Positions 1 through 64,000 of a stretch of 64,000 nt of DNA are shown here, piece by piece. Within the stretch, counting starts at the first letter, position 1. Each line of letters begins with the position of its first letter. Location: contig JAHITV010000018.1 in NCBI GenBank assembly GCA_018817315.1, forward strand, positions 12,012 to 76,011, written 5' to 3'. The position numbers were made by a program, and so were the translations under genes. This DNA comes from Patescibacteria group bacterium. GTDB lineage: Bacteria > Patescibacteriota > Patescibacteriia > UBA1558 > UBA10009. The notes beneath the pieces were generated by a model, which saw only the letters and a program-made list of their open reading frames with translations, did not search any database and was not told the DNA's origin.

Positions 1-378
1 CTTTCTGTCATGGTTACAGAAAAAGGTGGCAAAACTATTGCTGAAGCTTTAAAGATCACTCCTACAGATATTATTAAACGGCTTTCAGGATTGCCCAGTA
101 GAAAAATTCATTGCAGTGTTTTGGGTGATAAAGCTTTGGAAGCGGCTATTAATGATTATTTTCAAAGAACAAATCAAAAAGAAAGGATTAAGGCAAGCGG
201 CTCCAGAGTAATTGATAAAGAATTAAACATTACTGATAAAGATATTGAACAAGCAGTTAAAGACGGAGCTAAAACTTTAGAGGAAGTTCAGCAAAAAACC
301 AAGGTTGGCTTAGGTGATCCTAATTGTTTGCCAGAAGCAGAGGAGTTAGTAAGGTTTTATGTGGAGAAGTATTATTAG
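1..378 (+). CDS. NifU/IscU-like Fe-S cluster assembly protein, C-terminal part (5' end of gene lies outside the window)
   Basis: The ORF is open to the window edge. The motif 'KIHCSVLGDKALEAAINDY' matches the conserved C-terminal Cys region of IscU/NifU scaffolds, and a BFD-like segment follows. Confidence 0.5.
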   Translation, partial: LSVMVTEKGGKTIAEALKITPTDIIKRLSGLPSRKIHCSVLGDKALEAAINDYFQRTNQKERIKASGSRVIDKELNITDKDIEQAVKDGAKTLEEVQQKTKVGLGDPNCLPEAEELVRFYVEKYY

Positions 379-458
379 TAACCAGTAACCAGTAATCAGT
401 AATCAGCCCGCCCGGCACGCCTTTGGCGTAGCCAAGGCGGATGGGTAACCAGTAATCG
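378..458. repeat. Tandem heptad repeats (GTAACCA/GTAATCA x4) flanking a GC-rich hairpin (407-446)
   Basis: Direct reading: gtaaccagtaaccagtaatcagtaatcag, then cccgcccggcacgcctttggcgtagccaaggcggatggg, then gtaaccagtaatcgg. A related heptad family recurs at 57997-58091. Confidence 0.6.
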
Positions 459-503
459 GGGGATTGACTTGTCAATAATTTAGGGCAGGTGTAGGGTAAA
501 AGT

Positions 504-1154
504 ATGGATTATCTTGGTATAAAAATTGACCATTTTGAGCAAAGTGGCTTTAGAATAAAGGCGGAAAATAAGGTTATTTACCTTGATCCCAGCAATCTTA
601 AAGCAGAGCAGGTGGAAAAAGCAGATTTTATTTTAATTACCCATGAGCATTTTGACCATTGCAGTGTTAATGACCTTAAAAAGATCATTGCTCCCGAGAC
701 TATAGTCATTGCTCCGGCTCAGTGCCAGCAACATCTTAAAACTTTAAAAGTAAAGGAGATAATTTATGTTTATCCGAATCAGGCTTTGGCTTTGGATGGC
801 ATAAAAGTGGAAACAGTGCCGGCTTATAATTTAGATAAATTCCGTTCTACTGGAATGGTTTATCATCCTAAAGAAGATGAAAAAGTTGGGTATATTGTAG
901 AAATTCAGGGAGTAAGGATTTATCATGCTGGTGATACTGATAATATTCCAGAAATGGCAAAGCTTTCTCATATTGATATTGCGATGGTACCAGTCAGCGG
1001 GACTTATGTGATGACTTGGCAAGAAGCAGTGGCGGCTTTAGAGGTTATTAAGCCAAAATTAGCCATTCCTATGCATTATGGCAGTATTATAGGCTCAAAA
1101 GAGGACGCAGAAAAACTTAAAAATTCAGCTGATTGTCCTGTAGAAATTATTTAA
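504..1154 (+). CDS. MBL-fold metal-dependent hydrolase (metallo-beta-lactamase superfamily)
   Basis: The HxHxDH motif 'ILITHEHFDH' is present, followed by downstream His/Asp ligands (HAGDTD ... MHYG). Length is 216 aa. Confidence 0.7.
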   Translation: MDYLGIKIDHFEQSGFRIKAENKVIYLDPSNLKAEQVEKADFILITHEHFDHCSVNDLKKIIAPETIVIAPAQCQQHLKTLKVKEIIYVYPNQALALDGIKVETVPAYNLDKFRSTGMVYHPKEDEKVGYIVEIQGVRIYHAGDTDNIPEMAKLSHIDIAMVPVSGTYVMTWQEAVAALEVIKPKLAIPMHYGSIIGSKEDAEKLKNSADCPVEII

Positions 1155-1347
1155 AAACAGCTATGTTTGTTTTTTTTGTCAGAGTCGGTTATAATTAAGG
1201 TTGCGTTTTGGTTTATCCACAAGGACAAGAAAAAATCAATATATAGTGTTATAATAACCCTTGGGACTACTACATCTAGTAGTCTCAAATTATCTCAAAT
1301 TAAGGAATAATTAAGCTGAAAAGCAATTTTTTATATAAATTATACTT

Positions 1348-4224
1348 ATGGCTTTATATTCAACTTCAGCTGATGAGAAATTTACCGAAGATTATGCCGT
1401 TAAAACAGCCGAGGAAGAGGAATTTAAGGATAATCATGATAATTTTGTTTCAACTGGTAAAAAAACAGGAGGTTTAGAGGTAAAAAGACACTTCACCAAA
1501 GAAGGCATGCATCCTTATGAGGAAGTTAATTGGGAATTTAGAGAAGCTTCTATTACCAATGACAAAGGAGAGGTAGTTTTTTCCCAAAAGGAGGTGCAAA
1601 TCCCCAGTTCTTGGTCGCAGACCGCCACTAACATTGCTGTTTCCCATTATTTTCGCGGCCGTCTAGGCACTAAAGAAAGAGAAACAAGCGTTAAACAGAT
1701 GGTGGATCGGGTAGCTAAGACCATTACCTCTTGGGGCAAAGAGCAGAATTACTTTAAAACAGAGGAGGACGCGGATATTTATGAGAAAGAATTAACCTAT
1801 TTACTAATTAACCAGTACGCCGCTTTTAATTCACCGGTTTGGTATAATGTTGGTTTAAGCGAGCACCCCCAATGCAGTGCTTGTTTTATTAATTCTGTCC
1901 AGGACGACATGCGTTCCATTCTTAATTTAACAGCTACAGAAGGCATGTTATTTAAATATGGCTCTGGTACCGGCACTAATCTTTCTGTTTTAAGATCCTC
2001 TAAAGAATATCTGTCTGATTCTTCTGGTAAAGCTTCTGGACCAGTATCTTTTATGAAGGGTTTTGATGCTTTTGCCGGAGTAATCAAATCAGGCGGCAAA
2101 ACCAGAAGAGCGGCCAAAATGGTTATTTTAAACATTGATCATCCGGATATAAAAGAATTTATTAATTGTAAAGCTTTAGAAGAAAAAAAGGCCTGGGCTT
2201 TAATAGAAATGGGTTATGACGGAACATTAAATGGTGAAGCTTATGCTTCTGTTTTTTTTCAGAATGCCAATAATAGCGTGCGCGTTACTGATGGGTTTAT
2301 GCAGGCCGTGGAAAATGACGGTCAATGGAAAACCAGATATGTAAAAACTAAAGAAGCAGCTGATACTTACCGTGCCAGAGATTTAATGAAGCAAATAACC
2401 GAAGCTGCTTGGATTTGCGGTGATCCCGGCTTACAGTTTGATACTATCATTAATGAATGGCATACCTGTATTAATTCCGGACGCATTAATGCCTCTAATC
2501 CTTGCAGTGAATTTATGTTTTTGGATGATTCATCCTGTAATTTAGCTTCACTTAACTTAATGAAATTCAGAAACAAAGATAATGGCTTTAATATTGAATC
2601 TTTTAAAAAAGCAGTAGAAATAATTATTATTGCTCAAGAAATAATCGTGGATAACGCCAGTTACCCCACACCAGCCATTACTCAAACTTCTTATGATTTT
2701 AGACCATTGGGTTTAGGTTATGCTAATTTAGGAGCACTATTAATGAGTTTGGGTTTGGGTTATGACGGTGATGAAGGCCGCAATTATGCTGCAGCAATCA
2801 CTTCTTTAATGACTGGACAGGCTTATTTACAATCAGCAAAAACCGCTGCTTTTAAAGGACCTTTTAAATATTTTGAGCTAAATAAAGAGCCAATGTTAAA
2901 AGTTATTGGTATGCATCAGGTTGCTGCCAATAAAATTGACAACAGAGGAGTAGCAGCTAGTTTATTGCAGGCCGGTAAAGAGGTTTGGGACAAAGCTTTG
3001 GTTTTTGGCAAGCAGGCAGGTTTTAGAAATGCTCAAGTTTCTTTACTTGCTCCTACTGGTACTATTGGTTTTTTAATGGATTGTGATACTACCGGTGTTG
3101 AACCGGATATTGCCTTGGTTAAATATAAATGGTTGGTAGGGGGTGGGATGATGAAGATTGTTAATAGTGTTGTGCCTTTAGCTTTGAAAAATTTAGGTTA
3201 TTTACCGGAAGAAATTGATAGTATTTTAGAATATATTGATGAAAACGAAACTATTGAGGGGGCGCCTAAGTTAAAGGAGGAGCATCTACCTGTTTTTGAT
3301 TGCGCCTTTAAACCTAAAAAAGGTAAACGTAGTATTCATTATATGGGGCATATAAAAATAATGGGAGCAGTGCAACCGTTTCTTTCTGGGGCAATTTCTA
3401 AAACTGTTAATATGCCCCATGAAGCTACAACCGAAGATATAGAAGAAGTTTATTTGACTGCTTGGAAACTCGGTATAAAAGCCATTGCTATTTATCGTGA
3501 TGGTTCTAAACGTACTCAACCACTTACTACTTCACTTGATGGTGAAGCAAAAGTTAAAAGCGAGGTAATAAAGCCTGCCAGAAAAAGATTACCGGATGAA
3601 CGGCAAGCCATCACTCATAAATTTTCCATTGCTAATCATGAAGGTTATATGACCGTAGGTTTGTATGAAAACGGAGTACCAGGGGAAATATTTATTACTA
3701 TGTCTAAAGAAGGCAGTGTTATTTCTGGCTTGATGGATTCTTTTGCCACAGCTGTTTCTGTGGGATTGCAATATGGCGTGCCTTTAAAAGTTTTAGTTAA
3801 TCGTTTTATTCATTCCCGTTTTGAACCTTCTGGTTTTACTAATAATCCTAATATTAGAATAGCTAAATCAATCGTGGATTATATTTTTAGATGGTTGGCT
3901 TTAAAATTTTTGCCGCCGGAAGATTTGATGTATGTAGGGCTTAATAATGTGGAGTCGCTAACTAATGGCAATGGCAAAAGTGATTTAGAAAAACTGACAA
4001 AAGTGGCTGATGAAGAAGCTATTAAACATGAAAAGAATGTTAATGAAGATACAGAGGAAGAGAACATAATTTATCAACAGGTGACTATGGATTTAAGAGG
4101 TGATAAAGAAACTTTTGATATGCAATCTGATGCTCCGATTTGCGATACTTGCGGTTCTATGATGGTTAGAAACGGGTCCTGTTACCGGTGTATGAATTGT
4201 GGCAGTACCAGTGGTTGTTCTTAA
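1348..4224 (+). CDS. nrdJ: Class II (adenosylcobalamin-dependent) ribonucleotide reductase
   Basis: The N-terminal 'EVQIPSSWSQTATNIAVSHYFRG' is NrdJ-type. The active-site 'SNPCSEF' (N-x-C-x-E) is present, as is a C-terminal CxxC...CxxC zinc ribbon. Length is 958 aa. Confidence 0.85.
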   Translation: MALYSTSADEKFTEDYAVKTAEEEEFKDNHDNFVSTGKKTGGLEVKRHFTKEGMHPYEEVNWEFREASITNDKGEVVFSQKEVQIPSSWSQTATNIAVSHYFRGRLGTKERETSVKQMVDRVAKTITSWGKEQNYFKTEEDADIYEKELTYLLINQYAAFNSPVWYNVGLSEHPQCSACFINSVQDDMRSILNLTATEGMLFKYGSGTGTNLSVLRSSKEYLSDSSGKASGPVSFMKGFDAFAGVIKSGGKTRRAAKMVILNIDHPDIKEFINCKALEEKKAWALIEMGYDGTLNGEAYASVFFQNANNSVRVTDGFMQAVENDGQWKTRYVKTKEAADTYRARDLMKQITEAAWICGDPGLQFDTIINEWHTCINSGRINASNPCSEFMFLDDSSCNLASLNLMKFRNKDNGFNIESFKKAVEIIIIAQEIIVDNASYPTPAITQTSYDFRPLGLGYANLGALLMSLGLGYDGDEGRNYAAAITSLMTGQAYLQSAKTAAFKGPFKYFELNKEPMLKVIGMHQVAANKIDNRGVAASLLQAGKEVWDKALVFGKQAGFRNAQVSLLAPTGTIGFLMDCDTTGVEPDIALVKYKWLVGGGMMKIVNSVVPLALKNLGYLPEEIDSILEYIDENETIEGAPKLKEEHLPVFDCAFKPKKGKRSIHYMGHIKIMGAVQPFLSGAISKTVNMPHEATTEDIEEVYLTAWKLGIKAIAIYRDGSKRTQPLTTSLDGEAKVKSEVIKPARKRLPDERQAITHKFSIANHEGYMTVGLYENGVPGEIFITMSKEGSVISGLMDSFATAVSVGLQYGVPLKVLVNRFIHSRFEPSGFTNNPNIRIAKSIVDYIFRWLALKFLPPEDLMYVGLNNVESLTNGNGKSDLEKLTKVADEEAIKHEKNVNEDTEEENIIYQQVTMDLRGDKETFDMQSDAPICDTCGSMMVRNGSCYRCMNCGSTSGCS

Positions 4225-4284
4225 TTTTTTGCATTCGGTTGAGTTTTGGTATACAATGTTTATTGTTAATTGAAATAAATTCAG

Positions 4285-4309
4285 CCTTGTCAAGCTCAGC
4301 TTGACAAGG
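4285..4309 (+). terminator. Perfect 11-bp hairpin ccttgtcaagc-tca-gcttgacaagg downstream of nrdJ (terminator, or P1 of the downstream riboswitch)
   Basis: Perfect inverted repeat read directly. It is not followed by a T-run, so its function is uncertain. Confidence 0.4.
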
Positions 4310-4311
4310 GG

Positions 4312-4495
4312 CGATCAGGGAATGGGGTGACTTCTCGACAAGCTCGAAGTTCGAGAATATTCCTCAGCAGTCGCGCTACTGTAATTTAACCTTGATTTTC
4401 TAAGGGTTTTAATATAAGCCCTTCGGGACTTCGACCGAGCTTAGTCGAAGTCTAAACTCAAGGTTGATTAGCCAGAGAACTGATCCTGGATTATT
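4312..4495 (+). ncRNA. Candidate cobalamin (B12) riboswitch aptamer
   Basis: 'cAGGGAAtggGGTGA' (4316-4330) resembles the GGAA..GGTG core. 'GCAGTCGCGCTACTGTAA' (4366-4383) matches the conserved GCnGnCCCGCnACnGTnA element at 17 of 18 constrained positions. 'AGCCAGAGAAC..CCTGG' (4470-4489) is a degenerate B12-box (AGYCMGGAGACCKGCC). Several internal hairpins are present. It sits upstream of a putative B12-uptake operon. Confidence 0.45.
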
Positions 4496-4598
4496 ATAAT
4501 TTTACTTACCTTACTTTTCGCGTTAAAGAGGGGTAGTAATTTTCATCTTTTGTTTTCTCAAGGGGTTTTAAAAAGACTCTTTGAAAAAATAAAAGATA

Positions 4599-4630
4599 AT
4601 TACCCCTCTCTTAAAAAAGAGGGGTAATTT
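4599..4630 (+). terminator. Expression-platform terminator hairpin aattacccctct-cttaaaaa-agaggggtaatt followed by TT; an alternative pairing partner 'agaggggtagtaatt' lies at 4522-4536
   Basis: Perfect 12-bp stem. The upstream copy of the 3' arm could form a competing antiterminator structure, which is the classic riboswitch/attenuator layout. It sits 40 nt upstream of ORF 4671. Confidence 0.5.
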
Positions 4631-4670
4631 TATGGATTTATTCAATATTAAAAAGTATTAAATAAAAATT

Positions 4671-6452
4671 ATGAAAGCCAGAATTAAAATTTTATTTATG
4701 ACTATTTTAATGGTCATAATCAGTTTCCCTGCTAGCTTATTAGTTAAAGCAGAAGTCAGTCAACTAACAATTGATTATTTATTAGCCCAAACCCAGGATC
4801 AATGGATTACTATGGCTTTAGCTGCCAGCGGTAGCAGTAATCTAGATTTGAGTTATTTGGATAATTTTAGTGGATCTTCTGCTAATGATTTTTCTAAAAC
4901 CGTTCTAGCTTTAACCGCAGCTAGTCAGAATCCCTACAATTATAACGGCACTGACTTTATTCAAGGACTTAGTAATTATTATCAGAATAATCAGATCGGT
5001 TCACCGTCTTTATTAAGCGATGATTTTTGGGCTATTCTGGCTTTACGGTCAGCTGGCGTAGAAATCAGCGATAACATTATTCAAGACAGCAAAAATTTTA
5101 TTTTAACTAATCAAAATCCAGACGGCGGCTGGAGTTATGCACCAGGAACTGAAAGTGATACTAATGATACGGCAGCTGCTATAATGGCTTTGTTAGATGC
5201 CGGTCTTTTGTCGAATAATAGTCAGATTCAGTCAGCTGTCAGTTATTTACACGCGCAGCAAAATCCAGACGGCGGCTTTGCTTTTACTGAGGGCGGTCAA
5301 TCAGATTCTGGTTCTGATGCCTGGGTAATCAGTGCCATTTATAAACTAGGAGACGATCCCTTAACCTGGATACAAGGAGAAAATAATCCTCTCGGTCATT
5401 TAGAATCTTTAGGTTTAGCTGACGGTTCGTTTAAATGGATAGCTTCTGATACTCAAGGCAATCCTTTAATGACTGCTTATGCCGCCATAGCTTTAGTTGC
5501 TAAATTTTATCCAGTCAGCTATTATCAGCCTTCTTCCTCCGATTCTCAATTACATCATTTAAGAATTGAAGGAGCAAATAATACTTATTGTGACGCAGAA
5601 GTAGAAGCGGCTAATGCCTTAGAGATTGTGGAAAACGGTGCTACTGTTTGTGGTTATACTTATGAAATTGAACAAACCAGCTGGGGTTCATATTTGGTAG
5701 CTATTAATAATGAAGTTGCCACCGGCACTTTTGGTTGGATGTATCGGGTTAATTGGCTTTCACCTATGGTTGGTGCCAATGATTATATTTTGGAAGAAGG
5801 AGATGAAGTATTATGGGCTTACAGTGAATGGGGCTATCAACCATTAAAGATAAGTTTATCCAACGATCAGGTTCAACTAGGAGAAGAAGTTACAGTCACT
5901 GTAGAATATTTTAATGAAAACGATTGGTTAGCTGCTAATGAAGCCACAGTGTACGCTGGCAGTCAAACTTTGACTACTAATCCCAGTGGGCAAGTTACTG
6001 TTTCTTTTGCTGAAGTTGGTGCTTATAAAATATACGCTGAAAAACAGAATTTTATCCGCAGTCCCAGATTAAGTTTAGTGGTCGGTAGCGGCATTTCCCA
6101 AACAGTGAACATGATTGTGAATATTGATAATTCTACTCCCACAGATTATTTATCCTTTATTATTGATCCTACTGATTTGGATTTTGGCACTTTAAGGCCT
6201 GGTGGAAATACTCTCAATAATCTTACGGTTATTAATAACGGTACAGTTACTTTTCATCTAGAAGCTATAGTTAGCGGAGATTCTTTATTTGAAGGAAATA
6301 CTTACTTAAATGAATCTTTGTGGGAAGATTATAGCGATAATTATGGTGTTAATCAGTCAAAGGAGGTAGAGGTTGATTTAAGAGTTCCAGAAGATTTCAA
6401 CAGCAGTGGTCAAAAAAATGGCAGTTTGATTTTTTGGGCTTCTAGAAATTAA
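4671..6452 (+). CDS. Secreted transcobalamin-like protein: prenyltransferase/squalene-oxidase alpha/alpha-toroid repeats + DUF4430-like beta domain + C-terminal beta-rich extension
   Basis: N-terminal signal/TM. Repeated 'QNPDGGWSYA' and 'QNPDGGFAFT' (QxxDGGW repeats). The central 'GTFGWMYRVNW...GANDYILEEGDEVLWAY' matches the DUF4430 (transcobalamin beta-domain-like) pattern. Length is 593 aa. Confidence 0.5.
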   Translation: MKARIKILFMTILMVIISFPASLLVKAEVSQLTIDYLLAQTQDQWITMALAASGSSNLDLSYLDNFSGSSANDFSKTVLALTAASQNPYNYNGTDFIQGLSNYYQNNQIGSPSLLSDDFWAILALRSAGVEISDNIIQDSKNFILTNQNPDGGWSYAPGTESDTNDTAAAIMALLDAGLLSNNSQIQSAVSYLHAQQNPDGGFAFTEGGQSDSGSDAWVISAIYKLGDDPLTWIQGENNPLGHLESLGLADGSFKWIASDTQGNPLMTAYAAIALVAKFYPVSYYQPSSSDSQLHHLRIEGANNTYCDAEVEAANALEIVENGATVCGYTYEIEQTSWGSYLVAINNEVATGTFGWMYRVNWLSPMVGANDYILEEGDEVLWAYSEWGYQPLKISLSNDQVQLGEEVTVTVEYFNENDWLAANEATVYAGSQTLTTNPSGQVTVSFAEVGAYKIYAEKQNFIRSPRLSLVVGSGISQTVNMIVNIDNSTPTDYLSFIIDPTDLDFGTLRPGGNTLNNLTVINNGTVTFHLEAIVSGDSLFEGNTYLNESLWEDYSDNYGVNQSKEVEVDLRVPEDFNSSGQKNGSLIFWASRN

Positions 6453-6467
6453 AGCAATTTTTCTCAA

Positions 6468-7046
6468 ATGATTATTATGAAAAGAATATTATTAATTTTA
6501 TTTGTTACTTTAGGATGGATTTTAACAGTTTCAGCAGCAGGAATTGCCGTTACTCCCACTAAATTGTTTTTTCAGTCAGAAGTAAAGAGTTCTAAAACTC
6601 AAACATTGACAGTTAAAAATATTTCACCATCGCCTTTGATTTATAATCTTTACAGCGATGAACTTACTGATCAGATTGTTATTCAACCGCAGTCTCTGCG
6701 TTTGGATCCAACTGAAAGCCAGAGAGTAGAAATTACCATAAAGCCACGTTACACAGGCGTTTATATAACCAATATTTCCATTTTGGCTCAAAATTTAGAT
6801 AAACGTGAGTTTAATGCTATTGCTGCTATTAAAGTTCCTTTAGAGATGAGAGTCTTTCCTAAAGAGGGATCATTTTTGTCCAAAATGTATTTATGGTTTA
6901 TAATTAGTTTTACTGCTTTAGTAATTTTGTTAATCATCTTTATAATTATCAGCAAAAGAAAAAAACGTTCGTTTTGGCAGAAAGTCGGACAAGCGGTCAA
7001 TTTACTGGATCATCATAAAAAACCGTGGTGGAAAAAATTTATTTAA
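6468..7046 (+). CDS. Hypothetical surface protein with N-terminal signal peptide and C-terminal TM anchor plus basic tail (SKRKKR)
   Basis: Called from hydrophobicity pattern only. Length is 192 aa. Confidence 0.4.
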   Translation: MIIMKRILLILFVTLGWILTVSAAGIAVTPTKLFFQSEVKSSKTQTLTVKNISPSPLIYNLYSDELTDQIVIQPQSLRLDPTESQRVEITIKPRYTGVYITNISILAQNLDKREFNAIAAIKVPLEMRVFPKEGSFLSKMYLWFIISFTALVILLIIFIIISKRKKRSFWQKVGQAVNLLDHHKKPWWKKFI

Positions 7047-7055
7047 AAATTTGAT

Positions 7056-7616
7056 GTGGATAATATGTCAGAAAACACCTTTGGCAAAATTCATGTTTAT
7101 ACCGGCGATGGTAAGGGTAAAACAACAGCGGCTTTAGGTTTGGCTATTAGAGCGTTGGGTAATAATAAAAAAATAGCTATTATTTATTTTGATAAAGGCG
7201 GAGATTTTTATAATGAAAGAAAAGTTTTAGACCAGTTAATAGGTAATAATTTTCAGTATTTTGTCACTGGTCAGCAAAGATTTGATCCCCTGAAAAAAGT
7301 TTTTAGATTTGGCGTAGAAGCAGAGGACAAAGCTGAAGCTTTAAGGGGATTAAACATTATTGAAAGATTATTCAATGAGGCCACCGTAGATTTATTGATT
7401 CTGGACGAAATCAATCCAGCCATTCATTTAGGTTTAGTGGAACTGGAAATGTTTTTGAAAATTCTGGAAAAAAGACCTTCCCAGATAGAATTGATTTTAA
7501 CCGGCCGTAATGCAACTCCTCAAGTTTTAGCCAAAGCAGATTTAATCACAGAAATGAAGGAAGTTAAACATTATTTTAATGAAGGCCTTAAAGCCAGAGA
7601 AGGTATAGAATATTAA
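7056..7616 (+). CDS. cobA: ATP:cob(I)alamin adenosyltransferase (CobA/CobO/BtuR family, EC 2.5.1.17)
   Basis: The P-loop 'KIHVYTGDGKGKTTAALGLAIRALG' matches the CobA signature 'VFTGNGKGKTTAAFG'. 'LILDEI', 'LILTGR' and C-terminal 'VKHYFNEGLKAREGIEY' align with the CobA C-terminus. Confidence 0.85.
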   Translation: MDNMSENTFGKIHVYTGDGKGKTTAALGLAIRALGNNKKIAIIYFDKGGDFYNERKVLDQLIGNNFQYFVTGQQRFDPLKKVFRFGVEAEDKAEALRGLNIIERLFNEATVDLLILDEINPAIHLGLVELEMFLKILEKRPSQIELILTGRNATPQVLAKADLITEMKEVKHYFNEGLKAREGIEY

Positions 7617-7633
7617 GAATTTAATAATAAATT

Positions 7634-8074
7634 ATGAAAAATATTAAATTTGTTATCATTGCTTTAATTTTTTTGGTGGTAGGGTTTTTTGCTGGTCAAA
7701 GTTATCAGTTAAATCCCGTTGTTCAAAACTCAACCGTGGAGAATAAAGAACAGCAGGAATTATCTGATATTACTATTTCAATCAAGTTTGACGAGAATAA
7801 TATCAGAGAGATTCAGAATTTAATTATTTCCCAAGATCAAACAGTTTTGGATTTACTTACCAAAGTTGCCGAGGAAAATGATCTAGCTTTTAAAACCCAG
7901 GATTACGGCGATTTAGGTATGCTAGTCACTCAAATAGGGGATAAAGTTAATGGTCAGAATAATAAATATTGGCAGTATTATATTAATGGAGAATTTGCTG
8001 CTGTCGGTGCCGATCAATATAAACTTACAGGCAAAGAAAGAATAGAATGGCAATTTAGCGAAAGTGAATTTTAA
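7634..8074 (+). CDS. DUF4430-family (transcobalamin beta-domain-like) secreted/membrane-anchored protein
   Basis: N-terminal TM/signal. 'KYWQYYINGEFAAVGADQYKLTGKERIEWQF' fits the DUF4430 pattern (W.YyvNg...ga..y.L.dgD.I.w.y). Length is 146 aa. Confidence 0.55.
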   Translation: MKNIKFVIIALIFLVVGFFAGQSYQLNPVVQNSTVENKEQQELSDITISIKFDENNIREIQNLIISQDQTVLDLLTKVAEENDLAFKTQDYGDLGMLVTQIGDKVNGQNNKYWQYYINGEFAAVGADQYKLTGKERIEWQFSESEF

Positions 8075-8101
8075 TTAATAATTTTTTATAATATCAACTA
8101 T

Positions 8102-8653
8102 ATGAAAAGTAAAACTTTAATTTTGGGAATTTTAATTTTATTTATTGTTGGTCTGGTTATGAGACTAGCACCACATCCAGCAAATTTTAGCCCAGTGGCA
8201 GCTATAGCTTTATTTGCTGGTTATTATCTATCTAAAAGATGGGCAATTATTCTGCCAATAGCGGTAATGTTGTTAACAGATATCTTGATAGGTTTTTATG
8301 ATTGGAAATTAATGCTGGCGGTGTACAGTTGTATAATGCTGGCAGGTGTAGTTGGCATAATAATCAGAAAAAGTAAGAGTGTTTTGAATGTGTTAACTGC
8401 TACTTTGGTAATTTCTTTAAGCTTTTTTATTGTCACTAATTTAGCAGTCTGGTTATTTTCTCCTTGGTATGCCCATAATTGGTCTGGTTTGATGTTATGT
8501 TATACTTTAGCGGTGCCATTCTTTAAAAACACTTTAGCAGGAAATCTATTTTTTGTAACTGTTTTCTTTGGCAGTTTTGAATTAATTAGACAGTTTTTAG
8601 CTAAAGGAGTTATTGATTTAAGACAGAATTATAAATCAACATTTTTGAAATAA
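8102..8653 (+). CDS. Small polytopic membrane protein (about 6 TM), ECF S-component-like; possible vitamin/cobalamin transporter by genomic context
   Basis: 183 aa and about 6 hydrophobic helices, a size and topology typical of ECF S-components. Function is inferred only from neighbours. Confidence 0.3.
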   Translation: MKSKTLILGILILFIVGLVMRLAPHPANFSPVAAIALFAGYYLSKRWAIILPIAVMLLTDILIGFYDWKLMLAVYSCIMLAGVVGIIIRKSKSVLNVLTATLVISLSFFIVTNLAVWLFSPWYAHNWSGLMLCYTLAVPFFKNTLAGNLFFVTVFFGSFELIRQFLAKGVIDLRQNYKSTFLK

Positions 8654-8753
8654 ATTATCCTTTGATTATAAAAAACCTTGTATCGAATCAAGCTTGATGG
8701 TACAAGGTTTTTTTGTTGCAGACAATTTTAAAATTTTTTGCTATAATAATTAT

Positions 8754-9791
8754 ATGAATATCAATAAATTTTTTGAAACAGCGGTAGAAAAACAGGCTTC
8801 GGATATCCATTTAATAGTGGGTAAGCCGCCTATTTTAAGAATCAATGGCCAGTTATCACCCATTCCTAAGATAGAAATTCTTAATCAACTAGAGCTGGAA
8901 AAATTTATTTTTTCTTTACTAACCCCTAATCAAAAGGAGAAATTTATAAAACGTCGTGATCTGGATTTTTCTTATGAAACCAGTGATGGTTCACGTTTTC
9001 GTGTTAACATTTTATGGGAGAAAGATAATGTTGGGTTGGTAGCCAGAATTATTTCTTCTGATGTACCGACGATGGAAGAAGTGGGTTTACCAAGAGTAGT
9101 TTATGATATGATTTGTGCTCGTCAGGGATTAGTTTTGGTTACTGGTCCTACTGGTTGCGGCAAATCTACTTCTCTGGCAGCCATGATTAATCAGATAAAC
9201 AATGAGCGAGCAGTGAACATTGTTACTTTAGAGGATCCTATTGAATATATTTTTAAACCAGAAAAAAGCATTATTATGCAACGTCAGTTAGGCACTGATA
9301 TGATAAGCTTTCAAAGCGCTTTAAAACACGTGGTTCGCCAGGATCCAGATGTTATTATGGTGGGTGAGATGCGTGATTTTGAAACTATTGCCGCTACTTT
9401 AACTTTAGCTGAAACCGGACATTTGGTCTTAGCCACTTTGCATACTTATAATTCCAGCCAGACTATTGATCGCATTGTTGATGTTTTTCCTCCCTTTCAA
9501 CAAAATCAAATCAGATTACAGTTGTCTTTATCTTTAAACGGGGTTATTAGCCAGCAGTTACTGCCTAAAAAGGGTGGTGGCAGAATAGCAACTAGAGAAG
9601 TTTTAATTAATAATCCGGCCATTGTTAACATTATTAGAGAAAACAAGATCCCCCAAATAAAAACTGCCATTCAAACCAGCGCTGATGAAGGCATGTTTAC
9701 CTTACAGCAAGATTTAAGACGATTACTTAAAGAGGGATTAGTTGAAAAAGAGGTGGTAGAATATTATTTGCAGACTCTACCCAAGATATAA
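8754..9791 (+). CDS. pilT: Type IV pilus retraction ATPase PilT (the ORF may start at 8694)
   Basis: Walker A 'GPTGCGKSTSLAAMI', 'VGEMRD' Asp box, 'TLHT' His box. Length is about 345-365 aa. Confidence 0.8.
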   Translation: MNINKFFETAVEKQASDIHLIVGKPPILRINGQLSPIPKIEILNQLELEKFIFSLLTPNQKEKFIKRRDLDFSYETSDGSRFRVNILWEKDNVGLVARIISSDVPTMEEVGLPRVVYDMICARQGLVLVTGPTGCGKSTSLAAMINQINNERAVNIVTLEDPIEYIFKPEKSIIMQRQLGTDMISFQSALKHVVRQDPDVIMVGEMRDFETIAATLTLAETGHLVLATLHTYNSSQTIDRIVDVFPPFQQNQIRLQLSLSLNGVISQQLLPKKGGGRIATREVLINNPAIVNIIRENKIPQIKTAIQTSADEGMFTLQQDLRRLLKEGLVEKEVVEYYLQTLPKI

Positions 9792-9846
9792 AAACGGTGA
9801 TCAATATGGCGCTTAATTAGCTGGCGCTTTTTATTATCATAAAATC

Positions 9847-10488
9847 ATGTTAGGAATTTCTCACTTTACAGATTTTATTATTCATTTAGATGATTATCTA
9901 CTTTTAATTGTTAATGATTATGGTTTTTTGACTTATCTGATTCTTTGGTTAATCATTTTTTGCGAGACAGGTTTAGTCTTAACACCATTTTTACCAGGTG
10001 ATTCTTTATTATTTGTGGTAGGAACTTTAGCTGCCATGGGTTTATTAAAAGTGGGATTATTGTTCGGTCTTTTGTTTTTAGCCGCAGTTGTGGGAGATAC
10101 AGTAAATTATTGGTTGGGTCATTTTATTGGGCCAAAAATATTCAATAAAGAAGATTCTCGTTTATTTAATAAGAAATATCTTGAGCGCGCTTTTCGTTTC
10201 TATCAAAAATATGGCGGTCAGACTATTGTTTTAGCCAGGTTCGTGCCTTTTCTTCGGACTTTTGTGCCTTTTGTAGCAGGTATGGCCAGAATGAATTATT
10301 GGCTGTTTATTGTTTATAATATTTTAGGCGGTTTTTTGTGGGTGGGAATTTTTATTTTTGGCGGATATTTTTTCGGTAATCTGCCTTTTGTCAAAGATAA
10401 CTTTACTTTATTCATCTTGGGGATTATTTTTGTCACTTTAATACCGCCAGTTTTTAGACTTATAAAAAAACCCAAGAGATCAGAATGA
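9847..10488 (+). CDS. DedA/SNARE-associated family membrane protein
   Basis: 'VLTPFLPGDSLLFVVGTLAA' is the DedA signature, with multiple TM segments. Confidence 0.75.
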   Translation: MLGISHFTDFIIHLDDYLLLIVNDYGFLTYLILWLIIFCETGLVLTPFLPGDSLLFVVGTLAAMGLLKVGLLFGLLFLAAVVGDTVNYWLGHFIGPKIFNKEDSRLFNKKYLERAFRFYQKYGGQTIVLARFVPFLRTFVPFVAGMARMNYWLFIVYNILGGFLWVGIFIFGGYFFGNLPFVKDNFTLFILGIIFVTLIPPVFRLIKKPKRSE

Positions 10489-10501
10489 ATTTTATTAATC
10501 T

Positions 10502-10534
10502 AAAACACAGTCAAATTCTTAACTGTGTTTTTTA
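10502..10534. terminator. Bidirectional hairpin aaacacagt-N10-actgtgttt followed by TTTT, between convergent genes
   Basis: Inverted repeat with a T-run, read directly. Confidence 0.45.
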
Positions 10535-10542
10535 GTAGTCTA

Positions 10543-11181
10543 TTATTTTATTAAGTGTTTTGTATAACCTATTTTTACAAGTTGTTTATAAGCATCCCAG
10601 ACATCATCCGGTATTTCTTGAGATATTTGAAAACCTCTTGAGGGATATATTTTAAGACGTTGCAAGTCTCCCACTATAATATTAATTACGTCTTTTTTAG
10701 AAATTTCTTTGGTAGGATATTCTTCAAATGATATTTGAGGAGAAGTTATTATAATTTTTTTATTTGGCCAGACCTTTTTAAAGGTTGCATAAGTTCTCCT
10801 TTCCATATACGGTTTTTGAACCACAATTATTTTCTTTGTTTTAATATGATGTTTGGCTAAAAGTTCTCTGGTAAATTTTATATTTTCTCCTGTATTAGTA
10901 GACTTATTTTCTATAAGTATTTTATTTTTCGGAATACCCATATTTATTGCGATCTGAGCGAATTTATCAGCTTCTGGCTCATGCCAAGTATTTTCTGTGA
11001 GATTTCCTAATCCACCAGAAAAAATAAGTAAGGGTGCATATTTGTCTAGAAATAATTGTGCACCTTTTTCAGCTACTCGCAGATCATGACTGCCTAGAGC
11101 CAAAATGCAATCAGCTTTTTCTAGTTTATGATTTAAATGATGATAATCCCAAATCAATTGAGCAAGTTGATCAGTTTTCAT
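10543..11181 (-). CDS. DUF218 (YdcF/SanA-like) domain protein
   Basis: Contains 'LLIFSGGLG' and has the size and pattern of DUF218. Confidence 0.5.
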   Translation of the reverse strand: MKTDQLAQLIWDYHHLNHKLEKADCILALGSHDLRVAEKGAQLFLDKYAPLLIFSGGLGNLTENTWHEPEADKFAQIAINMGIPKNKILIENKSTNTGENIKFTRELLAKHHIKTKKIIVVQKPYMERRTYATFKKVWPNKKIIITSPQISFEEYPTKEISKKDVINIIVGDLQRLKIYPSRGFQISQEIPDDVWDAYKQLVKIGYTKHLIK

Positions 11182-11200
11182 ATTAAAATAAATTTGTGAT

Positions 11201-11435
11201 TGGTACCCCCGCTAGGATTTGAACCTAGAACCTTCTGGTCCGACCCCGCACCAATAATTTTTTATTTTATAATTTCTTTTGGTGTCCCTGGGAGGATTCG
11301 AACCTCCAATTACGGGTCCGAAGCCCGTTGTGATATCCATTTCACCACAGGGACAGCAAGAGAGATTATAAGATTAGAATTTAGATTAATAAATAACGAG
11401 ATTGGTGCGGGGCTATCCAATTGAGCTACGAGGGC
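11201..11435 (-). ncRNA. Interrupted/split tRNA-like gene. The 5' part has acceptor + D-arm (11401-11435). The 3' part has a long variable arm + T-arm + acceptor + CCA (11201-11258). A 12-bp extended helix (ccccgcaccaat / attggtgcgggg) brackets a 142-nt insertion that contains tRNA-Arg
   Basis: Manual folding. Acceptor gccctcg pairs with cgggggt (two G-U). T-arm is ctagg-ttcaaat-cctag. A CCA is encoded. A 4-bp variable arm suggests class II. The anticodon loop is replaced by the long helix plus insertion. Confidence 0.45.
11280..11354 (-). tRNA. tRNA-Arg (anticodon UCG), CCA encoded
   Basis: Manual fold. Acceptor gtccctg/cagggac. D-stem gtga/tcac. Anticodon stem acggg/cccgt with loop cTTCGGa. 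T-arm ggagg-ttcgaat-cctcc. Confidence 0.75.
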
Positions 11436-11463
11436 AGGCGATGGAAAACTAAGACGGTTAAAA

Positions 11464-12849
11464 TTAGCGAATGTATTGTAAAGGATCAGTCTTTACCCCA
11501 TTAATTCTAACTTCAAAATGCAGATGCGGTCCGGTGGAATATCCAGTAGAGCCAATAGCAGCAATAACCTGACCACGGCTAACTGCTTCTCCTACTTTAA
11601 CTAAAATTCTGGAGGCATGAGCATACAAAGTTTTTAAACCCCCTCCATGATTAATAATAACAAAATAGCCGTATCCTCCGCTGCTCCAGCCAGCTTGTTC
11701 TACTCGGCCAGACTCTGCCGCATAAATTGGTTGACCTGTTTTATTGCCGATATCTAAACCAGCATGTCGCCAACGAAAGTATTGAGTAATGCGGCGAGAA
11801 TTAGTAGGCCATTGTAATTTAGAACCACTTTGAACTGATGGAGTAAAAATATTTATAATAGAAGGAGCTTTTGTGACAGTGGCGGTATAGGCAACTGGTT
11901 TGACTCCTTCAGGAATAATAATAGATTGACCAGCTTGAATATCAGTGGCAGAAGCTAGTTTATTGAATTCAATAATTTTTTCTACGTCTGCCTGGTAGGT
12001 CTTGGCGATTTTTTGTAAAGTATCTCCTGATTTAATTTTATGACTAATACCACTGATTGGTAAAATTTTTAGAGTTTGTCCGGGTTTAATAGTGGAGTAA
12101 TAAGATAAATTATTTTCCCAGAGCATGCTTACCACACTGATATTAAAATTTTTGGCAATAGTAGAAATAGTGTCACCACTTTCAACGGTGTAATTAATTA
12201 CTTTATCCCTTTTTTTAGTAATAGCTTCGGGATCGGTGATTTCCGGAGAAATAAGAGCTGATTCATCTTGGGTGGTAGCAACCAATGAATCAATTTTTTC
12301 TTCCACGGTTGCAGCCGGCGACTCTTCGGTTAAAGCTTCTTCAGCAAGATAAGAAACCGGAGACAATTCTTCGGACAAAGGCCCTTCTTCTATTTCACTT
12401 TCTAAATCTTCATCAGTAAAATATTCACCCACATTAGTGATTTTATAAAGAATATTTTTTTGTCCGTATTTTTCGGGATGTATTGGCTTGGCCTGTAAAT
12501 TATTGATTACTCCTAATAAACCGATTAAAACAATTATTATTAAGGGTAAATAATAGCTGTGATTTTTGGAAGCATCTTGATTTTTGGAAGCAAAGCTAGC
12601 TATTATTTTTTTTAGCTGACGGTTTAATTTGTAAGCCGGCAAAAAAACAGTATAAAAAGTGATTTTATATAAGATGAAACACGGCCAAAGTAAAATTTTC
12701 CCTATTAAAAGCAAAGGTTTTTTAAATTTGCTTGTAATTTTCAATACTTTTAATAGGGTGACTAGGAGTTTTTGTTTAAATTCTGAAGAAATATATTTTT
12801 CGTTAAATTTTATGTTTAATAAAATAACATAATTACTATCTTTGGTCAA
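11464..12849 (-). CDS. Membrane-anchored peptidoglycan hydrolase: 2x LysM + M23 (LytM) peptidase domain
   Basis: LysM motifs ('YTVESGDTISTIAKNF', 'HKIKSGDTLQKIAKTY'). C-terminal M23 motifs ('NHGGGLKTLYAHAS', 'GSTGYSTGPHLHFEV'). Confidence 0.8.
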   Translation of the reverse strand: MTKDSNYVILLNIKFNEKYISSEFKQKLLVTLLKVLKITSKFKKPLLLIGKILLWPCFILYKITFYTVFLPAYKLNRQLKKIIASFASKNQDASKNHSYYLPLIIIVLIGLLGVINNLQAKPIHPEKYGQKNILYKITNVGEYFTDEDLESEIEEGPLSEELSPVSYLAEEALTEESPAATVEEKIDSLVATTQDESALISPEITDPEAITKKRDKVINYTVESGDTISTIAKNFNISVVSMLWENNLSYYSTIKPGQTLKILPISGISHKIKSGDTLQKIAKTYQADVEKIIEFNKLASATDIQAGQSIIIPEGVKPVAYTATVTKAPSIINIFTPSVQSGSKLQWPTNSRRITQYFRWRHAGLDIGNKTGQPIYAAESGRVEQAGWSSGGYGYFVIINHGGGLKTLYAHASRILVKVGEAVSRGQVIAAIGSTGYSTGPHLHFEVRINGVKTDPLQYIR

Positions 12850-12916
12850 AGTTTTTACTTGTAAAGTAAGGTAAATTAGTCTAAAATAAAACTTATCTTA
12901 AAGATATATATTTTTT

Positions 12917-15370
12917 ATGACAACTTATTATAATCATAAAAAAATTGAAGGTAAATGGCAACAAAAATGGGAACAACAGCCGCTTAATCAGGCCGTTGAT
13001 TTTTCTAAAAATTTCAAGAAGTATGTCTTGGATATGTTTCCTTATCCTTCGGGCGAAGGTTTGCATGTTGGTCATCCAGAAGGTTACACCGCTACTGATA
13101 TTTATTCCAGGTATTTGAGAATGAACGGTTTTAATGTTTTGCATCCTATTGGTTGGGACGCTTTTGGTCTGCCGGCGGAAAATTATGCCATCCAGCAAAA
13201 AGTTCATCCGCAAAAGTCAACAAAAAAGAATATTGAATATTTTCGTCAGCAAATAAAATCCCTGGGTTTTTCTTATGATTGGTCCAGGGAAATAAATACC
13301 TCTGATCCTGATTATTATTGTTGGACGCAATGGCTTTTTTTACAGCTTTATAAAAAAGATTTGGCTTATAAAAAGAAAGCGCCGGTTAATTGGTGCAAGG
13401 ATTGTAAAACGGTTTTAGCCAATGAACAGGTAATTGATGGCAAGTGCGAACGTTGCAATCATCAGGTAATACAGAAAGATTTAGAACAGTGGTTTTTTAA
13501 AATTACAGCATACGCCGAAGAACTTTTAAAAGAGATTGACAAATTAGACTGGTCACAGGCTTTAAAAAATGCTCAAAAAAATTGGATCGGAAGATCAGAA
13601 GGAGCTCTTATTAAATTCCAAGTTTCAAATTCAAAACGAATCATTGAAGTTTTTACCACTCGTCCTGATACTTTGTTTGGTGCAACTTATATGGTGCTGG
13701 CGCCTGAACATCAGTTAATCCAAGAATTAAAGGAGAAAATTACTAACTGGCCAGAAGTTGAAAAATATATCAAGCAAGCACGGAATAAAAATCAAATGGA
13801 ACGGACAGATTTAGCTAAAGAAAAAACAGGCGTGGAATTAAAAGGCATTAAAGCAATTAATCCTGCCACTAAAAAAGAAATTCCTATTTGGCTTGCCGAT
13901 TATGTTTTAACTAGTTATGGCACTGGTGCGATTATGGCTGTGCCAGCGCATGATCAGAGAGATTGGGAGTTTGCTGATAAGTATCATTTAAATAAGAAGG
14001 TAGTTGTATATAACCCTAATTATATTAAAGATGAATATATTGAAAATGGAGGATTTTTACCCCAGGCAATGGAAGAAGAGGGAGAAGTAATTAATTCTAA
14101 TGGTTGTGGAGATTTTGCTATGGATGGATGGCCTACTGAAAAAGCAATTAAAGAGGTAATTAGTATTTTAGAAAGAAAAAAATTAGGTAAAGCTCAAACG
14201 CAATATAAAATACGCGATTGGCTGGTCAGTCGTCAACGTTATTGGGGTGCGCCAATTCCTATTATATATTGTGATAAATGTGGTGTTGTTCCAGTTCCAG
14301 AAAAAGACTTGCCAGTGTTACTGCCAGATGATGTGGATTTTAAACCGACTGGAGAATCACCTTTAGTCCGTTCAAAAAAATTCCATCAGGTTAAATGTCC
14401 AAAGTGCGGCAGTGCTGCCAGACGTGAGTCAGATACGATGGATACTTTTGTTTGTTCGGCTTGGTATTTTTTAAGATTTTGCGATCCGCAAAATAGCAAG
14501 GAAATTTTTAATCAGAAAAAAATAAAATATTGGCTGCCAGTTAATTTATATGTCGGCGGAATGGAGCATGCGGTTGGTCATCTTATTTATGCGCGGTTTA
14601 TTACCAAAGCTTTAAGAGATGCAGGTTTTTTAAATTTTAGCGAACCCTTTTTAAAAATCAGAAACCAGGGGATTATTCTGGCAGAAGACGGCCGTAAAAT
14701 GAGCAAGCGCTGGAAAAACGTCATTAATCCCGATAAAGTTGTTGAGGAATACGGCGCAGATACCATGAGAATGTATGAAATGTTTATGGGACCTTTAGAA
14801 GATCATAAACCTTGGGACAGTAAAAATATTATGGGAATTAGAAGATTTTTGGAAAAAGTTTATAAACTGATTAATTTCTTTAAATCACCTTCATCATCCG
14901 CTGATGAAAAAACAGAACGTTTATTAAATAAAACCATAAAAAAAGTTACGGCAGATATAGAAGAGCTAAAATTTAACACAGCTATTTCCGCGATGATGGA
15001 ATTAGTAAATTATTTTACTTCTCCTCAGCAAAAGTTGACTGCCAAACAATTGGAAACATTGGTAAAATTGTTAGCGCCCTTTGCGCCTCATTTAGCTGAA
15101 GAATTATGGCAAAAATTAGGCCATAAAAGATCAATCTTTAAAGAAAGCTGGCCTAAGTTTGATCCTAAATTAGTTATTGATGAAAAAGTAACTGTTGTTA
15201 TTCAAGTTAACGGAAAACTTAGAGCAACTATACAGGTTAAAAGAGGTGTAGGTGAAAAAGAACTAAAAGAATTAGTTAATAAGCAAGCACAAATTAAAAA
15301 ACATCTTAAAGGCAAGGAAATTAAAAAGTTTATTTACATCAAAGATAAACTTGTTAATTTAGTTATTTGA
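12917..15370 (+). CDS. leuS: Leucyl-tRNA synthetase
   Basis: HIGH motif 'HVGHPEGY' and KMSKS motif 'KMSKRW'. Length is 817 aa with LeuS-type zinc/editing regions. Confidence 0.9.
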   Translation: MTTYYNHKKIEGKWQQKWEQQPLNQAVDFSKNFKKYVLDMFPYPSGEGLHVGHPEGYTATDIYSRYLRMNGFNVLHPIGWDAFGLPAENYAIQQKVHPQKSTKKNIEYFRQQIKSLGFSYDWSREINTSDPDYYCWTQWLFLQLYKKDLAYKKKAPVNWCKDCKTVLANEQVIDGKCERCNHQVIQKDLEQWFFKITAYAEELLKEIDKLDWSQALKNAQKNWIGRSEGALIKFQVSNSKRIIEVFTTRPDTLFGATYMVLAPEHQLIQELKEKITNWPEVEKYIKQARNKNQMERTDLAKEKTGVELKGIKAINPATKKEIPIWLADYVLTSYGTGAIMAVPAHDQRDWEFADKYHLNKKVVVYNPNYIKDEYIENGGFLPQAMEEEGEVINSNGCGDFAMDGWPTEKAIKEVISILERKKLGKAQTQYKIRDWLVSRQRYWGAPIPIIYCDKCGVVPVPEKDLPVLLPDDVDFKPTGESPLVRSKKFHQVKCPKCGSAARRESDTMDTFVCSAWYFLRFCDPQNSKEIFNQKKIKYWLPVNLYVGGMEHAVGHLIYARFITKALRDAGFLNFSEPFLKIRNQGIILAEDGRKMSKRWKNVINPDKVVEEYGADTMRMYEMFMGPLEDHKPWDSKNIMGIRRFLEKVYKLINFFKSPSSSADEKTERLLNKTIKKVTADIEELKFNTAISAMMELVNYFTSPQQKLTAKQLETLVKLLAPFAPHLAEELWQKLGHKRSIFKESWPKFDPKLVIDEKVTVVIQVNGKLRATIQVKRGVGEKELKELVNKQAQIKKHLKGKEIKKFIYIKDKLVNLVI

Positions 15371-15377
15371 TTTTTTA

Positions 15378-16571
15378 ATGTCAATAATTTCTCGTTATCA
15401 TCAAAAGAATATCTTACCACCCGGTTTAGCTTCTTTATATACTTCACGTACAATTGTTTTGATTGCCATGGGTTTTACGGGGTTGTTTTACCCAATTTTT
15501 TTATTACTCAATTTTCATAGTTTAGAAAAAACTATCATTTGGTATTTAGTCACCTGGGCTCTTTATGTATTTTCAGTGGCCCTGGGGGTTAAAATGATAA
15601 ATTATATTGGCATAAAGAATTCTATAATTGCTTCTTTACCATTTTTAGCTTTGTTTTATTTTGCTTCTTATAATTTTTCCAATAATCTTTTGTTTTGGGT
15701 TGTTATTGCTGCCTTGGCATTAACTTTTTATCGCATGCTTTTTTGGGTTCCTTTTCATACGGACTTTACAAAATTTTCACAAAAAAAAATTAGAGGTAGG
15801 CAAATCGGTTTGTTGGGTTCCATTTCTTCAATTTTAGGAATTATTATTCCGGTTATTTCTGGTTTTTTAATTAAAAACTATGGTTTTGATTTTGTTTTTG
15901 TGATTGTAATAATTTTAATTTTTGTGGCTATTATTCCTTTAATTTTTTTACCCAAGGTTAAAGAAAAATTCAGTTGGAGTTATTTAAAAACCTGGAAAGA
16001 ATATTTTGCTCACAAAAACCGTAAAATGATGGTGGCTTATATGGCTGATGGAGCGGAAAATTGGATTGGCGGAGTGTTATGGCCGATTTTTATTTGGCAA
16101 TTATTAAACGGTGAATTTTTAACCGTTGGTCTATTAAGTTCCGTTATTACTTTTGTAGCTGTGATTTTAAAATTAATTATTGGAGACTACACGGATCGTT
16201 TTGATAAAAGGAAACTGGTGGGTTGGGGTTCAATTTTATATTCAGTTGGCTGGATTGTTAAAATATTTATCACCACGGCAGTGCAAATATTCTTTGCTTC
16301 AACTTATCATAATTTCGCTATGGTGATTTTAAGAACTCCCTTTAGCGCTTTGGTTTATGAAAAAATGGCGGATAGCGGTCATTACGTTGATGAATATTCA
16401 ACATTAAGAGAAATGTATTTACATAGCGGACGTATTATAGTTATTGTGATTGTATTATTTCTATTAAACTATTTATCACTAAATTTCATCTTTATTTTAG
16501 CGGCTTTTGCTTCTTTATTTGTTAATTTATTACCTAAGCAGGGTTTATATGAAAAAACGGGAATTAAGTAA
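15378..16571 (+). CDS. Polytopic membrane transporter (MFS-like, about 10-12 TM), function unknown
   Basis: Called from hydrophobicity pattern only. Confidence 0.4.
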   Translation: MSIISRYHQKNILPPGLASLYTSRTIVLIAMGFTGLFYPIFLLLNFHSLEKTIIWYLVTWALYVFSVALGVKMINYIGIKNSIIASLPFLALFYFASYNFSNNLLFWVVIAALALTFYRMLFWVPFHTDFTKFSQKKIRGRQIGLLGSISSILGIIIPVISGFLIKNYGFDFVFVIVIILIFVAIIPLIFLPKVKEKFSWSYLKTWKEYFAHKNRKMMVAYMADGAENWIGGVLWPIFIWQLLNGEFLTVGLLSSVITFVAVILKLIIGDYTDRFDKRKLVGWGSILYSVGWIVKIFITTAVQIFFASTYHNFAMVILRTPFSALVYEKMADSGHYVDEYSTLREMYLHSGRIIVIVIVLFLLNYLSLNFIFILAAFASLFVNLLPKQGLYEKTGIK

Positions 16572-17178
16572 ATCAGCCGAAAGTTTTATCGTAAATGAGG
16601 CAGTCAAAATATTAAAGAAAGGCAAAATAATTGTTTATCCCACAGAAACAGCTTATGGACTGGGAGCTGATTTTTCTAATCCCCAAGCCCTAAAGAAAAT
16701 TTATCAGATTAAAGGCAGAAGTTTTAAAAAACCACTGTCAATTATAGTAAGTGATTTTAAGATGGCTAAAAAATTAATTAAGTTTGATAAATTTTCTTTA
16801 AAACTTGCCAAAAAATATTGGCCAGGACCTTTAACTTTAGTTTTAGAGCCCACCAAAGTCATAGAAAAGTTTCAGCAAAAAGGTCAATTACCTCAAAATT
16901 CGATTGCTTTGAGAATTTCTTCCAATCAACTGATTACTAAAATAGTTAAAAAATTAGGCCGACCAGTTACGGCTACTAGCGCTAACTTTGCTGATCAAAA
17001 AGAATGTTATACTGCAAGAAAAGTTTTAAAAAGTTTTAAGAATAAAAAATATCAACCAGATTTAATTATTGATGCAGGTGTATTGCCTAGACGAAAAACT
17101 TCAACTATTGTTAATGTTATAGATAGTCAGATAAAAGTTTTAAGAAAAGGCACGATAAAATTAAATCCTAAATTCTAA
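16549..17178 (+). CDS. tsaC: L-threonylcarbamoyladenylate synthase (YrdC/Sua5 domain)
   Basis: 'KIIVYPTETAYGLGADFSN' is the YrdC signature. The start is probably the internal Met at 16549 rather than ORF start 16507. Confidence 0.75.
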   Translation: MKKRELSKSAESFIVNEAVKILKKGKIIVYPTETAYGLGADFSNPQALKKIYQIKGRSFKKPLSIIVSDFKMAKKLIKFDKFSLKLAKKYWPGPLTLVLEPTKVIEKFQQKGQLPQNSIALRISSNQLITKIVKKLGRPVTATSANFADQKECYTARKVLKSFKNKKYQPDLIIDAGVLPRRKTSTIVNVIDSQIKVLRKGTIKLNPKF

Positions 17179-17284
17179 GTACTAAATACCGTTCGGTTTG
17201 TCTCGATGCCGACTCAACACGGAGGCGAGCTCACGGCCGAATGGGTATTAGGATTTAGAAATTAGAATTTAGTATTTATCCTTT

Positions 17285-18142
17285 ATGGATTTATTAAAAC
17301 AAACCAAATTTTTAATAAAAAAAACAGGACTAAAACCGGATAAATTAAAGGGGCAGAATTTTTGTATTGAGCAAAAAGTGATTGAGGAGATGATTAAGGC
17401 AGCTAACATTTCCCCTCAAGATACAATCATAGAAGTCGGTCCGGGTTTTGGTTTTTTAACCGACAAGTTATGTAATAAAACTAAAGAGGTTATAGCAGTG
17501 GAGCTGGATAAAAAGTTATTTAAGATAGTAAAAAATTTAGAAAAATTTTATAATAACCTGCAGGCCATTGAAGGGGATATCCTAAAATTAAAGATGGAGA
17601 ATTTGTTATCAAGAAAAAGAACAGTTGAAAAATTTCAAAATTATAAAATTGTAGCTAATCTTCCTTATGCTATCTCTTCAGTTTTTTTAAAAAAATTTTT
17701 AACCAGCGATTTTAAACCTCAAGCCATGACTTTGTTATTACAAAAGGAAGTGGCTCAAAGAATTTGCGCTGCCCCTGGAAAAATGAGTCTGCTGGCTTTA
17801 TCAATTCAGCTTTATAGTAAACCTGTTTTGATTAAAATAATATCCAAGGAAAGTTTTTGGCCTGTGCCTCAAGTAGATTCAGCAATCTTAAGGATAGAAA
17901 AGATTCACGCCTTTCCTTTTGCCAAAGAAGTGCCGGAAAAAGTATTTTGGCAGGTAATAAGATCCGGTTTTTGCAGTAAACGCAAACAGCTACATAATAA
18001 TTTAAAGAACAGCTTGCATTTAAATACTGATCAGCTGGACAAAGTCTTTTCCCAAAGTCAATTAAATGAAAAAATTAGGGCTCAAGAACTCTCTCTTAAA
18101 GATTGGTTAAAGTTAGCTAAAAGCTATAATAGACTTTGTTGA
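17285..18142 (+). CDS. rsmA: 16S rRNA (adenine1518/1519-N6)-dimethyltransferase
   Basis: 'GQNFCIEQKVIEEMIKAA' and the SAM motif 'IIEVGPGFGFLT'. Confidence 0.8.
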   Translation: MDLLKQTKFLIKKTGLKPDKLKGQNFCIEQKVIEEMIKAANISPQDTIIEVGPGFGFLTDKLCNKTKEVIAVELDKKLFKIVKNLEKFYNNLQAIEGDILKLKMENLLSRKRTVEKFQNYKIVANLPYAISSVFLKKFLTSDFKPQAMTLLLQKEVAQRICAAPGKMSLLALSIQLYSKPVLIKIISKESFWPVPQVDSAILRIEKIHAFPFAKEVPEKVFWQVIRSGFCSKRKQLHNNLKNSLHLNTDQLDKVFSQSQLNEKIRAQELSLKDWLKLAKSYNRLC

Positions 18143-18167
18143 CGATAAGAAGCAGTCGTGATATAAT
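18139..18167 (+). promoter_or_regulatory. Near-consensus sigma70-type promoter TTGACG-17nt-TATAAT upstream of ORF 18200 and the giant surface-protein/VirB6-like operon
   Basis: TTGACG at 18139-18144, a 17-nt spacer, and TATAAT at 18162-18167. Confidence 0.55.
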
Positions 18168-18199
18168 TTAGTAAGATTTTTATTATTATTTTGGTGAAT

Positions 18200-18997
18200 A
18201 TGCCTAATGAATTTTTACCAGAAGATGATATCTTACTAAATGATAATGAAGTTCAGTCAGATTCAAAAGATAAAAATAAAAGCTTGTCCGGAAAACCCGT
18301 GGGCTTGCTGATTTTGCTTTCAGTTTTGGTAATTGTGGCTTTAATAGTAACAGCCCGTCAATGGGTGCAGAATTTAAAACTTCCTTTTTTAGTTCCTCAA
18401 ACTCAAAGAACCGACAATATCAATATTCTTACTGATAATGATTTAAGTAATTTTTTAGTTCTTCAGGCAAAGGACACTGATAATGATACTTTATCAGACT
18501 ATGATGAACTTTATTTATATTATACTTCACCTTATCTAGAAGATTCTGATTCTGATGGTTTAAATGATGCCGAAGAAATAAAAAATAATACTGATCCTAA
18601 TTGTCCTAAAGGTTCCCAATGTTCTACTGCTGTTGGTCAAACTACACCATCTTCACCGACTTCCCAGTTAAACCTGGAAAGTATAGCTCATTTAACCTCT
18701 GATCAGCTAAGATCATTGTTAATCCAACAAGGAATGTCTGCCGAAGAAGTTGATCAGCTTGATGAGGAAACGTTGCGCAGGACTTTTTTGGAAAACGTTA
18801 ATGATATTTCACCAACTGGCAGCGATTTTTCTTATTTACTTTCCGGCACTGATGTTAATTTAACCCCCGACCAATTAAGACAGCTGTTAATTGGTCAAGG
18901 GGTAAATAAAGAAGAAGTGGATAAATTATCCGATGAAGAATTATCAATTATCTGGCAGCAAGCGCTTGAACAGTTTGAACAAGATAACAACCCTTAA
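18200..18997 (+). CDS. Acidic secreted/membrane-anchored protein with Ca-binding-like DxDxDG repeats and an internal duplication
   Basis: N-terminal TM. 'DTDNDTLSDYDE', 'DSDSDGLNDAEE'. The repeats 'LTSDQLRSLLIQQGMSAEEVDQL' and 'LTPDQLRQLLIGQGVNKEEVDKL' are a duplication. The likely start is ATG 18200 rather than TTG 18191. Confidence 0.4.
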   Translation: MPNEFLPEDDILLNDNEVQSDSKDKNKSLSGKPVGLLILLSVLVIVALIVTARQWVQNLKLPFLVPQTQRTDNINILTDNDLSNFLVLQAKDTDNDTLSDYDELYLYYTSPYLEDSDSDGLNDAEEIKNNTDPNCPKGSQCSTAVGQTTPSSPTSQLNLESIAHLTSDQLRSLLIQQGMSAEEVDQLDEETLRRTFLENVNDISPTGSDFSYLLSGTDVNLTPDQLRQLLIGQGVNKEEVDKLSDEELSIIWQQALEQFEQDNNP

Positions 18998-19013
18998 GTT
19001 TTAAACTAAGTCA

Positions 19014-22000
19014 ATGATAAATTTATCTTCAAAAAGGCAAAAAATAGTTACTATTCTTTTGGCTTTTTTTATCAGTTTTTTGATTTTTAGTAACGTAGCT
19101 GTGCCAAAAATATATGCAGCTATTGATCCTGGCGCCTCTCAGCTTTTAAGTCCGCCTCCTGCGGGCATGCCCGTTGCTGACGTTGCTCTCTATTCCAGAA
19201 GTGTTTGGAAGACCATTTCGGATATGTATAATAAATATTTCCGACAGGCTATTGCCGCAGCATTTAAAACTTCTGCCAAAATTTTCTTAAGTAAAATAGC
19301 TTATGATACAGCTAATTATTTAGCTACCGGAGATGTGGGTCAAAAACCTTTGTATTATACCCAGCCCTGGAAATATTTTATCAAGGATGCTGGCGATGCA
19401 GCATTAGGAGGTTTTTTAGATGAATTAACTAAAGATTTTGGTCGTTTTAATATTTGTGAACCTTCAACTATAAATGTTAAGTTAGCCATACACACTTCCT
19501 TATTTCAAAGCAGGTATCCTATTAAACCTCGCTGTACCTTTAGCGAGATGCAGAAAAACTGGACCAAGTGGCAGCAGGAAGTCCGTCAGGAGCCAGGTAA
19601 ATTTGTCAGAGATTTAAAAGAATCCTTTAATCCCGAAGAAAATGATATAGGAATGTATTTAAGTTTGCATTCTTCTTTGTTAACTGCCCAAGAAGAAGCC
19701 AAGCTTAATGCCTGGTTAGAACGGAGTGTTAATCAGGGCATCAAAGATGTAACCTCGCCTATTACCGGAGCAATTAAAACCCCAGCATTACTATTAGGAG
19801 AGAAATTTGCCACCATGGATGAAAAGACTGGACAGGTTGAATTTACTTATACCGGGGAGATTGTTGATGCTTTTTTAGGGACCTTTACTAACACTTTAAT
19901 GTCTAAATGGATGGATACTTTGTTTAAGAAGGGCTTTAATGTGGCTGAAGAAAGTTCCAGTATTGCCGGCCTATCCAGTGTTTTAAATCAAAGTGGTTAT
20001 AATGTAGAAAGGGCTCAACAGCATTTTGCCAGTTTAGCAGAAGTAAATTTTACCAGCGGTCAGGAAAATGTTTTAAATTTATTAACTTTACCTGCTGTTT
20101 CCATTATTACTGATGCGCCTGCCGGTCCAACCAATGAAGTTATTACTGATCAATTTGCCAGTGCTGTAAGAGAGAAAATAACCTTAAAAGAAGCCATTGA
20201 TAAAGGTTTTATTGATGGGATCAAGCCGGTTGGTTTTGATAATTCAGGTGAACAGCCAAATTATAGGGATGGCTATCCTTACCGCAGTTTAGTGATTTTA
20301 CGTACCCATCGCATTGCACCAGTAGGCTGGGAACTGGCAGCCATGTATCATAAAAAATATGGTGAAACTTCCACAATTAATTTTAATTACTTAATCAATT
20401 GTTATGAGGATCCAACAGATCCAGGTAATCCCTATAAACCTTTTTCTTGCCGCGAAGATACTAATGGTAATGGCATAATCCCAGAAGCTGAAAATAACAG
20501 TAATACCCCGGGTGAAAAAGATTTTAATCCTTATTATCATTTAGTTGATCCTAACTGGGTTTTAAAATCACCAGAAACATACTGTAAACGTAAAGGCCCT
20601 GGTCCGGAAATTGTTAATGATCAAATAGAATGTTTAGCGGATAATGTGAGGGGCACAGCCAATAATCAAACAGATGCAGAGGGCAATGTTATTCAGGTCC
20701 CTATTGATGGGCCTAATTGTCAGGCTGATGTAAATCCGGATTTGCCGGTGCGCGTTGTTCAGCGAAATACTGATTATTGCGGTGATTGGCAAAGTTGTAT
20801 TTTGGAAAACGACGAAGGCAGTTGCGCTGCTTATGGTTATTGTGTAAAAGAAAAACCTATTTGGCATTTTGAGGGAGAACAATGTCCGGCTTATTATAAT
20901 TCCTGTGAAAGTTTTTCAAGCCCCAGTGGTAAACAATATTCTTTTTTAAGAAATACTCTTAAAAACTGCAATCAAAGTGAAGCGGGTTGCGCTTGGTATT
21001 CAACAGCAGCAACACCAGTTTCTGCTACTGAACTTGCTTGGTCGTCGCTGGAAAGAATTTATTTAAACGAAGAGGCACAGTCCTGCGATGGCACTAATGC
21101 CGGCTGTACTAAACTGGGAAGAATGCTACCGGGAATCAACCTGGCTTTTAATGGTAGTTTTAGTGAACCCAGTTCTAATAATTTGCCTTTGGGTTGGCAA
21201 GTAAATCCTGGTGCGCCGGCAAGCTGTAATTATATCCATGACGTTGATACTAAAGAAATGGAAATTAGCGGCAGTTTGGTAAGTGGCCAACATTGTCAAT
21301 TAGACAGTTCCGGTTTTATTCCTCTTAATCCAGAATTTACTTACTCTTTCAGTTATAAAATTAAATCTCCAACGGGAGCAACAGCTTATGTAGGATTAGT
21401 TTATTATGATGCCAATAAAGTTATATGTGGTTCAGGACATGTTGCACCTTGTAATACTCCTTATGGACATGAAATGTTTGACGGTGCTATTAATGTCACC
21501 AGTGGATACACTTATCATCAGTGGGATATTGGCCCTGAAGCCGTTTCTAATGTAGATCTTTTACCCGGAGCAAAATATGTCAAGATTTCCATTAAAGCCC
21601 CGGCAGAATCTGACAGTACAATTTTAATAGATGATATACAGTTTGCCATAGTTAAATCACCTGTTTTAAGTCATAATTTAGAAAATTTTACCATTAATCC
21701 AGAAACTTACCGTTTTGATTACAGTTTAGGGCAAGCTTTTAATTCTTATCTTAAGGTACCGCCTGATTATTTAGATTGCGAAAGCGGGAACAGCGCTTAT
21801 TGTGATAATTATGCTGATGTTTGTCTGCCAGAAGAAGTTGGTTGTCAGGGTTATACTCCTTTGGTCGGCGGTCCAGAAATTCCAGCTAAAACTTCCCCTG
21901 CGGACGTATGTCCTGCTGAATGTAATGGCTATGAGAGTTATTTGCAATTAGTTAATTATTTTGAAGAAATAGAAGATCCCGTAGCTGAACCGATTTATCA

Positions 22001-25000
22001 ATACTTTATTCCCCAGACTGCCACTGAATGCCCGTTACAGGATGTAGGCTGTGAACAGTTCACTAATCTTGACGAAGTAGCGCAAGGCGGTGAAGGGATT
22101 GAGTATTTTACTTATCTTAGGCAGTGTATTTCTGCTAACAGTGGAAACATTCAAGCTTATTTTACTTGGGAAGGATCAGATACTACCGGTTATCAATTAA
22201 AGAAATGGGAGCTCTTAAGAAGTGGTACTAATGCTCCTTGTACTAATATTATAGTAGGTACAGAACAGTGTCAGGATGCTGCTTTTGGTGCTAAAACCTG
22301 TGGGCCGGAAACACCCAGTAATCCTGATGATGATCCGGAAGTTGATCCTAACTGCCGCGATTTTATAGATGCCAGCGGTAATCATTATTTTCGTTTACAA
22401 CAATATTTAATTACTGCTTCGGGTGAATGTCATCCTTACCGCCGTACCGCTACTGGACAGATTTACAATGCTGATCCTTATGAAGGCAAAACCTGCGCTT
22501 CCAGTTCTAACAATTGCCGGGAATATAAAGGTAATATCGGCAATAATGTCCGTAATTTAATTAATGTTGATTTTGAAGACGGTACAGTTGGTAATTTCAC
22601 TAATACTAATGGTTCAACTGCTGGACTAGTAATCAGCAATGAATCAGTTTATCAGTCCGGGCATTCATTAAAGGTTGGTGTTTCTAATGACACTATTGTT
22701 TATCCTTTATCTGGACAGCTTAAAATTAATAGACAGTATAAATTATCTTTTTGGGCAAAGAAGGTGGATATTGGAGCGGGTAATAAGGCAAGTATGGTTT
22801 CTAAGAGTGATAATTCCAAATTCAGATTAGTGGATTTGTTTACCAAAAAAACCAAAGCTCAACCTATGGTTACCATCCTTAGTTTTTCGCAAATAGGCCT
22901 GACTGATGAATGGCAGCTTTATTCTTTGGGTCCGGTGGAGCTGGAAAGTGTTCAACCAGACTCTCAAATGGAATTGACAATTAACGGCTTAACTCCGGCT
23001 GAAGGATTTTATATTGATAACATCATTTTACAGGAATTCATGTCTAATTTTTATGTAATCCGTGATTCCTGGAACACACCTTTATCTTGTGATGAGCCGT
23101 TTGTGGGCGCGCAATTAGGATGTTCAGCTTATCGTGACCGGCAAAATACCATTAATTACCTTAAATCATTTGATTATATTTGTTCTCTTTCCCGCGTTGG
23201 TTGTGAAGCATTCGTTACCACTCAAAATTCTTCCTTAAGTCAGGCAGAACAGACATACTTTGCCACCTGCGATAATTATGTAGGTGAAATAGGAAGTGGT
23301 GCCTGTAGTAATCCTGCTATTCCAGGTAGCGGCAGTTGTTGTACTATCCGAGGCGTGGAAAAATGTAATGTGCCAGGCGGTCAGGATTTTTGCCAGTATG
23401 AAAATATCACTGTACCTAATGATGAACTAATATATTTGATTAATGATGCTGAAAAAACTTGCAATAGCGGTCAAAAAGGTTGTGAAATGATGGGTTCACC
23501 GACACTGGATAGAAGCAATGATTATTTCAGCGGCGGTGATTATGATGATTATTTGGATAATTATATTCAGGGTTATACCACTGCTTATATGATCAATGAT
23601 CCTGATCAATACAGTTCGCAGCTTTGCAGTGAAAGCGGTTTGTTTTGTACTACTTTAACCGGCGAGTTAACCGGCACTAATTATTATTTTGATCCTTATT
23701 CTTTAGGGACAACCGGAGATGACGGAAGTACTGTTGGTTTGACCTGTTATTATGATAGTAGTGCCGGCATCTGGAGAAAAAGTGTTGATGATCAGCCGTG
23801 CAGCGCTACAGAATTTATGTCCATGGTCGGTCAGGAAGATTATGAGGGCTGGGTAGGCTTATGCAGCTCGGCTTATTCCACTTGTACAGAATACCGCGAT
23901 CCTGAACAGCCGGCTTTTGATAAAGCCCAAGAATGCGATGCTACTATTACGCCGCAGATGCGCGGTATTTGTGGTGATGGAGATCATGATGAATCAATAG
24001 TTACGGTTAATGGCAGGAAGTATTGCCAGAAGATAATTAATGGTATTTCGCATAAAGTTTGTCAGATAAGGACTGTTGGAGGTGTGGATGTTCCGTGTCC
24101 TTATACAGAATATGATTGGATTTGTGCTGATTCAGCTATACCCCCAGGAGGTTATTTCTGTAAAGTTCCCGGAACAAGTAAAAATGCTTGTTATGTTGGG
24201 CAGGGGCAGTCTTTATGTTTTTATTCTTTAGCGTGTCAGTCTTACTATTATAAAGCAAAGTCAGTTAAAACCTGTGAAAGCGGCATTGTAGATAGAGAAG
24301 CTGGCTGTTTGCTGTTTAATGATACAAGCAATCCTAATTTAACTTTAAGCAGTAATCTAACAGCTGATGGTCAGTCGCCGCAATCGCCGGTAGCAGGTTG
24401 TAGCAGTGATTATAACAGTGCGGATAATTGTGATGCTAATACTTCTTCTCCCCTTAAAGTAAGAAGAGACCGAGAATGCGCCGAAACACTTTTCTGCACT
24501 TCTTCGGTAGAAGTGACTGATGATCAGGGCAATGCTTCCAGAATTTGTTTAGGCGTTGGTCGCTGTAAAAAAGTAGATCCAGACAATCCTTATAATTGTT
24601 TGGAAATATCTGCCAGTCCAGTTTTGGAAGAACAAACATATTCTTTTAATTTGGCTAATACTTCCGAAGGGGTAGATAGTATCCGTTATCTTTCTGGTTA
24701 TTCTAAAGCAGGGTTGATTTGGAATGATGTGAATGATAATAGAGAAGAGGATGATCTCAAGGATAAAATCATTAAAGGATATTATCCGCCTGAACAGATG
24801 TATCAGCTGGGAGATGATTTAGCAATTAATAATGGCGGCTTTGAAAACACCGGCAATACTGTTGCAGATATCTTGGACTGGTCATTTTTAACAACACCAG
24901 TAGGCAACTGCAGTTATGGTTTGGATAATAACAATCCTTACACCGGCACTTACAGTTTACGTACCCGTCTTAATCAGGACAGTAATTACTGTAATGCTAC

Positions 25001-27326
25001 TAACGGTTTATATAATATTAATCCCGGTAAAAGTTATATTTTCTCTTTTTATGCCCGTTCAGAAAATGGCGCCCAGCGCATCAGGCCAGAAGTACAGTTT
25101 TTTACTGCCAGCGGAGGTTTTATTTCTGCCGCCAGAATAGATGTGTTTCCGTCCCAGCAATGGACATATTACTCCATTATTTTAGGGCCAGACGACGTTA
25201 ATATTCCCAATAATACCCGGAAAGTTAAAATTGCTTTACTTGGTCCGCATTCTGGTGATGGTATTGATAGTAAAGGGGATATCGGTAATGTTTGGTTTGA
25301 TGAAGTGCAGTTTAAGCCAGCTTTAAAAACCGCAGAAAAACAATTGGCAGTTAAAGAGTGTCGTTTGTATCCAGAAGATGATGCTTTGGCTTGCGAATAT
25401 ACAGATTATCAAACTCATCGTGGTTGGTATGGTTATTGCTTGGAGCATGATCCTAAAAATTCTTCGGCCTGTTTGCAATGGTATCCAGTAGATAGCATTG
25501 CCGGAGCATCTTTAGTGACTTTAGGACAAAGCGCTATTGGTTATGATAATCGTTTACCTTTGTATTATTGTTTGCAAAGTGGCGGTAAATATGAAATTGG
25601 TAAAGTCAGTTCACCTAATACAGGATATCTTACCAGCGGTTACAAAATTCAGTCGCATAAAGCTTATTCGCATGAGAATTGTTCAGATTGTCCTCAATGT
25701 GATGCTGGTAATTTTCCGTCTGGTGCACCTGGCCATAATTTTTATTTCTGTGAAGATTCTCATAATTTTACTGACCCAGTAATTACACTGAATTCAGGGG
25801 ATGCTGATTATAAAAATTTTACTGTTGATGATGTTGCTAAAATTACAGTAGATGTGGTTTATCAAGGCGGTGGCTGGTTACCGCCAGGAGAACATAAATT
25901 AAGCGGTCCAAGTTCTGTTACTAATCCTTCTGGTATTCCAGCTGGAAATTATTATAAATTTGTTTATGAACATAATTATCCTCCTCCAGGTGATAATGGC
26001 ACTAACAGTTATAAGGTTGATTTATACTTTGTAGATAGTTTGAGCTCTCCTGATAATAAAAGATTAAAATATATTTATTTCTATTTTAACGATAATACCA
26101 GCGAGAGCGGCGGTGCGACTTTTGATCTTTATTATTATTTGCGTGAACCTTGTCCTTATATTGCTAAGGCAGTCAGAGGAGCTGATGAAGGAGGCAATAT
26201 CAAAGAAAAATCTTGGTATACCCGTTATAAATATGGCTGGAGCACTAGTGCTGGCAATGCCATGGGTTATAACAAAGAAATGACAGAAGATCCTTATGGC
26301 AGTTCACCTGTTTCTGGTACTAATCCAGCTGCTTGGACAGGTCAATACACGCCTTTAACTATTTACCGGGGAGATCCTAGAAATTCAGAAATTAGTGCTC
26401 ATAATTTTTCGGGTATGCCTTTTACTGTGCCGCAAAACACCACTTATCCTCAACGAGTTTGTGTAGGCGGACCTTTGGATAACCAGCCTTGTTTAGATTC
26501 TTATTTAAGCGATGACAGTGATAATGATTGTTATGAAAAAGGCTGTTCCAGTCCTCCTTGTGGCGGAGTGTGCATGGGTGTGGGCAAATACTGCTACAGT
26601 AATCAAACATTTTTAACTAACGGAGATACTTGCAATTCTAATGCAGATTGTTTTGGCGAATATCCTTTTTGCCGCGCACCTAGTTTAACCGTTAATAATG
26701 CACCGCAAGAAGGTTTGCTTCGTTTGCAGCAGTTGTATGCTGATATTTATGGTATCTGGGAATTTGACGAACAGTCTGGTAGATATGATTTGTTATGTTC
26801 AAAAAGTAATCCACTAGCATGTAGTTTAGGCGATACTAATATAGCTGATACTACTGGTACTGCTCCATATATTGGTAATATTAAACTTAATGGTCATACT
26901 GGTGACGTTGATTTAACTGCGCCTGGCGGAGTAGTAAATTTAAGCTTTACTACAGATTTGGATAATGACCACATGCCTTTGGAAAGCGTGGGTATTAACT
27001 GGATGGATGGCGGCGGTGAAGATACTTATGATGTTTCCATGAGTGAACAGCCTGCTGATTCTAATCCTCACCGTTTAGCTCATTTTTACGGCTGCGTGCC
27101 TAACAGTGAAGGAGATCATTGTGTTTTCTGCTGGGATGCCGCTACTAATAGCTGGATAGATTCGTATGATGGCAGCTGTACTTATCAAGGTCCTTGGATA
27201 ACTGTGCAGGATCATTGGGAATGGTGCCCTGATGGTTATCAGGGAGATGATTATACTTGCGATCCTAGATCAAATGGCATCCAATATTTGGGAGGCAGAA
27301 TTCATATTAATCCGCGAACTTTTTAA
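19014..27326 (+). CDS. Giant (2770 aa) cysteine-rich extracellular protein with at least three CBM4/9-like carbohydrate-binding beta-sandwich modules
   Basis: N-terminal TM/signal. More than 150 Cys. Three 'N(G)GFE...W' modules at about aa 730, 1190 and 1960 ('INNGGFENTGNTVADILDWSF'). The gene abuts the next ORF with zero spacing. Confidence 0.6.
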   Translation: MINLSSKRQKIVTILLAFFISFLIFSNVAVPKIYAAIDPGASQLLSPPPAGMPVADVALYSRSVWKTISDMYNKYFRQAIAAAFKTSAKIFLSKIAYDTANYLATGDVGQKPLYYTQPWKYFIKDAGDAALGGFLDELTKDFGRFNICEPSTINVKLAIHTSLFQSRYPIKPRCTFSEMQKNWTKWQQEVRQEPGKFVRDLKESFNPEENDIGMYLSLHSSLLTAQEEAKLNAWLERSVNQGIKDVTSPITGAIKTPALLLGEKFATMDEKTGQVEFTYTGEIVDAFLGTFTNTLMSKWMDTLFKKGFNVAEESSSIAGLSSVLNQSGYNVERAQQHFASLAEVNFTSGQENVLNLLTLPAVSIITDAPAGPTNEVITDQFASAVREKITLKEAIDKGFIDGIKPVGFDNSGEQPNYRDGYPYRSLVILRTHRIAPVGWELAAMYHKKYGETSTINFNYLINCYEDPTDPGNPYKPFSCREDTNGNGIIPEAENNSNTPGEKDFNPYYHLVDPNWVLKSPETYCKRKGPGPEIVNDQIECLADNVRGTANNQTDAEGNVIQVPIDGPNCQADVNPDLPVRVVQRNTDYCGDWQSCILENDEGSCAAYGYCVKEKPIWHFEGEQCPAYYNSCESFSSPSGKQYSFLRNTLKNCNQSEAGCAWYSTAATPVSATELAWSSLERIYLNEEAQSCDGTNAGCTKLGRMLPGINLAFNGSFSEPSSNNLPLGWQVNPGAPASCNYIHDVDTKEMEISGSLVSGQHCQLDSSGFIPLNPEFTYSFSYKIKSPTGATAYVGLVYYDANKVICGSGHVAPCNTPYGHEMFDGAINVTSGYTYHQWDIGPEAVSNVDLLPGAKYVKISIKAPAESDSTILIDDIQFAIVKSPVLSHNLENFTINPETYRFDYSLGQAFNSYLKVPPDYLDCESGNSAYCDNYADVCLPEEVGCQGYTPLVGGPEIPAKTSPADVCPAECNGYESYLQLVNYFEEIEDPVAEPIYQYFIPQTATECPLQDVGCEQFTNLDEVAQGGEGIEYFTYLRQCISANSGNIQAYFTWEGSDTTGYQLKKWELLRSGTNAPCTNIIVGTEQCQDAAFGAKTCGPETPSNPDDDPEVDPNCRDFIDASGNHYFRLQQYLITASGECHPYRRTATGQIYNADPYEGKTCASSSNNCREYKGNIGNNVRNLINVDFEDGTVGNFTNTNGSTAGLVISNESVYQSGHSLKVGVSNDTIVYPLSGQLKINRQYKLSFWAKKVDIGAGNKASMVSKSDNSKFRLVDLFTKKTKAQPMVTILSFSQIGLTDEWQLYSLGPVELESVQPDSQMELTINGLTPAEGFYIDNIILQEFMSNFYVIRDSWNTPLSCDEPFVGAQLGCSAYRDRQNTINYLKSFDYICSLSRVGCEAFVTTQNSSLSQAEQTYFATCDNYVGEIGSGACSNPAIPGSGSCCTIRGVEKCNVPGGQDFCQYENITVPNDELIYLINDAEKTCNSGQKGCEMMGSPTLDRSNDYFSGGDYDDYLDNYIQGYTTAYMINDPDQYSSQLCSESGLFCTTLTGELTGTNYYFDPYSLGTTGDDGSTVGLTCYYDSSAGIWRKSVDDQPCSATEFMSMVGQEDYEGWVGLCSSAYSTCTEYRDPEQPAFDKAQECDATITPQMRGICGDGDHDESIVTVNGRKYCQKIINGISHKVCQIRTVGGVDVPCPYTEYDWICADSAIPPGGYFCKVPGTSKNACYVGQGQSLCFYSLACQSYYYKAKSVKTCESGIVDREAGCLLFNDTSNPNLTLSSNLTADGQSPQSPVAGCSSDYNSADNCDANTSSPLKVRRDRECAETLFCTSSVEVTDDQGNASRICLGVGRCKKVDPDNPYNCLEISASPVLEEQTYSFNLANTSEGVDSIRYLSGYSKAGLIWNDVNDNREEDDLKDKIIKGYYPPEQMYQLGDDLAINNGGFENTGNTVADILDWSFLTTPVGNCSYGLDNNNPYTGTYSLRTRLNQDSNYCNATNGLYNINPGKSYIFSFYARSENGAQRIRPEVQFFTASGGFISAARIDVFPSQQWTYYSIILGPDDVNIPNNTRKVKIALLGPHSGDGIDSKGDIGNVWFDEVQFKPALKTAEKQLAVKECRLYPEDDALACEYTDYQTHRGWYGYCLEHDPKNSSACLQWYPVDSIAGASLVTLGQSAIGYDNRLPLYYCLQSGGKYEIGKVSSPNTGYLTSGYKIQSHKAYSHENCSDCPQCDAGNFPSGAPGHNFYFCEDSHNFTDPVITLNSGDADYKNFTVDDVAKITVDVVYQGGGWLPPGEHKLSGPSSVTNPSGIPAGNYYKFVYEHNYPPPGDNGTNSYKVDLYFVDSLSSPDNKRLKYIYFYFNDNTSESGGATFDLYYYLREPCPYIAKAVRGADEGGNIKEKSWYTRYKYGWSTSAGNAMGYNKEMTEDPYGSSPVSGTNPAAWTGQYTPLTIYRGDPRNSEISAHNFSGMPFTVPQNTTYPQRVCVGGPLDNQPCLDSYLSDDSDNDCYEKGCSSPPCGGVCMGVGKYCYSNQTFLTNGDTCNSNADCFGEYPFCRAPSLTVNNAPQEGLLRLQQLYADIYGIWEFDEQSGRYDLLCSKSNPLACSLGDTNIADTTGTAPYIGNIKLNGHTGDVDLTAPGGVVNLSFTTDLDNDHMPLESVGINWMDGGGEDTYDVSMSEQPADSNPHRLAHFYGCVPNSEGDHCVFCWDAATNSWIDSYDGSCTYQGPWITVQDHWEWCPDGYQGDDYTCDPRSNGIQYLGGRIHINPRTF

Positions 27327-30300
27327 ATGAATTTTTTAAAGTTACAATTAAAATTTTTGCCTAAAAAAAAGATATTTTTAATTCTGTTCAGTTTAGTAGT
27401 TATGGTAATTTTCTTGGGGTTTGCCACAAATTTTAGTTTTGCCCAAGAAACATTACCGGAAGCATATGATAAAGCTGATTTTGGGCGATTAAGTTCAGAG
27501 ATAGGATGGTTTGCGGCAATTATCGGCTCGTTTTTGTTATGGATTGTCGGTCTTTTAGCAGGAATATTGTTATGGTTAATGGATTTAGTAGTATCTATCT
27601 TTCAGTATAATGATTTTATCCATGCCCAAGCAGTGGAGATTGGCTGGCCTTTGGTAAGAGATCTTTGCAACATGTTTTTTGTGGTAATAATTTTGGTTAT
27701 TGCCTTTTCCACTATTTTGCGGATTTCCACTTACCATTACCGGAGTACTTTGCTTAAACTGGTGATTATGGCCATTCTTATTAATTTTTCCAAAACTATT
27801 TTAGGATTTGTTATTGATTTTGCCCAGGTGATTATGCTGACTTTTGTTAATGGTTTTAGGGAAGCGGCTTTACTTAATCTAGAAAAATCTTTTGGCATTA
27901 GCAGTTGGCTTAGTATAGGAGAAGTAGCTCCGAACAAAGGACTTTCCTGGGCAGCGGTTATAGGGGCTTTGTTATTGTCAGTGATTTTGGCGGTAGTGGC
28001 AATTTTTACTATGCTGGTGTATTTGGTTTTACTGTTACAACGTATTATAACTTTGTGGATTTTAGTAATTATTTCTCCTATTGCTTTTTTGGGCACTGCT
28101 TTCCCTGCTTTGGCAAAATTTACCTCCCAATTTTGGCAGAGATTTTGGCAAATGATAACTTTGGGAATAACCATGGCTTTTTTTATGTGGCTTTCTTTAA
28201 CTGTATTATCCATGGCAGGCAGTAGTAATAGAAATTTAGCAGATGAATTTGAGGCTTCAAAAAGATACGAACAAATTAGCGGAGCTAAGCCCACTTATCA
28301 AATTACGGCCAGCAAGGTAAGTGACAGCGAACAGATGTTTGTGTTTGTTGTAGCTATAGCTTTATTGTTATTGGGTTTACAGTTTGCCGGTGAAGCCAGT
28401 GGCGTAGCTGGTAAATTTGCCGGCGCTGTTAGCGGTAAACTTTCTAGTTTTGGTGCCAAAGCAGCTAAACTGCCGTTTAAAGGCGCCTGGGGTTTGGCGA
28501 AAGAAGGAACTGATTTGCTTTATGAAAAAACAGGTTGGATGGATTTGAATATGAAAAGAAACTGGGAAAAATTTCAAACAGTTATGGGAGGCAGGAAAGG
28601 TAAACAGTTGCAAAAAGGTTTACAAAAGTCCATAGAAAGAGCTAGGGAAGGCGGTTTTATTAGTTCTCGTTTAGCGGCTTTAACTGGAGGCGTAGGCGAT
28701 CATTTTGATAATTATGGTTGGTGGAAAGGTATAGGTAGATTAACACGTCCTGGTTTAATGGGACGGAGAGCTAAAGAAAGAGGAGAAGAAAAAGAAAAAG
28801 AAGCTGAAAAACCAGCAGAAGAAGCAACTACTCTTTCAAAACTTGCTAAATATGGCGGCGTCAATGAAAGTTATTTAGCTAAAGGCATGGAGGATATAGC
28901 AACGCACAGAGCATGGTTAGAAAAAGAAAGAGAGAAGATAGAATCCGAAGGAGGAGATACAACCGAGATTGAAAATAGTTTAAGACAATTGGAAAATGAA
29001 GGATATATTTTACAGGCACATTTAGTTTTAAAGGATGTGGATCTTAATGAAGCAACATCAGAAGAGGTTTATAATAAATTAGAGGAGGAAAAAAGCAAGA
29101 TTGAGACGGAGTATAAAGATAATAATTCAACAATTAAAAGAATTGATGAGCAAATTAAGGAACTTGAGGAAAAGAAAAAAGAAAAAGAAGAAAAAGGACA
29201 AGAGTGGAAAGCTATTGAGCAAGAAAAATTAGAAAATTTTCAGTCAAAAAGATTAGAACTAACACAAAGACAAGATACTTTAAATAGGACTAAAATAGGA
29301 ATAGGAACATTAGGGAATGATCCTGAGAAAATAAAAGAGGCGCTTGATAAAAAAGCTTCTAAACATGGAGATGAAAATATAAGAAGAGTAAGTGCTCGTA
29401 GAAAAGCGTTGCAGAAAGCTATAGATGAAAAGAAAATTGATCCGTCAAGTGTTGGACGAGCTAAAAAACAGCTAGTAGACATGGATGCCGAGTTAGTATT
29501 CTTGAATGAACAAAGAAAATTAAAACGTTATGTTTCAAAGGATCAAAAGGATGAATGGTCCGAACAAGCTGAAGAAAAAGATAAAAAAGCAAGAAGATTA
29601 AGAGGTAAGGCAGCTAAGATAAGACCAGTTGTTGGTTTTGAAGCGCAAAGAGCCAGGCGCGCTTTAGAAGCAGAAGAATTAAAAAAGATAGCTGATGTAG
29701 AAGAACAGTCAGAACAAAACAGTCTTTTAGAGGAAGCAATAGCCAGGAAAGATAAACCTAGAATTGCCGCTATTATGAAAAAGATGGCGGCTACTAGTAA
29801 TGATAATGAATTTTTAAATCATTTTGGTTATGACTCTGGCTTTAATGGTTTTAAGGAATTTTTTGAAAAAGAAATAAAAGACAGAGCTGGTTTTAGTGAA
29901 CAGGAAATGTTGGCTACAGCTAATGACATTGCTTATATTAATGAGTCAGTAAAACACTGGAACACTGCCAGAATGTGCGCTATGGATAAGGGTAAATGGC
30001 GTTGGCATACTGAACCAGAGCATGTAATGAATGCCGGTACAGAAACCAGTAAACTTACAGAAAGGCAAGTAGTGACTTTTAATCGTTTAGGTTTTGGCGG
30101 AGAAGACCCCAGAACTGGCAAATATAAAATGGATGGGTTAGGCAAATTTATGGTAAGAACACATGGTTCGGCCTGGCTTGATAATCCCCGTTTAATTTTG
30201 GAGCAGGCTAATAGCAGCATGGTGCAAAAGTTGTTGGAATCAGAGCATAATTACGGGCAACTTACTCAAGCTTTGGCAGGTATGATGTATAAGGTTAAAA

Positions 30301-30455
30301 AGAATAGTGAATTTGCCGGTCATAAGGAAGGAGAAACAGTAAAAATGATAGACGCAATAACGCATTTATTCAACCAAAGAATGACCTCTCTTGCCAAAAA
30401 ATCAACATCCGAGATTACAGAGGAAGTGATGGAAAATATGGGACGTGAATCATAG
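27327..30455 (+). CDS. VirB6/TrbL-like polytopic membrane protein with a long charged coiled-coil C-terminal extension
   Basis: About 8 N-terminal TM helices followed by a K/E-rich coiled coil. It sits in a T4SS-like context and is translationally coupled to the giant protein. Confidence 0.4.
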   Translation: MNFLKLQLKFLPKKKIFLILFSLVVMVIFLGFATNFSFAQETLPEAYDKADFGRLSSEIGWFAAIIGSFLLWIVGLLAGILLWLMDLVVSIFQYNDFIHAQAVEIGWPLVRDLCNMFFVVIILVIAFSTILRISTYHYRSTLLKLVIMAILINFSKTILGFVIDFAQVIMLTFVNGFREAALLNLEKSFGISSWLSIGEVAPNKGLSWAAVIGALLLSVILAVVAIFTMLVYLVLLLQRIITLWILVIISPIAFLGTAFPALAKFTSQFWQRFWQMITLGITMAFFMWLSLTVLSMAGSSNRNLADEFEASKRYEQISGAKPTYQITASKVSDSEQMFVFVVAIALLLLGLQFAGEASGVAGKFAGAVSGKLSSFGAKAAKLPFKGAWGLAKEGTDLLYEKTGWMDLNMKRNWEKFQTVMGGRKGKQLQKGLQKSIERAREGGFISSRLAALTGGVGDHFDNYGWWKGIGRLTRPGLMGRRAKERGEEKEKEAEKPAEEATTLSKLAKYGGVNESYLAKGMEDIATHRAWLEKEREKIESEGGDTTEIENSLRQLENEGYILQAHLVLKDVDLNEATSEEVYNKLEEEKSKIETEYKDNNSTIKRIDEQIKELEEKKKEKEEKGQEWKAIEQEKLENFQSKRLELTQRQDTLNRTKIGIGTLGNDPEKIKEALDKKASKHGDENIRRVSARRKALQKAIDEKKIDPSSVGRAKKQLVDMDAELVFLNEQRKLKRYVSKDQKDEWSEQAEEKDKKARRLRGKAAKIRPVVGFEAQRARRALEAEELKKIADVEEQSEQNSLLEEAIARKDKPRIAAIMKKMAATSNDNEFLNHFGYDSGFNGFKEFFEKEIKDRAGFSEQEMLATANDIAYINESVKHWNTARMCAMDKGKWRWHTEPEHVMNAGTETSKLTERQVVTFNRLGFGGEDPRTGKYKMDGLGKFMVRTHGSAWLDNPRLILEQANSSMVQKLLESEHNYGQLTQALAGMMYKVKKNSEFAGHKEGETVKMIDAITHLFNQRMTSLAKKSTSEITEEVMENMGRES

Positions 30456-30483
30456 TTGAAATTTTTAATAATTTAAGCACAGT

Positions 30484-31758
30484 ATGAATAATTTAGAAAC
30501 TTTATTAATAGACCCTAAATTAAAAAATGAATTCAAAGGTTTAATTAAACAGACTTTGGGTATGATTGATGTGGCTGAAAATTTTAGATTGACGCGAGGT
30601 ATTGAAAAAGAAATGAATAATTTAAGCCCTGAAACCAAGAAAATTTTTGATGAAGAAATTAAACCTTTATTGATTAAGCTTAAATGGCGGGCATTTCCCA
30701 GATTAAAACAGGGACAAGTTTTGGATCTTTTGGAAAACCATCTTTTAGTTACTAAAGAATTTAAAGAAATTGATGATAGGATTTTGGATATTAAACAAGC
30801 TGTCAACAATCATTTATTGCAAATTATTGATCATGATGAAAGGGATAGATTTAAAATATTAGTTAGGCAGACGTTATTGGTTAATAAGGAAGTGGTGGAT
30901 GAAAGTTTGGCAGTTAAAACTGTAGGCGAATGGTTTAAAAATATAATTTCTCAAGTTGGTCCGCAATTAACAGACCGTCTTAAAGAAAGCGAATATTATT
31001 TAAGGGATAGTAATTTTACTAAATTATCAAAAATTGATCAGCAATTTTTAAAAGGAGTATTCAGTTTATATAAATACTGTCTTTATTCATCTATTACACC
31101 CGAAGGCCTGGATGAAACAATTACCGTGATTGAAGATGGGAAAATGAAGGTTATCCGTCAGGGTATGATTGAGGAAATTCCTTCTTTAGATAAGGAGGAT
31201 CTGGAATTTATTACTGGCTTAGGAGGAACCGCTGTAGGAGCCAAAGAAGAAACAAAGTATCAATCGTTAACCCAGCATTATCATTCTTTGTTGGATAAAT
31301 TAGTTAAAAAAGAACAGTTAAAAGCAGTTAAATTAAAATCATCGGTTGCAGAAATTTTGGCGGAAAGAATTAATAAAGCTTTAGAGCAAAAAGAGCAAAC
31401 AGTGGTTTTAGCTGGTTTAGAAAGATTGATACAAATAAAACAGTTGGCTAAAATTTTAGAAAATAAAAATTTTAATCAGATTTTTAAAAAATATTTAATT
31501 TCCAAGTTTGGTCAGTTTAATGAGGAAATGATTAAAAAGTTTACGGTTGAAGTTTTTGCTCTGTTATTACAATTTATTTTTATTGATCAATTAAGGAATA
31601 CCGAGGAAGAAGGAGCAGTGTTAGTATTATATATAGCTAATCTTCTGGCTAAACAGGGAAATGATCAGTATTTAGTCGCCGTGTACGGCGATTCTAAAAG
31701 CAATTCTTTTAAATGGCGGGAGATAAAAATCGGGCAGGGACAATTAAAATTTGGATAA
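30484..31758 (+). CDS. Hypothetical protein (424 aa)
   Basis: Long ORF with no recognisable motif. Confidence 0.4.
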   Translation: MNNLETLLIDPKLKNEFKGLIKQTLGMIDVAENFRLTRGIEKEMNNLSPETKKIFDEEIKPLLIKLKWRAFPRLKQGQVLDLLENHLLVTKEFKEIDDRILDIKQAVNNHLLQIIDHDERDRFKILVRQTLLVNKEVVDESLAVKTVGEWFKNIISQVGPQLTDRLKESEYYLRDSNFTKLSKIDQQFLKGVFSLYKYCLYSSITPEGLDETITVIEDGKMKVIRQGMIEEIPSLDKEDLEFITGLGGTAVGAKEETKYQSLTQHYHSLLDKLVKKEQLKAVKLKSSVAEILAERINKALEQKEQTVVLAGLERLIQIKQLAKILENKNFNQIFKKYLISKFGQFNEEMIKKFTVEVFALLLQFIFIDQLRNTEEEGAVLVLYIANLLAKQGNDQYLVAVYGDSKSNSFKWREIKIGQGQLKFG

Positions 31759-31790
31759 AACAGTAGCCAAGTCTGACTTGGCTACTGTTT
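31759..31790. terminator. Bidirectional terminator hairpin aacagtagccaagtc-t-gacttggctactgtt between convergent genes
   Basis: Perfect inverted repeat of about 13-15 bp, read directly. Confidence 0.55.
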
Positions 31791-32349
31791 AATTAACTCT
31801 TTCTATGTATTCACCGGTTTCGGTGTTTATTTTAATGATTTCACCTTCTTTAATGAATAAAGGGACTTTAATTTGTCTATCAGTTTCCATGGTCACCAGT
31901 TTGCTGGCAGATCCTGCAGTATCACCTTTAATAGCAGGAGGACTTTGAGTTACTTTTAGCGCTACCTTAACTGGCAGTTTTACAGTCACTGGTTTATTTT
32001 CATAAACTAAAACATCAACGTTCATGCCTTCCTTTAAAAAATTTGCCGCAGTTCCTATTACTTCTTTATTTAAACTAAACTGCTCATAAGTATCATTATA
32101 CATGAAGTGATAATCCTCATTTTCTTTATAAAGAAAACTGGCTTTAAGATTTTCCAGCTGGGCTTCTTCAATTTTATCTGCGCCAGAAAAAGTAATTTCC
32201 AAATTTTGCCCGGTAATAAGATTTTTGAGTTTAGTTTTCAAATTAGCGCCGCCTCTGCCCATTTTTACATGTTGAGCGTAAATCACCAGATAAGGATACC
32301 CTTTGTAGTTAATAGTTGTGCCTAGTTTAATGTCATTTATTGATAGCAT
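31789..32349 (-). CDS. efp: Elongation factor P
   Basis: 186 aa. The N-terminal 'MLSINDIKLGTTINYKGYPYLVIYAQHVKMGRGGANLKTKLKNL' is the canonical EF-P pattern with a KPG-loop-like region. Confidence 0.85.
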   Translation of the reverse strand: MLSINDIKLGTTINYKGYPYLVIYAQHVKMGRGGANLKTKLKNLITGQNLEITFSGADKIEEAQLENLKASFLYKENEDYHFMYNDTYEQFSLNKEVIGTAANFLKEGMNVDVLVYENKPVTVKLPVKVALKVTQSPPAIKGDTAGSASKLVTMETDRQIKVPLFIKEGEIIKINTETGEYIERVN

Positions 32350-32360
32350 GTCTGCAAATT

Positions 32361-32591
32361 TTATCTGGTAGTGTAGGGTAAAAGAGCCATGTATCTTGCC
32401 TGTTTAATGGCTTGGGCAAGTTTACGTTGATGTTTAGAACAAACACCGCTACGACGTCGGGGCACAATTTTTCCGTAAGAAGAGGTAAAACGTTGGAGTA
32501 ATTGCCACTGTTTAAAGTCAATTTCCTTAAAACCATTAACACAAAAGTAGCAATAACGTTTTTTATTGAGTAAATTTTTAGAATTAGACAT
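32361..32591 (-). CDS. rpsR: 30S ribosomal protein S18
   Basis: 'CYFCVNGFKEIDFKQWQLLQRFTSSYGKIVPRRRSGVCSKHQRKLAQAIKQARYMALLPY' is the S18 signature. Confidence 0.85.
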   Translation of the reverse strand: MSNSKNLLNKKRYCYFCVNGFKEIDFKQWQLLQRFTSSYGKIVPRRRSGVCSKHQRKLAQAIKQARYMALLPYTTR

Positions 32592-32612
32592 ATAAAAAAT
32601 GTAAGTTACTAA

Positions 32613-33050
32613 TTAAAAGGGAATATCTTCCACATTAATTTCTTTTGTTGGTTCTGGTTGAGAATAATCAGTTGAGGGAGCAGGTTGTTCATCTGTAGCA
32701 GTTTCAGTAGCAGGAGCAGAACCAGGTCGATCAAGCATAATCATGTTGTCGGCAATAATTTCTGTGCGATAACGTTTAATATTATTCTGATCATCCCAGG
32801 AACGGGTTTGCAGACGTCCTTCAATATAAACTTTGCCGCCTTTTTTTAAATACTGCCCTACAATTTCTGCTAATTTTCTCCAAGCAACCACATTATGAAA
32901 TTCGGCTTTTTCTTGTTTTTGACCACTGGCATCAGTCCAAACTATATTAGTAGCCACAGTAAAATTTGCTACTGGTTGGCCAGAAGGCGTGGTCCTAACT
33001 TCTGGATCGCGGGTTAAATTACCTATAATCATTGCTTTATTTAGGTTCAT
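32613..33050 (-). CDS. ssb: Single-stranded DNA-binding protein
   Basis: OB-fold '[21 protein letters not shown]' and the acidic C-terminal tail 'EDIPF'. Confidence 0.85.
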
Positions 33051-33095
33051 ATGTTTTAAGATTAATAATTAGATTAATATTAAAATTATAAGAAT

Positions 33096-33578
33096 TTATT
33101 TAACCATCTCATCTTCTAATAATTCATCCAACTTTTTATCTAGATCTTCTAAGCTGATTTTTGGCTTTTTAATTTTTTCTTTTGTTTCTTTGGCTTCTTC
33201 AGTTTTGATTTGATCAGCAATTTTTTTCTTAATTCTTTTGTCTTTTAATTGTTCCTGATCAGCAATTTCTGCGGCGGTTTTTTGATGTTTTTTGATTAAT
33301 AAAAATCTAAGAATGGATGAAGTAAGCTTTAATTCCTTTTCTATTGTTTTTGTTTTATCTGACTCCAGATCAAATTCCAGACAATAATAAAAACCATGGC
33401 GTAGTTGTTTAATAGGATAGGCCAATTTTTTTCGGCCAAGGTCTTCTTCTACGGTAAGTTTTGCCTGGTTTTTTTCAAGTAGGGATTTAATTTTATTAAG
33501 AATTTCGGGATGTTGGTCTTCTGCTAAATTACCCGGAATAATGAGGGTTAGCTCATAATGTTGTTGTTCATTTTCCAT
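33096..33578 (-). CDS. rpsF: 30S ribosomal protein S6 with K/E-rich C-terminal extension
   Basis: 'HYELTLIIPGNLAEDQ ... KLAYPIKQLRHGFYY' is the S6 pattern. The rpsF-ssb-rpsR gene order is conserved. Confidence 0.8.
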   Translation of the reverse strand: MENEQQHYELTLIIPGNLAEDQHPEILNKIKSLLEKNQAKLTVEEDLGRKKLAYPIKQLRHGFYYCLEFDLESDKTKTIEKELKLTSSILRFLLIKKHQKTAAEIADQEQLKDKRIKKKIADQIKTEEAKETKEKIKKPKISLEDLDKKLDELLEDEMVK

Positions 33579-34111
33579 AATTTTTTATAATTTATCCTAA
33601 ACTTTTTATTAATCAGCTTAGGAGTTTTCTTATAAATTTACTAAGAAAACGCGGTTAAATTATCACTATTTATATAGTGTTTCTCCATTTTGCCAAAAAG
33701 ATTGATAAATGTCAAGAGTTTAGAAATTGACAAATTTTATCAGAAAGAGTAAATTATAACATTAGCTCTTTATTGTCAACAAATACAACAAATAGATAGG
33801 GTAAAGCTATGTGGTTGTTTGTGATACATCTCCTTGCTGATGGAGGAAAATTTACAGATCCCACAGATGATCCTATTAGGTATGCAGTCAAAGTTTTTAT
33901 TTTGATGGTGTGGTTTCTCTTCATTGCTTACAAAATCTATCAGATTGGTAATATTGGAAGAGATAATCAATCCTAAAAGGGATACCATGGGGACTAAAGA
34001 TTGCCGTTGTAGGATTTCCTGCGACGGCCTTTTAATAAATTCAAAATTTGCCCTTTCGACAAGCTCAAGGCGTGGCATTGTTAAATTATCCCGAAAGTTT
34101 ATAATAATAGT

Positions 34112-35341
34112 ATGTTATTCAATCCTACCCGCAAAAAAAATTATGCTTTTGTTTTGGGTCACAGGCCTTTGCTTTCTCAAAAAGAAATTGAGAAAGTTTT
34201 AGAATTTCAAAAAGTGGATTTTAAAGAAATTTTTTTATCTTCGCAAGTTTTTATTATAGAAACATCTACTAAACTTGATCTTTTAAAACTGCAAAAGCAA
34301 TTAGGAGGAACAGTAAAAACAATTATCATCACTTATATTATTACTAAAGATAAACTAGAACGAACTGTCACTGAATTAGTCAACAGCAGAATAAATGAAT
34401 TAAGTTATCAGAAATTTATTAAAGATGGCAGTCAAAATTTTTCCAGAAAATATCAATTTGGTTTTAGCGTCTATGCCGAGGAAAAAATAAAGAATCTTTC
34501 CAAGATTGGTTTAAAAATTAAAAATGATTTAAAAGCAAGGAATATTAATTCACGTTTTGTTGTTTCTAAAAAAGCTGATTTGTCTTCGGTGATTGTGCAT
34601 AAAGAACGGCTACTTAATCAAGGAATAGATTTAGTAATTATTGCATCATCAGATAAATATTTTATTGGCTACACAGTTACTGTGCAGGAGTATGAGGATT
34701 ATTCCCAACGTGATTATGGCCGACCGGCGCGAGATGATAAATCAGGTTTACTGCCTCCTAAACTTGCCAAAATAATGATTAATATTTCCCAAACAGATTT
34801 TAGACAAACTATTTTAGATCCTTTTTGCGGTTCAGGAACAATTTTACAGGAAGCGCTTTTAATGGGTTATGTTAATCTTATCGCCTCTGATGTTTCTTTC
34901 AAAGCTATAGAAAAAACCCGTCATAATATTAACTGGCTTAAGACTAAGTATGATTTGGATATTTCCCGTTTAAAAATCCATCAACTTGATGCTACAACTA
35001 TTTCTCAACATTTATCTCCTGACTCAATAGATAGAATTATTACCGAACCATATTTGGGTCCTTCTTCTAAGATTTTCTCTGTCCAAACACCAAAGATTAT
35101 CAGTCAGATTACTGATCTATACTTAAAGTCGTTTACAGAGTTTTATAAGATTTTAAAAAAAGAAGGGAAGGTTATTATTATTTTCCCCATCATCAACGAT
35201 CAAAGACTTGATATTTTAGAACAAATCAAAAACAAAGGTTTTGTTGATGAATCTTTAAGCGAACAGTTACGTAGTTCTTTGGTTTACAGTAGAGAAAAAC
35301 AAAGAGTAAAACGTGAAATTTTTGTTTTCAAGAAAGTCTAA
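34112..35341 (+). CDS. SAM-dependent RNA methyltransferase (Trm11/RlmL-like, UPF0020 family)
   Basis: Motif I 'DPFCGSGTILQEA' and motif IV-like 'ITEPYLG'. Confidence 0.5.
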   Translation: MLFNPTRKKNYAFVLGHRPLLSQKEIEKVLEFQKVDFKEIFLSSQVFIIETSTKLDLLKLQKQLGGTVKTIIITYIITKDKLERTVTELVNSRINELSYQKFIKDGSQNFSRKYQFGFSVYAEEKIKNLSKIGLKIKNDLKARNINSRFVVSKKADLSSVIVHKERLLNQGIDLVIIASSDKYFIGYTVTVQEYEDYSQRDYGRPARDDKSGLLPPKLAKIMINISQTDFRQTILDPFCGSGTILQEALLMGYVNLIASDVSFKAIEKTRHNINWLKTKYDLDISRLKIHQLDATTISQHLSPDSIDRIITEPYLGPSSKIFSVQTPKIISQITDLYLKSFTEFYKILKKEGKVIIIFPIINDQRLDILEQIKNKGFVDESLSEQLRSSLVYSREKQRVKREIFVFKKV

Positions 35342-35464
35342 AAATAGAAAGATATCAGTCTTTTAAATAAGGCTAAGATTATATAAATTTTCTTGTAGTC
35401 TTGACTTGGTCGTGTTAAAATTTTAAAGTAGATTATTACTATTTTTTTATAATAAATAAATTTT

Positions 35465-37021
35465 ATGTCAAAAAAGAAGCAAAAAATTTGGAAGGCAGTG
35501 GCAGACATTGTCCAGAATACTTGTTTTATGATGGATTATCCGCTTAGATTTTTCTTTGAAGAATGGCCTAAATTGGGTCTTGGAAAAAAGTTTAATGAGT
35601 ATTTTACTTATTTTAAAGGTGATTTTAGTCAGATGGTTTATGTGGCGTGGGAGTTTGACGATCAGACAGAATTTATGGCAAAGAAGGTGATAAAAAAGCC
35701 GGTTTGGGCATACGGCCTGTTAAAAAAGGTGGAAGATTATTCTACTGAATTTTTTAGGGAAATGAAGAAAGTTAAGAAGTTGCCTTTAAGCAAGATGAGT
35801 AACGCTGAAATAATTAAGTTTCTAAAAAAGGTGGGTAAAATTCATTCCTGGCAGCATGGCTTGGGCGCGGCTCTTTCCTGGCATGCTGACGCTGAAGGCG
35901 AAAGAGTAACCAAGGCAGTGATGGCAGTAATAGAAGAAAGATTAAAAAAATCCTCTGTCAAGAAAAGTCTAGCAGAAGTTTTTTCCCTCATTACCACACC
36001 TCTTAGAGAAAGTCTTATACAGACTGAAGAAAAGAGTTTTTTGAAAGTTGCCCAAAGTATCAGTCAGCAGAAAAAAATGAAAAAAGTTTTTATTCAATCT
36101 GATTTAGATGAGTTAGTAAATAATTTAAAAGGTCTTGATAGGAGAACTTATAGAAAAATTTTAACTCATTATAATAAGTTTGCTCCTTTAACTTATCAAT
36201 ATAAAGGTCCGGCTTTCCCGCTTAGTGATTATGTCGGTAGATGGCAGGCATTATTGCGAGATGGAGCTTTACCAAATAAATTATTAAGGGAGTTAGAAAG
36301 AGAAAGTCAAAAGTTAAAAAAAGAACAGCAAAAATTAATTAAATCATTAAATTTCACCTTTCAAGAATCAAATTTAATAAAAGTTGCTCAATACATGATG
36401 TTTATTAAAGATTACCGCAAAAACGCTTTATATAATGCCATGTATTATTATGAATTTATTTTTAAGGAAATCGGTAAAAGATTACATTTGTCAGTTGGTC
36501 AGATACAGGCCATGGGATTTAAAGAGATTGTCCAAGCTTTACAATCAGGCAAAGTAAATACAGATGAATTAAATCAGAGACAGAAAGAAGCGGTAGCTTA
36601 TTGGGTTAGAAAACCTCAAGGGGTTAAAGATAAGATTTTGGTTGGCAAAGAGATGAAGAATTTTTTAAAGAAAATAGTTTGGCAAAAAATAAACACTGAA
36701 TCAGACGAATTAAAAGGTACCTGCGCTTATCCAGGAAAGGTTACAGGTATTGTTAAGATTATTAATACTCCAGACCAGATGAATAAAATGGAAAATGGTA
36801 ATATTATGGTGGCTCATAATACTAATCCTAACTTAGTGCCAGCCATGAAAAAAGCCACAGCTATTATAGGCGGCGCAGGCGGCTTAACCTGTCATTCTGC
36901 CATTGTTGCTCGGGAAATGAGAATTCCTTGCGTGGTAGGCGTAGCTAATTGCGACAGAATCTTAAAAGATGGTGATAAGGTAGAGGTAGATGCTGATAAA
37001 GGAGTAATAAGAAAAATCTAA
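35465..37021 (+). CDS. PEP-utilizing-enzyme swivel-domain protein, array paralog 1 (variable N-terminal domain + C-terminal phosphohistidine domain)
   Basis: C-terminal 'GGAGGLTCHSAIVAREMRIPCVVGV' is the PEP-utilizers phosphorylation signature. The shared 'E(I/L)xKRL' motif is present. Confidence 0.7.
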   Translation: MSKKKQKIWKAVADIVQNTCFMMDYPLRFFFEEWPKLGLGKKFNEYFTYFKGDFSQMVYVAWEFDDQTEFMAKKVIKKPVWAYGLLKKVEDYSTEFFREMKKVKKLPLSKMSNAEIIKFLKKVGKIHSWQHGLGAALSWHADAEGERVTKAVMAVIEERLKKSSVKKSLAEVFSLITTPLRESLIQTEEKSFLKVAQSISQQKKMKKVFIQSDLDELVNNLKGLDRRTYRKILTHYNKFAPLTYQYKGPAFPLSDYVGRWQALLRDGALPNKLLRELERESQKLKKEQQKLIKSLNFTFQESNLIKVAQYMMFIKDYRKNALYNAMYYYEFIFKEIGKRLHLSVGQIQAMGFKEIVQALQSGKVNTDELNQRQKEAVAYWVRKPQGVKDKILVGKEMKNFLKKIVWQKINTESDELKGTCAYPGKVTGIVKIINTPDQMNKMENGNIMVAHNTNPNLVPAMKKATAIIGGAGGLTCHSAIVAREMRIPCVVGVANCDRILKDGDKVEVDADKGVIRKI

Positions 37022-37101
37022 TATATTTTAAGTCAATATAAGGTTGACTTAAAGTTAAACTTTTGTTAAACTTTTATTATTAAGAAGCTAACTGATAAAT
37101 T

Positions 37102-37320
37102 ATGAGCAATATAATAGGTTTAAAAGAGTTAAGGCAAAATATGCCGGCTTATGCTAAAAAAGTTGAAAAAGGTCAATCTTTTGTGGTAGTTAAACAATCT
37201 AAGCCTTTGTTTAAAATCACTCCCTTGGAACAGGAAAGCGAGGAATGGGAGGAAGTAATTGATTTTACCAAAATTAAAAGAGGCGGAGTTAAATTAGATC
37301 AGCTACTTAGTCGTCTCTGA
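37102..37320 (+). CDS. Phd/YefM-family type II antitoxin
   Basis: 72 aa. 'LKELRQNMPAYAKKVEKGQSFVVVKQSKPLFKITPLE' fits the Phd pattern. It lies 4 nt upstream of the toxin. Confidence 0.55.
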   Translation: MSNIIGLKELRQNMPAYAKKVEKGQSFVVVKQSKPLFKITPLEQESEEWEEVIDFTKIKRGGVKLDQLLSRL

Positions 37321-37324
37321 ATTT

Positions 37325-37573
37325 ATGGACAAAATAGCTAAAGCTTTAAAACTTTTAAATCAGAGAGAAAAAAATACTGTCGCTGATATCTTAACTTCGC
37401 TTGAGAATCGGCTTTTTAAAAATTTAGACATCAAAAAACTTAAAGGCCATGATGATATTTTTAGGGCGCGAAAAGGAAAAATAAGGATTATCTACCGTTT
37501 AGTTAAAGGCAATATTATGATTTTAGCTATTGAGCGAAGGTCAGAAAATACGTATAAGAAGTTTAAAAAATAG
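37325..37573 (+). CDS. RelE/ParE-family type II toxin
   Basis: 82 aa. 'RARKGKIRIIYRLVKGNIMILAIERRSENTYKKF' fits RelE/ParE. Confidence 0.6.
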   Translation: MDKIAKALKLLNQREKNTVADILTSLENRLFKNLDIKKLKGHDDIFRARKGKIRIIYRLVKGNIMILAIERRSENTYKKFKK

Positions 37574-37578
37574 TTTGT

Positions 37579-38799
37579 ATGTCAAAAACCAAATGGATTA
37601 AACAACTAACCAGAGAAAATACTTTACTTGATAGGAGTTTAAGGACTTTGGCTTATCATCAAAGTGTCAGGGAGCTTGGCAAAGCAAGTATTTCTAAATG
37701 TCCGGTTGTTGGTTTTAATAAAGTTACTTCTTGGTATTATTCGCCTGTTGATTTTAAAAATCAGCAAAAGATTATTTTTAGTGAATTTAAAGGAAAAAAT
37801 ATTGATAAAATGGGTTTAGTCATCACTAAATTTTTGGAACAAGGGTATTTATGGGCCAAATCGCAGAGAGTTAAAAAAATTTTTAAAAAAGAGTTTAGCG
37901 ATTATCTCAAAGAATCGCAGAAACATCATGCCCATGGCCGGGGAGCGATTGTTTATGGTTATTGGGGCGAGCCAATAGTCGCTCAAAAATTAAAGAAAGT
38001 TTTAATAGGAAAAGTTAAACCAAGCGAAGTTGATCATACTTTATCAATTCTTTCTGCACCAAGACCAGTTAAAGGCCCTTTGACAGGGTTTCATCATTTA
38101 GCTAAAAGTGAAGTTAAAAAGCAAAAATTAATTAAAAAATTAAAATTGACTGTCAAAGAACAGGAATTGGTAAAAATCCTTTCCTGGTTTACTTTTTTTT
38201 ATGAAATGGGCGAGCATGTTTCTTCTTATCTTTATGATCAATTAGTTTCGCATTTAAAAAAAACAGTCAGAAACAAAAAAGAGTTAGTAGAATTAGCCTG
38301 GTACGATCCTTACAGTTTAGAAAAATATTTTAAAGGTAAAAAATTAAGCCAAGAGGAAATTAAGCGCCGTCAGAAATGCTACATTCTTAAAATTGATAAA
38401 AACAGATTAACTATTTTAAGCGGAGAAAAGGCGCAGGCTTATTATGATAAAAATTTTACAGAAAAATTACCCAAACAAGTACCAGTAATTAAAGGTACAG
38501 TCGCCAGTTTAGGTAAAACTCAAGGAATAGTTAAAATAATTATTACCCAGGATGATCAAAAGAAAATGCAAAAAGGTGACATTTTAGTTTCTACTATGAC
38601 CACGCCTCGTTTAATGACTGCTGTTAAAAAAGCCGGCGCAATTATCACTGACGAAGGAGGAATGACTGCTCATGCTGCCATTGTCAGTCGCGAGTTTAAT
38701 ATTCCTTGTATTGTAGGAACAAAAGTTGCGACTAAAATTCTCAAAGATGGAGATAAAGTAGTAGTAGATGCGGAGCGAGGTATTGTCAAGAAAGTATAA
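37579..38799 (+). CDS. PEP-utilizing swivel-domain protein, array paralog 2
   Basis: 'TDEGGMTAHAAIVSREFNIPCIVGT' at the C-terminus. Confidence 0.7.
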   Translation: MSKTKWIKQLTRENTLLDRSLRTLAYHQSVRELGKASISKCPVVGFNKVTSWYYSPVDFKNQQKIIFSEFKGKNIDKMGLVITKFLEQGYLWAKSQRVKKIFKKEFSDYLKESQKHHAHGRGAIVYGYWGEPIVAQKLKKVLIGKVKPSEVDHTLSILSAPRPVKGPLTGFHHLAKSEVKKQKLIKKLKLTVKEQELVKILSWFTFFYEMGEHVSSYLYDQLVSHLKKTVRNKKELVELAWYDPYSLEKYFKGKKLSQEEIKRRQKCYILKIDKNRLTILSGEKAQAYYDKNFTEKLPKQVPVIKGTVASLGKTQGIVKIIITQDDQKKMQKGDILVSTMTTPRLMTAVKKAGAIITDEGGMTAHAAIVSREFNIPCIVGTKVATKILKDGDKVVVDAERGIVKKV

Positions 38800-38802
38800 T
38801 AT

Positions 38803-40338
38803 ATGTCAAATATTGAATTATTACATCAAGAAACGTCTGTAAGTCCATTTACTTTAGGGGTTTACTATCGTGGTTTTCATCAAACCAAAAAAAATCATAA
38901 ATATCTTAAACCATTATATTTTAAGAATTCTTTTGTGGTTTTTAAAGGTGACAAAGTTGATTGGTACGGCGATATGGATAATTTTAAAGAGATGGCTGAT
39001 AAGATTATTAATGATGTTAAAAAAGATCCAAAATACAGTCAACGTTTATTAACTGATGTAAATAAACTTACTCAAAAGATTTTCAATGAAGGTAAAATTA
39101 TTCTTAAGTTAAATTTAAGGAAGTTGTCTAGTCAAACAATTGCTAGTCATTTAAATAAAATGTACCAGCTGGGTCAGGATATTAGTGATTTGGGCATGGT
39201 AGCGGTAATTCCAGATTTAAGACATAGTAAATTAACTACTTTATTAAAAGATATTATTAAGCAGAGAATTCAGCGGTTTAAGATAAAAAAACAGATTAAT
39301 TATTATTTTACCCCTTTAATTACTCCCACTGGAAGAGGTTTAGTGCATCAAGAGAAATTAGTAATTTTAAAATTAGTAAAAAAAGTTTCTCAAAATAAAG
39401 AATTAAATCAATTATTCAAAAAATATACACCGGATTATATTAATAATTTTTTGAAAAATAAATTCCCTGTAATTTTTAAGGAGATAGAAAATATTCATCA
39501 TAATTATAAATGGCTTTATTTTGGCCAGTTAGGCCCAGCTAAGTCTTTTACTCAATATCTTGAAGATATTAAGGTATATCTTCAAGATAAAAAGTTTAAG
39601 CAGGAATACAGCTCTTTAATCAAAGAAGGTAAAAATCTAAAAAGGTTACATAATCAGTACACCAAAGAGCTGCATCTTAACAATGTTGAAGAAAAATTAT
39701 TCATGGCTGCCAGAGATTTTAGCTATAATAAAACCTGCCGTTTTGACGCTCTTCTTTTTGACTATTATGTTTTAGATCAGTTATTAAAAGAAATCTCTAA
39801 AAGAAGCGGCTGGATAGTAAAAGATTTACGTTATATGTCAGTTGAGGAGATTATTAAGTTATTACAAAACAAAAAATGTCTCAAAAATAAAGAAATTAAA
39901 ACAAGAGAAAGGTTTTGTATCACTATTATAAGAGGTAAAAGAATACATTTTTTAACTGGCGTAAAAGCCAAAAATTACTTAAAACAAAAAGTAAAGAATT
40001 TAAAAGTAGAAGAGGATAAAACCATAATTCATGGCATGAGCGCTTTTTTGGGAAAAGTCAGCGGTACAGTAAAAATTGTTAATTCGCCCAAAGACATTAT
40101 TAAGATCAAAACAGGTGATGTTTTAGTTTCGGTACAAACCAATCCTGATTTATTGCCAGCCATGAAAAAAGCGGCTGCCTTTGTGACTGATATTGGCGGA
40201 ATTACTTCGCATGCTGCTATTGTCGCCAGAGAAATGAAAAAACCTTGCATTGTAGGTACAAAAGTCGCTACTACGATTTTTAAAGACGGAGATAAAATAG
40301 AAGTTGATGCTGTAAAAGGAGATGTTAAAAAAATTTAA
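38803..40338 (+). CDS. PEP-utilizing swivel-domain protein, array paralog 3
   Basis: 'TDIGGITSHAAIVAREMKKPCIVGT' at the C-terminus. Confidence 0.7.
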   Translation: MSNIELLHQETSVSPFTLGVYYRGFHQTKKNHKYLKPLYFKNSFVVFKGDKVDWYGDMDNFKEMADKIINDVKKDPKYSQRLLTDVNKLTQKIFNEGKIILKLNLRKLSSQTIASHLNKMYQLGQDISDLGMVAVIPDLRHSKLTTLLKDIIKQRIQRFKIKKQINYYFTPLITPTGRGLVHQEKLVILKLVKKVSQNKELNQLFKKYTPDYINNFLKNKFPVIFKEIENIHHNYKWLYFGQLGPAKSFTQYLEDIKVYLQDKKFKQEYSSLIKEGKNLKRLHNQYTKELHLNNVEEKLFMAARDFSYNKTCRFDALLFDYYVLDQLLKEISKRSGWIVKDLRYMSVEEIIKLLQNKKCLKNKEIKTRERFCITIIRGKRIHFLTGVKAKNYLKQKVKNLKVEEDKTIIHGMSAFLGKVSGTVKIVNSPKDIIKIKTGDVLVSVQTNPDLLPAMKKAAAFVTDIGGITSHAAIVAREMKKPCIVGTKVATTIFKDGDKIEVDAVKGDVKKI

Positions 40339-40341
40339 TTT

Positions 40342-41877
40342 ATGAAGGATTATTACACTTTAAAAAATATCAAAAAAGTAAAGTGGGGGGTTTTGGAAGA
40401 AAACCAGCCAATTAGCTTGTATCCTATTATGTATCCTGGTTGGTGCGGGATTATAAAAGGAACAGGCAGGATTTTAGGTAAGATTCAAAGAAGTATAATT
40501 TGCGTACATCAAAAACTCCATGGTTTTATTTTTATAAATCATAAAGAATGGACAGTCCTTGGTCAATATGCTTTAAAAAAAATTTTAAAAAATTCCTCAT
40601 GGGGCTACAATTTAAATAAAAAGATTCTTAAATACGCAGACGAGTTGATTGATTTTACCCATCATCAGATTTTTAAAGTAAATTTAAAAACAAAAACCAA
40701 AAATCAGCTTTATAAATTGTATAAAGAATACGATACTCGCCACAGCAGATTATACAACCAGGCTATTGTGCCGGTGTATCTGGATTTATACAAACCGCAT
40801 TTAACTTTTTATTTAACTGAATATTTACATCAACAGGTTAAAAAAGTTAAATACAGCAAAACTGCCAAAGAGTGTTTTGCTCTTTTAACAGTGCCGGAAA
40901 AGTTATCCAAAGTCCAATTAGCAGAGAAAGACTTATTGAATTTAGCTTTTAAAATAAAAAAAAGTTTAAGAGGCAGATTATTCAGTAAAAAAAGTGTTTC
41001 TAAAGATTCAGGAAAAAAAATTAATCAGCATATAGAAAAATTCAGGTATCAAGGATATAACTTTGAAGGGCCGGCTTTCCATGATAGTTATTTTGAGAAA
41101 AGATTAAAAGAAATGATAGAAGATAAAATTAGTCCAGCCATTAAACTTAAAGAAATTATTAAAGAAAAGAAGCAAGCCCAAAAAATCCATCAACAGTTAA
41201 TAAAAGATTTAAAAATAGATTATCAACATCACAAACTTCTAGAAATCACCCAAGGTTTTATTTATTCCAAAGACTACCGAAAGATGAGTTTAGTACAGTC
41301 ATATTATGAATTAGAGCCATTACTTAAAGAGATTGGAAGGAGATTGAAGTTAAGTTTGCCAGAAATCAGAAATTGTTTGTTAACAGAGATTAAATTAATG
41401 ACCGAAGGCAATCTTGCTAAACCAAAAGATTTAAATAAAAGAATGAAGGGTTGTTTATTTGTGGTCATAGACAGAAAATTACCAGGCAAAGTGTTGGTTG
41501 ATTCAAGGTATGTAGAAATGAGGAAATACCTCCTTAAAAAAGAAGATTTAACTCAAGTTAATTATTTTCATGGTCAAGCCGCTTGTTTAGGCAAGGCAGA
41601 AGGAACAGTTAAAATAATTAATACCATCAAAGATCTGCCTAAAATGAAAAAAGGCAATATCATGATTTCCCAGATGACCAACCCAGATTTAGTACCAGCC
41701 ATGAAAAAAGCTAAAGCCATAGTTACTGATTTAGGCGGTGTCACCTGTCATGCTGCTATAGTCTCCAGAGAATTAAGAATACCTTGTGTTATTGGAACTA
41801 AAATTGCGACTAAGGTGTTAAGAGATGGTGATAGGGTAGTGGTGGATGCTAATCAAGGTGATGTTAAGAAAACATAG
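40342..41877 (+). CDS. PEP-utilizing swivel-domain protein, array paralog 4
   Basis: 'TDLGGVTCHAAIVSRELRIPCVIGT' at the C-terminus. Confidence 0.7.
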   Translation: MKDYYTLKNIKKVKWGVLEENQPISLYPIMYPGWCGIIKGTGRILGKIQRSIICVHQKLHGFIFINHKEWTVLGQYALKKILKNSSWGYNLNKKILKYADELIDFTHHQIFKVNLKTKTKNQLYKLYKEYDTRHSRLYNQAIVPVYLDLYKPHLTFYLTEYLHQQVKKVKYSKTAKECFALLTVPEKLSKVQLAEKDLLNLAFKIKKSLRGRLFSKKSVSKDSGKKINQHIEKFRYQGYNFEGPAFHDSYFEKRLKEMIEDKISPAIKLKEIIKEKKQAQKIHQQLIKDLKIDYQHHKLLEITQGFIYSKDYRKMSLVQSYYELEPLLKEIGRRLKLSLPEIRNCLLTEIKLMTEGNLAKPKDLNKRMKGCLFVVIDRKLPGKVLVDSRYVEMRKYLLKKEDLTQVNYFHGQAACLGKAEGTVKIINTIKDLPKMKKGNIMISQMTNPDLVPAMKKAKAIVTDLGGVTCHAAIVSRELRIPCVIGTKIATKVLRDGDRVVVDANQGDVKKT

Positions 41878-41895
41878 TAAATTATTTATAATCTT

Positions 41896-43503
41896 ATGAA
41901 GTATTTAAAAGATGGTGATCCTTGGTATTTAGCTGAAGATATTCCGGACATGGATTTATTTTTTTCAGAAATTTGGCTTTCCTGTTTTGTTAATGAATTT
42001 AAAAATCCTACTGGCCGGGCGTATAAAAAAATTCTGACGCTTTTTAAGGGTTATCATTTATGGTTTTATTTTGGTGAAAATGATTCCAATTTAGAGGGCG
42101 AACATATCGTTAATAAGTTTATTAAGAACCCAAACTTTGCCAAAAAAGTAAATAAACAAACTATCATTGAAGCGGATAAATTAAGAAAGTTCGCCGAAAA
42201 ATTGCCAGAGGAAAACTTGCAAAAGTTATCCCAAAAACAACTTTGGGAATATTACGCCAATCATGACAAGATCCATACTCATTATTACCAATGGGTTTGG
42301 ATTCCGGTTGGCGCTGATATGTTCCATAATAATTTAACAGAAAGATTAAAACAATATTTAAGAAGTCTTAAGGTAACAGAAGATAAGATTAATGAGTATC
42401 TAGTCGTTTTAACCCAGCCAATGAAAAAATCTTTGATCCAGATTGAAACAGAGGAGTTTTTAAAGATAGCAGATTCAATCCAAAAAGATAAATATTATCA
42501 TAAATTATTTAAGGATTTATACAGAATTTTTGAAGAGCAGGAAGTGACTCCTTATGGCTTGGCTACCCATACACCAGAGTACGAACGATTATTGGAAAAG
42601 AAAATGGATGATCTCAAGGATAAAATCAAAAAGCCGTTGTTGCAAAAAATTTACAATCATTACCAAAAGTATTATTACGTCAAATTCATGTGGATTGGCA
42701 AAGAAGGCGTTAACAGTTTTGATTATTATCTTAAAGAGTTGGTTAAGATTGTTGGCCGGGAACAGAACGCCAAGAAGTTATTGACCGAAAAACAGAAAGA
42801 GCTGCAGCAGATTCTAAAGCAAAGAAAGAAACTGATAAAAAGATTACCAATCACCGGCAAATGGAAAGTATTGTTTGATAATTTTGGTGATTTTATGGTA
42901 ACTAAAATTTATCGGCGCTACGCCCAGATTTATGCTGTTTATCGGATGCAGCCAATTCTCAAGGAAATTGCTAAACGTCTTAAAATCAGCCTTTTTCAAG
43001 TAAGGTTTATGTTGCCTTCAGAGATTGCTAAAGCTTTATTAAAAGGAAAAATCAACCGTCAGGAATTAAAACAGCGCACCCATTTTTGCGTTCATTATAC
43101 AGAAAAAAATTATGAAAAAGTTTTTGTGGGTCAAGAGGCAAAAAAGATGGCTACCTTGATAAAAGCAAAATCTTTGGCTAAGGTAGAAGAGATTAAAGGT
43201 CAAACCGGTTGTATAGGAAAAGCTACGGGCGTTGTTAAAATTATTTTTCGGCCTAAAGATATGGTTAAAATGAATAAAGGCGATGTTTTAGTTTCTATTG
43301 CCACTGATCCTGATATTGTGCCAGCCATGAAAAAAGCAGCAGCCATTGTCACTGAACAGGGCGGTGTTACTTCCCATGCGGCGATTGTCAGCCGAGAACT
43401 AAAAATTCCTTGTGTGATCGGGACTAGAGTTGCAACCAGATTATTAAAGGACGGTGATAAGGTTGAGGTTGATGCTACCAAAGGAATTGTTAAGAGAATA
43501 TAA
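41896..43503 (+). CDS. PEP-utilizing swivel-domain protein, array paralog 5
   Basis: 'TEQGGVTSHAAIVSRELKIPCVIGT' at the C-terminus. Confidence 0.7.
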   Translation: MKYLKDGDPWYLAEDIPDMDLFFSEIWLSCFVNEFKNPTGRAYKKILTLFKGYHLWFYFGENDSNLEGEHIVNKFIKNPNFAKKVNKQTIIEADKLRKFAEKLPEENLQKLSQKQLWEYYANHDKIHTHYYQWVWIPVGADMFHNNLTERLKQYLRSLKVTEDKINEYLVVLTQPMKKSLIQIETEEFLKIADSIQKDKYYHKLFKDLYRIFEEQEVTPYGLATHTPEYERLLEKKMDDLKDKIKKPLLQKIYNHYQKYYYVKFMWIGKEGVNSFDYYLKELVKIVGREQNAKKLLTEKQKELQQILKQRKKLIKRLPITGKWKVLFDNFGDFMVTKIYRRYAQIYAVYRMQPILKEIAKRLKISLFQVRFMLPSEIAKALLKGKINRQELKQRTHFCVHYTEKNYEKVFVGQEAKKMATLIKAKSLAKVEEIKGQTGCIGKATGVVKIIFRPKDMVKMNKGDVLVSIATDPDIVPAMKKAAAIVTEQGGVTSHAAIVSRELKIPCVIGTRVATRLLKDGDKVEVDATKGIVKRI

Positions 43504-43611
43504 TATGATTTTATCCCGCTATTGCTTCGCTCATCAGGATGCTCGATTTTGTTGCGAAATCAAAGATTTCGACAAAATCGGCAAAATAATTAAATAATTA
43601 ACCAAAATATT

Positions 43612-44556
43612 ATGATTAAATTTAGAGAGGTGCCAGAAGCACCAAAAGAGTCAAAGGAGGCAAAAGAAAGACTAGAAACAAAAGTAGTTTTAAATTTTTT
43701 ACGTCATGAAGATAAAGAAAAACCTATAGAAGGGCAGTCAAGTGATGAAGTTGAATTGACTGAAGCAGGCAGGCAAGCTGCCATTGACAAAGGAAGGGAG
43801 GAGGGGAAAGAAGGTCATCCAGAAGTGGGTTTTGCTGTAGCCAGTCCTAAACCCAGAGCACAACACACTGCTCTTCTTAGATTGATGTCCGCCAGTAAAG
43901 AAGAATTAACTGATGAAATGGATTTTGAAGAAGCAAAAGCTTTAGTTAATAAGGAATTAGGATTTGGCACAAAAGTAACTCATTTACCAGAATTAGATTT
44001 TCATTTTGTGAATGAATTTAAAAAAAGATTTTTAAAAGCTTATGCCGAAGAAGGCCGGGGTTTAGAGTTTCTTTTACATGAGAGTGATGAGCTAGGTATT
44101 GAGTTAGGTGATAAAGAAAGCTGGTCTTATTCTAAAATGGCAGCTAACATTGCTTCTTTAATTGCCAGAGAAATGATGGTCGGTAATAGTTTTAATCGTA
44201 TTGCCTCAAAAGAGCCGAATAAATATAAAAAATATGATAATCATATAGAAAGATATCTGGGTACCCATCAAACTGTTACTGAATGTTTTTATATGAAAGT
44301 TTTGGAAAAATTACATGGTCGTGAAAAAGCTGAAGAATTTATAGAAATCTTTAGAGATAAGGAGGGTAAAGCTAACGGTTTTGATTTTCAGGGCGGCTTT
44401 AAAGTGGAAATTGTTAATGGTCCTCAAGGTCAAGAAGTTATTTTAGAAGGTGTTCAAGGTTTTGATGATATAGAATTAACTCCCGAGTTACTTAGCGGGA
44501 TAATTAGCGATGCCGAGGAATTAGACAAAAAAATTCCAGAAACACTCCAAACTTAA
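43612..44556 (+). CDS. Histidine-phosphatase-superfamily-like protein (PGM branch), paralog A
   Basis: 'FLRHEDKE' (RHG-like), 'LTEAGRQAAIDKG' (LTxxGxxQA) and 'VASPKPRAQHTA' (SPLxRAxxTA) occur in order. A later 'THQT' is a possible second His. Confidence 0.45.
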   Translation: MIKFREVPEAPKESKEAKERLETKVVLNFLRHEDKEKPIEGQSSDEVELTEAGRQAAIDKGREEGKEGHPEVGFAVASPKPRAQHTALLRLMSASKEELTDEMDFEEAKALVNKELGFGTKVTHLPELDFHFVNEFKKRFLKAYAEEGRGLEFLLHESDELGIELGDKESWSYSKMAANIASLIAREMMVGNSFNRIASKEPNKYKKYDNHIERYLGTHQTVTECFYMKVLEKLHGREKAEEFIEIFRDKEGKANGFDFQGGFKVEIVNGPQGQEVILEGVQGFDDIELTPELLSGIISDAEELDKKIPETLQT

Positions 44557-44562
44557 AATAAT

Positions 44563-46023
44563 ATGTCTAAAGAAAATCCTAACAGAAAAAAATGGCTATG
44601 GGAATGGGAAAGGCAAATTAGTTGTTTGATTGCTTATCAATTGGCTAAAACATACACCAAGGACAAAGCCTGGCCTTGGTTAAGAATGCCGGTTTTGTTT
44701 GCTGCCAGAGGCAAAGAAGTTAATTTATATTTTTCTGTTAAAGTAATTAATAAAAGTAGATTATTGGCTAAAAAAATTCAACAAAGCCGTAAATTTATCA
44801 TTGATTATAAAAAAGAAATACAACAGGAGGAAAAATTATTAGCTAAATACTGCCAGGAATTAAAACAAAAGTCTATCAGAGATTTAACCACTAGAAAAAT
44901 AATTAATCTTTTGCAAAAGTTTGGCGAACTATATCGTCAGCACGGCGTTACTCCCATAAGAACGCTTAATCGAATAGGACCAGGAATTGTCAGGAAGTTT
45001 TTTCTGCAAAAATACCAGGAAAAAGAGACTGATAAATGGTTGCCTATTTTATTTGCAGCTACCAGGCAAAGCGTTGATCGTCGGCAAGAAAAGGATATAT
45101 TGATGTTGGCAGGCAAAATCAGCACCCTTAAGAAATTGGCTGATAAAAAAACAGCCATTTTAATTTTTAGTTATTTAGACAAATATCAGTGGTTACCCTG
45201 CGGTTATGCTGAAGAATTGCCATTGCAAAAAAAGGATATAATTAAAAAGTTACAGCAAATTTTAAAAGAAAAGCAGTCACCTGTAATAAAACTCCGTCAA
45301 TTAATTAAAGAAGAAAAAGCTCTTTATCAAAAAAGAAAAAAATTATTAGCAAAACTTAACCTGCCAAGCTATATTGCCAATTTAGTAGAAGCACTTAGTG
45401 AATTTATTTTTTATAAGGATTTTATCAGGATGAATTATAATAAATTACATTTTTATAGTCGTCCGCTTTTTAAAGAAGCAGCTAAGAGATTGCAAGTTTC
45501 TTTAAAGGAATTGACTTATTTCACAGTTTCAGAGATCATTCAATTTTTACAAAGAGGCAAAATAGATAAAAGACTGCTTTTAGCCCGCCTTAGGAATTAT
45601 CTTTGCTATACTAAAGGAAAAGAAATTGAAATTTTAGTAGGTCAAAAAGCCAAAATAAAGGAACAGCAGGAAATTGAAGAGAGAGATAAACAAATAGCTC
45701 AACATTTAATTAAGGGCATTGGTGCTTCAGCAGGATATGCCAAAGGTTCCGTTAAAGTTATCAAACATTTTGTTACAACAGAAAAGATTCCCGCAAATTT
45801 TATTTTAGTTACTCCCATGACAACACCTGAACTAGTTCCTATTGCTAAAAAAGCTTTAGCTATTATTACTGACGAAGGCGGCATTACTTGTCATGCGGCT
45901 ATTGTCAGCCGTGAACTAAAAATACCTTGCGTGATTGGTACAAAAATCGCCACTAAAATTTTTAAAGACGGTGATAAAGTGGAGATTGATGCTAATAAAG
46001 GGATTGTTAAGAAAATCGGTTAG
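44563..46023 (+). CDS. PEP-utilizing swivel-domain protein, array paralog 6
   Basis: 'TDEGGITCHAAIVSRELKIPCVIGT' at the C-terminus. Confidence 0.7.
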   Translation: MSKENPNRKKWLWEWERQISCLIAYQLAKTYTKDKAWPWLRMPVLFAARGKEVNLYFSVKVINKSRLLAKKIQQSRKFIIDYKKEIQQEEKLLAKYCQELKQKSIRDLTTRKIINLLQKFGELYRQHGVTPIRTLNRIGPGIVRKFFLQKYQEKETDKWLPILFAATRQSVDRRQEKDILMLAGKISTLKKLADKKTAILIFSYLDKYQWLPCGYAEELPLQKKDIIKKLQQILKEKQSPVIKLRQLIKEEKALYQKRKKLLAKLNLPSYIANLVEALSEFIFYKDFIRMNYNKLHFYSRPLFKEAAKRLQVSLKELTYFTVSEIIQFLQRGKIDKRLLLARLRNYLCYTKGKEIEILVGQKAKIKEQQEIEERDKQIAQHLIKGIGASAGYAKGSVKVIKHFVTTEKIPANFILVTPMTTPELVPIAKKALAIITDEGGITCHAAIVSRELKIPCVIGTKIATKIFKDGDKVEIDANKGIVKKIG

Positions 46024-46027
46024 AAAT

Positions 46028-47005
46028 ATGAGAAATTTTAAGGAAAAAATCAAAACCTATTTTTTAAATCTTCCAAAAGGAATTTTACCGGTAAGTGTTG
46101 ATCCAGATCTTAAAGTTGAAAAGATTAGTGGCGGTGATTATAATTTGAATTTTAAAATTAATGTCAATGGAGAAAAATTTTTACTGCGACTTAACGTTGA
46201 AGCACAAAGTGGTTTAAAGAATCAAATTATGTATGAGTACAAAACCTTAAAGTTCCTGGAACCGTATAAAATAGCGCCAAAAGCGTATTATTTGGATGAT
46301 TCTAAGAAACATTTCCCCTTTGGTTTGATAATTGAAGAGTTTATAGCGGGAAAACGACTGGAAATTTCTTTGGCTTCGTTAAAAAAGTTAGCAAAAACTT
46401 TGGCTCGTTTGCATACCATTCCTTTAGGGAATAGAAATTTTTTGATAAGGTGGCAAAGCCCTTTAAAGGAACAATTGAAATTTGTAACTAATGAGTTTAA
46501 TCGATACAGGCAGAGAAAAATTATTAACAAAGAGTTTATTAATATTGGTAGTAAAATTATTAACAAAGTAAAAAGCCGGTTTAGAGTGATTGAGAAAAAA
46601 TTAAAACCTACTAGTATTATTCATACTGACTTGGTTGCAAGTAATATTATTGATACCGGCTATCAGGCATATTTAGTTGATTGGGAAAAAGGTCGGATTG
46701 AAGATCCTAGTTATGATATAGCGTTTTTCCTTTGCCCATTGATGAATTTATGGGATTGGCCTAGGATACTTACAGAGAAAGAAAAGGAATATTTTCTAAA
46801 AGTTTATGAAGAGGAAAGCGGAGACAAAGCTATCAGGACAAGAATAAATTACCGAATCCATCTGATTATTTTACATTTAGTATTATGGGCGGGAAACCGC
46901 ATTGCCGATGTTAAAGAGGGTTTAATAAGTAAAGAGTTGGGTAGGCAAAATTATGTCAGGTATAGAAAATTATTTGATCTTAATCAACTAAGAAAATATT
47001 TATAA
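46028..47005 (+). CDS. Protein-kinase-like phosphotransferase (APH/choline-kinase family)
   Basis: The Brenner-type motif 'IIHTDLVASNII' and 'YLVDWEKGRIEDPSYDIAFF' (DxE...D) are present. The start was moved to the internal Met so that it follows the paralog-6 stop. Confidence 0.55.
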   Translation: MRNFKEKIKTYFLNLPKGILPVSVDPDLKVEKISGGDYNLNFKINVNGEKFLLRLNVEAQSGLKNQIMYEYKTLKFLEPYKIAPKAYYLDDSKKHFPFGLIIEEFIAGKRLEISLASLKKLAKTLARLHTIPLGNRNFLIRWQSPLKEQLKFVTNEFNRYRQRKIINKEFINIGSKIINKVKSRFRVIEKKLKPTSIIHTDLVASNIIDTGYQAYLVDWEKGRIEDPSYDIAFFLCPLMNLWDWPRILTEKEKEYFLKVYEEESGDKAIRTRINYRIHLIILHLVLWAGNRIADVKEGLISKELGRQNYVRYRKLFDLNQLRKYL

Positions 47006-47009
47006 AAGT

Positions 47010-47975
47010 ATGGAAAAAATATCGGAATCTCCTTTTGAAAAAAAAGAAAAAGAGCCAAACAAAGTTGCTGCCAGATATTATTTTTTTCGGCATGATGAGC
47101 CAGTTTATTCCGATGAGGTGGCAAAGTTAATGAATAGTCATGGATATGAAGTTGAACATTATTCAGGCGCAGAATTTATAGCGGATCAGGAAGTTCCCGA
47201 AGAACAAGAAGGATTTCATCCGTCGGAGAAACAATTAAAGAAGTTCAAGGGTCGGAGAAGATCAGAAACTTTTGAACCGCGTTATGAAATAGAAGATCGT
47301 GCAAAATTTGAGGCAGTTATAAAAGAACCGTCTAGTAGAGAAAATTTGCAACCATTGGTTGGTATTTTAGAAGATAAAAATGTAGTGCCGTTTATTATTA
47401 CTGGTCCTAGAACTAGGCACGGTTTTTCTGCCCAAAGCATAAATAAGAGTTTAAAGGATCAAGGTATAGAAATTGATCAAAAGAGCGTTATAGTGACTGA
47501 TATGTTAACAGATATGAATAAACATTGGATTTATTTAACAGAAATTGCTGAAGAGAAAGGTTTGAAAAATCCCTGGGATGCCATCAGAAACCCAGCTTAT
47601 AAACAAGCATTAGAAGAGAAAAATATTGAAACAATGGTGGATATTGAAGAAAGAATAAAACATTTTTTACAGGTTTTGGATAGATTGTTCAAAAAGCACA
47701 AAACCAATGATCCTTTGCTTTCTGAAAAATTTCCGGCGGTGATTAGTGTTACTTCCGATTATTCTCAACTTACTCTACTCAAAGCTTTAGGAATTAAGGA
47801 GATAAATGGTGAGCCGATTTTGAAATTTAAACCGGACGTTGGTAGTTATGTTGAAGTGGAGTTAATGGAAAATGGTACTGCCAAAATTTATTATCAAGCT
47901 AGAGATCAGCAAAACCCTCAGTTAGTTGGTGAGGTTGATGATTTTTATGGGAAAATCAAGACCAACAAAGTTTAA
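47010..47975 (+). CDS. Histidine-phosphatase-like protein, paralog B (divergent)
   Basis: It has the same N-terminal layout as 43612 (K/E-rich leader then 'YYFFRHDE'). Other motifs are weaker. Confidence 0.3.
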   Translation: MEKISESPFEKKEKEPNKVAARYYFFRHDEPVYSDEVAKLMNSHGYEVEHYSGAEFIADQEVPEEQEGFHPSEKQLKKFKGRRRSETFEPRYEIEDRAKFEAVIKEPSSRENLQPLVGILEDKNVVPFIITGPRTRHGFSAQSINKSLKDQGIEIDQKSVIVTDMLTDMNKHWIYLTEIAEEKGLKNPWDAIRNPAYKQALEEKNIETMVDIEERIKHFLQVLDRLFKKHKTNDPLLSEKFPAVISVTSDYSQLTLLKALGIKEINGEPILKFKPDVGSYVEVELMENGTAKIYYQARDQQNPQLVGEVDDFYGKIKTNKV

Positions 47976-48129
47976 TAATTTTGGAGAATAAAATAAATAG
48001 TTTATTATGCCTCAAAAAATAAAATGGATAAAATTTTTTAGTCGCGGTAATCATCCTTTATTATTTATAGATTCGGTAACTATTGCTTATCGTGATAAAT
48101 ACGCTAAGTATTTTAATTTACCTTTTTAG

Positions 48130-49329
48130 ATGAAATATTTTCTTCGCCACAGTGGAAGCACCTACTTTGAAGAAAAGGAATTTAACGCTATTTACAAAAT
48201 ACTGCAAAAGCGAATAAATACTTTATGGCCTAAAAAGGTTATTTTAAAAATGAGAAAAGATTTAAAACAGCTGATTAAATATGTAAAAAGTTTAGATGCT
48301 AAAAAGATAAACCGTCAACAGTTGGAAAAATTTTTTGAATTGCTTCATTATGCCTGTCAAAGTATTTATTTTACTGTTTTTATGGCTTGGATAATAGAGG
48401 AAGAGGTTGGTAAGCTTACTTTGAATTTTAGCGCTAAAAAAAGAGATTTAATCCTAAGGCTTTGCCGTTCATTCTATTCGCCGGTTCAGGCACAATATAT
48501 CCAAGCTTTAAAACAATTTAAAAAAAGCGATTCTGAATTAGAAATTAAAAAAATTATCAAAAGATTTGGCTGGATTAAAAATTATTTAATGAATGTAAAA
48601 GAACTAACTGTTGAAGATATTAAAGAGGATTTAAAATCATTAGATAAAAAGCTTAAAGAGAAAGCAAAATTTCCCCGAATTCAACTTAATAGTAAATTAA
48701 AAAGATTGGTGAGTTTAGGTCAGCTTTATTCCCAATTTCGTGATTGGCGGTTGTTTGAGTTGAATAAAGTGTTTTATTACACCAAACCCTTTTTTGAAAG
48801 TTATTTTAAAAATACAGGTCTTAACTATGAACAGTTAATACAATTACGGGTAGCTGAATTTTTAAATAAAAAGTTTGATAAAAAAGCAATAATCAAAAGA
48901 CAAAAAGATCATGGAGTGATAATGCAGAATGGTAAAATTACTGTTATTACCGGCAAAGAACTTGCCAAAATTAAAAAAGAAACTGACAGTCAAATTAGTC
49001 AGCAAAAAGAAATTGTAGGAAAAGTAGCAATGACCGGCAAGGTTAGAGGCAGGGTCAGAATAGTTTTACCTTATAATTTTCATCAATTAAAAAAGGGTGA
49101 GATTGTAGTAACTTCAGAAACAACGCCAGAAGCAGTTTCTTATATACGTAATGTTAAAGCCATTATTACTGATGAGGGTGGTATTACTTCCCATGCTGCT
49201 ATTATTTTCAGAGAGTTAGGAATTCCTTGCGTGATTGGTACTAAAATTGTGACTAAAGTGTTGAAAGATGGTGATAAAGTAGAGGTGGATGCAAATAAAG
49301 GAATGGTTAAAGTTATTAAAAACAATTAA
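48130..49329 (+). CDS. PEP-utilizing swivel-domain protein, array paralog 7 (shortest N-terminal domain)
   Basis: 'TDEGGITSHAAIIFRELGIPCVIGT' at the C-terminus. Confidence 0.7.
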   Translation: MKYFLRHSGSTYFEEKEFNAIYKILQKRINTLWPKKVILKMRKDLKQLIKYVKSLDAKKINRQQLEKFFELLHYACQSIYFTVFMAWIIEEEVGKLTLNFSAKKRDLILRLCRSFYSPVQAQYIQALKQFKKSDSELEIKKIIKRFGWIKNYLMNVKELTVEDIKEDLKSLDKKLKEKAKFPRIQLNSKLKRLVSLGQLYSQFRDWRLFELNKVFYYTKPFFESYFKNTGLNYEQLIQLRVAEFLNKKFDKKAIIKRQKDHGVIMQNGKITVITGKELAKIKKETDSQISQQKEIVGKVAMTGKVRGRVRIVLPYNFHQLKKGEIVVTSETTPEAVSYIRNVKAIITDEGGITSHAAIIFRELGIPCVIGTKIVTKVLKDGDKVEVDANKGMVKVIKNN

Positions 49330-49347
49330 AGTCTTAATTTAATATTT

Positions 49348-50862
49348 ATGGCTTATAAAATTTTTGCCCGCGAAGTGGCTGCTCCTTTTTCTCCTATGCT
49401 TTTTTATTCTTTAGCAGAGATTGACGAAAGAGTTAATAAAATAGCGGGTTTTAAAGCAAAATCATCTTTACAAGAAGTCGTAGAAACAAATATCAGGTGG
49501 TGTTTGGAAGAGCAAAACACTTTAGCTATCCAAAAGAAAGTTTTTAAGAAGCTGGCAAAAAAACAGTTTTACCAAAAGGTGGTAAAAGAAAGTTATTCAA
49601 CCTTGGAAAAATTTAAACAAGCAATTCTTTTAATTAGAAAGCAAAATTTTAAAAAATTTACAGCCGGAGAATTAGCCCAATCTTTAGATAATTTTATAAA
49701 GATTTGGATTAAAGCTACTATTTGGGGACATATTATTAATATGTCTGATTTTCATTTTAATTTGTTGAGCGCTAAGCTTATAAAGTTAATCACAGAAAGG
49801 ATTAAAAAAAATAAAATAAAAGTTTCTACTGCCGAAGTGTTTGCCGTTTTAACTACTCCTCTTAAACGGAGTTTGCTTTTAGAGCAAGATCTAAACATGT
49901 TAAAATTACTAAAAGAGATTCAAAAGAATAAAGATTTAGAAAATTCCTTCAGGCAAAATAAAAATTTAAGAGCTAAATTAGAAAAATCATCTCTTTGGCC
50001 TAAAATCAAAGCTCATACCAAAAAATATGATTGGTTGCAGTATCATTATCTCGGTCCTACCATACTTTCGGTAAATTATTTTATTGAACTTTTACAAGGA
50101 TTAGTTAAGCAGAAAGTAAAAGCAGAAGAGAATTTAAAAGACTTAATGAATAAAGAAAAAGAAACAGAGGAGAAACAAGAAGAATTAAAAGATAAACTGA
50201 AATTCACTTCATCAGAGCTTTACTGGATAGAAATGGCTAAAGAGTTTATTTACTTAAAAGGTTATAGAAAAGATCTCACTTTTATGGCTTGCCGCTCTTA
50301 TGAGGACTTGTTAAAGGAGATGGCTAAAAGGTTTGATATTTCTTTAAAACAATTACAGTTTATGACTTTGGAAGAAATCTTAGATGGTTTAAGAAATAAT
50401 AATTATCCAAACCCGGATTTATTAAATGAACGGTTTAAATATTGCGTTATTTATTATCCTCAAGGCAAGGCAAAAGTGTATGTTGGTAAAAAAGCTAGAA
50501 AAATGGCAGAAAAAATTAAGGAAGAGAAAATTTCAGAAAAATTAAGAGAGTTTAAAGGTACGCCTGCTTTTCCGGGTAAAGCTACAGGTAAGGTAATTAA
50601 AGTATTTAATAGTAAAGATATGTCTAAGATGAAAGAAAAAAGGATTTTAGTTTCTCCTGCCACTAATCCTAATATTATGCCGGCTATTACTAAAGCTGCC
50701 GCTATTATCACTGATGAAGGTGGTATTACCTGTCATGCCGCTATCGTCAGCCGAGAATTAAAAATACCTTGTGTTATTGGCACTAAAATTGCTACACAAG
50801 TTCTTAAAGACGGTGATAAAGTGGAGGTAGATGCGGAGCAGGGTATTGTCAAAATTTTATAA
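49348..50862 (+). CDS. PEP-utilizing swivel-domain protein, array paralog 8
   Basis: 'TDEGGITCHAAIVSRELKIPCVIGT' at the C-terminus. Confidence 0.7.
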   Translation: MAYKIFAREVAAPFSPMLFYSLAEIDERVNKIAGFKAKSSLQEVVETNIRWCLEEQNTLAIQKKVFKKLAKKQFYQKVVKESYSTLEKFKQAILLIRKQNFKKFTAGELAQSLDNFIKIWIKATIWGHIINMSDFHFNLLSAKLIKLITERIKKNKIKVSTAEVFAVLTTPLKRSLLLEQDLNMLKLLKEIQKNKDLENSFRQNKNLRAKLEKSSLWPKIKAHTKKYDWLQYHYLGPTILSVNYFIELLQGLVKQKVKAEENLKDLMNKEKETEEKQEELKDKLKFTSSELYWIEMAKEFIYLKGYRKDLTFMACRSYEDLLKEMAKRFDISLKQLQFMTLEEILDGLRNNNYPNPDLLNERFKYCVIYYPQGKAKVYVGKKARKMAEKIKEEKISEKLREFKGTPAFPGKATGKVIKVFNSKDMSKMKEKRILVSPATNPNIMPAITKAAAIITDEGGITCHAAIVSRELKIPCVIGTKIATQVLKDGDKVEVDAEQGIVKIL

Positions 50863-50866
50863 ATTT

Positions 50867-52336
50867 ATGTCTAAGATTAATTGGATCCAAGTAACCAAAA
50901 GCGGAAAACTTCCTTTATTTTTAATGTGTACTATCCCTTATGCTTATAAGGAAGGATATCTGGGAAAAGTTTTAAAAGCTGATTTTAAAATTCATTATTA
51001 TCGTAGGATTTTAGGAGCATCTTATTTTGCTAAAAAAGAATGGGATGATTATTTAAAATTGATTAAAATTAAAGAGAACAATAATCCAGGTTATTTACTG
51101 AAAATAGGAACAGAGTTTGAAAAAAGAATTAAAGAGATTATTCTTTTCTGTAAAAAATATAATAATCGTGATTTTTCTAAAGTAAAGTTGCAGGAGCTCA
51201 AAAAGATTTATGATCAGTTTATTGATTTAAAAAAACAATGGCTTACTCCTGATTACACTTATTATGTAATAGATCGCTATTTACCAGAAATTCTTACTAT
51301 AGAAATTTCTAAAAAGCTGAAAAATAAAGAAAGGTTTAATGAAATTATTGAAGTCCTTACTAGTCTTGATCGTTCAACCCTGATCAGAGAGGAAAAAGTC
51401 CGGTTATTAAAATTAGCTGATTTAATAAAGAAAAAGAAATTCTCTTTTAAAAGTAAAAAGATCCAGAAACTAATTAAAAATCATATAGAAAAATTCGGTT
51501 TTCTTAATTATTATTTTTATTATTATAAACCTTATACTGCGATTCAGTTAGAAAAAAGAATTAAGGAAATTTTAGGTAAAAATATTAAGGCAGAAATCAA
51601 AAAAGTTGCAGCACAAGAGAAAAACAAAGAATTAACTCAAAAAATAATTCAAGAGCTTAATTTATCTAAAAAAACGCGGCTTATTATTAAAACTTTAAAA
51701 CAATGGGGATATTGTCTTAATTATCTTGATGAAGCTGGTTGTTTGATTAATCATTACTTTAAAAATTTTCTTTTAGAATTAGCTAAAAGGATGAAGATAA
51801 GTTATGCTATGTTAGTGGAGATGAATTTTGAAGAAATTGATGACTTTTTTAAAAAAGGAGAAATTTCTCCTCAACTGAAAATAAAATTAAAAGAAAGGAT
51901 AAAAAGCTGGGGATTGATTTGGAGCGGCGGAAAATTAAATATTTATTCAGGCAAGGAGTTAGCGAAATTGGAAAAAAGCGAAGTAAAGCAAAAAAAAACT
52001 CAAACAAAACAGGTCAAATTAATAAAAGGAGTTAATGCCTCCTCTGGAGTGGTAAAAGGGAAGATTCGGCTTTTGGAAAGTCATTGTGACATTTTTAAGA
52101 TGAAAAAAGGCGAAATTTTAGTAACTTCCAAAACCAATCCTAAATTTGTTCCTGCTATGGAAAAAGCTTTAGCTATTATTACTGATGAAGGCGGTTTACT
52201 TTCTCATGCGGCAGTTGTTTCCCGGGAATTAAAAATTCCTTGCATTACCGGTACTAAAATCGCCACTAAAATGCTCAAAAACGGAGATCAAGTGGAAGTA
52301 GATGCGGATAAGGGTATAGTTAAAAAAATAAAATAA
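50867..52336 (+). CDS. PEP-utilizing swivel-domain protein, array paralog 9
   Basis: 'TDEGGLLSHAAVVSRELKIPCITGT' at the C-terminus. The start is set at the internal Met after the previous gene's stop. Confidence 0.65.
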   Translation: MSKINWIQVTKSGKLPLFLMCTIPYAYKEGYLGKVLKADFKIHYYRRILGASYFAKKEWDDYLKLIKIKENNNPGYLLKIGTEFEKRIKEIILFCKKYNNRDFSKVKLQELKKIYDQFIDLKKQWLTPDYTYYVIDRYLPEILTIEISKKLKNKERFNEIIEVLTSLDRSTLIREEKVRLLKLADLIKKKKFSFKSKKIQKLIKNHIEKFGFLNYYFYYYKPYTAIQLEKRIKEILGKNIKAEIKKVAAQEKNKELTQKIIQELNLSKKTRLIIKTLKQWGYCLNYLDEAGCLINHYFKNFLLELAKRMKISYAMLVEMNFEEIDDFFKKGEISPQLKIKLKERIKSWGLIWSGGKLNIYSGKELAKLEKSEVKQKKTQTKQVKLIKGVNASSGVVKGKIRLLESHCDIFKMKKGEILVTSKTNPKFVPAMEKALAIITDEGGLLSHAAVVSRELKIPCITGTKIATKMLKNGDQVEVDADKGIVKKIK

Positions 52337-52338
52337 TT

Positions 52339-53745
52339 ATGTGGATAAAAAAATATACTCGTCCATCAAATGTTCAATATGATGAGCTGATCAGGGGCAG
52401 TGGTTTATTTCAGATACCTCTTCTTGTTTCAGTGATTAAGAGTTGTTTGGGTTTTCCGGTTGGCAAAGGTTTTTTGGAATTTTATATTCAAGAAAATGAA
52501 TGGGATAATCTAATGGAAAAAATGTCTAAGAAGATGTTGCGAGGACGGAATTTTTATCAAAGGTATGTTCAAGATTATCGCCAAGTTAGCAAACAATATT
52601 ATAAATCAGCTTTGCCTTTTAAAAAAGACTTAACCAAATTATCTAACAGGCAATTATTTAATCTTTATCAAAATTTTGTTAAATCAACTAGAGCAATGTG
52701 CTGGTTTTTTTATTCGGTTTGGGCAATTAATGAAGTCATTGAACCGGCATTCAAGAAAAAGATAATTAAAAAGTTTGGCGCTAAAGCTAAAAAGATTCTT
52801 TTAGCCATTAATTCCTTAACCCAAACCATCAGATTTGATCAACAACTAAAAGAGCTGTTAATTCTTAAAGATAAGGGCAATATTAATCAAAAAACATTAC
52901 AGGCCCATGTTCAGAAATGGGGTTATTTAAAAGTCTACGCGCCTCATCATCAACCTTTCAAAAGCGCTGATTTTCTTAAGATGATTAAAGGTGTTAAACC
53001 AAAAAAGCAACTCAAGGAAATAATAAAAGGATTAAAAGAAAATCAGAAGCAATATCAACAAGCTTTACAATTATTAAAGATCAATGAGGGATTATTTAAT
53101 CTAGCGCGCCTGATAAATTTGAATATTTATTTAAGAAACGAAAGGATGGATTTATATCGTGAAGTGACGATGTTAGTCAAGCCCTTTTATCAGGAATTAG
53201 ATCGGCGTTTGGGTTTGGCCAATTACCAGTCATCCTTTTTAACCATTGATGAGATAAATCAATTTCTGTTAAAAAATAAAAAACCAAATTTTCGTGAAAT
53301 TAAAGAGCGCGCTAAAATAAAATATGCCTGGTATTGTCAAGGTAAAACCAGAAGGTTAATTTTAAATCAAGCTGAAATCAAAAAATTATATAAAAAGAAA
53401 CTTGGTTCAAAGGAAAAATATTACGAATTAAACGGCATGGTTGCTTATCCGGCCGGTAAAGTTAGAGGCAGAGTCAGGATTGTTATTTCGGTCCATGATG
53501 AATTAAAATTTTGTCCCAAAGAAATTTTGGTTACTCCCATGACTCGTCCTGAATACACTAATATTATGAAAAAAGCTGCGGCTATAGTGACTGATGAGGG
53601 TGGCGTGACCTGTCATGCCGCAGTTCTTTCTCGCGAGTTAAAAATACCTTGTGTGATTGGCACAAAAATCGCCACCAAAGTTCTTAAAGATGGTGATATG
53701 GTAGAAGTTGATGCCAATAAGGGAATTATTAAAAAGTTAAAGTAG
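52339..53745 (+). CDS. PEP-utilizing swivel-domain protein, array paralog 10
   Basis: 'TDEGGVTCHAAVLSRELKIPCVIGT' at the C-terminus. Confidence 0.7.
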   Translation: MWIKKYTRPSNVQYDELIRGSGLFQIPLLVSVIKSCLGFPVGKGFLEFYIQENEWDNLMEKMSKKMLRGRNFYQRYVQDYRQVSKQYYKSALPFKKDLTKLSNRQLFNLYQNFVKSTRAMCWFFYSVWAINEVIEPAFKKKIIKKFGAKAKKILLAINSLTQTIRFDQQLKELLILKDKGNINQKTLQAHVQKWGYLKVYAPHHQPFKSADFLKMIKGVKPKKQLKEIIKGLKENQKQYQQALQLLKINEGLFNLARLINLNIYLRNERMDLYREVTMLVKPFYQELDRRLGLANYQSSFLTIDEINQFLLKNKKPNFREIKERAKIKYAWYCQGKTRRLILNQAEIKKLYKKKLGSKEKYYELNGMVAYPAGKVRGRVRIVISVHDELKFCPKEILVTPMTRPEYTNIMKKAAAIVTDEGGVTCHAAVLSRELKIPCVIGTKIATKVLKDGDMVEVDANKGIIKKLK

Positions 53746-53758
53746 TATAAGTATAATC

Positions 53759-53907
53759 TAAGCTTTGGTCGCTTACTTTGTCATTCTGAATCCCGTCAAG
53801 TCAGAGCTGGCGGGATGAAGAATCTAATAGGTACATAATTTTAAAAGATTCTTTCGTCGCTCAGTCTGACTGAACTCCTCAGAATGACAATGTGCGACCA
53901 AAGCTTA
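53759..53907. repeat. Long composite palindromic element: outer arms taagctttggtcgc..tgtcattctga / tcagaatgacaatgtgcgaccaaagctta, enclosing about 90 nt with two inner hairpins
   Basis: Read directly. A compact copy of the same element lies at 54468-54508. Confidence 0.6.
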
Positions 53908-53951
53908 TCGATTAATTAAATAATAACCAAGAGAGGTAGATTAAAGATTTT

Positions 53952-54452
53952 ATGTTGGATAATATTTTGAAAGATATTTCAGCGAATATTAAAGATATAT
54001 GGATTAATATTATTATTTTTGTTTTTTTAATCCCATCTTTTATTTGGTGTTTAAAGTGGATATATAGAAAGTGTAAGCCATTAAAGATTAGTCCTAGTAG
54101 CAGAAAAATATTAACTTCGAAAGATGGAGATAATTATAGTGAAGAATTTTTTATTTATTTAATAAACCATACACAAAGAACTTACTATGATATAAGTATT
54201 ATTTCAAAGTTTCCAAAAGGTATTGTTTTGAGTACTTATCCTGAGCCAGCTACTCATGGAGATTGTGGAATTAGTTGTGAAGGTTCTGATCAGGTTATAA
54301 TTAACAATATTAGGGCTAAAGGACAGGTAAAAATAAAAGTAAATGTTGATAAGAACAAATATAATAAAAATTTTATCTTAAAATTTAAAATAACCAACTT
54401 TAGCAAAACTGCCAAGTCAGTTTATAGGGGTACAAGAAGACAAATAAGATAA
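53952..54452 (+). CDS. Hypothetical small protein (166 aa, N-terminal TM), very AT-rich; cassette-like, flanked by the two palindromic repeat copies
   Basis: The ORF is bounded by the 53759-53907 and 54468-54508 elements. Confidence 0.35.
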   Translation: MLDNILKDISANIKDIWINIIIFVFLIPSFIWCLKWIYRKCKPLKISPSSRKILTSKDGDNYSEEFFIYLINHTQRTYYDISIISKFPKGIVLSTYPEPATHGDCGISCEGSDQVIINNIRAKGQVKIKVNVDKNKYNKNFILKFKITNFSKTAKSVYRGTRRQIR

Positions 54453-54467
54453 TAACATAGATACTAT

Positions 54468-54508
54468 ACTTTGGTCGCTTACTCTGTCATAACAATGTGT
54501 GACCAAAG
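54468..54508. repeat. Compact copy of the palindromic element (ctttggtcgcttactctgtcat | aacaatgtgtgaccaaag)
   Basis: It shares both arm sequences with the 53759 element but lacks the roughly 95-nt core. Confidence 0.6.
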
Positions 54509-54525
54509 ATTATTAATCAATTGAA

Positions 54526-55143
54526 ATGACTAAGAAAAATAAAATTAAATTGATTATTTTTGATTGTTATGGTTTGGTTTTAAACGAAGGTTTTCCTAAT
54601 ACTGCCAAAGCTTTGACTAAAAAATTCGGAGGCAAGTATCAGGACTATTATAAGGTGATGTATAAAAAATATTTTAATTTAGCAGCAGAAAGAAAAGTAT
54701 CTCAAAAGCAAGCGTGGTTTAAAACAGTAGAACGTTTTAATCTTCCTTTAACTTGGCAGGAATTAAGAGATTTACATTATAGCTTAATGAAAGTAGATCA
54801 AAGAGTAATTAACCTAAATCAGCAATTAAACAGCAGGGGTTATAAGACATTACTTTTATCAAAAAACACTCGTAGTCAATTCAGCGATGTTTGTCGAAAA
54901 TTTGGTTTGAAAAATAAATTTAAAAATGTGATTAATACTTGGGAATTGGGATTGCCTAAAGCTAGTCAGGCAACGTTAAAAGTAATTTTGAAAAGATTTA
55001 AAGTTAAGCCCAAAGAGATAATTTATGCTGATGATCAAATGAATAATTTAACGGACGCTAGAAAAATGGGCATTAAAACTATTTTAGTTAAAAATTTTAA
55101 GCAGCTCAAAAAAGAATTGAATAGTCTTTTGATTTCTTCTTAA
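54526..55143 (+). CDS. HAD-superfamily hydrolase-like protein (motif I variant with a single Asp)
   Basis: 'KLIIFDCYGLV' (hhhDxx) and C-terminal 'IYADDQMNNLTDARKMGIKTILV' (motif IV DD). Confidence 0.4.
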   Translation: MTKKNKIKLIIFDCYGLVLNEGFPNTAKALTKKFGGKYQDYYKVMYKKYFNLAAERKVSQKQAWFKTVERFNLPLTWQELRDLHYSLMKVDQRVINLNQQLNSRGYKTLLLSKNTRSQFSDVCRKFGLKNKFKNVINTWELGLPKASQATLKVILKRFKVKPKEIIYADDQMNNLTDARKMGIKTILVKNFKQLKKELNSLLISS

Positions 55144-55219
55144 ACTTTATCCAATTGAGCTAGATAGAATCAACTTTTTATATTTGACACTTCGGCTTTT
55201 CGCTATGCTCAAGGCTCAG

Positions 55220-55256
55220 TGTCAACCCAGCCCCGCTTAGCGGGGCTGGGTTGACA
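55220..55256 (+). terminator. Rho-independent terminator: tgtcaacccagccccgc-ttag-cggggctgggttgaca followed by an A/T-rich run
   Basis: Perfect 16-bp GC-rich stem. Confidence 0.6.
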
Positions 55257-55312
55257 TAAATAATATTTGTGATAAGATATTTTCGTTATTGTTTTTTTGT
55301 GTACTCTTTTCA

Positions 55313-55405
55313 GGCACCGTAGCTCAATCGGTACCTGCCTGCCGGCAGGCAGGGAGCGCTTTCCAGATCGGGAAGAGGTTGCTGGTTCAAGTCCGGTCGG
55401 TGCCT
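55313..55405 (+). tRNA. Atypical tRNA (anticodon GAU-like, Ile?) carrying a 20-nt perfect palindrome (cctgcctgccggcaggcagg) inserted in the D-loop; possible pseudogene or intervening sequence
   Basis: Manual fold. Acceptor ggcaccg/cggtgcc. D-stem gctc...gagc, interrupted by the palindrome at 55334-55353. Anticodon loop cAGATCg has A33 and C37, both non-canonical. T-arm gctgg-ttcaagt-ccggt. Confidence 0.45.
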
Positions 55406-55422
55406 CAATTTACAGTTTAACA

Positions 55423-55496
55423 GGTGCTGTAGCTCAGGTGGTTAGAGCGCCTGTCTGATAAACAGGAGGTCGGAGGTTCGAGTCCTTTCAGCACCA
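55423..55496 (+). tRNA. tRNA-Ile (anticodon GAU)
   Basis: Manual fold. Acceptor ggtgctg/cagcacc. D-arm gctcaggtggttagagc. Anticodon stem cctgt/acagg with loop cTGATAa. T-loop ttcgagt. Confidence 0.8.
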
Positions 55497-55514
55497 CACT
55501 TTACAAATTCAACC

Positions 55515-55588
55515 GGCGGTGTAGCTCAGGTGGTTAGAGCGCCTCCGTGACATGGAAGAGGTCGCGGGTTCGACTCCCGACACCGTCA
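55515..55588 (+). tRNA. tRNA-Val (anticodon GAC)
   Basis: Manual fold. Acceptor ggcggtg/caccgtc (one G-U). D-arm gctcaggtggttagagc. Anticodon loop gTGACAt. T-arm gcggg-ttcgact-cccga. Confidence 0.75.
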
Positions 55589-55695
55589 CTATAAAGGCCT
55601 ATGCAATTAGATGGTAGGCTTTTTTCTTTGATTTATTCCCCTTCGCCCTTCGCTACGCTCAGGGCTTTGGGGAATGAAATAGATTAATTAAATAC

Positions 55696-55718
55696 CTCGT
55701 CCAGCTTAGCTGGACGAG
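55696..55718 (+). terminator. Perfect 10-bp hairpin ctcgtccagc-tta-gctggacgag downstream of the tRNA cluster
   Basis: Inverted repeat read directly, with no strong T-run. Confidence 0.4.
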
Positions 55719-55812
55719 ATGACAAATGTATTTCATAATAAATATTCTGGTCTAATAATTTTTGTTGTTAAAAATTATTTTTTATGTTATAATTAACTAA
55801 GATTTTTAACTT

Positions 55813-56793
55813 TTGATTTATATGAGTAAATATATTTTACCTTTTAGTAAACTGGATAATAAAAGTGTAAAAGTGGCTGGGGGTAAAGGTGCTTCTTTGG
55901 GCGAAATGACTCAAATTAAATTGCCAGTACCGCCAGGGTTTGTGGTTTTGGCTTCAGCTTTTGAGCATTTTATAAAAAATACCAAGCATCTTCACGGTAA
56001 AACCCAAGCTGATTTAAATGTAATGATTGCGGCTGCTTTAGATAAAGTTAATTATAAGGATGTTAATTCTATTGATCGTACCTCAAATGTTATTCGTGAT
56101 TTGATTAATAGATCAAAAGTATTACCAGAGATCAAAAAAGAGATAATTCAGGAGTTTAAAAAGTTTAAAGCTAAATGGGTAGCGGTGCGCTCTTCTGCTA
56201 CTGCTGAAGATTCTAAAATTGCTTCCTGGGCAGGAGAGCTAGACACCTTTTTGTATGTTGATGAAAAGAAATTAGTAGAGACAGTTAAAAAATGTTGGTC
56301 TTCTCTTTTTACGCCTAGGGCGATTTTTTATCGTTTTGAAAAAAAGCTTCTTAAAGTTCCGGTTAGTGTGGCAGTGGTAATTCAGCAAATGGTCAAAAGT
56401 GAAATTTCGGGCGTAGCTTTTAGTGTTCATCCAGTAAGTAAGGACAAAAACCATCTGATTATAGAGGCCGGTTATGGTTTAGGTGAAGCCATTGTTTCTG
56501 GCACCATTACTCCTGATACTTATGTAGTCCAAAAAAAAGAGAATACTATTTTAGATGTTAATATCAGTACTCAACAAAAACAGATTGTGATGAAGACAGG
56601 CGGCGGCAGTATTTTAAAGCCAGTAGCTAAAAGCATGCAGTCCAAACAAAAATTAACCGGTAAGGAGATTATAGAATTAGCACAAATTATTAAGAAAATT
56701 GAAAAACATTATAAATCTCCGCAGGATATTGAATGGGCTTTGGTTAAAGGTAAGTTTTATGTATTACAATCAAGACCAATTACTACTTTATAA
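55813..56793 (+). CDS. Stand-alone PEP synthase / pyruvate phosphate dikinase / rifampin-phosphotransferase-type N-terminal ATP-grasp (PPDK_N) nucleotide-binding domain protein
   Basis: 'KSVKVAGGKGASLGEMTQIKLPVPPGFVVLASAFEHFI' matches the PPDK_N start. C-terminal 'PQDIEWALVKGKFYVLQSRPITT' matches the domain end. The 326 aa include no swivel or PEP-binding domains. Confidence 0.75.
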   Translation: MIYMSKYILPFSKLDNKSVKVAGGKGASLGEMTQIKLPVPPGFVVLASAFEHFIKNTKHLHGKTQADLNVMIAAALDKVNYKDVNSIDRTSNVIRDLINRSKVLPEIKKEIIQEFKKFKAKWVAVRSSATAEDSKIASWAGELDTFLYVDEKKLVETVKKCWSSLFTPRAIFYRFEKKLLKVPVSVAVVIQQMVKSEISGVAFSVHPVSKDKNHLIIEAGYGLGEAIVSGTITPDTYVVQKKENTILDVNISTQQKQIVMKTGGGSILKPVAKSMQSKQKLTGKEIIELAQIIKKIEKHYKSPQDIEWALVKGKFYVLQSRPITTL

Positions 56794-56819
56794 GATGTTT
56801 TTTGTAAAATAAAATTTAC

Positions 56820-57989
56820 ATGGTAGATGATAATTTACAATTAGATGACCTGACAGAAGAAATGATTATTAGGGATGAAGAGGGAAATTATAAAATCCTT
56901 AAAGACGGTAAATTATTGCCTTATCCAGCAAAAATCACACTTTCTCTCCCTCAATCAGCGCTACCCAAAGAAGAAGAAAAAGAAGTCAGTCAGTCAGTTA
57001 TTAAAACTGCTCAAGGTCATCCGGCTCTACAGCCGCCAGTGCCTGCTACTATTAGCAAAAAAGGAGCTGCTTTTTATTTTGCTCCCGAAGATGAAGAAGA
57101 AGTAGCAAAAATAAAATTACCTAAAGATACAATTCCCTCAAAAAAATATTCTTTGGATAAGATCCTAACTAAAGTTATTGTAAATAATGAAATAGAAAAT
57201 TTGTCGGAGGAAATAAAGTCAAGGTTAAAGAATGCTATCTTTTCCTATTTAAGAGATAGAAGGACTTTCGTGGATATGTCGGAGATTTTAAAACGTTCTC
57301 AAAGTAATGGCGGGTTAGAATTTGATCAATTGCTGGCAGAAAAAATAATGAGTTTTTTAAAAGAGGTTAAGGATAAAATTACTCAAGAGAAAGGTTTAGT
57401 TATTAAAGAGGAAATTAGCAAAATTGCTTTAAAAGAGCAATTAGTGCCGCCAGTTAGAAAAGTTCCTCCTGTGGTAGTAGATATTCCTAAGCCAAAAGAG
57501 GTAGAAATTAAAGCAAGGCCACCAAAAATTGAACTAATAAAAAAAGTTGAACCAATAAAAATAAAAAAGCAGGTTAAAGCACTACCAGTTAAACAGCCAG
57601 TCCGTCCTCAACGTGCTGTTAAGGAAGGCAAAGTTGCCATGAGGGATGTTCGTAAAGATTATAAATTAGTTGGGCCGGTAGAAGAGCTAGTTAGTCTTTC
57701 TTTGCAGACTTTGCATAGACTTGCGTCTAAACCCCAGGAACAAGTCCAAAAAATCCTGGAAAAGATTAATCGTTTAGGTGAAGATTCATTGGCAAAAAAA
57801 ACTGCCGGTATTCAGGGTTGGCGACGCAGTCCTTTGTATAAGATGTATTTAGCTATTGGACAGGCCAGCATGGAACATGGAGTTTCAGTAAAAGATATAA
57901 TTAATCAATATCATGCCCAGGGTAAAGATATCTTAACCATGGAAGAATTTGAGACAATTTCTGATATTAATAAAAAATTAAGATTTTAA
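56820..57989 (+). CDS. Hypothetical protein (389 aa; Pro/Lys-rich central region)
   Basis: Long ORF with no recognised motif. Confidence 0.4.
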   Translation: MVDDNLQLDDLTEEMIIRDEEGNYKILKDGKLLPYPAKITLSLPQSALPKEEEKEVSQSVIKTAQGHPALQPPVPATISKKGAAFYFAPEDEEEVAKIKLPKDTIPSKKYSLDKILTKVIVNNEIENLSEEIKSRLKNAIFSYLRDRRTFVDMSEILKRSQSNGGLEFDQLLAEKIMSFLKEVKDKITQEKGLVIKEEISKIALKEQLVPPVRKVPPVVVDIPKPKEVEIKARPPKIELIKKVEPIKIKKQVKALPVKQPVRPQRAVKEGKVAMRDVRKDYKLVGPVEELVSLSLQTLHRLASKPQEQVQKILEKINRLGEDSLAKKTAGIQGWRRSPLYKMYLAIGQASMEHGVSVKDIINQYHAQGKDILTMEEFETISDINKKLRF

Positions 57990-57996
57990 TGATTTG

Positions 57997-58091
57997 GTAA
58001 TCAGTAATCAGTAACTAGTAACCATGTTTATTTAGGAGTTTATTATAACTAATCCCTGATTACCGATTACTAATTACTAATTACTGATTAC
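57997..58091. repeat. Imperfect long inverted repeat built from GTAATCA/GTAATTA heptads: ggtaatcagtaatcagtaactagtaacc ... ctgattaccgattactaattactaattactgattac
   Basis: Read directly. The same heptad family occurs at 378-458. Confidence 0.6.
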
Positions 58092-58100
58092 TATAAATTT

Positions 58101-58547
58101 ATGCAACAATTTACCGTGCCACAATTTATTGAAGTAGAAGATAAAATTATCGGACCAATTACTGTACGTCAGTTTATTATTATGATTATTGGTGGTTTAT
58201 TTATGTTTTTAGAATATAAGTTATCTGATTTTGTTTTATTTCTTATCTTAGCCATACCTACTTTTGTTATTTTTGGAACTTTTGCCTTTTTAAAAATAAA
58301 TGGTATGCCTTTTCAATATTTTGTACTTAATGTGGTGGAAACTTTAAAAAAACCAAAGATCAGAGTTTGGTTAAAGGAGATTATTACTCCCACTGTTAAG
58401 AAAAAAAACAAGGAAGAACATCCCATTGAGTCATTACCTATAGAAAAACCATTAACAAAATCAAGAATTTCGGATATATCTTTAATAGTTGATACTGGTG
58501 GTATTTATAAGGGTGAAAGCCCGACGGCATCAGAATTTAAAAAATAA
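58101..58547 (+). CDS. Small two-TM membrane protein, VirB3/PrgI-like (T4SS) by size, topology and position
   Basis: 148 aa with two adjacent TM helices, immediately upstream of VirB4. Confidence 0.35.
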   Translation: MQQFTVPQFIEVEDKIIGPITVRQFIIMIIGGLFMFLEYKLSDFVLFLILAIPTFVIFGTFAFLKINGMPFQYFVLNVVETLKKPKIRVWLKEIITPTVKKKNKEEHPIESLPIEKPLTKSRISDISLIVDTGGIYKGESPTASEFKK

Positions 58548-58578
58548 TTAAATATTTATTAGTTTGAGCTGATAGATT

Positions 58579-59265
58579 ATGAAGAAAAATAAATTAGCTA
58601 ATAAAATTTCCATAGTTTCTACGCAAAAGTATTTGGATATTGCAGAAATCCGTGATGATTTGATTATCTTAAAAGATGGTACTGTCCGGGCAGCATTAAT
58701 GATTTCTTCGGTAAATTTTGCTTTAAAAAGTGAAGATGAACAAAACGCTATTATTCAAGCTTATGTTAGTTTTTTGAATTCCTTGGAATTTCCTTTACAA
58801 ATTATGGTGCAGTCTAGAAATTTGAATATTGATAAATATTTGGAGAAATTATCTCGTTTGGAAAAAGAACAAACCAATGAATTAATGAGAATGCAAATTG
58901 CTGATTATCGTGTCTTTTTGCAGGAACTTTTGGAGATTGGTAAAATTATGACTAAGAAATTTTATGTGGTAGTACCTTTTAGCGGAATCAAAAAAGAAAA
59001 AAGGAAATTCTGGGAACGTTTGCTGGACGTTTTTTCTCCAGCAACTTCCATAGTTATGAGCAAAAAGCAGTTTGAAAGATATCGGGAAGAAATTTCCAAA
59101 AGAATTGATTTTGTGGCTAACGGACTTTCCAGTATGGGATTAAATATTGTACAGTTAGACACTCAAAGTTTAATAGAAATTTTTTATAATATTTATAATT
59201 TTCAGTCAGCTGAAACAGAAAAAATGGCTGATGTAAATAAACTTAGAGTTGAGGAAACATTATAA
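58579..59265 (+). CDS. VirB4/TraC N-terminal domain encoded as a separate ORF (split gene or frameshift)
   Basis: 228 aa with no TM. The layout is typical of VirB4 N-terminal regions. The next ORF begins 38 nt downstream in another frame. The combined 855 aa equals a full-length VirB4. Confidence 0.4.
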   Translation: MKKNKLANKISIVSTQKYLDIAEIRDDLIILKDGTVRAALMISSVNFALKSEDEQNAIIQAYVSFLNSLEFPLQIMVQSRNLNIDKYLEKLSRLEKEQTNELMRMQIADYRVFLQELLEIGKIMTKKFYVVVPFSGIKKEKRKFWERLLDVFSPATSIVMSKKQFERYREEISKRIDFVANGLSSMGLNIVQLDTQSLIEIFYNIYNFQSAETEKMADVNKLRVEETL

Positions 59266-59303
59266 AATTTAAAATATCCACCTTTGGTGGAATAAGTAAA
59301 AAG

Positions 59304-61187
59304 ATGGTATTTAAAACTTCAAAAATAGAAGCAGAAGCCGCAGAGGAGAAAAAAAGATCTGCTAAAGCCTCCAAACCACAACTTAAGACCAAAGAACAAA
59401 AGGAGATTTTAGAAGCAGAGAAAGTGTATCGTGAGGGCATAACTTCAATCAAAGATATTATTTCACCTGCCAGCTTTAAAGTTGAACCAAGATTGATAGA
59501 ATTGAATGGTCAGTATTTAACCACTCTCTTTGTTATTAATTATCCTCGTTATATTAGCGTGGGCTGGTTTTCGCCGATTATTAATTACAGTTCTCCTTTA
59601 GATATTTCCATGTTCTTTTATCAGGTCAAAACAGAGATTATTCTTAAACAGTTAAAAAAGAAGGTTGGTGCTTTAGAAGCTCAATTAATGGCTGATGCCG
59701 AAAAAGGCGCGCCTCGTGATCCTTTGCGTGAAACAGCTTTAAGAGATATTGAAAAATTGCGTGATGATTTAACTCAAGGTACTGAAAAATTTTTCCAATT
59801 TGCTTTATATGTAACGATTTACGCCAAAACCAAAGAGGAGTTAGAACTTTTAGTGGAAAGAGTGGAATCAATTTTTGGCTCCAAATTAGTGTATTCTAAA
59901 AGAGCTTTGTATCAGGCAGAACAAGGATTTAATTCCTGCTTGCCTTTAGCTAATGACGAACTACAAATTTCTTTTAATATGAATTCTTCGCCTATTGCTA
60001 CTTCTTTTCCTTTTATTTCTTCGGAACTTACTTCGGACGAAGGAATTTTATACGGCGTTAACCGTCATAACAACAGTCTTATCATTTTTGACCGCTTTAC
60101 TTTACAAAATCCCAATATGGTAGTTTTTGCCACTTCCGGAGCTGGTAAAAGTTATGCGGTAAAGCTGGAAATTTTAAGAAGTATGATGATGGGCACGGAT
60201 GTGATGGTGATTGATCCAGAAAACGAATATAAATATTTATGTGATGCCGTGGGCGGAGCTTATATTAATATTTCCTTAAATTCAGAAAGCAAACTTAATC
60301 CTTTTGATTTACCTAGAGCCACTGAAGAAGCTAAACCAGCAGATATTATCAGGAGCGCAGTAATAACCTTAAAAGGTTTAATTAGATTGATGCTGGGAGA
60401 TTTGACTCATAAGGAAGACTCTATAGTGGACAGAGCTTTAATAGAAACTTATGCTAAAAAAGATATTACGGCAGATAGTGATTTAACCAAAGTTGAACCG
60501 CCATTAATGCAGGATTTTGAAGAAGTGCTTTCGGGCATGGCTGGCGGCGAAGATCTGGTAGAAAGATTAAAGAAATATACGCAAGGCACTTTTGCCGGTT
60601 TACTGAATAGTCCTACTAATATTGATGTTAAGAATCAATTAATTGTTTTTTCGGTTCGTGATCTGGAAGACGAATTAAAACCCTTGGCGATTTATACCAT
60701 TGTCAATTATATCTGGAATATTGTCCGTTCTGAATTAAAGAGACGGATTTTGGTTATTGATGAGGCGTGGTGGCTGATGCAGAGAGAAGACAGCGCTAAG
60801 TTTATTTTTGCCTTGGTTAAACGTTGCCGTAAATATTATTTAGGAGTAACTACCATTACCCAAGATGTTAATGATTTTTTAAATTCTCCTTATGGTCAGG
60901 CCATTGTCACTAATTCTGCTTTACAGTTATTGCTTAAGCAGTCGCCGGCTGCCATTAATATGGTGCAAAAAACTTTTCTCTTAACCGAAGGAGAAAAATA
61001 TTTACTTTTAGAGGGTAATGTGGGCGAAGGTATATTTTTTGCTGGTACTAAACATGTTGCTATTTTAGTCAGAGCTTCTTATACCGAAGATCAAATTATT
61101 ACTTCTGACCCACGGCAGCTTTTGGAAATTGAAGCTTCCAAAAAAGAATTTGATGCCACTCTAGCTACTAAGGAAGAAGGCGAATAA
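59304..61187 (+). CDS. VirB4/TrbE/CagE-family T4SS ATPase (C-terminal ATPase portion)
   Basis: Walker A 'FATSGAGKSYAV', Walker B 'LVIDEAWWLM' and 'GVTTITQD'. Confidence 0.75.
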   Translation: MVFKTSKIEAEAAEEKKRSAKASKPQLKTKEQKEILEAEKVYREGITSIKDIISPASFKVEPRLIELNGQYLTTLFVINYPRYISVGWFSPIINYSSPLDISMFFYQVKTEIILKQLKKKVGALEAQLMADAEKGAPRDPLRETALRDIEKLRDDLTQGTEKFFQFALYVTIYAKTKEELELLVERVESIFGSKLVYSKRALYQAEQGFNSCLPLANDELQISFNMNSSPIATSFPFISSELTSDEGILYGVNRHNNSLIIFDRFTLQNPNMVVFATSGAGKSYAVKLEILRSMMMGTDVMVIDPENEYKYLCDAVGGAYINISLNSESKLNPFDLPRATEEAKPADIIRSAVITLKGLIRLMLGDLTHKEDSIVDRALIETYAKKDITADSDLTKVEPPLMQDFEEVLSGMAGGEDLVERLKKYTQGTFAGLLNSPTNIDVKNQLIVFSVRDLEDELKPLAIYTIVNYIWNIVRSELKRRILVIDEAWWLMQREDSAKFIFALVKRCRKYYLGVTTITQDVNDFLNSPYGQAIVTNSALQLLLKQSPAAINMVQKTFLLTEGEKYLLLEGNVGEGIFFAGTKHVAILVRASYTEDQIITSDPRQLLEIEASKKEFDATLATKEEGE

Positions 61188-61195
61188 CATCATTA

Positions 61196-61780
61196 TTGAT
61201 TAATAAATTTATGAGCAAGAAAAAGAAATTAATTATTCTGGGTGTAATTGTTTTAGTAATTATAGGATTGGCTATTGCCTTGTTACTTTATGAAAAATTT
61301 CCTGGTTCAAAAGTCGGGGACCAAGAGCAAAAAGGAGATTTAGCTGTGGATGAAACTTTACCAAGACTGCCGGATGTTGTAGAAACTTCTAAACCGCAAA
61401 GTCCTTTAACTTCCTTGGAAAGCCGCGTTACCACAGTTGCCAGAAATTTTGCCGAAAGATTTTCCAGTTTTTCCACTGATAGTCAATACAGTAATTTAGA
61501 AGAAGTAGAAGTGCTGGCTAGTGCTCGTTTAATCAAACAATTGGAACAGATTAGGCAAGAGGTAGCAGACAATCAAGGGTATTACGGTATTACTTCCAAA
61601 GTTTTAAAAACAAAAATTAATTTTTTGGATGAAGCAAGCGGCACTGCCGAAGTAACGGTTACCTTGCAGAGAGAAGAAAGTCGTCAGGGGCAGGCACCAG
61701 TGGTTTATTACCAGAATTTGGATTTATCTTTAATTAGTTCTGGTCAAAATTGGTTAGTAGACAAAGTTCAATGGCAGTAA
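61196..61780 (+). CDS. Bitopic membrane protein, VirB8-like candidate (single N-terminal TM + about 160 aa globular domain)
   Basis: Called from topology and T4SS context only. Confidence 0.3.
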   Translation: MINKFMSKKKKLIILGVIVLVIIGLAIALLLYEKFPGSKVGDQEQKGDLAVDETLPRLPDVVETSKPQSPLTSLESRVTTVARNFAERFSSFSTDSQYSNLEEVEVLASARLIKQLEQIRQEVADNQGYYGITSKVLKTKINFLDEASGTAEVTVTLQREESRQGQAPVVYYQNLDLSLISSGQNWLVDKVQWQ

Positions 61781-62634
61781 TACCTAAAACTGATAAAAAT
61801 TTAGAAGCGCTTGATCCGCAAAAGCAGGCAAGAGAGTTTGAACAACAGCAAAAAGAAGTACAAAGAGAATTTAATAAAAGACAGAGAGCTCTAAGAAAAA
61901 GTCAGGTTGATGAAGGTGCAAACAATGGAATAGGGGATGAGATTGCAGGTTTACAGCAAATAACCATGCCTGCTCAAATCACTCCACCTGTATCTGAATC
62001 AGCCGAAGCGCTTGATCCGCAAAAGCAGGCAAGAGAACTTGAAGAACAGCAAAAAGAATTACAAAGAGATTTTAACAAAAGACAGAGAGCTTCAAGAGGT
62101 GGTCAAGATTTAAACATACCTCCACCAATTAGTACTCCACTGTCTAGAAAAGGTAAACCTGCAAAAACCGCAACCGAAACTGCCAGTCAACCGTCAGCAG
62201 ATCAAGCTACAGCTCCTACGGCTGATAATAAAAGATCTTTTCGTCAAAGAGCAAAAGAAGGCCGAGAACGAATGGAAAAAGTTAAAGCTTTAGTAGAGGG
62301 ACCAGCCGCAATAGAAGGCAAGATTCAAAGATTAAAAACCATTTACCGCATAATAAATAGCGGTTCTGCTGTAACTTTGGTTGGTCTTATTGTAACTTTT
62401 TTGGTAATGAATACTCAATTATTTCTGGCTACTTTATCGCCTGTTGCCAAAATTATAAAGATTCCCTTACCTAAATTGAATTGGTTTGAAATAGCTATTA
62501 TCATCTTCTTAGATATTATTTTAGCCGTTATTTTGTTGGCAATAATCTTTGCAATTTATATGATAATTTCCTGTACCGGCGGATTTCTAGGAATTGGCAA
62601 ACCAATTAAATGTCTGTGGGGATTTACCTTTTAA
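61771..62634 (+). CDS. Membrane protein with two near-identical about 30-aa repeats (EALDPQKQARE(F/L)E(Q/E)QQKE(V/L)QR(E/D)FNKRQRA) and C-terminal TM helices
   Basis: Nucleotide repeats of about 90 nt at 61808-61900 and 62017-62110. Three C-terminal hydrophobic helices. Confidence 0.4.
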   Translation: MAVIPKTDKNLEALDPQKQAREFEQQQKEVQREFNKRQRALRKSQVDEGANNGIGDEIAGLQQITMPAQITPPVSESAEALDPQKQARELEEQQKELQRDFNKRQRASRGGQDLNIPPPISTPLSRKGKPAKTATETASQPSADQATAPTADNKRSFRQRAKEGRERMEKVKALVEGPAAIEGKIQRLKTIYRIINSGSAVTLVGLIVTFLVMNTQLFLATLSPVAKIIKIPLPKLNWFEIAIIIFLDIILAVILLAIIFAIYMIISCTGGFLGIGKPIKCLWGFTF

Positions 62635-62649
62635 TGATAAAATAACTAA

Positions 62650-63768
62650 ATGAAGCTCTTAATCTTAAAATCATCTGCTCTTAAAGCTTGTTTAATTTGT
62701 TATCTTGTTTTTGTTATTGTTTTTCTTTTGAGTATGGTGCCTGCAGTTTTTGGTCAGCAGCAAGCTGGGGAAAAATGCAGTCCTGCTAAAGATTCTATTT
62801 TATTAAGTATGCCTATTCCAGGAACTGATTCCTCTCTTTTACAATATAATCAGGCCTGCCAGATGTACGAATTTAAAGGTGATTTAACAGATTATATTAA
62901 AGCGCTTTATAAATTTTTTGTGGGCATTGCCGGGATCCTCGCAGTTTTTATGATTATGTTCGGCGGCATCCAATGGTTATTTTCCGGCGGTAATGCCCAA
63001 AAAGTTTCCTCTGCCAAAGAAACTATTTTTGGTGCGGTAATCGGACTTATTTTAGCCATTGGTTCTTATACTATTTTACAGGTTATTAATCCAAGACTGG
63101 TAAAATTTTCTAGATTGGCTGACATGGTTGTTCAGGTACAAATTGGTTCAAAAGATTGGTATGATGAAAATGGTAGGTGTAAGCCTGCTAATCAACTTCC
63201 TTGTGGTGCATATTGTGAGCCATTAGAGAATGTTGGTGGTGAGCCAGTTTTGGGTGTTTGTAGTTTTTGCACTCCTTCTATTCTTGAAGATAATTATGTC
63301 TCTTGTGGTAAAAGTAAGTTAGGATCTGAATCAACTGAAGGTGAAGGAAATTGCTGGTATGCTCAATGTCCTGTTGATGCTGCTTGTACTTATGTGGGCT
63401 CTTTTTCTTCAGTAATTTCTCCTGGTTCTGTTTTTCAACCTCAATGTAGTGGTACTATAAATATAAGTTCAGGAGAAAAATCCTATACTTATACTTTTAA
63501 CAGAAGATCGGGTATTTTAGACACTTATTATAGTTTAGAATGTGGAAATTTACAAAATCAAATTATAGTTAGGCCCTATGCTTGGTGGAATCCTACTCCA
63601 GTTAGATTGATTGGACATCGTTGGGTGGGTACAGCATGTCCTTATAATAGGAATTGTGTTATTGATATCTCAAAAGGCTATACTATAACCGGAGACATAG
63701 ATTATATACCACTTGTTTCTCATTTTAATTATATTGGTGATTTTAATGATGCTAAATGTATTCCTTAA
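62650..63768 (+). CDS. VirB2/TrbC-pilin-like N-terminal module (signal + two TM) fused to a about 230-aa cysteine-rich extracellular domain
   Basis: 'FVGIAGILAVFMIMFGGIQWLFSGG' and 'AVIGLILAIGSYTILQVI' form a pilin-like hairpin. The C-terminus has 19 Cys. Confidence 0.35.
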   Translation: MKLLILKSSALKACLICYLVFVIVFLLSMVPAVFGQQQAGEKCSPAKDSILLSMPIPGTDSSLLQYNQACQMYEFKGDLTDYIKALYKFFVGIAGILAVFMIMFGGIQWLFSGGNAQKVSSAKETIFGAVIGLILAIGSYTILQVINPRLVKFSRLADMVVQVQIGSKDWYDENGRCKPANQLPCGAYCEPLENVGGEPVLGVCSFCTPSILEDNYVSCGKSKLGSESTEGEGNCWYAQCPVDAACTYVGSFSSVISPGSVFQPQCSGTINISSGEKSYTYTFNRRSGILDTYYSLECGNLQNQIIVRPYAWWNPTPVRLIGHRWVGTACPYNRNCVIDISKGYTITGDIDYIPLVSHFNYIGDFNDAKCIP

Positions 63769-63785
63769 AAATTAAGAGAATTATA

Positions 63786-64000
63786 TGAAATTGCCGTGGA
63801 AAAAAATATTAATCTTTCTGGGTTTTTTAGTTTTTGTTATTTTAATTAGTTATGCTATTTACTATTTTTTCTTTAGACCAGCTGCTACCAGAGAACCGCA
63901 AGTTTATGATCAGTCTCAAATAGCGCTTGAGCCGGGAGAACTGCCGCAAGTTATTAATGCTAATGTGGGAGTGGCTTTACCGGGAGGCATTAGCGGTTTG
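63786..64000 (+). CDS. Hypothetical membrane protein, 5' part (continues beyond the window)
   Basis: ATG at 63786 and an open frame to the window end. It has an N-terminal TM (MKLPWKKILIFLGFLVFVILISYAIYYFFF). Confidence 0.4.

Follow-up and report, generated by a model that had tools for sequence, protein, structure and literature searches.

The spacer between nrdJ and a downstream DUF4430 operon in the genome of an uncultured Patescibacteria bacterium very probably holds a cobalamin (corrinoid) riboswitch of the Cbl-I type, which, judging from its sequence, would attenuate transcription of a downstream operon for B12 scavenging and adenosylation in a B12-dependent manner. On the + strand of the window, i.e., the whole 64,000-nucleotide stretch analyzed here, this cobalamin-clan element comprises an aptamer at about 4273-4495 and an expression platform at 4502-4631. 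It is an ordinary, well-established kind of element and mechanism in an under-studied bacterial group, and our full-text literature search found no paper joining Patescibacteria, cobalamin, and riboswitch. The default Rfam cut-off overlooks this divergent but real riboswitch, which matters for the annotation of CPR/Patescibacteria genomes, in which few regulatory RNAs have been described.

Genomic setting of the spacer

The gene upstream of the spacer is nrdJ, encoding a B12-dependent ribonucleotide reductase, with its stop codon at 4222-4224. Downstream, we infer a regulated operon of five genes on the + strand (4671-8653), encoding a 593-amino-acid alpha/alpha-toroid and DUF4430 protein (4671-6452), an Ig-like protein (6468-7046), a CobA/BtuR corrinoid adenosyltransferase (7056-7616; 183 bits), a second DUF4430 protein (7634-8074), and a DUF6580 membrane protein (8102-8653). 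DUF4430 is a transcobalamin-like domain; besides, the operon proteins showed weak similarity to transcobalamin-1 (4KKI), and the DUF6580 protein weakly resembled the "Membrane protein" chain of PDB 6FNP. The adenosyltransferase, DUF4430, and DUF6580 genes agree with the claim of an earlier note on this DNA that the spacer stands before B12 genes. Through the element, a widespread, uncharacterized operon for DUF4430/alpha-toroid surface proteins becomes tied to B12 physiology, in bacteria that are thought to rely on scavenged cofactors.

The earlier note had also described the spacer as unusually long, densely structured, and GC-rich. With 446 nt, it is the fourth largest of the 46 ORF-free gaps in the window (median, 39 nt), and the region 4270-4640 folds at -135.6 kcal/mol, compared with -87.1 ± 5.6 kcal/mol for shuffled sequences (z = -8.6), so that length and structure were as described. 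The GC content is elevated in the aptamer part only (42.4% versus 34.2% for the window), whereas the whole spacer has 34.5% and the platform 25.3%. Three of the spacer hairpins have CAAGCUC/CGAGCU-like words in common. A consensus scan gave a candidate sigma-70-like promoter, TTTGCA-18-TACAAT, on the + strand at 4228-4257, between the nrdJ stop codon and P1, with 9 of 12 matches, a number not above shuffle expectation; it weakly suggests a transcription start at about 4264. TATAAT-like boxes were seen at the equivalent position in two relatives (L001 and L090).

Comparative identification of the element

A scan of the whole window with Rfam at gathering thresholds returned three tRNAs only and no riboswitch match. 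The earlier note had pointed to RF00174 as the model to be searched, and a targeted scan did give a full-length match (model positions 1-189 at 4265-4504; E = 5.8e-5), the best on the window within the Rfam clan CL00101, although its score of 26.8 bits stayed below the gathering score of 31.5. Large insertions and some noncanonical pairs were needed in this alignment. The shortfall can be put down to a 27-nt insert in L4, an insert of about 70 nt in P6, and the misregistration of P3 in the Rfam alignment; the likely causes of the miss are insertions particular to the lineage, in L4 (a hairpin) and in P6 (its extension), and a shifted kissing-loop sequence. Phe_leader, PyrG_leader, PyrR, and several miRNA/sRNA families also matched the terminator or the spacer hairpin H1, far below their gathering scores, and we rejected these as generic hairpin matches. 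In other Patescibacteria, 10 of 19 homologous loci had a cobalamin-clan match above gathering at this place in the operon leader (RF01482 with up to 74.6 bits, as well as RF00174 and RF01689), and 7 of the 9 further loci had subthreshold clan matches there.

We seeded a covariance model (R1) on 18 leaders of homologous operons, from which the window was excluded. An alignment of these leaders with MAFFT/RNAalifold recovered P4, P5, and P6 only, and P1/P3 and P13 required a hand-written structure and realignment with the covariance model. R1 scored the window element at 57.9 bits (E = 5.4e-10), as the sole match in 64 kb. Because the seeds include loci with RF01482 matches above gathering (L003, L014, L015, and L021), this score indicates homology to elements that pass the Rfam thresholds. 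In total, R1 gave 68 matches in 63 genome loci, on the + strand and upstream of the same gene, and the element is kept in essentially every Patescibacteria homolog locus with upstream DNA, accompanying the DUF4430 operon with or without nrdJ as the upstream gene. Five newly added close relatives with upstream DNA (L084 and L090-L093) matched with at least 56 bits, and a further locus, L094, had no R1 match in 704 nt of upstream sequence; no usable leader came from the P0002 contig or from the P0005 contigs, in which the gene is preceded by only 63-128 nt. L084 was the one close locus found by a metagenome scan with the window's protein.

Across the 68 elements, 86.7% of cells were paired, compared with 60.5% in shuffles and 37-56% in slid controls, these counts being somewhat inflated as the alignment (A5) was made to the model's own structure. 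The helix covariation score was 0.571 versus 0.183 in shuffles and was reached by none of 500 shuffles; all helices covaried. On this comparative evidence, the identity of the spacer as a cobalamin-clan riboswitch is settled, and with the lineage model, the covariation, and the B12-related downstream genes the central claim of the earlier note proved essentially right. The only reading without a riboswitch, namely a structured 3' untranslated region of nrdJ or a cluster of palindromic repeats with chance B12-box-like words, could draw on the words common to the three hairpins and on the empty default scan of the spacer. Its probability is close to nil, since the R1 score, the association with the DUF4430 operon irrespective of nrdJ, and the covariation of all helices and of the pseudoknot, together with the loop permutation test described below, effectively refute it.

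Aptamer, kissing loop, and expression platform

The aptamer is closed by P1, the 5' strand of which (AAU-A-AAUUCAG, 4274-4284) forms 10 canonical pairs with 4486-4495, both in the unconstrained minimum free energy (MFE) fold of 4270-4500 and in the RF00174 alignment. Between P1 and P3 stands the P2 hairpin (4285-4309; 11 bp of CCUUGUCAAGC/GCUUGACAAGG with the loop UCA), which aligns to P2 of RF00174; with these two helices, the element begins at about 4273, roughly 40 nt further upstream than position 4312, from which the earlier note had counted it. In L084, a hairpin of another sequence occupies the place of P2. P3 consists of six Watson-Crick pairs (GAUCAG, 4313-4318, with CUGAUC, 4480-4485), its 5' strand overlapping J3/4 (AGGGAA, 4317-4322) within 4313-4322; it covaries across the family, with a compensatory change in L001 (AAUCAG/CUGAUU). 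P4 (UGGGG, 4323-4327, with CCUCA, 4362-4366) is 99.3% paired across the 68 elements and also shows compensatory changes.

L4 is normally a 7-nt T-loop. In the window, it is made up of UGA, a 27-nt insert (4331-4357, with a stem of 4332-4338/4351-4357), and UAUU, all within 4323-4366. Hairpin inserts at this site occur in 21 of the 68 elements, where they always fold as hairpins and have unrelated sequences. The conserved core GCAGUCGCGCUACUGUAA (4367-4384) contains P5 (4369-4370/4376-4377), the loop L5 (UCGCG, 4371-4375), the 5' strand of P6 (CUG, 4379-4381), and UAA, and many homologous operons have the same or a near-identical segment in their leaders. P6 is extended at 4388-4465 by an 8-bp stem (4388-4395/4458-4465) around two hairpins (4402-4423 and 4426-4453), with all pairs canonical and present in the MFE fold; long P6 extensions were also observed in the near relatives L001, L083, L043/L093, L090, and L084. 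The 3' side of the aptamer (4470-4495) carries the B12 box AGCCAGAGAAC (4470-4480), which includes the 3' strand of P6 (CAG, 4473-4475), followed by the 3' strands of P3 and of P1 (CUGGAUU-AUU).

The motifs read from the letters by the earlier note were found in place: AGGGAA and GGUGA (4326-4330) are both present, GCAGTCGCGCTACTGTAA at 4367-4384 departs from the consensus GCnGnCCCGCnACnGTnA by the single mismatch of G at 4373, and CCTGG (4485-4489) accompanies the B12 box. The complete four-way junction core of P3-P6 can thus be recognized, with GGAA in J3/4, GGUGA...AUUCC in L4, GCnG-L5-CnACUGUAA, and AGCCAG in the B12 box; all helices of the window element are canonical, and the MFE fold reproduces P1, P2, P3, P4, and the P6 extension. 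In Cbl-I, P1 is separated from P3 by a P2 loop-stem-loop and P6 bears a large extension, whereas RF01482/Cbl-IIb-like elements have a continuous P1-P3 without P2 and a short P6 hairpin; in the window element, P2 is present and the extension of P6 is 72 nt long. By its predicted structure, the layout is therefore of the Cbl-I type, an assignment made by the P2 module and the long P6 extension.

Downstream of the aptamer, P13 (4502-4539) is a hairpin of 13 bp with internal loops (-10.7 kcal/mol), which matches the 3' hairpin of RF01482. Its loop L13 (UCGCGUU, 4518-4524) offers CGCG at 4519-4522, and four Watson-Crick pairs with 4372-4375 in L5 are possible. The loop types correspond throughout the family (AUCCG-CGAGAU, UGCCG-CGAGCA, GGCCG-CGAGCC, CCCCG-CGAGGG, and UCGCG-CGCG), and L084, with UAGCG-CGCU, differs from the window in both loops. 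The window-type change in L5 goes together with a complementary one in L13 in about 10 independent leaders, and none of 5,000 permutations reached the observed L5/L13 complementarity. An L5-L13 kissing loop can thus form and is predicted to link the aptamer to the platform, and the family provides a natural covariation series for this contact. In another subtype of the family, a Shine-Dalgarno-like AAGGAG is clearly sequestered in L13, indicating that outputs vary within the family; the window element has no sequestered sequence of this kind.

Between P13 and the terminator lies H1 (4545-4597), an AU-rich spacer hairpin of 24 bp, which is enclosed by the antiterminator helix; similar long AU-rich hairpins fold in L001, L083, L043, L002, L003, L011, L090, and L092. 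The putative terminator (4598-4631) has a perfect 12-bp stem of AAUUACCCCUCU (4598-4609) and AGAGGGGUAAUU (4618-4629), an 8-nt loop (CUUAAAAA), and then UU(AUGGAUUU). The stem contains five G-C pairs and covaries in the seven closest relatives. Its tail UUAUGGAUUU is preceded by UU within the stem, so that the U-tract (UUUUAUGGAUUU) is short and interrupted, two of its four U's being part of the stem; the tails of close relatives are UUUCGUUUUU (L001), UUCGUUUA (L083), UUUGUUUAU (L043), UUUUGUUUAA (L003), and AAUUUGUUUAUU (L090). An automatic finder located a terminator-like hairpin with a U-tract directly after P13 in 61 of 67 family members, a figure that is conservative and noisy as some loci, e.g., L014, were miscalled.

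The antiterminator would form from AGAGGGGUAGU (4527-4537), in the 3' arm of P13, and 4599-4609, in 11 bp. With a duplex energy of -15.7 kcal/mol, it is the strongest in a comparison of the window with 10 relatives. Pairing of the P13 3' arm with the terminator 5' arm was better for cognate than for noncognate arms (reached by 37 of 5,000 permutations), conservation across the family being statistically modest and the antiterminator not evident in L084. For the nascent transcript (4502-4612), the MFE fold was antiterminator plus H1, at -37.8 kcal/mol versus about -33 kcal/mol for P13 plus H1 and thus ahead by about 5 kcal/mol, whereas the full transcript had P13, H1, and terminator as its MFE fold. 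Even without the 5' arm of P13, folding of the full-length platform did not yield the antiterminator, and the terminator always won thermodynamically. The decision of the switch must therefore be kinetic, since for the complete transcript no fold is more stable than the terminator state.

With respect to the platform, the earlier note was right about the perfect 12-bp stem, which it had placed one position too far downstream (4599-4630), and about a segment further upstream that is complementary to the same 5' arm (4522-4536 in its count; the pairing strand ends one base later). The exclusive design of terminator and antiterminator that it proposed is present and would work through P13 and the kissing loop, which it had missed. 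We propose that a bound corrinoid, probably adenosylcobalamin, would let the kissing loop stabilize the weak, internally looped P13; with P13 locked, the 5' arm of the terminator would remain free, and the terminator would form and stop transcription before the operon. Without ligand, the nascent 5' arm of the terminator would displace the 5' arm of P13, giving the more stable antiterminator around H1, and RNA polymerase would read through into the uptake genes. Most likely, operon transcription would thus be stopped when B12 is plentiful.

Two alternatives accept a cobalamin aptamer. An unlikely one is that the aptamer is genuine and its output is other than intrinsic termination, the hairpin at 4598-4629 affecting the stability of the mRNA, the loading of Rho, or translation (for instance by way of a 9-codon mini-ORF at 4632-4661 or the distant start codon at 4671) or making a B12-conditional 3' end of nrdJ. 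The weak U-tract, a start codon 41 nt past the hairpin, an AUG at 4632 that overlaps the tail, and the varied outputs in the family fit this alternative, as does the fact that no separate nrdJ terminator is visible between 4225 and 4597. What favors termination is that the stem and U-tract recur directly after P13 and that the stem covaries, whereas a sequestered Shine-Dalgarno-like sequence is lacking from the window element; moreover, the three mutually exclusive helices are present with the energy order that the published termination model requires (PMC10327014). Less probable still is a decayed relic that has lost ligand binding, for which the subthreshold RF00174 score, the interrupted L4, and the C-to-G change of L5 from the UCCCG consensus (PMC10327014) could be cited. 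This L5 change is answered by L13 in independent leaders, and the hairpin inserts in L4 recur with unrelated sequences; besides, the helices of the window are all perfectly canonical, the other core positions compared in the earlier note, including the B12 box, match the consensus, and hardly any Patescibacteria homolog lacks the element.

Beyond the preferred reading of a Cbl-I-type attenuator, we consider it a speculative and rather doubtful extension that the window and its nearest relatives form a distinct Patescibacteria sub-lineage of Cbl-I, in which the hairpin-split L4 T-loop and the palindromic CGCG/CGCG kissing would go with altered tertiary docking, and possibly corrinoid selectivity, and in which the element would double as a B12-conditional intercistronic terminator. 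If this is true, nrdJ transcripts would end there at B12 sufficiency and extend into the scavenging operon at scarcity.

Relation to known cobalamin riboswitches

Cbl-I is defined by the P2 module and the long P6 extension, with the adenosylcobalamin riboswitch of T. tengcongensis (PDB 4GMA) as an example; distal conserved elements in P7-P11, the J11/10 adenosines among them, shape the adenosyl pocket of this class (PMC7367189). Like Cbl-I (RF00174), the window element combines a P3-P6 four-way junction and a B12 box with a P2 loop-stem-loop ahead of P3, a long extension of P6, and a predicted L5-L13 kissing loop, but it falls below the gathering threshold and has its L4 T-loop split by a hairpin, and its P6 extension is a three-way junction. 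The RF01482 "AdoCbl" (Cbl-IIb-like) leaders, such as L003 (74.6 bits) and L016 (71.3 bits), occupy the same position before the same regulated gene family and have the same core, P13 loop motif (CUCUUCG...), and terminator arrangement, and the lineage model indicates that they are homologous to the window element; they differ in their continuous P1-P3 helix without P2 and their short P6 hairpin only. Long P6 extensions are common to the window, L084, L090, L001, L083, and L043, and P2 is found in the window and L084 as well.

For the proposed mechanism, a close parallel is the metE corrinoid riboswitch of Priestia (Bacillus) megaterium, a repressing, transcriptional switch whose regulatory logic was shown by mutagenesis and in which the antiterminator must be more stable than the internally looped P13 unless the kissing loop forms (PMC10327014). 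The same stabilization of an internally looped P13 by the L5-L13 contact, and the same energy order, are predicted for the window element. It differs from the metE riboswitch in several respects: L5 reads UCGCG (with CGCG in L13), where the consensus is UCCCG; P13 and the terminator are separated by an AU-rich hairpin of 53 nt; L4 has a 27-nt hairpin insert; and the element precedes an uptake and adenosylation operon rather than metE. In this placement it resembles the btuB riboswitch of E. coli, which likewise stands before a B12 uptake gene and controls its platform through an L5-L13 kissing loop (PMC10327014); btuB is regulated mainly at the level of translation via a hairpin at the ribosome-binding site, whereas the window element has a putative terminator and no sequestered ribosome-binding site.

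Spacer and candidate aptamer

The spacer downstream of nrdJ (4225-4670) is 446 nt long, ranking fourth among the ORF-free gaps of the window (median gap, 39 nt), and folding of 4270-4640 gave a z score of -8.6 against shuffles. This bears out the earlier note, which had called the spacer unusually long and densely structured; its claim of GC richness holds for the aptamer half (42.4%, versus 34.2% in the window) but not for the platform half (25.3%). Long stretches without an ORF of at least 90 aa are also found at 16572-17284, 37022-37578, and 46567-47009 (713, 557, and 443 nt), none of which had an Rfam match at the gathering threshold.

At the gathering threshold, an Rfam scan of the whole window returned three tRNA genes (an adjacent pair at 55423-55496 and 55515-55588, and one at 11283-11354 on the minus strand) and no riboswitch. 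The RF00174 (Cobalamin) search proposed previously proved borderline: a sensitive scan of 4200-4700 placed this model at 4265-4504 (model positions 1-189, E = 5.8e-5), but its 26.8 bits lie below the gathering score of 31.5 bits. This alignment requires 27 inserted nt within L4, as well as a long P6 insertion, and P3 is misregistered. The remaining Rfam matches in 4200-4700 fell on the terminator and AU-rich hairpins, far under their thresholds, and were dismissed as generic. Because the RF00174 result was borderline, comparative evidence was sought.

The unconstrained minimum free energy (MFE) fold of 4270-4500 reproduced a plus-strand layout in which every pair of the listed helices is canonical: P1 (4274-4284/4486-4495), a P2 hairpin (4285-4309), P3 (GAUCAG, 4313-4318, with CUGAUC, 4480-4485), J3/4 (GGAA), P4 (4323-4327/4362-4366), L4 (UGA, a 27-nt hairpin insert at 4331-4357, and UAUU), P5 (4369-4370/4376-4377) closing L5 (UCGCG, 4371-4375), P6 (4379-4381/4473-4475), a P6 extension with a three-way junction (4388-4465), and the B12 box (4470-4480). 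The element begins about 40 nt upstream of the start at 4312 first proposed. The motifs recognized in the earlier note are all present in the sequence, namely, AGGGAA (4317-4322), GGUGA (4326-4330), GCAGTCGCGCTACTGTAA (4367-4384), which differs from the consensus only at G4373, and a degenerate B12 box (AGCCAGAGAAC at 4470-4480 with CCTGG at 4485-4489).

Homologous leaders and the kissing loop

For comparison, 80 genomic loci were collected, each with a gene for a relative of the 593-aa protein (window 4671-6452). A cobalamin-clan riboswitch was detected upstream on the same strand in 10 of 19 loci at the gathering threshold (RF01482 [AdoCbl] up to 74.6 bits, besides RF00174 and RF01689 [AdoCbl variant]). 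Of nine other loci, seven had subthreshold clan matches at the same position, among them the closest relatives, L001 and L043. An nrdJ-like ORF adjoins the leader upstream in L001 and L043, and the upstream ORF of L090 and L093 carries nrdJ Pfam domains. A lineage-specific covariance model, R1, was built from 18 leaders with the window excluded, its structure (P1/P3, P4, P5, P6, and P13) being written from individual folds. In the window, R1 gave a sole match in 64 kb, at 4283-4548 (57.9 bits, E = 5.4e-10). Scanning 637 kb yielded 68 elements, all but one upstream of the gene for the 593-aa relative and on its strand; 63 genome loci carried an element, and the 18 loci lacking one were archaeal or Chloroflexota homologs or had no upstream DNA. 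R1 also matched five additional close relatives from metagenome contigs (L084 and L090-L093; 56 to 114 bits). No R1 match at E of ≤0.01 was found in the 704 nt of upstream DNA (1-704) of L094, a close homolog with 52% identity and the only Patescibacteria-like locus whose leader apparently lacks the element.

In the 68-sequence alignment, 86.7% of cells were paired versus 60.5% in shuffles, and pairing fell to 37 to 56% when partners were slid by 1 to 3 columns; the alignment is fitted to R1, so absolute pairing values lean towards structure, a bias that the slid controls share. The covariation score was 0.571, versus 0.183 in shuffles (reached by 0 of 500). Hairpins of unrelated sequence, optional and 12 to 87 nt long, occupy the exact L4 site (UGA-hairpin-AAAU) in 21 of the 68 elements (e.g., L011:472-682, L018:2665-2859, L042:2523-2765, and window 4331-4357), which indicates that the window insert is no defect. 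A P2 hairpin, different in sequence, is located at the same place in L084 (60% protein identity) as in the window.

Pairs of cobalamin riboswitches lying within about 1.4 kb of each other occur at some loci, where they presumably precede successive genes (L015, 1400-1568 and 2766-2940; L022, 1476-1644 and 2767-2951; L017, 2127-2264 and 2785-2951), and the pair in L025 is divergently oriented (2764-2928, plus; 2503-2674, minus). The 13-nt word CGAGCUUAGUCGA in a P6-extension hairpin of the window (4436-4448) is identical in the P6 extension of L043 and L093, CGACAAGCUCGA in the L4 insert (4336-4348) resembles CUUCGACAAGCUC of the L084 P6 extension, and the P6 extensions of L090, L043, L093, and L084 share a CCUUCGAC motif. 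These common words may represent either a conserved element for tertiary contacts or a module that has been shuffled.

Every leader has, 3' of P1, a hairpin whose loop carries the motif CUCUUCG-NNN, equivalent to P13/L13 of RF01482. The L5/L13 types are AUCCG with CGAGAU, UGCCG with CGAGCA, GGCCG with CGAGCC, CCCCG with CGAGGG, UCCUAG with CUAAGGA(G) (16 loci, e.g., L036:2228-2379, L038:2773-2935, and L028:2211-2353), and UCGCG with CGCG, found in the window (L13, UCGCGUU, 4518-4524) and about ten other loci. Cognate complementarity exceeded all 5000 permutations, also when the variable positions alone were scored, and L084 (UAGCG with CGCU) differs from the window by a compensatory double change. 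From this covariation, we infer that the G4373 "mismatch" is one half of a covarying kissing-loop pair. In the UCCUAG/CUAAGGA(G) subtype, the kissing loop probably occludes a Shine-Dalgarno-like sequence; if so, this subtype would exert translational control, and one operon family would use both transcriptional and translational platforms.

Gene neighborhood

The host is a Patescibacteria (CPR) bacterium, and the 593-aa protein encoded at 4671-6452 matches exactly one listed by NCBI under "Patescibacteria group bacterium." The gene 5' of the spacer encodes a B12-dependent NrdJ (NF005122, 1456 bits), and the same-strand genes 3' of it encode an alpha/alpha-toroid plus DUF4430 protein, an Ig-like protein, a CobA/BtuR corrinoid adenosyltransferase, a second DUF4430 protein (7634-8074), and a DUF6580 membrane protein (8102-8653). 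DUF4430 is weakly similar to the C-terminal part of transcobalamin-1 (4KKI residues 327-431, E = 0.2). Over nearly the full length, residues 9-157 of the DUF6580 protein are weakly similar (E = 0.07) to residues 17-163 of a 6FNP chain of 182 aa named "Membrane protein," the cobalamin ECF S-component CbrT; the operon showed no ECF A/T components. Given CobA/BtuR and these weak similarities, B12 acquisition and activation is a reasonable reading of the operon, with strong evidence in the case of CobA and suggestive evidence for the other genes.

The 593-aa product comprises an alpha/alpha-toroid (prenyltransferase/squalene-cyclase-like), DUF4430, and a C-terminal Ig-like region, a domain order recalling transcobalamin/intrinsic factor, and may be a surface corrinoid-binding protein. 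It has at least 442 relatives at E of ≤0.001 among 8000 candidates scored, mostly in Patescibacteria, with some in Chloroflexota/Dehalococcoidia and Bathyarchaeia.

Expression platform and proposed regulation

Downstream of the aptamer, the plus strand can form P13 (4502-4539; 13 bp broken by internal loops, -10.7 kcal/mol), the 24-bp AU-rich hairpin H1 (4545-4597), and, directly after it, the predicted terminator (4598-4629). The perfect 12-bp hairpin reported previously was recovered at 4598-4609/4618-4629, followed by UUAUGGAUUU, as was an upstream strand able to pair with its 5' arm (4527-4537, 11 pairs). For a transcript ending before the terminator 3' arm (4502-4612), the MFE structure is an antiterminator (4527-4537/4599-4609) around H1 at -37.8 kcal/mol, compared with about -33 kcal/mol for P13 plus H1, whereas the full transcript folds into P13, H1, and the terminator (-50.9 kcal/mol). 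A 9-codon mini-ORF (4632-4661; AUG GAU UUA UUC AAU AUU AAA AAG UAU UAA) begins within the terminator tail, 39 nt 5' of the annotated start at 4671; in many relatives, unlike the window, the real start codon lies immediately 3' of the U-tract.

A stem with a U-tract occurs within 150 nt downstream of 61 of 67 elements, and the terminator stem covaries across the seven closest relatives; the U-tract of the window is short. Predicted duplexes of the P13 3' arm with the terminator 5' arm were stronger for cognate than for noncognate combinations (observed mean reached by 37 of 5000 permutations); antiterminator conservation in the family is of modest significance. The window duplex (-15.7 kcal/mol) is the strongest among the 11 elements with listed duplex energies, and no antiterminator was evident in L084.

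With corrinoid bound, L5 and L13 would kiss and lock P13, the terminator would form, and the operon would be off. Without corrinoid, the terminator 5' arm would invade P13, and the resulting antiterminator would permit read-through and expression of the uptake and adenosylation genes. A candidate promoter with weak evidence lies at 4228-4257 (plus strand). Transcription may also read through from nrdJ; the element would then act as an intercistronic attenuator.

The cobalamin riboswitch reading of the earlier note is thus supported and refined by R1, helix and L5/L13 covariation, and operon context. The element would serve annotation and, with its relatives, provides a natural series of covarying kissing loops, although it would not surprise specialists. 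The comparison supports a divergent newcomer, from a poorly studied phylum, to a well-known riboswitch class with regulatory logic of a known type. Its P2 module and long P6 extension are those of the Cbl-I architecture (PMC7367189), in contrast to the compact RF01482-like layout of most sibling leaders. Adenosylcobalamin appears the most plausible effector because of this architecture, the AdoCbl-dependent NrdJ next door, and the adenosyltransferase in the operon. [quoted passage not shown]

Follow-up and report, generated by a model that had tools for sequence, protein, structure and literature searches.

In the stretch of Patescibacteria DNA analyzed here (64,000 nucleotides, hereafter the window), a resident tRNA-Arg(UCG) gene has probably been destroyed and replaced where it stood. 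Its sequence, read against those of its relatives, indicates that positions 23–33 were swapped for a 169-bp cassette devoid of open reading frames (ORFs), that a complete tRNA-Arg(UCG) inside this cassette is presumably now the functional gene, and that the two outer pieces of the original are probably dead. The part of most interest, which lay beyond the view of an earlier note made from the window, is that the same breakpoints recur in other lineages.

The nested locus and the identity of its outer pieces

The nested tRNA arrangement that the earlier note had described is indeed present at positions 11201–11435, with every feature on the minus strand and with an M23 peptidase, DUF218, a VTT-domain protein, and PilT encoded nearby. 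The neighboring genes, by their protein matches, assign the organism to Patescibacteria. Its outer 5′ fragment (11413..11435; GCCCTCG TA GCTC AATTGGATA G) represents positions 1–22 of a tRNA-Arg(UCG) and holds the 5′ strands of the acceptor and D stems, the D loop with A20 (Arg-typical, within the motif GGATAG), and G22. The outer 3′ fragment (11201..11243; TCGGA CCAGA AGGTT CTAGG TTCAAAT CCTAG CGGGGGT A CCA) represents positions 34–76 of the same tRNA and starts exactly at anticodon base U34. Between them, the two outer pieces supply an acceptor stem of 7 bp that includes two G.U pairs, a T arm of 5 bp with GGTTCAAATCC, and a DNA-encoded ACCA. Positions 23–33 are absent from the locus, which removes the 3′ strand of the D stem, base 26, the 5′ strand of the anticodon stem, C32, and U33. 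In their place lies the 169-nt insert, which lacks an ORF and is bounded by GC-rich terminal inverted repeats, CCCCGCACCAAT on the left (11401..11412) and ATTGGTGCGGGG on the right (11244..11255), that are perfectly complementary and constitute the 5′ and 3′ strands of a 12-bp helix. Within them, an AT-rich 5′ spacer of 46 nt (11355..11400) and an AT-rich 3′ spacer of 24 nt (11256..11279), partly complementary to each other, flank the intact inner tRNA-Arg(UCG) (11280..11354; 75 nt, CCA encoded). This inner gene was the only tRNA called at the locus by ARAGORN and by Rfam (RF00005, 68.9 bits, E=6e-13, full length), both of which were blind to the outer halves. The complete inner tRNA and the perfect helix of the earlier note were thereby borne out, with 145 nt inside the helix and not the 142 nt it had counted. 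A simple promoter scan found no promoter for the inner tRNA.

The insert is strongly self-complementary beyond its ends: an inverted repeat (I1) with 36-nt arms, 81% complementary, takes in the inner acceptor stem, and RNAfold paired the leader and trailer of the inner tRNA with each other. GC-rich perfect 12-bp inverted repeats within 200 nt did not occur once in 100 simulations matched to the composition of the 34%-GC window, whereas AT-rich ones were common by chance (approximately 4 per simulated window). A chance resemblance or a chimeric assembly is hardly conceivable as the source of the locus. A Logan assembly does break inside the inner tRNA, but two Logan contigs from run SRR6514274, whose overlap of 30 nt lies within that tRNA, jointly reproduce the window and both junctions exactly, the ENA contig is identical to the window, and the same architecture exists at four further loci, each in a different metagenome-assembled genome (MAG). 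Since two independent assemblies agree on both junctions, the arrangement is no assembly artifact.

The origin of the outer pieces was traced by scanning one genome per species with TCGGACCAGARGGTYNNNGGTTCRAATCC, which matched at least 119 loci. About 110 of the matches listed were the 3′ part, from U34 onward, of ordinary tRNA-Arg(UCG) genes of 76 to 77 nt, and the string TCGGACCAGAAGGT was likewise present in about 110 ordinary tRNA-Arg(UCG) genes among them. Upstream of the 3′ half, these intact genes carried ...GAGCRTCTGGCT without exception, with ...GGATAGAGCRTCTGGCT always preceding the match that begins at U34. In the window, the string after the helix is TCGGACCAGAAGGTTC..., and it contains no long variable arm. 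The outer 3′ fragment differs from the nearest intact tRNAs (L014 and L064) at 4 of its first 40 nt, the terminal CCA excluded; the outer 5′ fragment matches the intact tRNA-Arg(UCG) of the syntenic relative L128 at 22/23 positions and also aligns to intact genes of L162, L049, and L014. When AGCGTCTGGCT was put back in silico between the halves, ARAGORN called a 77-nt tRNA-Arg(tcg); when the halves were joined directly, it made no call. By their sequence, the outer pieces are evidently fragments of a once-normal class-I tRNA-Arg(UCG).

This identification changes how several parts of the locus are to be read. Of the canonical arms that the earlier note had assigned to the outer gene, the acceptor stem, T arm, and encoded CCA hold, but the D arm is incomplete, with only its 5′ strand, loop, and G22 remaining. 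What had been taken for a long variable arm (GGACC-AGAA-GGTTC) consists of anticodon bases 36–38, the anticodon-stem 3′ strand, and a 5-nt variable loop, and the helix-bounded insert does not stand in for the anticodon loop, as had been proposed, but replaces positions 23–33. A class II tRNA (Leu, Ser, Tyr, or Sec) or a tmRNA-like domain was considered for the outer gene and rejected, its 3′ half being tRNA-Arg(UCG) positions 34–76. ARAGORN found no tmRNA at the locus, and the scores for tmRNA_permuted (12.2 bits against a gathering score of 47) and mascRNA (15.5 against 42.5) fell far below threshold.

Two of the three readings offered in the earlier note had the outer element working as a tRNA, with its intervening sequence spliced out as an intron or with two pieces clamped by the 12-bp helix after RNase P/Z had released the inner tRNA. 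Its intact acceptor stem, T arm, and CCA end would suit such a role, and ARAGORN reported a "tRNA-???" once the helix was closed by a tetraloop. Restoring 11 nt, however, yields a normal tRNA-Arg, and the locus as it stands can form neither a D stem nor an anticodon stem, with the anticodon UCG abutting the helix; an intron or a split tRNA is therefore very unlikely. The inner tRNA, moreover, already provides the same anticodon, and at homologous loci the outer halves are seen to decay (see below). No exon base is lost from archaeal split, tri-split, permuted, and multi-intron tRNAs, whose splicing relies on an endonuclease at bulge-helix-bulge motifs, or from tRNAs with group I introns, which a ribozyme splices. 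Both kinds resemble the window locus in having their breaks in or close to the D loop and the anticodon loop, yet here the middle segment is absent, no ribozyme is detected, the interrupted gene decays, and the perfect 12-bp helix has no bulges, which excludes a bulge-helix-bulge. In the same scan, introns close to these two positions were seen in tRNA-Arg(UCG) genes of DPANN archaea (L083 and L113). Patescibacteria tRNAs often contain group I introns, and such introns in bacterial tRNAs span 184 to 894 bp (Nakagawa et al. 2026, PMC13011429); the 145 nt here fall under that range, and 75 of them are tRNA. Joining the outer pieces as exons gives no complete tRNA, positions 23–33 being missing, and a permissive Rfam search of 10900–11800 returned no group I core (RF00028) or other ribozyme at E<=10.

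The equivalent site in relatives and the recurrence of the breakpoints

Relatives of the window locus were fetched through the adjacent M23/LysM peptidase, and the LeuRS-M23 neighborhood was kept in them; on the other side, most of the fetched relatives encode PilT, DUF6580, and DUF4430, as does the window. Adjoining the M23 gene, L128, L162/L163, and L049 each have an intact tRNA-Arg(UCG) of the outer type, whereas L129/L130 (GYCCCTG TG GTGA AATGGATA TCAC...) and L161 have an intact, stand-alone tRNA-Arg(UCG) of the window's inner type. The presence of both types at the syntenic site of relatives indicates that both are native to the clade and that the window, by sequence comparison, holds one nested inside the broken other. 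The earlier note had named an ordinary uninterrupted tRNA at this position in related genomes as the observation that would undo its proposal of an unusual structure, and uninterrupted tRNA-Arg(UCG) is what the syntenic L128, L161, L162, and L049 carry. Its remaining reading, the disruption of one tRNA gene by insertion of another, is essentially right. An inversion of the window locus relative to an ancestral orientation was unsupported: the tRNA is found in both orientations relative to M23 among the relatives, so its orientation is uninformative. Synteny through the DUF218/YdcF neighbor failed, as that gene is strongly conserved in diverse lineages and has its closest homologue in another context. 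A possible decayed remnant downstream of the L161 tRNA (TGGTGCG, then ACCAAGAA) was too weak for use.

Among the matches listed, four further loci (L092, L033, L107, and L112) share the nested architecture, for a total of five with the window; each has an intact inner tRNA-Arg(UCG), and they come from other Patescibacteria that are distant relatives. The junctions fall after G22 and before U34, in the form of GGATAG followed by CCCCGC... on the 5′ side and of ...GYGGGG followed by TCGGACC on the 3′ side. In L092, GCCCCCTTAGCTCAGTGGATAG meets CCCCGCACCTT at the 5′ junction and AAGGTGTGGGG meets TCGGACC... at the 3′ junction; in L033, ...GGATAG meets CCCCGCCCCCAATGTG and CACATTGGGAGCGGGG meets TCGGACC...; in L112 (“Ca. 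Microgenomatus”), ...GTGGATAG meets CCCCGCACC and GGTGCGGGG meets TCGGACCAAG...; and in L107, where the 5′ side is largely deleted, GGTGCGGGG meets TCGGACCA... in two copies. The first 9 nt of the window's left repeat, CCCCGCACC, are kept at the same junction in L092 and L112 (L033 has CCCCGCCCC), and GGTGCGGGG immediately precedes TCGGACC in L112 and both times in L107 (L092 has GGTGTGGGG, and L033 has GGAGCGGGG). All five cassettes measure about 110 to 170 bp. Their inner tRNAs and spacers differ greatly, so that common descent of the cassettes is argued chiefly from the 9-bp ends and from the identity of the breakpoints. Nor is there a fixed “target” and “cargo” sequence, since the inner and outer anticodon-stem types are swapped between L112 on the one hand and L107 and L033 on the other; for the same reason, the idea that the inner tRNA always carries a “resistant” anticodon stem unlike that of its target was rejected. 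L107 and L112 are syntenic and may derive from a single event. Metagenome scans with the 3′ junction and with a two-gap pattern of the whole unit gave 0 matches, and the source contig itself was likewise absent from their results. In viral scans, nothing matched the nested unit, the 3′ junction, or either of two inner-tRNA patterns; the 5′ junction gave 29 matches, all of them chance occurrences in GC-rich phage DNA with no tRNA context.

Filled and empty sites could be compared directly for L033, which lies between an HU gene and a tRNA-Met, as do the uninterrupted genes of L068 and L091. Its outer 3′ half is 40/40 identical to these intact tRNAs, while the adjacent coding DNA is only ~70% identical, and the L033 disruption is therefore recent and points to an event of its own. 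L064, a syntenic relative of L092, likewise has an intact gene. Across the five nested loci, the outer halves are decayed to different degrees: those of the window show no decay beyond the two G.U pairs, L092 has one T-stem mismatch, L033 has G1A and C2U in the acceptor, L107 has lost most of its 5′ half, and in L112 both halves are degenerate and accompanied by an extra hairpin. In L033 and L107, a half together with a helix strand is also repeated locally in tandem; unequal crossing-over at the stretches of homology that the inner and outer genes share would explain this most simply.

The decay bears on whether the stem, with or without the outer halves, is a functional RNA scaffold maintained by selection and not a scar, one that would offer handles to RNase III or to RNase P/Z or would clamp the inner tRNA so that it folds in isolation. 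The stem closes the inner tRNA in the predicted folds of the window, L033, and L112, its pairing being kept although the stems are non-homologous beyond the 9-mer; the outer halves of the window are free of disabling mutations; and RNAfold gave the 243-nt whole transcript a nested fold far better than that of shuffled sequence (z=-5.9). Such a scaffold is nonetheless unlikely: L107 still has an intact inner tRNA after losing the stem's 5′ strand and most of the outer 5′ half, both outer halves are degenerate in L112, the stem goes unused in the predicted fold of L092, and close relatives have the same tRNA types with no scaffold of the kind. In the reading preferred here, replacement of the resident gene by the cassette, the conserved 9-bp ends and the maintained long stem suggest that the hairpin would matter, either for mobility or for processing of the inner pre-tRNA.

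Known elements and candidate routes of spread

A different origin for the nested loci would be a phage or genomic island that integrated into tRNA-Arg(UCG) without rebuilding it, brought a tRNA-Arg of its own, and then collapsed through reductive deletion until only the now-essential tRNA was left between the element ends and the host fragments. [quoted passage not shown] The likeness is one of logic only: an essential tRNA gene is interrupted, is not rebuilt, and is covered by a same-isotype substitute that the insertion carries. Those phages insert a whole prophage by means of a tyrosine integrase acting at a single core of ~10 bp (PMC10865867), whereas here the insert has 110 to 170 bp, no ORF, and inverted-repeat ends, and 11 bp were lost between two fixed breakpoints. 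Islands in tRNA genes, in turn, regenerate their target and leave one displaced direct-repeat fragment (Islander, PMC4383910). The window locus is like them in having a partial tRNA copy that starts in the anticodon loop beside a complete tRNA of the same kind, yet it has both a 5′ and a 3′ fragment (1–22 and 34–76) that do not overlap and that flank the complete gene, with no island between. Many Patescibacteria tRNA-Arg and tRNA-Lys genes in the fetched loci do have direct copies of their 3′ ends 70 to 290 nt downstream, like displaced att fragments, which would accord with past integrations. Integrases reportedly have preferred sublocations within tRNA genes, as Williams is said to have set out in 2002. 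An integrase leaves a single split point with a short direct repeat, but the nested loci have two exact, recurring breakpoints 11 nt apart, inverted repeats at the ends instead of an att-core direct repeat, no integrase gene in the ORF-less 169-bp insert of the window or near any of them, and minimal cassettes in all five cases with no gene-bearing intermediates seen. We consider a collapsed phage or island improbable.

The cassette also invites comparison with MITEs and REP/REPIN elements, which likewise are short, contain no ORF, and have terminal inverted repeats able to fold into a long hairpin. The window's perfect 12-bp repeats, their ends conserved across loci, and the absence of an ORF fit this description, but in all cases seen the cassette has a tRNA gene as cargo and occupies one specific site inside one tRNA gene, and it lacks a target-site duplication: GGATAG and TCGGACC flank the insert, and an 11-bp target deletion is found instead. 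This combination fits no standard transposition or integrase chemistry. The 64-kb window has one copy of the cassette, and L107 has one related stand-alone hairpin. The latter, which starts with the same 12-mer CCCCGCACCAAT, occurs as a single copy in an intergenic region and hints at a form without cargo. Other occurrences of CCCCGCACC (L053, L058, L080, L088, and L099) lay in coding sequence, terminators, or GC-rich genomes and were taken as chance, and a search for another tRNA whose acceptor end could have given rise to CCCCGC-A-CCA / GCGGGG found none in the fetched loci.

Homing may offer a closer match in mechanism. The GIY-YIG enzyme SegB, from the tRNA gene region of phage T4, is an example of a free-standing homing endonuclease. 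As repair-templated allele copying would give, the nested loci have identical junctions on different native backgrounds, and the identical breakpoints together with the 11-bp target deletion fit copying by homing or gene conversion better than transposition or integrase chemistry. No endonuclease gene, though, lies in or near the nested tRNA-Arg loci; genes for transposases, integrases, homing endonucleases, and other nucleases or recombinases were all missing from the cassette and from within 2.5 kb of these loci. A related arrangement with a GIY-YIG ORF exists in L021, where a hairpin-disrupted tRNA-Lys copy is followed by the ORF (Pfam E=2e-17) and then by an intact tRNA-Lys. It shows that nuclease-associated tRNA replacement occurs in these bacteria, though it is only loosely related and does not link a nuclease to the nested cassette.

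Taken as a replacement cassette, the insert would be a site-specific, self-compensating element composed of GC-rich terminal inverted repeats (CCCCGCACC... / ...GGTGCGGGG), partly complementary spacers, and a complete tRNA-Arg(UCG) of different sequence that is presumed to be the working gene. Only because the cassette brings this substitute could an essential single-copy tRNA gene be knocked out. The outer pieces would still look like a tRNA because the event was recent. Two routes of spread may be envisaged: homing into intact tRNA-Arg(UCG) genes, or gene conversion of them, in which the conserved tRNA halves would serve as homology arms, or the action in trans of a recombinase or nuclease that recognizes the hairpin ends. 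The long stem might have been kept for mobility, as a hairpin in single-stranded DNA, or for release of the inner pre-tRNA from a read-through transcript.

GC-rich hairpins were also observed to interrupt the D loops of other tRNA genes, at 55313–55406 of the window and in L128 and L021. Hairpin-bearing tRNA copies of this sort were mis-called (“tRNA-???”) or missed entirely, as in L045.

Implications for Patescibacteria

The recurrence of a junction-exact cassette suggests a form of element-driven tRNA gene disruption with self-complementation. More tentatively, and with somewhat less than even confidence, we propose that the nested loci belong to an undescribed family of miniature “tRNA-swap” cassettes in Patescibacteria, which would be defined by their CCCCGCACC/GGTGCGGGG hairpin ends, by site-specific replacement of positions 23–33, and by a substitute tRNA-Arg(UCG) that makes them impossible to lose, and which would pass from one lineage to another by homing-like gene conversion or with the help of a hairpin-recognizing enzyme; the GC-rich D-loop hairpins in other tRNA genes may be their cargo-less form. 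In full-text literature searches, neither nested tRNA-Arg loci nor hairpin insertions into D loops were found described for Patescibacteria.

The tRNA inventories of these genomes can be wrong because the outer halves are invisible and hairpin copies are mis-called or missed, and the graded series of decay provides a natural clock for the rate of tRNA gene replacement in Patescibacteria. If the nested locus is only a scar, it is a clear example of tRNA gene replacement and calls for no new RNA biology. Should the cassette be mobile, no smaller self-compensating (addictive) insertion would be known; its sole cargo would be the very gene that it destroys, and the very reduced genomes of Patescibacteria would also be hosts to site-specific selfish DNA aimed at translation genes.

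A second disrupted tRNA in the window and insertions at tRNA loci of other genomes

A tRNA-Ile(GAT)-like gene on the plus strand at window 55313-55406, reported by ARAGORN as "tRNA-??? (ggca)", carries within its D loop, after GGTA, a perfect 20-nt palindrome, CCTGCCTGCCGGCAGGCAGG (55334-55353; 10-bp arms). With the palindrome removed, ARAGORN recognized the element as tRNA-Ile(gat), albeit with an odd anticodon loop, CAGATCG. An intact tRNA-Ile(GAT) lies directly downstream (55423-55497), and the pair shows the same pattern as the nested locus: a disrupted copy beside an intact gene of the same anticodon. The tRNA-Ile-like element is preceded, at a distance of approximately 60 nt, by a perfect GC-rich palindrome (55220-55251; core arms ACCCAGCCCCGCT/AGCGGGGCTGGGT, 1-nt loop), the CCCCGC/GCGGGG core of which is shared with the nested helix. 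Besides that helix, these two palindromes are the only long, GC-rich, perfect inverted repeats in the window.

Insertions and GC-rich elements were also found in or near tRNA genes of other genomes. In L128, a relative sharing the LeuRS-M23 neighborhood, a degenerate inner-type tRNA-Arg copy (3352-3470, minus strand) adjoins the intact outer-type tRNA-Arg and has in its D loop a clean 41-nt GC-rich hairpin insertion, which begins CCCCGCC, ends GGCGGGCAGG, and is flanked by GTGGAATGGA and TATCAC; this 3' end is similar both to the terminus of the 55334-55353 palindrome of the window and to an insert that precedes the nested locus in L092. In L162, a second such relative, the 5' fragment of a tRNA-Lys (positions 1 to 13) occurs as two tandem copies upstream of an intact tRNA-Lys(UUU) (3981-4208, plus strand), each joined to the GC-rich sequence CCCC(CC)TCGACTCGTCAAGCTACGCTTGAACTTCGCTCGGGG. 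Locus L061 (minus strand, oriented 1-190) has two copies of an ~60-nt repeat upstream of its tRNA-Arg(UCG), one of them bearing a 17-nt insertion, GCCTACCGGCAGGCAGG, with CTC on either side; this insertion is related to the palindrome at window 55334-55353. A tRNA-Arg(UCG) from Omnitrophota (L045, oriented 20-135) is interrupted inside the D stem, between GTAGCT and CTCAAC, by 44 nt that begin with TCCCGTCAGTAGACGGGA and end with GGTG; without these, ARAGORN called a tRNA-Arg. The 44 nt may represent an intron or an insertion that is tolerated, or the gene may be a pseudogene.

GIY-YIG ORFs, partial tRNA copies, and gene neighborhood

In locus L021 (1-520, minus strand), the D loop of a disrupted tRNA-Lys copy harbors a 36-nt GC hairpin, another hairpin replaces the anticodon arm, and the copy is followed by an 82-amino-acid GIY-YIG ORF (PF01541, E = 2e-17) that extends into an intact tRNA-Lys(CTT). 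In L061, the intact tRNA-Arg(UCG) is followed after ~180 nt by a homologue of this ORF.

For many tRNA-Arg and tRNA-Lys genes of Patescibacteria, the final ~20 nt recur as a direct repeat 70 to 290 nt downstream (among others, L021:600-830, L030:2120-2400, and L076:2240-2480); these repeats resemble att scars left by small or eroded integrated elements. In two loci (L005 and L082), the intact tRNA-Arg gene is preceded by short tRNA-Arg fragments from the 5' or middle part.

The gene order in relatives is M23, tRNA(s), PilT; in the window, a DUF218/YdcF gene and a VTT/DedA-type gene (9847-11181) separate the tRNA locus from pilT. Among MAGs with very diverse taxonomic labels, YdcF shows unusually high conservation (65 to 74% identity), which suggests that its gene has spread horizontally.

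Breakpoints, tandem repeats, and a stand-alone hairpin

The tRNA-Arg(UCG) genes at three DPANN archaeal loci (L083, L113, and L063) each contain at least two short introns. Some of these introns lie around positions 21/22 and 32/33, not far from where the bacterial nested loci are broken; the proximity is probably coincidental, reflecting exposed loops.

Two other nested loci contain repeats: L033 (minus strand, oriented 7560-7700) has three tandem units of a tRNA 5' half plus the helix strand CCCCGCCCC, and the repeated unit of L107 (minus strand, oriented 1240-1600) consists of the inner 3' part, a spacer, GGTGCGGGG, and the outer 3' half. Unequal crossing-over between the homologous inner and outer segments is the probable origin of both repeats. 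L107 additionally contains, between two divergent ORFs, a stand-alone hairpin, CCCCGCACCAATCCCGC-CGAA-GCGGGATGGTGCGG (4420-4447, plus strand), the first 12 nt of which are identical to the window helix strand; this hairpin may be a relative of the cassette that lacks cargo.

Follow-up and report, generated by a model that had tools for sequence, protein, structure and literature searches.

A giant cysteine-rich protein encoded next to a VirB6-like gene in a Patescibacteria group bacterium: a candidate surface adhesin of a T4SS-like apparatus

A forward-strand unit of four genes, encoding proteins of 268, 2770, 1042 and 424 aa, occupies positions 18191-31758 of the window (the whole stretch of 64,000 nt that was analysed). 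We consider it probable that this unit is the envelope and surface half of a T4SS, with the giant 2770-aa protein acting as a Sec-exported adhesin docked on VirB6. The T4SS of Patescibacteria has already been published (2023, 2025); what is new here is the giant protein as a regular neighbour of VirB6.

Results

Gene organization. The features are listed in Table 1. Beyond the preliminary description of this DNA, the unit was found to consist of four genes, the giant gene to take the position of VirB5, and the remaining T4SS genes to lie in the same window. The near-consensus promoter reported ahead of the operon is present as the best match within 17-33 kb, in the gap that follows the stop of ksgA and precedes the first gene, but it is not rarer than expected: two matches of at least 11/12 occur in the window versus 3.1 in Markov resamples, i.e., at chance level, and its position is the only argument for it. 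The first protein of the unit has one TM segment (aa 37-55), and its TSP3_bac match (22.7 bits, E 9e-5) falls under the cut-off of 25. Its homologue lies immediately 5' of the giant gene in 16 of the 17 loci with enough flanking sequence, and likewise in locus L087. For the 424-aa protein no match was obtained in Pfam or NCBIfam; its homologue directly follows the VirB6-like gene in 23/63 loci. The hairpin behind it is weak as a terminator because such sites are equally frequent in shuffles. The stop of the giant gene abuts the ATG of the membrane protein gene, as first described, and the two proteins may be co-translated; in 17 of 49 related loci the spacing of these genes is -106 to +29 nt, so that they adjoin or overlap.

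Table 1. Positions (in the window) of the features discussed in the text
Feature	Positions	Strand	Remarks
Sigma-70-like promoter match	18139..18167	+	TTGACG, 17 nt, TGnTATAAT; 11/12 positions
268-aa single-pass membrane protein, first gene	18191..18997	+	bacterial TSP3 (calcium-binding type) repeats
Giant 2770-aa Cys-rich protein, predicted secreted	19014..27326	+	104 Cys
Sec-type signal peptide, aa 1-35	19014..19118	+	basic n-region, hydrophobic core, ...KIYA/AIDP
N-terminal domain, conserved, Cys-poor, mostly helical, aa ~57-450	19182..20363	+	119/119 homologues
Degenerate VirB5/DUF4141-type motif MPVADV			at start of N-terminal domain (aa ~57-450)
CBM_4_9-like module 1, aa ~705-880	21126..21653	+	only ~57-76/119 homologues align; poor family conservation
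CBM_4_9-like module 2, aa ~1175-1340	22536..23033	+
CBM_4_9-like module 3, aa ~1930-2085	24801..25268	+
Conserved C-terminal region of giant, aa ~2550-2770	26661..27326	+	conservation map
TAA/ATG junction	27324..27329	+	...TTT TAA ATG AAT...; TAA 27324-27326, ATG from 27327
VirB6-like 1042-aa protein	27327..30455	+
VirB6/TrbL-like polytopic membrane domain, aa 1-400	27327..28526	+	core invariant in 119/119 homologues
Charged coiled-coil-like linker, aa ~421-760	28587..29606	+	22% K+R, 21% D+E; family-variable
Conserved C-terminal globular region, aa ~761-1042	29607..30455	+	aligned in ~60% of homologues
424-aa soluble helical protein, last gene	30484..31758	+
Terminator-like hairpin, then T run	31812..31825	+	after last gene
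389-aa conserved T4SS-cluster protein	56820..57989	+	homologue precedes prgI in relatives; no Pfam match
PrgI/VirB3-like protein	58101..58547	+	PF12666, 42.9 bits, E 7e-11
228-aa TraC-like/TrsD-like protein	58579..59265	+	resembles VirB4 N-terminus; faint TraC_F_IV, E 0.019
VirB4-like ATPase	59304..61187	+	P-loop_TraG E 4.5e-32; AAA_10, DUF87
Two small conserved cluster proteins	61196..62634	+	194 aa, 61196-61780; 294 aa, 61750-62634
372-aa protein with T4SS pilin/TrbC (VirB2-like) domain	62650..63768	+	PF18895 37.9 bits, E 1.9e-9; TrbC E 1e-4

The giant protein. The reading frame is uninterrupted, as had been assumed, and an identical 2770-aa protein is recorded at NCBI (KKF32_01995). The richness in disulfide-capable Cys claimed for it was also borne out: Cys makes up 3.75% of its residues versus 0.19-0.75% in its three operon neighbours, and across the family the median is 3.8% (range 2.8-5.9%), with many Cys columns invariant. 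The family counts 1239 clusters at 50% identity. Homologues are 2300-3660 aa long, alignments cover up to 99% of the length of the giant, and the architecture is conserved over the whole length; the variable segments are CBM module 1 and aa 2200-2550. A hydrophobic segment at aa 11-29 belongs to a signal peptide common to all 32 aligned homologue N-termini, with a predicted cleavage site at KIYA/AIDP. The N-terminal domain is always N-terminal among the 150 matches listed; its AF2 model is helical with low confidence (pLDDT 60.7), and no fold match was found for it. The C-terminal region gave no Pfam match, and neither a TM segment nor an LPXTG motif is present at its end. Searches of all 2770 residues against Pfam, NCBIfam and PDB revealed no catalytic or toxin domain.

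The PF02018 (CBM_4_9) match of the whole giant scored 59.9 bits (E 4.3e-16), with a cut-off of 25.9 bits. At least three CBM4/9-like modules had been proposed, and three were located by a piecewise PF02018 scan, two over the threshold (aa ~1182-1250, 28.2 bits, and aa ~1938-2054, 28.6 bits, in modules 2 and 3) and one under it (aa ~709-801, 20.9 bits, E 5e-4, in module 1). CBM_4_9 is a generic jelly-roll fold and so says little about binding specificity; the modules may bind carbohydrate.

The 1042-aa membrane protein. The predicted membrane protein of about eight TM segments with a long coiled-coil tail was recovered: 7-8 hydrophobic segments lie between aa 16 and 355, the AF2 model (moderate confidence, pLDDT 73.6) consists of long helices, and the charged, poorly conserved linker at aa ~421-760 matched, in profile searches of PDB, coiled-coil proteins (e.g., SMC) and nothing else. 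The region behind it, which is probably cytoplasmic as judged from the predicted topology, had no family match apart from a spurious one to SYF2. PF02018 and PF04610 (TrbL), the two domains expected in the giant and in its neighbour, fared differently: the former is found in the giant, whereas the latter is absent from the copy in the window and present in 12/52 members of its family (best E 5e-7). The check for PF04610 on this one sequence alone would look negative because the window copy has no match in Pfam, nor in NCBIfam or among PDB sequences, and profile searches against PDB sequences and one A. tumefaciens VirB6 likewise gave no match; it falls under all profile thresholds because its sequence is so divergent. 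A precomputed PF19590 (TrbL_3) match is recorded on many homologues. In Foldseek searches of PDB, the seven best matches of the model were stalk chains of R388 (7o3v, 8rtd, 8rt9), which we take to be TrwI/VirB6, with weak E-values (E 6e-3, prob 1.0, TM 0.51 on target). The VirB6-like identity given earlier is thus upheld by the family matches and the modelled fold, and the 1042-aa protein is best classed as an extended VirB6.

T4SS genes and synteny. The T4SS-like context suggested earlier was confirmed by the PrgI/VirB3, TraC-like, VirB4 and VirB2-like pilin genes found at 56.8-63.8 kb. Homologues of the 228-aa protein carry a precomputed PF26593 TraC-like match, a homologue of the 194-aa protein is found 3' of virB4 in related loci, and neither the 194-aa nor the 294-aa protein matched Pfam. 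No relaxase or coupling protein was found near the T4SS genes in the window. Here the VirB4 half lies 25 kb downstream of the giant/VirB6 pair, with which the PrgI/VirB3, VirB4 and pilin genes are contiguous in many relatives.

Synteny was surveyed in 80 species-level loci, with denominators varying by feature. In 49/60 loci the VirB6-like gene was preceded by the giant gene in the same orientation, while 11/60 had no giant within 10 kb upstream; virB4 was located within 10 kb downstream in 33 of 50. The linkage persists although the giants share just 27-50% identity. Other genes, including those of tRNA synthetases, stand between the two partners in 32/49 loci. Look-ups centred on the giant returned the same gene order, including leuS-tsaC-ksgA upstream.

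Relation to VirB5. The giant gene, immediately upstream of the VirB6-like gene, has the position of virB5, which is immediately 5' of virB6 in the A. tumefaciens operon. DUF4141, also recorded on true VirB5 minor pilins, matches the mature N-terminus in a subset of giants (P0122: 28.7 bits, E 8e-7), and one giant has the motif ANAQFVVSDPGSL versus ARAQFVVSDPAT in VirB5. The strict form of the motif occurs in just 14/195 members of the family. In hhalign comparisons of giant and VirB5, E was 0.0086 with the motif and no match was obtained when it was left out, the similarity being confined to ~20 residues. By sequence comparison, wider homology is undetectable, and it is not demonstrated that the giant is a VirB5 homologue.

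Discussion

The genes at 18191-31758 would belong to the T4SS-like apparatus that is typical of Patescibacteria, which is chromosomal and non-conjugative. The MPF_FATA-related T4SS described from this clade is likewise chromosomal (Wang et al. 2023, PMC10633639; Quinonero-Coronel et al. 2025, PMC12102498) and has VirB4, PrgI/VirB3, TrsD/TraC-like, VirB6 and VirB2-like pilin components in common with the window. In ABY1-class relatives the cluster adjoins radA and recG, in agreement with the published systems; the cluster of this genome differs in being split by ~25 kb. The survey of patescibacterial T4SS reported VirB2-like pilins and VirB6, but neither an adhesin nor VirB5, and PrgB-type adhesins were undetected (PMC12102498). 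The giant protein is unmentioned in these descriptions, but here a secreted family of 2300-3660 aa is the regular neighbour of VirB6.

Extended VirB6 proteins, e.g., MPF_FA homologues of 700-900 aa and Rickettsia RvhB6 (PMC12857230), combine a polytopic core with a large hydrophilic C-proximal extension, as the 1042-aa protein does; its tail differs in consisting of a charged coiled coil and a conserved globular domain with no known match. Its membrane domain of 7-8 helices would serve as the platform or channel base, and the coiled coil and C-terminal domain probably extend into the cytoplasm. A reading of this protein as an unrelated transporter or membrane scaffold, with the T4SS interpretation an annotation artefact, could appeal to the window copy having no Pfam, NCBIfam or PDB sequence match, to one homologue that its source calls a 'DMT family transporter' and to Foldseek E-values of just ~1e-2, but is very improbable given TrbL in 12/52 members and precomputed TrbL_3 on many, seven top fold matches all from R388 stalk entries, and the tight synteny with the PrgI, TraC-like and VirB4 genes.

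In the proposed adhesin model, the giant would be exported by Sec via its N-terminal signal peptide and then oxidized into a disulfide-braced, elongated molecule. Its helical N-terminal domain could dock on the platform formed by VirB6, or at the tip of a VirB2-like pilus growing from it, the place of VirB5 in classical systems, and the three CBM_4_9-type beta-sandwich modules and the variable segments could touch glycans or other structures of a host or partner cell. The giant has no membrane or wall anchor and would therefore be held at the surface by the docking of this domain. VirB5 is known to dock on the VirB6 pentamer (PMC12857230), as does TrwJ on TrwI in the R388 stalk (7O3V). With VirB5/TrwJ the giant shares a Sec signal peptide, a gene upstream of virB6, a proposed role as surface or tip adhesin and, in some family members, the mature N-terminal AQxxVxDP (DUF4141) motif. 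On the other hand, VirB5 has ~220 aa versus 2770 aa, the motif is degenerate in the window copy and there is no fold match. PrgB of pCF10 and other T4SS-linked adhesins are also large surface proteins of a monoderm T4SS with a presumed part in cell-cell contact, but the giant has neither an LPXTG wall anchor nor a sequence match to PrgB, and its Cys-rich, CBM-bearing architecture is unrelated.

Alternatively, the giant could be an independent envelope protein, e.g., a coat of S-layer type, a fibre spanning the wall or an adhesin of general function, merely co-transcribed with the VirB6-like gene and working independently of the T4SS. Large Cys-rich extracellular proteins are common across CPR genomes; those of Peribacteria (PMC4736985) and Vampirococcus (PMC8080830) resemble the giant in size, signal peptide, Cys content and presumed attachment role. 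In addition, the separation of the two genes by others in 32/49 loci and a homology to T4SS structural proteins limited to one short motif would fit such an independent protein. We regard this as unlikely, since the linkage is kept in 49/60 loci despite giant identities of 27-50%, 17 loci show the two genes adjoining or overlapping, the giant lacks an anchor, and the T4SS otherwise has no adhesin or VirB5. The reports on Peribacteria and Vampirococcus draw no T4SS link, whereas the giant family has a specific N-terminal domain and fixed synteny with VirB6.

Less likely still is that the giant is cargo, i.e., an effector, toxin or glycan-processing protein exported by Sec and then released by the T4SS or delivered to a host. 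CBM modules are common companions of glycoside hydrolases, but the Pfam, NCBIfam and PDB searches detected neither a catalytic nor a toxin domain, and the architecture is conserved along the full length, as in a structural protein. The Sec signal peptide and the absence of an anchor would suit a two-step route, of which pertussis toxin exported by Ptl, a cargo proposed as a VirB5 analogue, is a precedent (PMC12857230). However, Patescibacteria are described as monoderm, and a Sec-exported protein would therefore have no outer membrane left to cross in a second step.

The adhesin model thus remains our preferred one, in which surface location, VirB6 docking and a role in host attachment are the properties predicted for the giant. 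Most of the related species examined retain the pairing of giant and VirB6-like genes seen here in an ultra-small Patescibacteria bacterium, and no better candidate than the giant has so far emerged for the host-contact component still missing from the T4SS-like machine of Patescibacteria.

Gene organization and genomic setting

Four genes on the same strand fill the interval 18139-31758, with intergenic gaps of 16, 0 and 28 nt. As claimed in the preliminary description, the stop codon of the giant gene adjoins the start of the VirB6-like gene (TAA, then ATG, with no spacer), and the two proteins may be co-translated. A near-consensus promoter had also been placed before the operon. The match does lie in the gap between ksgA and the gene of the 268-aa protein, but matches of equal quality were just as frequent in resampled sequence, and therefore the position alone favours this promoter.

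The unit is preceded by leuS, an MFS transporter gene, tsaC/sua5 and ksgA and is followed, on the opposite strand, by efp, ssb and rpsF; the setting is therefore a chromosomal, housekeeping one. When the N-terminus of the giant and the core of the VirB6-like protein were compared by tblastn with 72,556 plasmids (a collection without R388), no real match was obtained; this result and the housekeeping flanks speak against recent acquisition as a conjugative element. The G+C content of positions 20000-28000, i.e., the giant gene, is 0.385-0.40 versus 0.32-0.33 around it. This is probably caused by the Cys/Gly/Pro-rich composition of the protein and not by recent transfer, since synteny is conserved. 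Identical giant and VirB6-like proteins are recorded for a 'Patescibacteria group bacterium' (KKF32_01995 and KKF32_02000), and the nearest relatives in the VirB6-like locus search are labelled Komeilibacteria, Falkowbacteria and Uhrbacteria.

Several other genes were observed toward the 5' end of the window. A wall hydrolase with two LysM domains and Peptidase_M23 is encoded about 5 kb upstream of the unit; M23/LysM domains occur on VirB1-like proteins of Patescibacterial T4SS (PMC12102498). A PilT-like T2SSE ATPase (E 5.6e-45) points to type IV pilus machinery apart from the T4SS set. A surface/cobalamin-related cluster includes BtuR, a corrinoid adenosyltransferase, and is adjoined by the gene of a class II B12-dependent ribonucleotide reductase.

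Features of the window and of related loci (coordinates of the window unless a locus is named)
Feature	Coordinates	Strand	Remarks
Class II B12-dependent ribonucleotide reductase	1348-4224
Surface/cobalamin-related cluster	4671-8653		prenyltransferase/SQHop-cyclase-like + DUF4430, Ig-like (HYDIN/Cep192-type), BtuR, second DUF4430, DUF6580
PilT-like T2SSE ATPase	8694-9791		365 aa
LysM/Peptidase_M23 wall hydrolase	11464-12849	-	461 aa
Promoter match	18139-18167	+	TTGACG-17-TGnTATAAT; within ksgA-orf268 gap
268-aa protein	18191-18997	+	first gene of unit; TSP3 protein
Giant protein	19014-27326	+	second gene of unit; 2770 aa
VirB6-like membrane protein	27327-30455	+	third gene of unit; 1042 aa
424-aa protein	30484-31758	+	last gene of unit
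Ten tandem paralogues	35465-43503, 44563-46023, 48130-53745		~400-535 aa; between T4SS halves
APH/choline-kinase-like gene	45935-47005		within 35465-56793 array region
HAD hydrolase	54526-55143		within 35465-56793 array region
Stand-alone PPDK_N ATP-grasp protein	55813-56793		within 35465-56793 array region
T4SS other half	56.8-63.8 kb	+	Pfam matches and relatives
Small membrane protein 5' of VirB6-like gene	L001 9341-9988; L003 9404-9991; L060 1972-2559		related loci; 54 further loci

Conserved linkage in related loci

At least 553 loci were found around relatives of the VirB6-like protein, from which 80 species-level loci were fetched and the window proteins mapped onto them. Of the 60 loci with 3 kb or more of sequence upstream, 49 have the giant gene 5' of the VirB6-like gene and on the same strand; in 17 of those 49 the two genes abut or overlap. 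A homologue of the TSP3 protein is the immediate 5' neighbour of the giant gene in 16 of 17 loci, and the VirB6-like gene has a homologue of the 424-aa protein as its immediate 3' neighbour in 23 of 63. The block orf389-prgI-traC-like-virB4-orf194 is encountered downstream at a distance of up to 10 kb in 33 of 50 loci. Look-ups centred on the giant gave the order leuS-tsaC-ksgA-small protein-giant-VirB6-like-...-PrgI-TraC-like-VirB4 in two distant lineages. Based on the related loci and these look-ups, the arrangement as one cluster is therefore widespread and probably the original state. The most serious alternative takes the giant for an envelope protein of independent function, sharing no more than a transcript with the VirB6-like gene; set beside the recurrence of giant, VirB6-like gene and T4SS block in these loci, it is less likely than an association of the giant with the secretion system.

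In 57 of 84 related loci, the gene directly 5' of the VirB6-like one encodes a small membrane protein of about 110-270 aa. This protein shows a conserved stretch ('LG.EW.P') and carries a GCC/GCCC cluster in its C-terminal TM helix; it gave no match in Pfam. No homologue of it was detectable in the window, where the giant gene abuts the VirB6-like gene.

The T4SS gene set of the window

In this genome, the two halves of the T4SS are separated by about 25 kb holding efp, ssb, rpsF and ten PEP-utilizer-domain paralogues. The other half encodes a 389-aa conserved protein, two small proteins, a 228-aa TraC/TrsD-like protein, PrgI/VirB3 (E 7e-11), VirB4 (P-loop_TraG, E 4.5e-32) and a 372-aa protein bearing a T4SS-pilin/TrbC domain. 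The scanned ORFs of at least 100 aa, which cover nearly all of the window, yielded neither a relaxase nor a T4CP domain. The characters of the Patescibacteria-clade T4SS are thus present, i.e., VirB4, PrgI/VirB3, a TrsD/TraC-like protein, a VirB2-like pilin, chromosomal location, the lack of a relaxase and housekeeping flanks. The T4SS-like machinery proposed earlier was borne out by VirB4, PrgI and the pilin within the same window.

In each of the ten paralogues between the halves, the sole domain recognized is a C-terminal PEP-utilizers phosphohistidine swivel domain (E ~1e-24), the N-terminal part being unannotated. Of 50 related loci, 12 have a comparable array 3' of the VirB6-like gene.

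The giant protein

The giant has a typical Sec signal peptide at its N-terminus and ends in ...GGRIHINPRTF, with neither TM segment nor LPXTG. It contains 104 Cys (3.75%, versus 0.2-0.75% in its neighbours of the unit), with dozens of invariant columns in the family, so that the many disulfide-capable Cys reported before were indeed found; such invariant columns fit structural disulfides in an extracellular protein. The whole protein matched CBM_4_9 (PF02018) in Pfam, as had been predicted, at 59.9 bits versus a cut-off of 25.9. Regarding the claim of at least three CBM4/9-like modules, three were detected in the piecewise Pfam scan, but only modules 2 (aa ~1182-1250, 28.2 bits) and 3 (aa ~1938-2054, 28.6 bits) exceeded the cut-off of 25.9, module 1 (aa ~709-801, 20.9 bits) being below it. 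NCBIfam gave no match for the three large genes of the unit, and nothing relevant was found in PDB sequences with the giant or its N-terminal profiles A3 and A6. A signal peptide would also be expected of a cargo secreted in two steps; no catalytic, toxin or other known domain besides CBM_4_9 was detected in the giant by the Pfam, NCBIfam and PDB sequence searches, and this alternative is less likely than a giant retained on the cell.

A word-indexed search gave 394 homologues, the best 120 of which are all 2298-3660 aa long and from Patescibacteria. The exhaustive search with aa 1-450 yielded 1239 clusters at 50% identity (E<=1e-3), and among the matches listed this domain is always N-terminal, on giants or evident fragments thereof. 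In the family alignment the architecture is kept over almost the full length, conservation being lowest in CBM-like module 1, at aa ~1600-1750 and at aa ~2200-2550. Self-comparison revealed no recent internal repeats. The Cys motif C-x5-GC-x2-[YFL] recurs at aa 652, 691, 937, 1006 and 1390, and its Cys columns 652/659 and 691/698 do not vary across the family alignment. The motif may thus mark a small, disulfide-knotted spacer that occurs repeatedly and has no Pfam model. The AF2 model of aa 1-700 was poor (pLDDT 60.7, pTM 0.34), and Foldseek with this low-confidence model gave no match, VirB5 included (best E 0.099, prob 0.15).

The VirB6-like membrane protein

The 1042-aa protein has seven to eight hydrophobic helices within aa 16-355 (at least five are expected of VirB6), the first of which resembles a signal or anchor. 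They are followed by a charged, variable, coiled-coil-like part (aa ~421-760) and a conserved C-terminal region (aa ~761-1000). A large hydrophilic tail, here of 640 residues, is likewise found in the extended VirB6 type (PMC12857230). The family has a near-invariant core (GW..VRD.xNMFF and LINFSK....G..ID..Q..MLTF.N), over which 52 aligned homologues are 32-55% identical.

The identification with VirB6/TrbL in the preliminary description stands on close relatives, which match PF04610 and PF19590, but the sequence itself remains below every profile threshold. PF04610 was matched by 12 of the 52 aligned homologues at E<=0.01 (best 5e-7), about 25 of 120 homologues listed carry precomputed PF19590 or PF04610, and the homologue in locus L087 has a weak TrbL_3 record. 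The window's own protein gave nothing in Pfam (E<=0.01 for the whole, E<=10 for aa 1-420) and no match in NCBIfam or PDB sequences, and the family profile A1 gave only coiled-coil noise against PDB. The AF2 model of aa 1-420 consists of long helices (pLDDT 73.6, pTM 0.65). With it, the seven best Foldseek matches in the whole PDB were R388 stalk chains, taken to be TrwI/VirB6 from their length; the matches are weak (E 6e-3, prob 1.0, target TM 0.51). Comparison of the family with the single A. tumefaciens VirB6 by hhalign gave no signal, a null that is uninformative, since one sequence alone makes a poor target. That the membrane protein is a non-T4SS protein, as its own blank searches might suggest, is less likely given these relatives and its co-encoding with VirB4 and VirB3 in the window and related loci. 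The 424-aa protein and the other small proteins of the cluster were blank in Pfam even at E<=1.

Comparison with VirB5

In classical operons virB6 is directly preceded by virB5, as in the pTiC58 annotation. The giant holds this gene position next to the VirB6-like gene and likewise has a Sec signal peptide. The VirB5-type mature N-terminal motif, AQxxVxDP, corresponds to Pfam DUF4141 (PF13605). In the family member P0122 this model matched aa 5-26, right after the signal peptide, at 28.7 bits versus a cut-off of 30 (E 8e-7). Other giants were also below the cut-off (L072, 19.4 bits; L079, 14.8 bits), and the window's giant, with a degenerate MPVADV, gave no match. Among 59 homologues of A. tumefaciens VirB5, which are bona fide minor pilins, only 8 have a DUF4141 record; DUF4141 is also the family of a traJ-adjacent gene in Bacteroides conjugative transposons. 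The starts compared are ARAQFVVSDPAT for A. tumefaciens VirB5 and ANAQFVVSDPGSL for one giant. Of 195 giants, 14 carry the motif in its strict form, versus 2.1 expected.

By hhalign the giant N-terminus matched VirB5 with E 0.0086 over 22 columns, the motif included, and gave nothing when the motif was removed. VirB5/TraC has a helical-bundle body of about 220 aa, whereas no homologous body was detected in the giant by hhalign, PDB or Foldseek searches. Because the hhalign match was confined to the motif of about 20 residues, the giant was not filed as a VirB5 homologue.

It was proposed that a VirB5 pentamer docks on a VirB6 pentamer and ends at the pilus tip (PMC12857230). The giant could conceivably be a VirB5 equivalent, although we consider this rather unlikely: an N-terminal docking segment would be fused to, or expanded into, a disulfide-braced lectin-module stalk of about 2,500 residues, which would sit on VirB6 and, lifted on the VirB2-like pilus, serve as the tip that contacts the host. 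If this were true, the variable modules of the giant would set host range.

Proposed function and implications

On the most likely reading, the giant would be exported by Sec and then oxidised. Since it is without any anchor, its conserved N-terminal domain would hold it on the cell, at either the VirB6 platform or the VirB2-like pilus. Its CBM-like modules, of beta-sandwich type, and its variable segments would bind glycans on the partner-cell surface. The extended VirB6 would form the membrane base, tied to the VirB4 side via its coiled-coil tail, which is probably cytoplasmic. The genes seen in the preliminary description were confirmed, and its reading of the giant as a putative carbohydrate-binding adhesin delivered or anchored by T4SS-like machinery is supported.

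In a cultured relative, the saccharibacterium Southlakia epibionticum, which is the sole genetically tractable species, the T4SS was shown to be essential to epibiotic growth (PMC10633639), and the function of Patescibacteria T4SS has been termed completely unknown (PMC11665869, PMC12857230). A 2025 survey of genes near virB4 reported VirB4, TrsD, VirB3, VirB6, VirB8, VirB1 and VirB2-like pilins; adhesins such as PrgB were undetected, VirB5 was found in one genome only, in a Gram-negative-type system, and the giant protein is unmentioned (PMC12102498). The giant differs from PrgB-type LPXTG adhesins in having no LPXTG, no TM at its C-terminus and no PrgB-like Pfam family. The searchable full-text literature on giant or Cys-rich proteins of Patescibacteria/CPR holds only general remarks, none tied to T4SS genes, and therefore the association of giant and VirB6 is undescribed within that literature. 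The system is the already known Patescibacteria T4SS plus a large, conserved, apparently undescribed component that fills the adhesin/VirB5 gap.

Surveys centred on virB4 (+/-20 genes, known HMMs) miss large lineage-specific components; in the window the giant and VirB6-like genes are about 25 genes from virB4. Conserved, secreted, equipped with lectin modules and encoded beside VirB6, the giant offers a concrete candidate for the host-contacting part, and hence direct experimental access to host recognition and host range.
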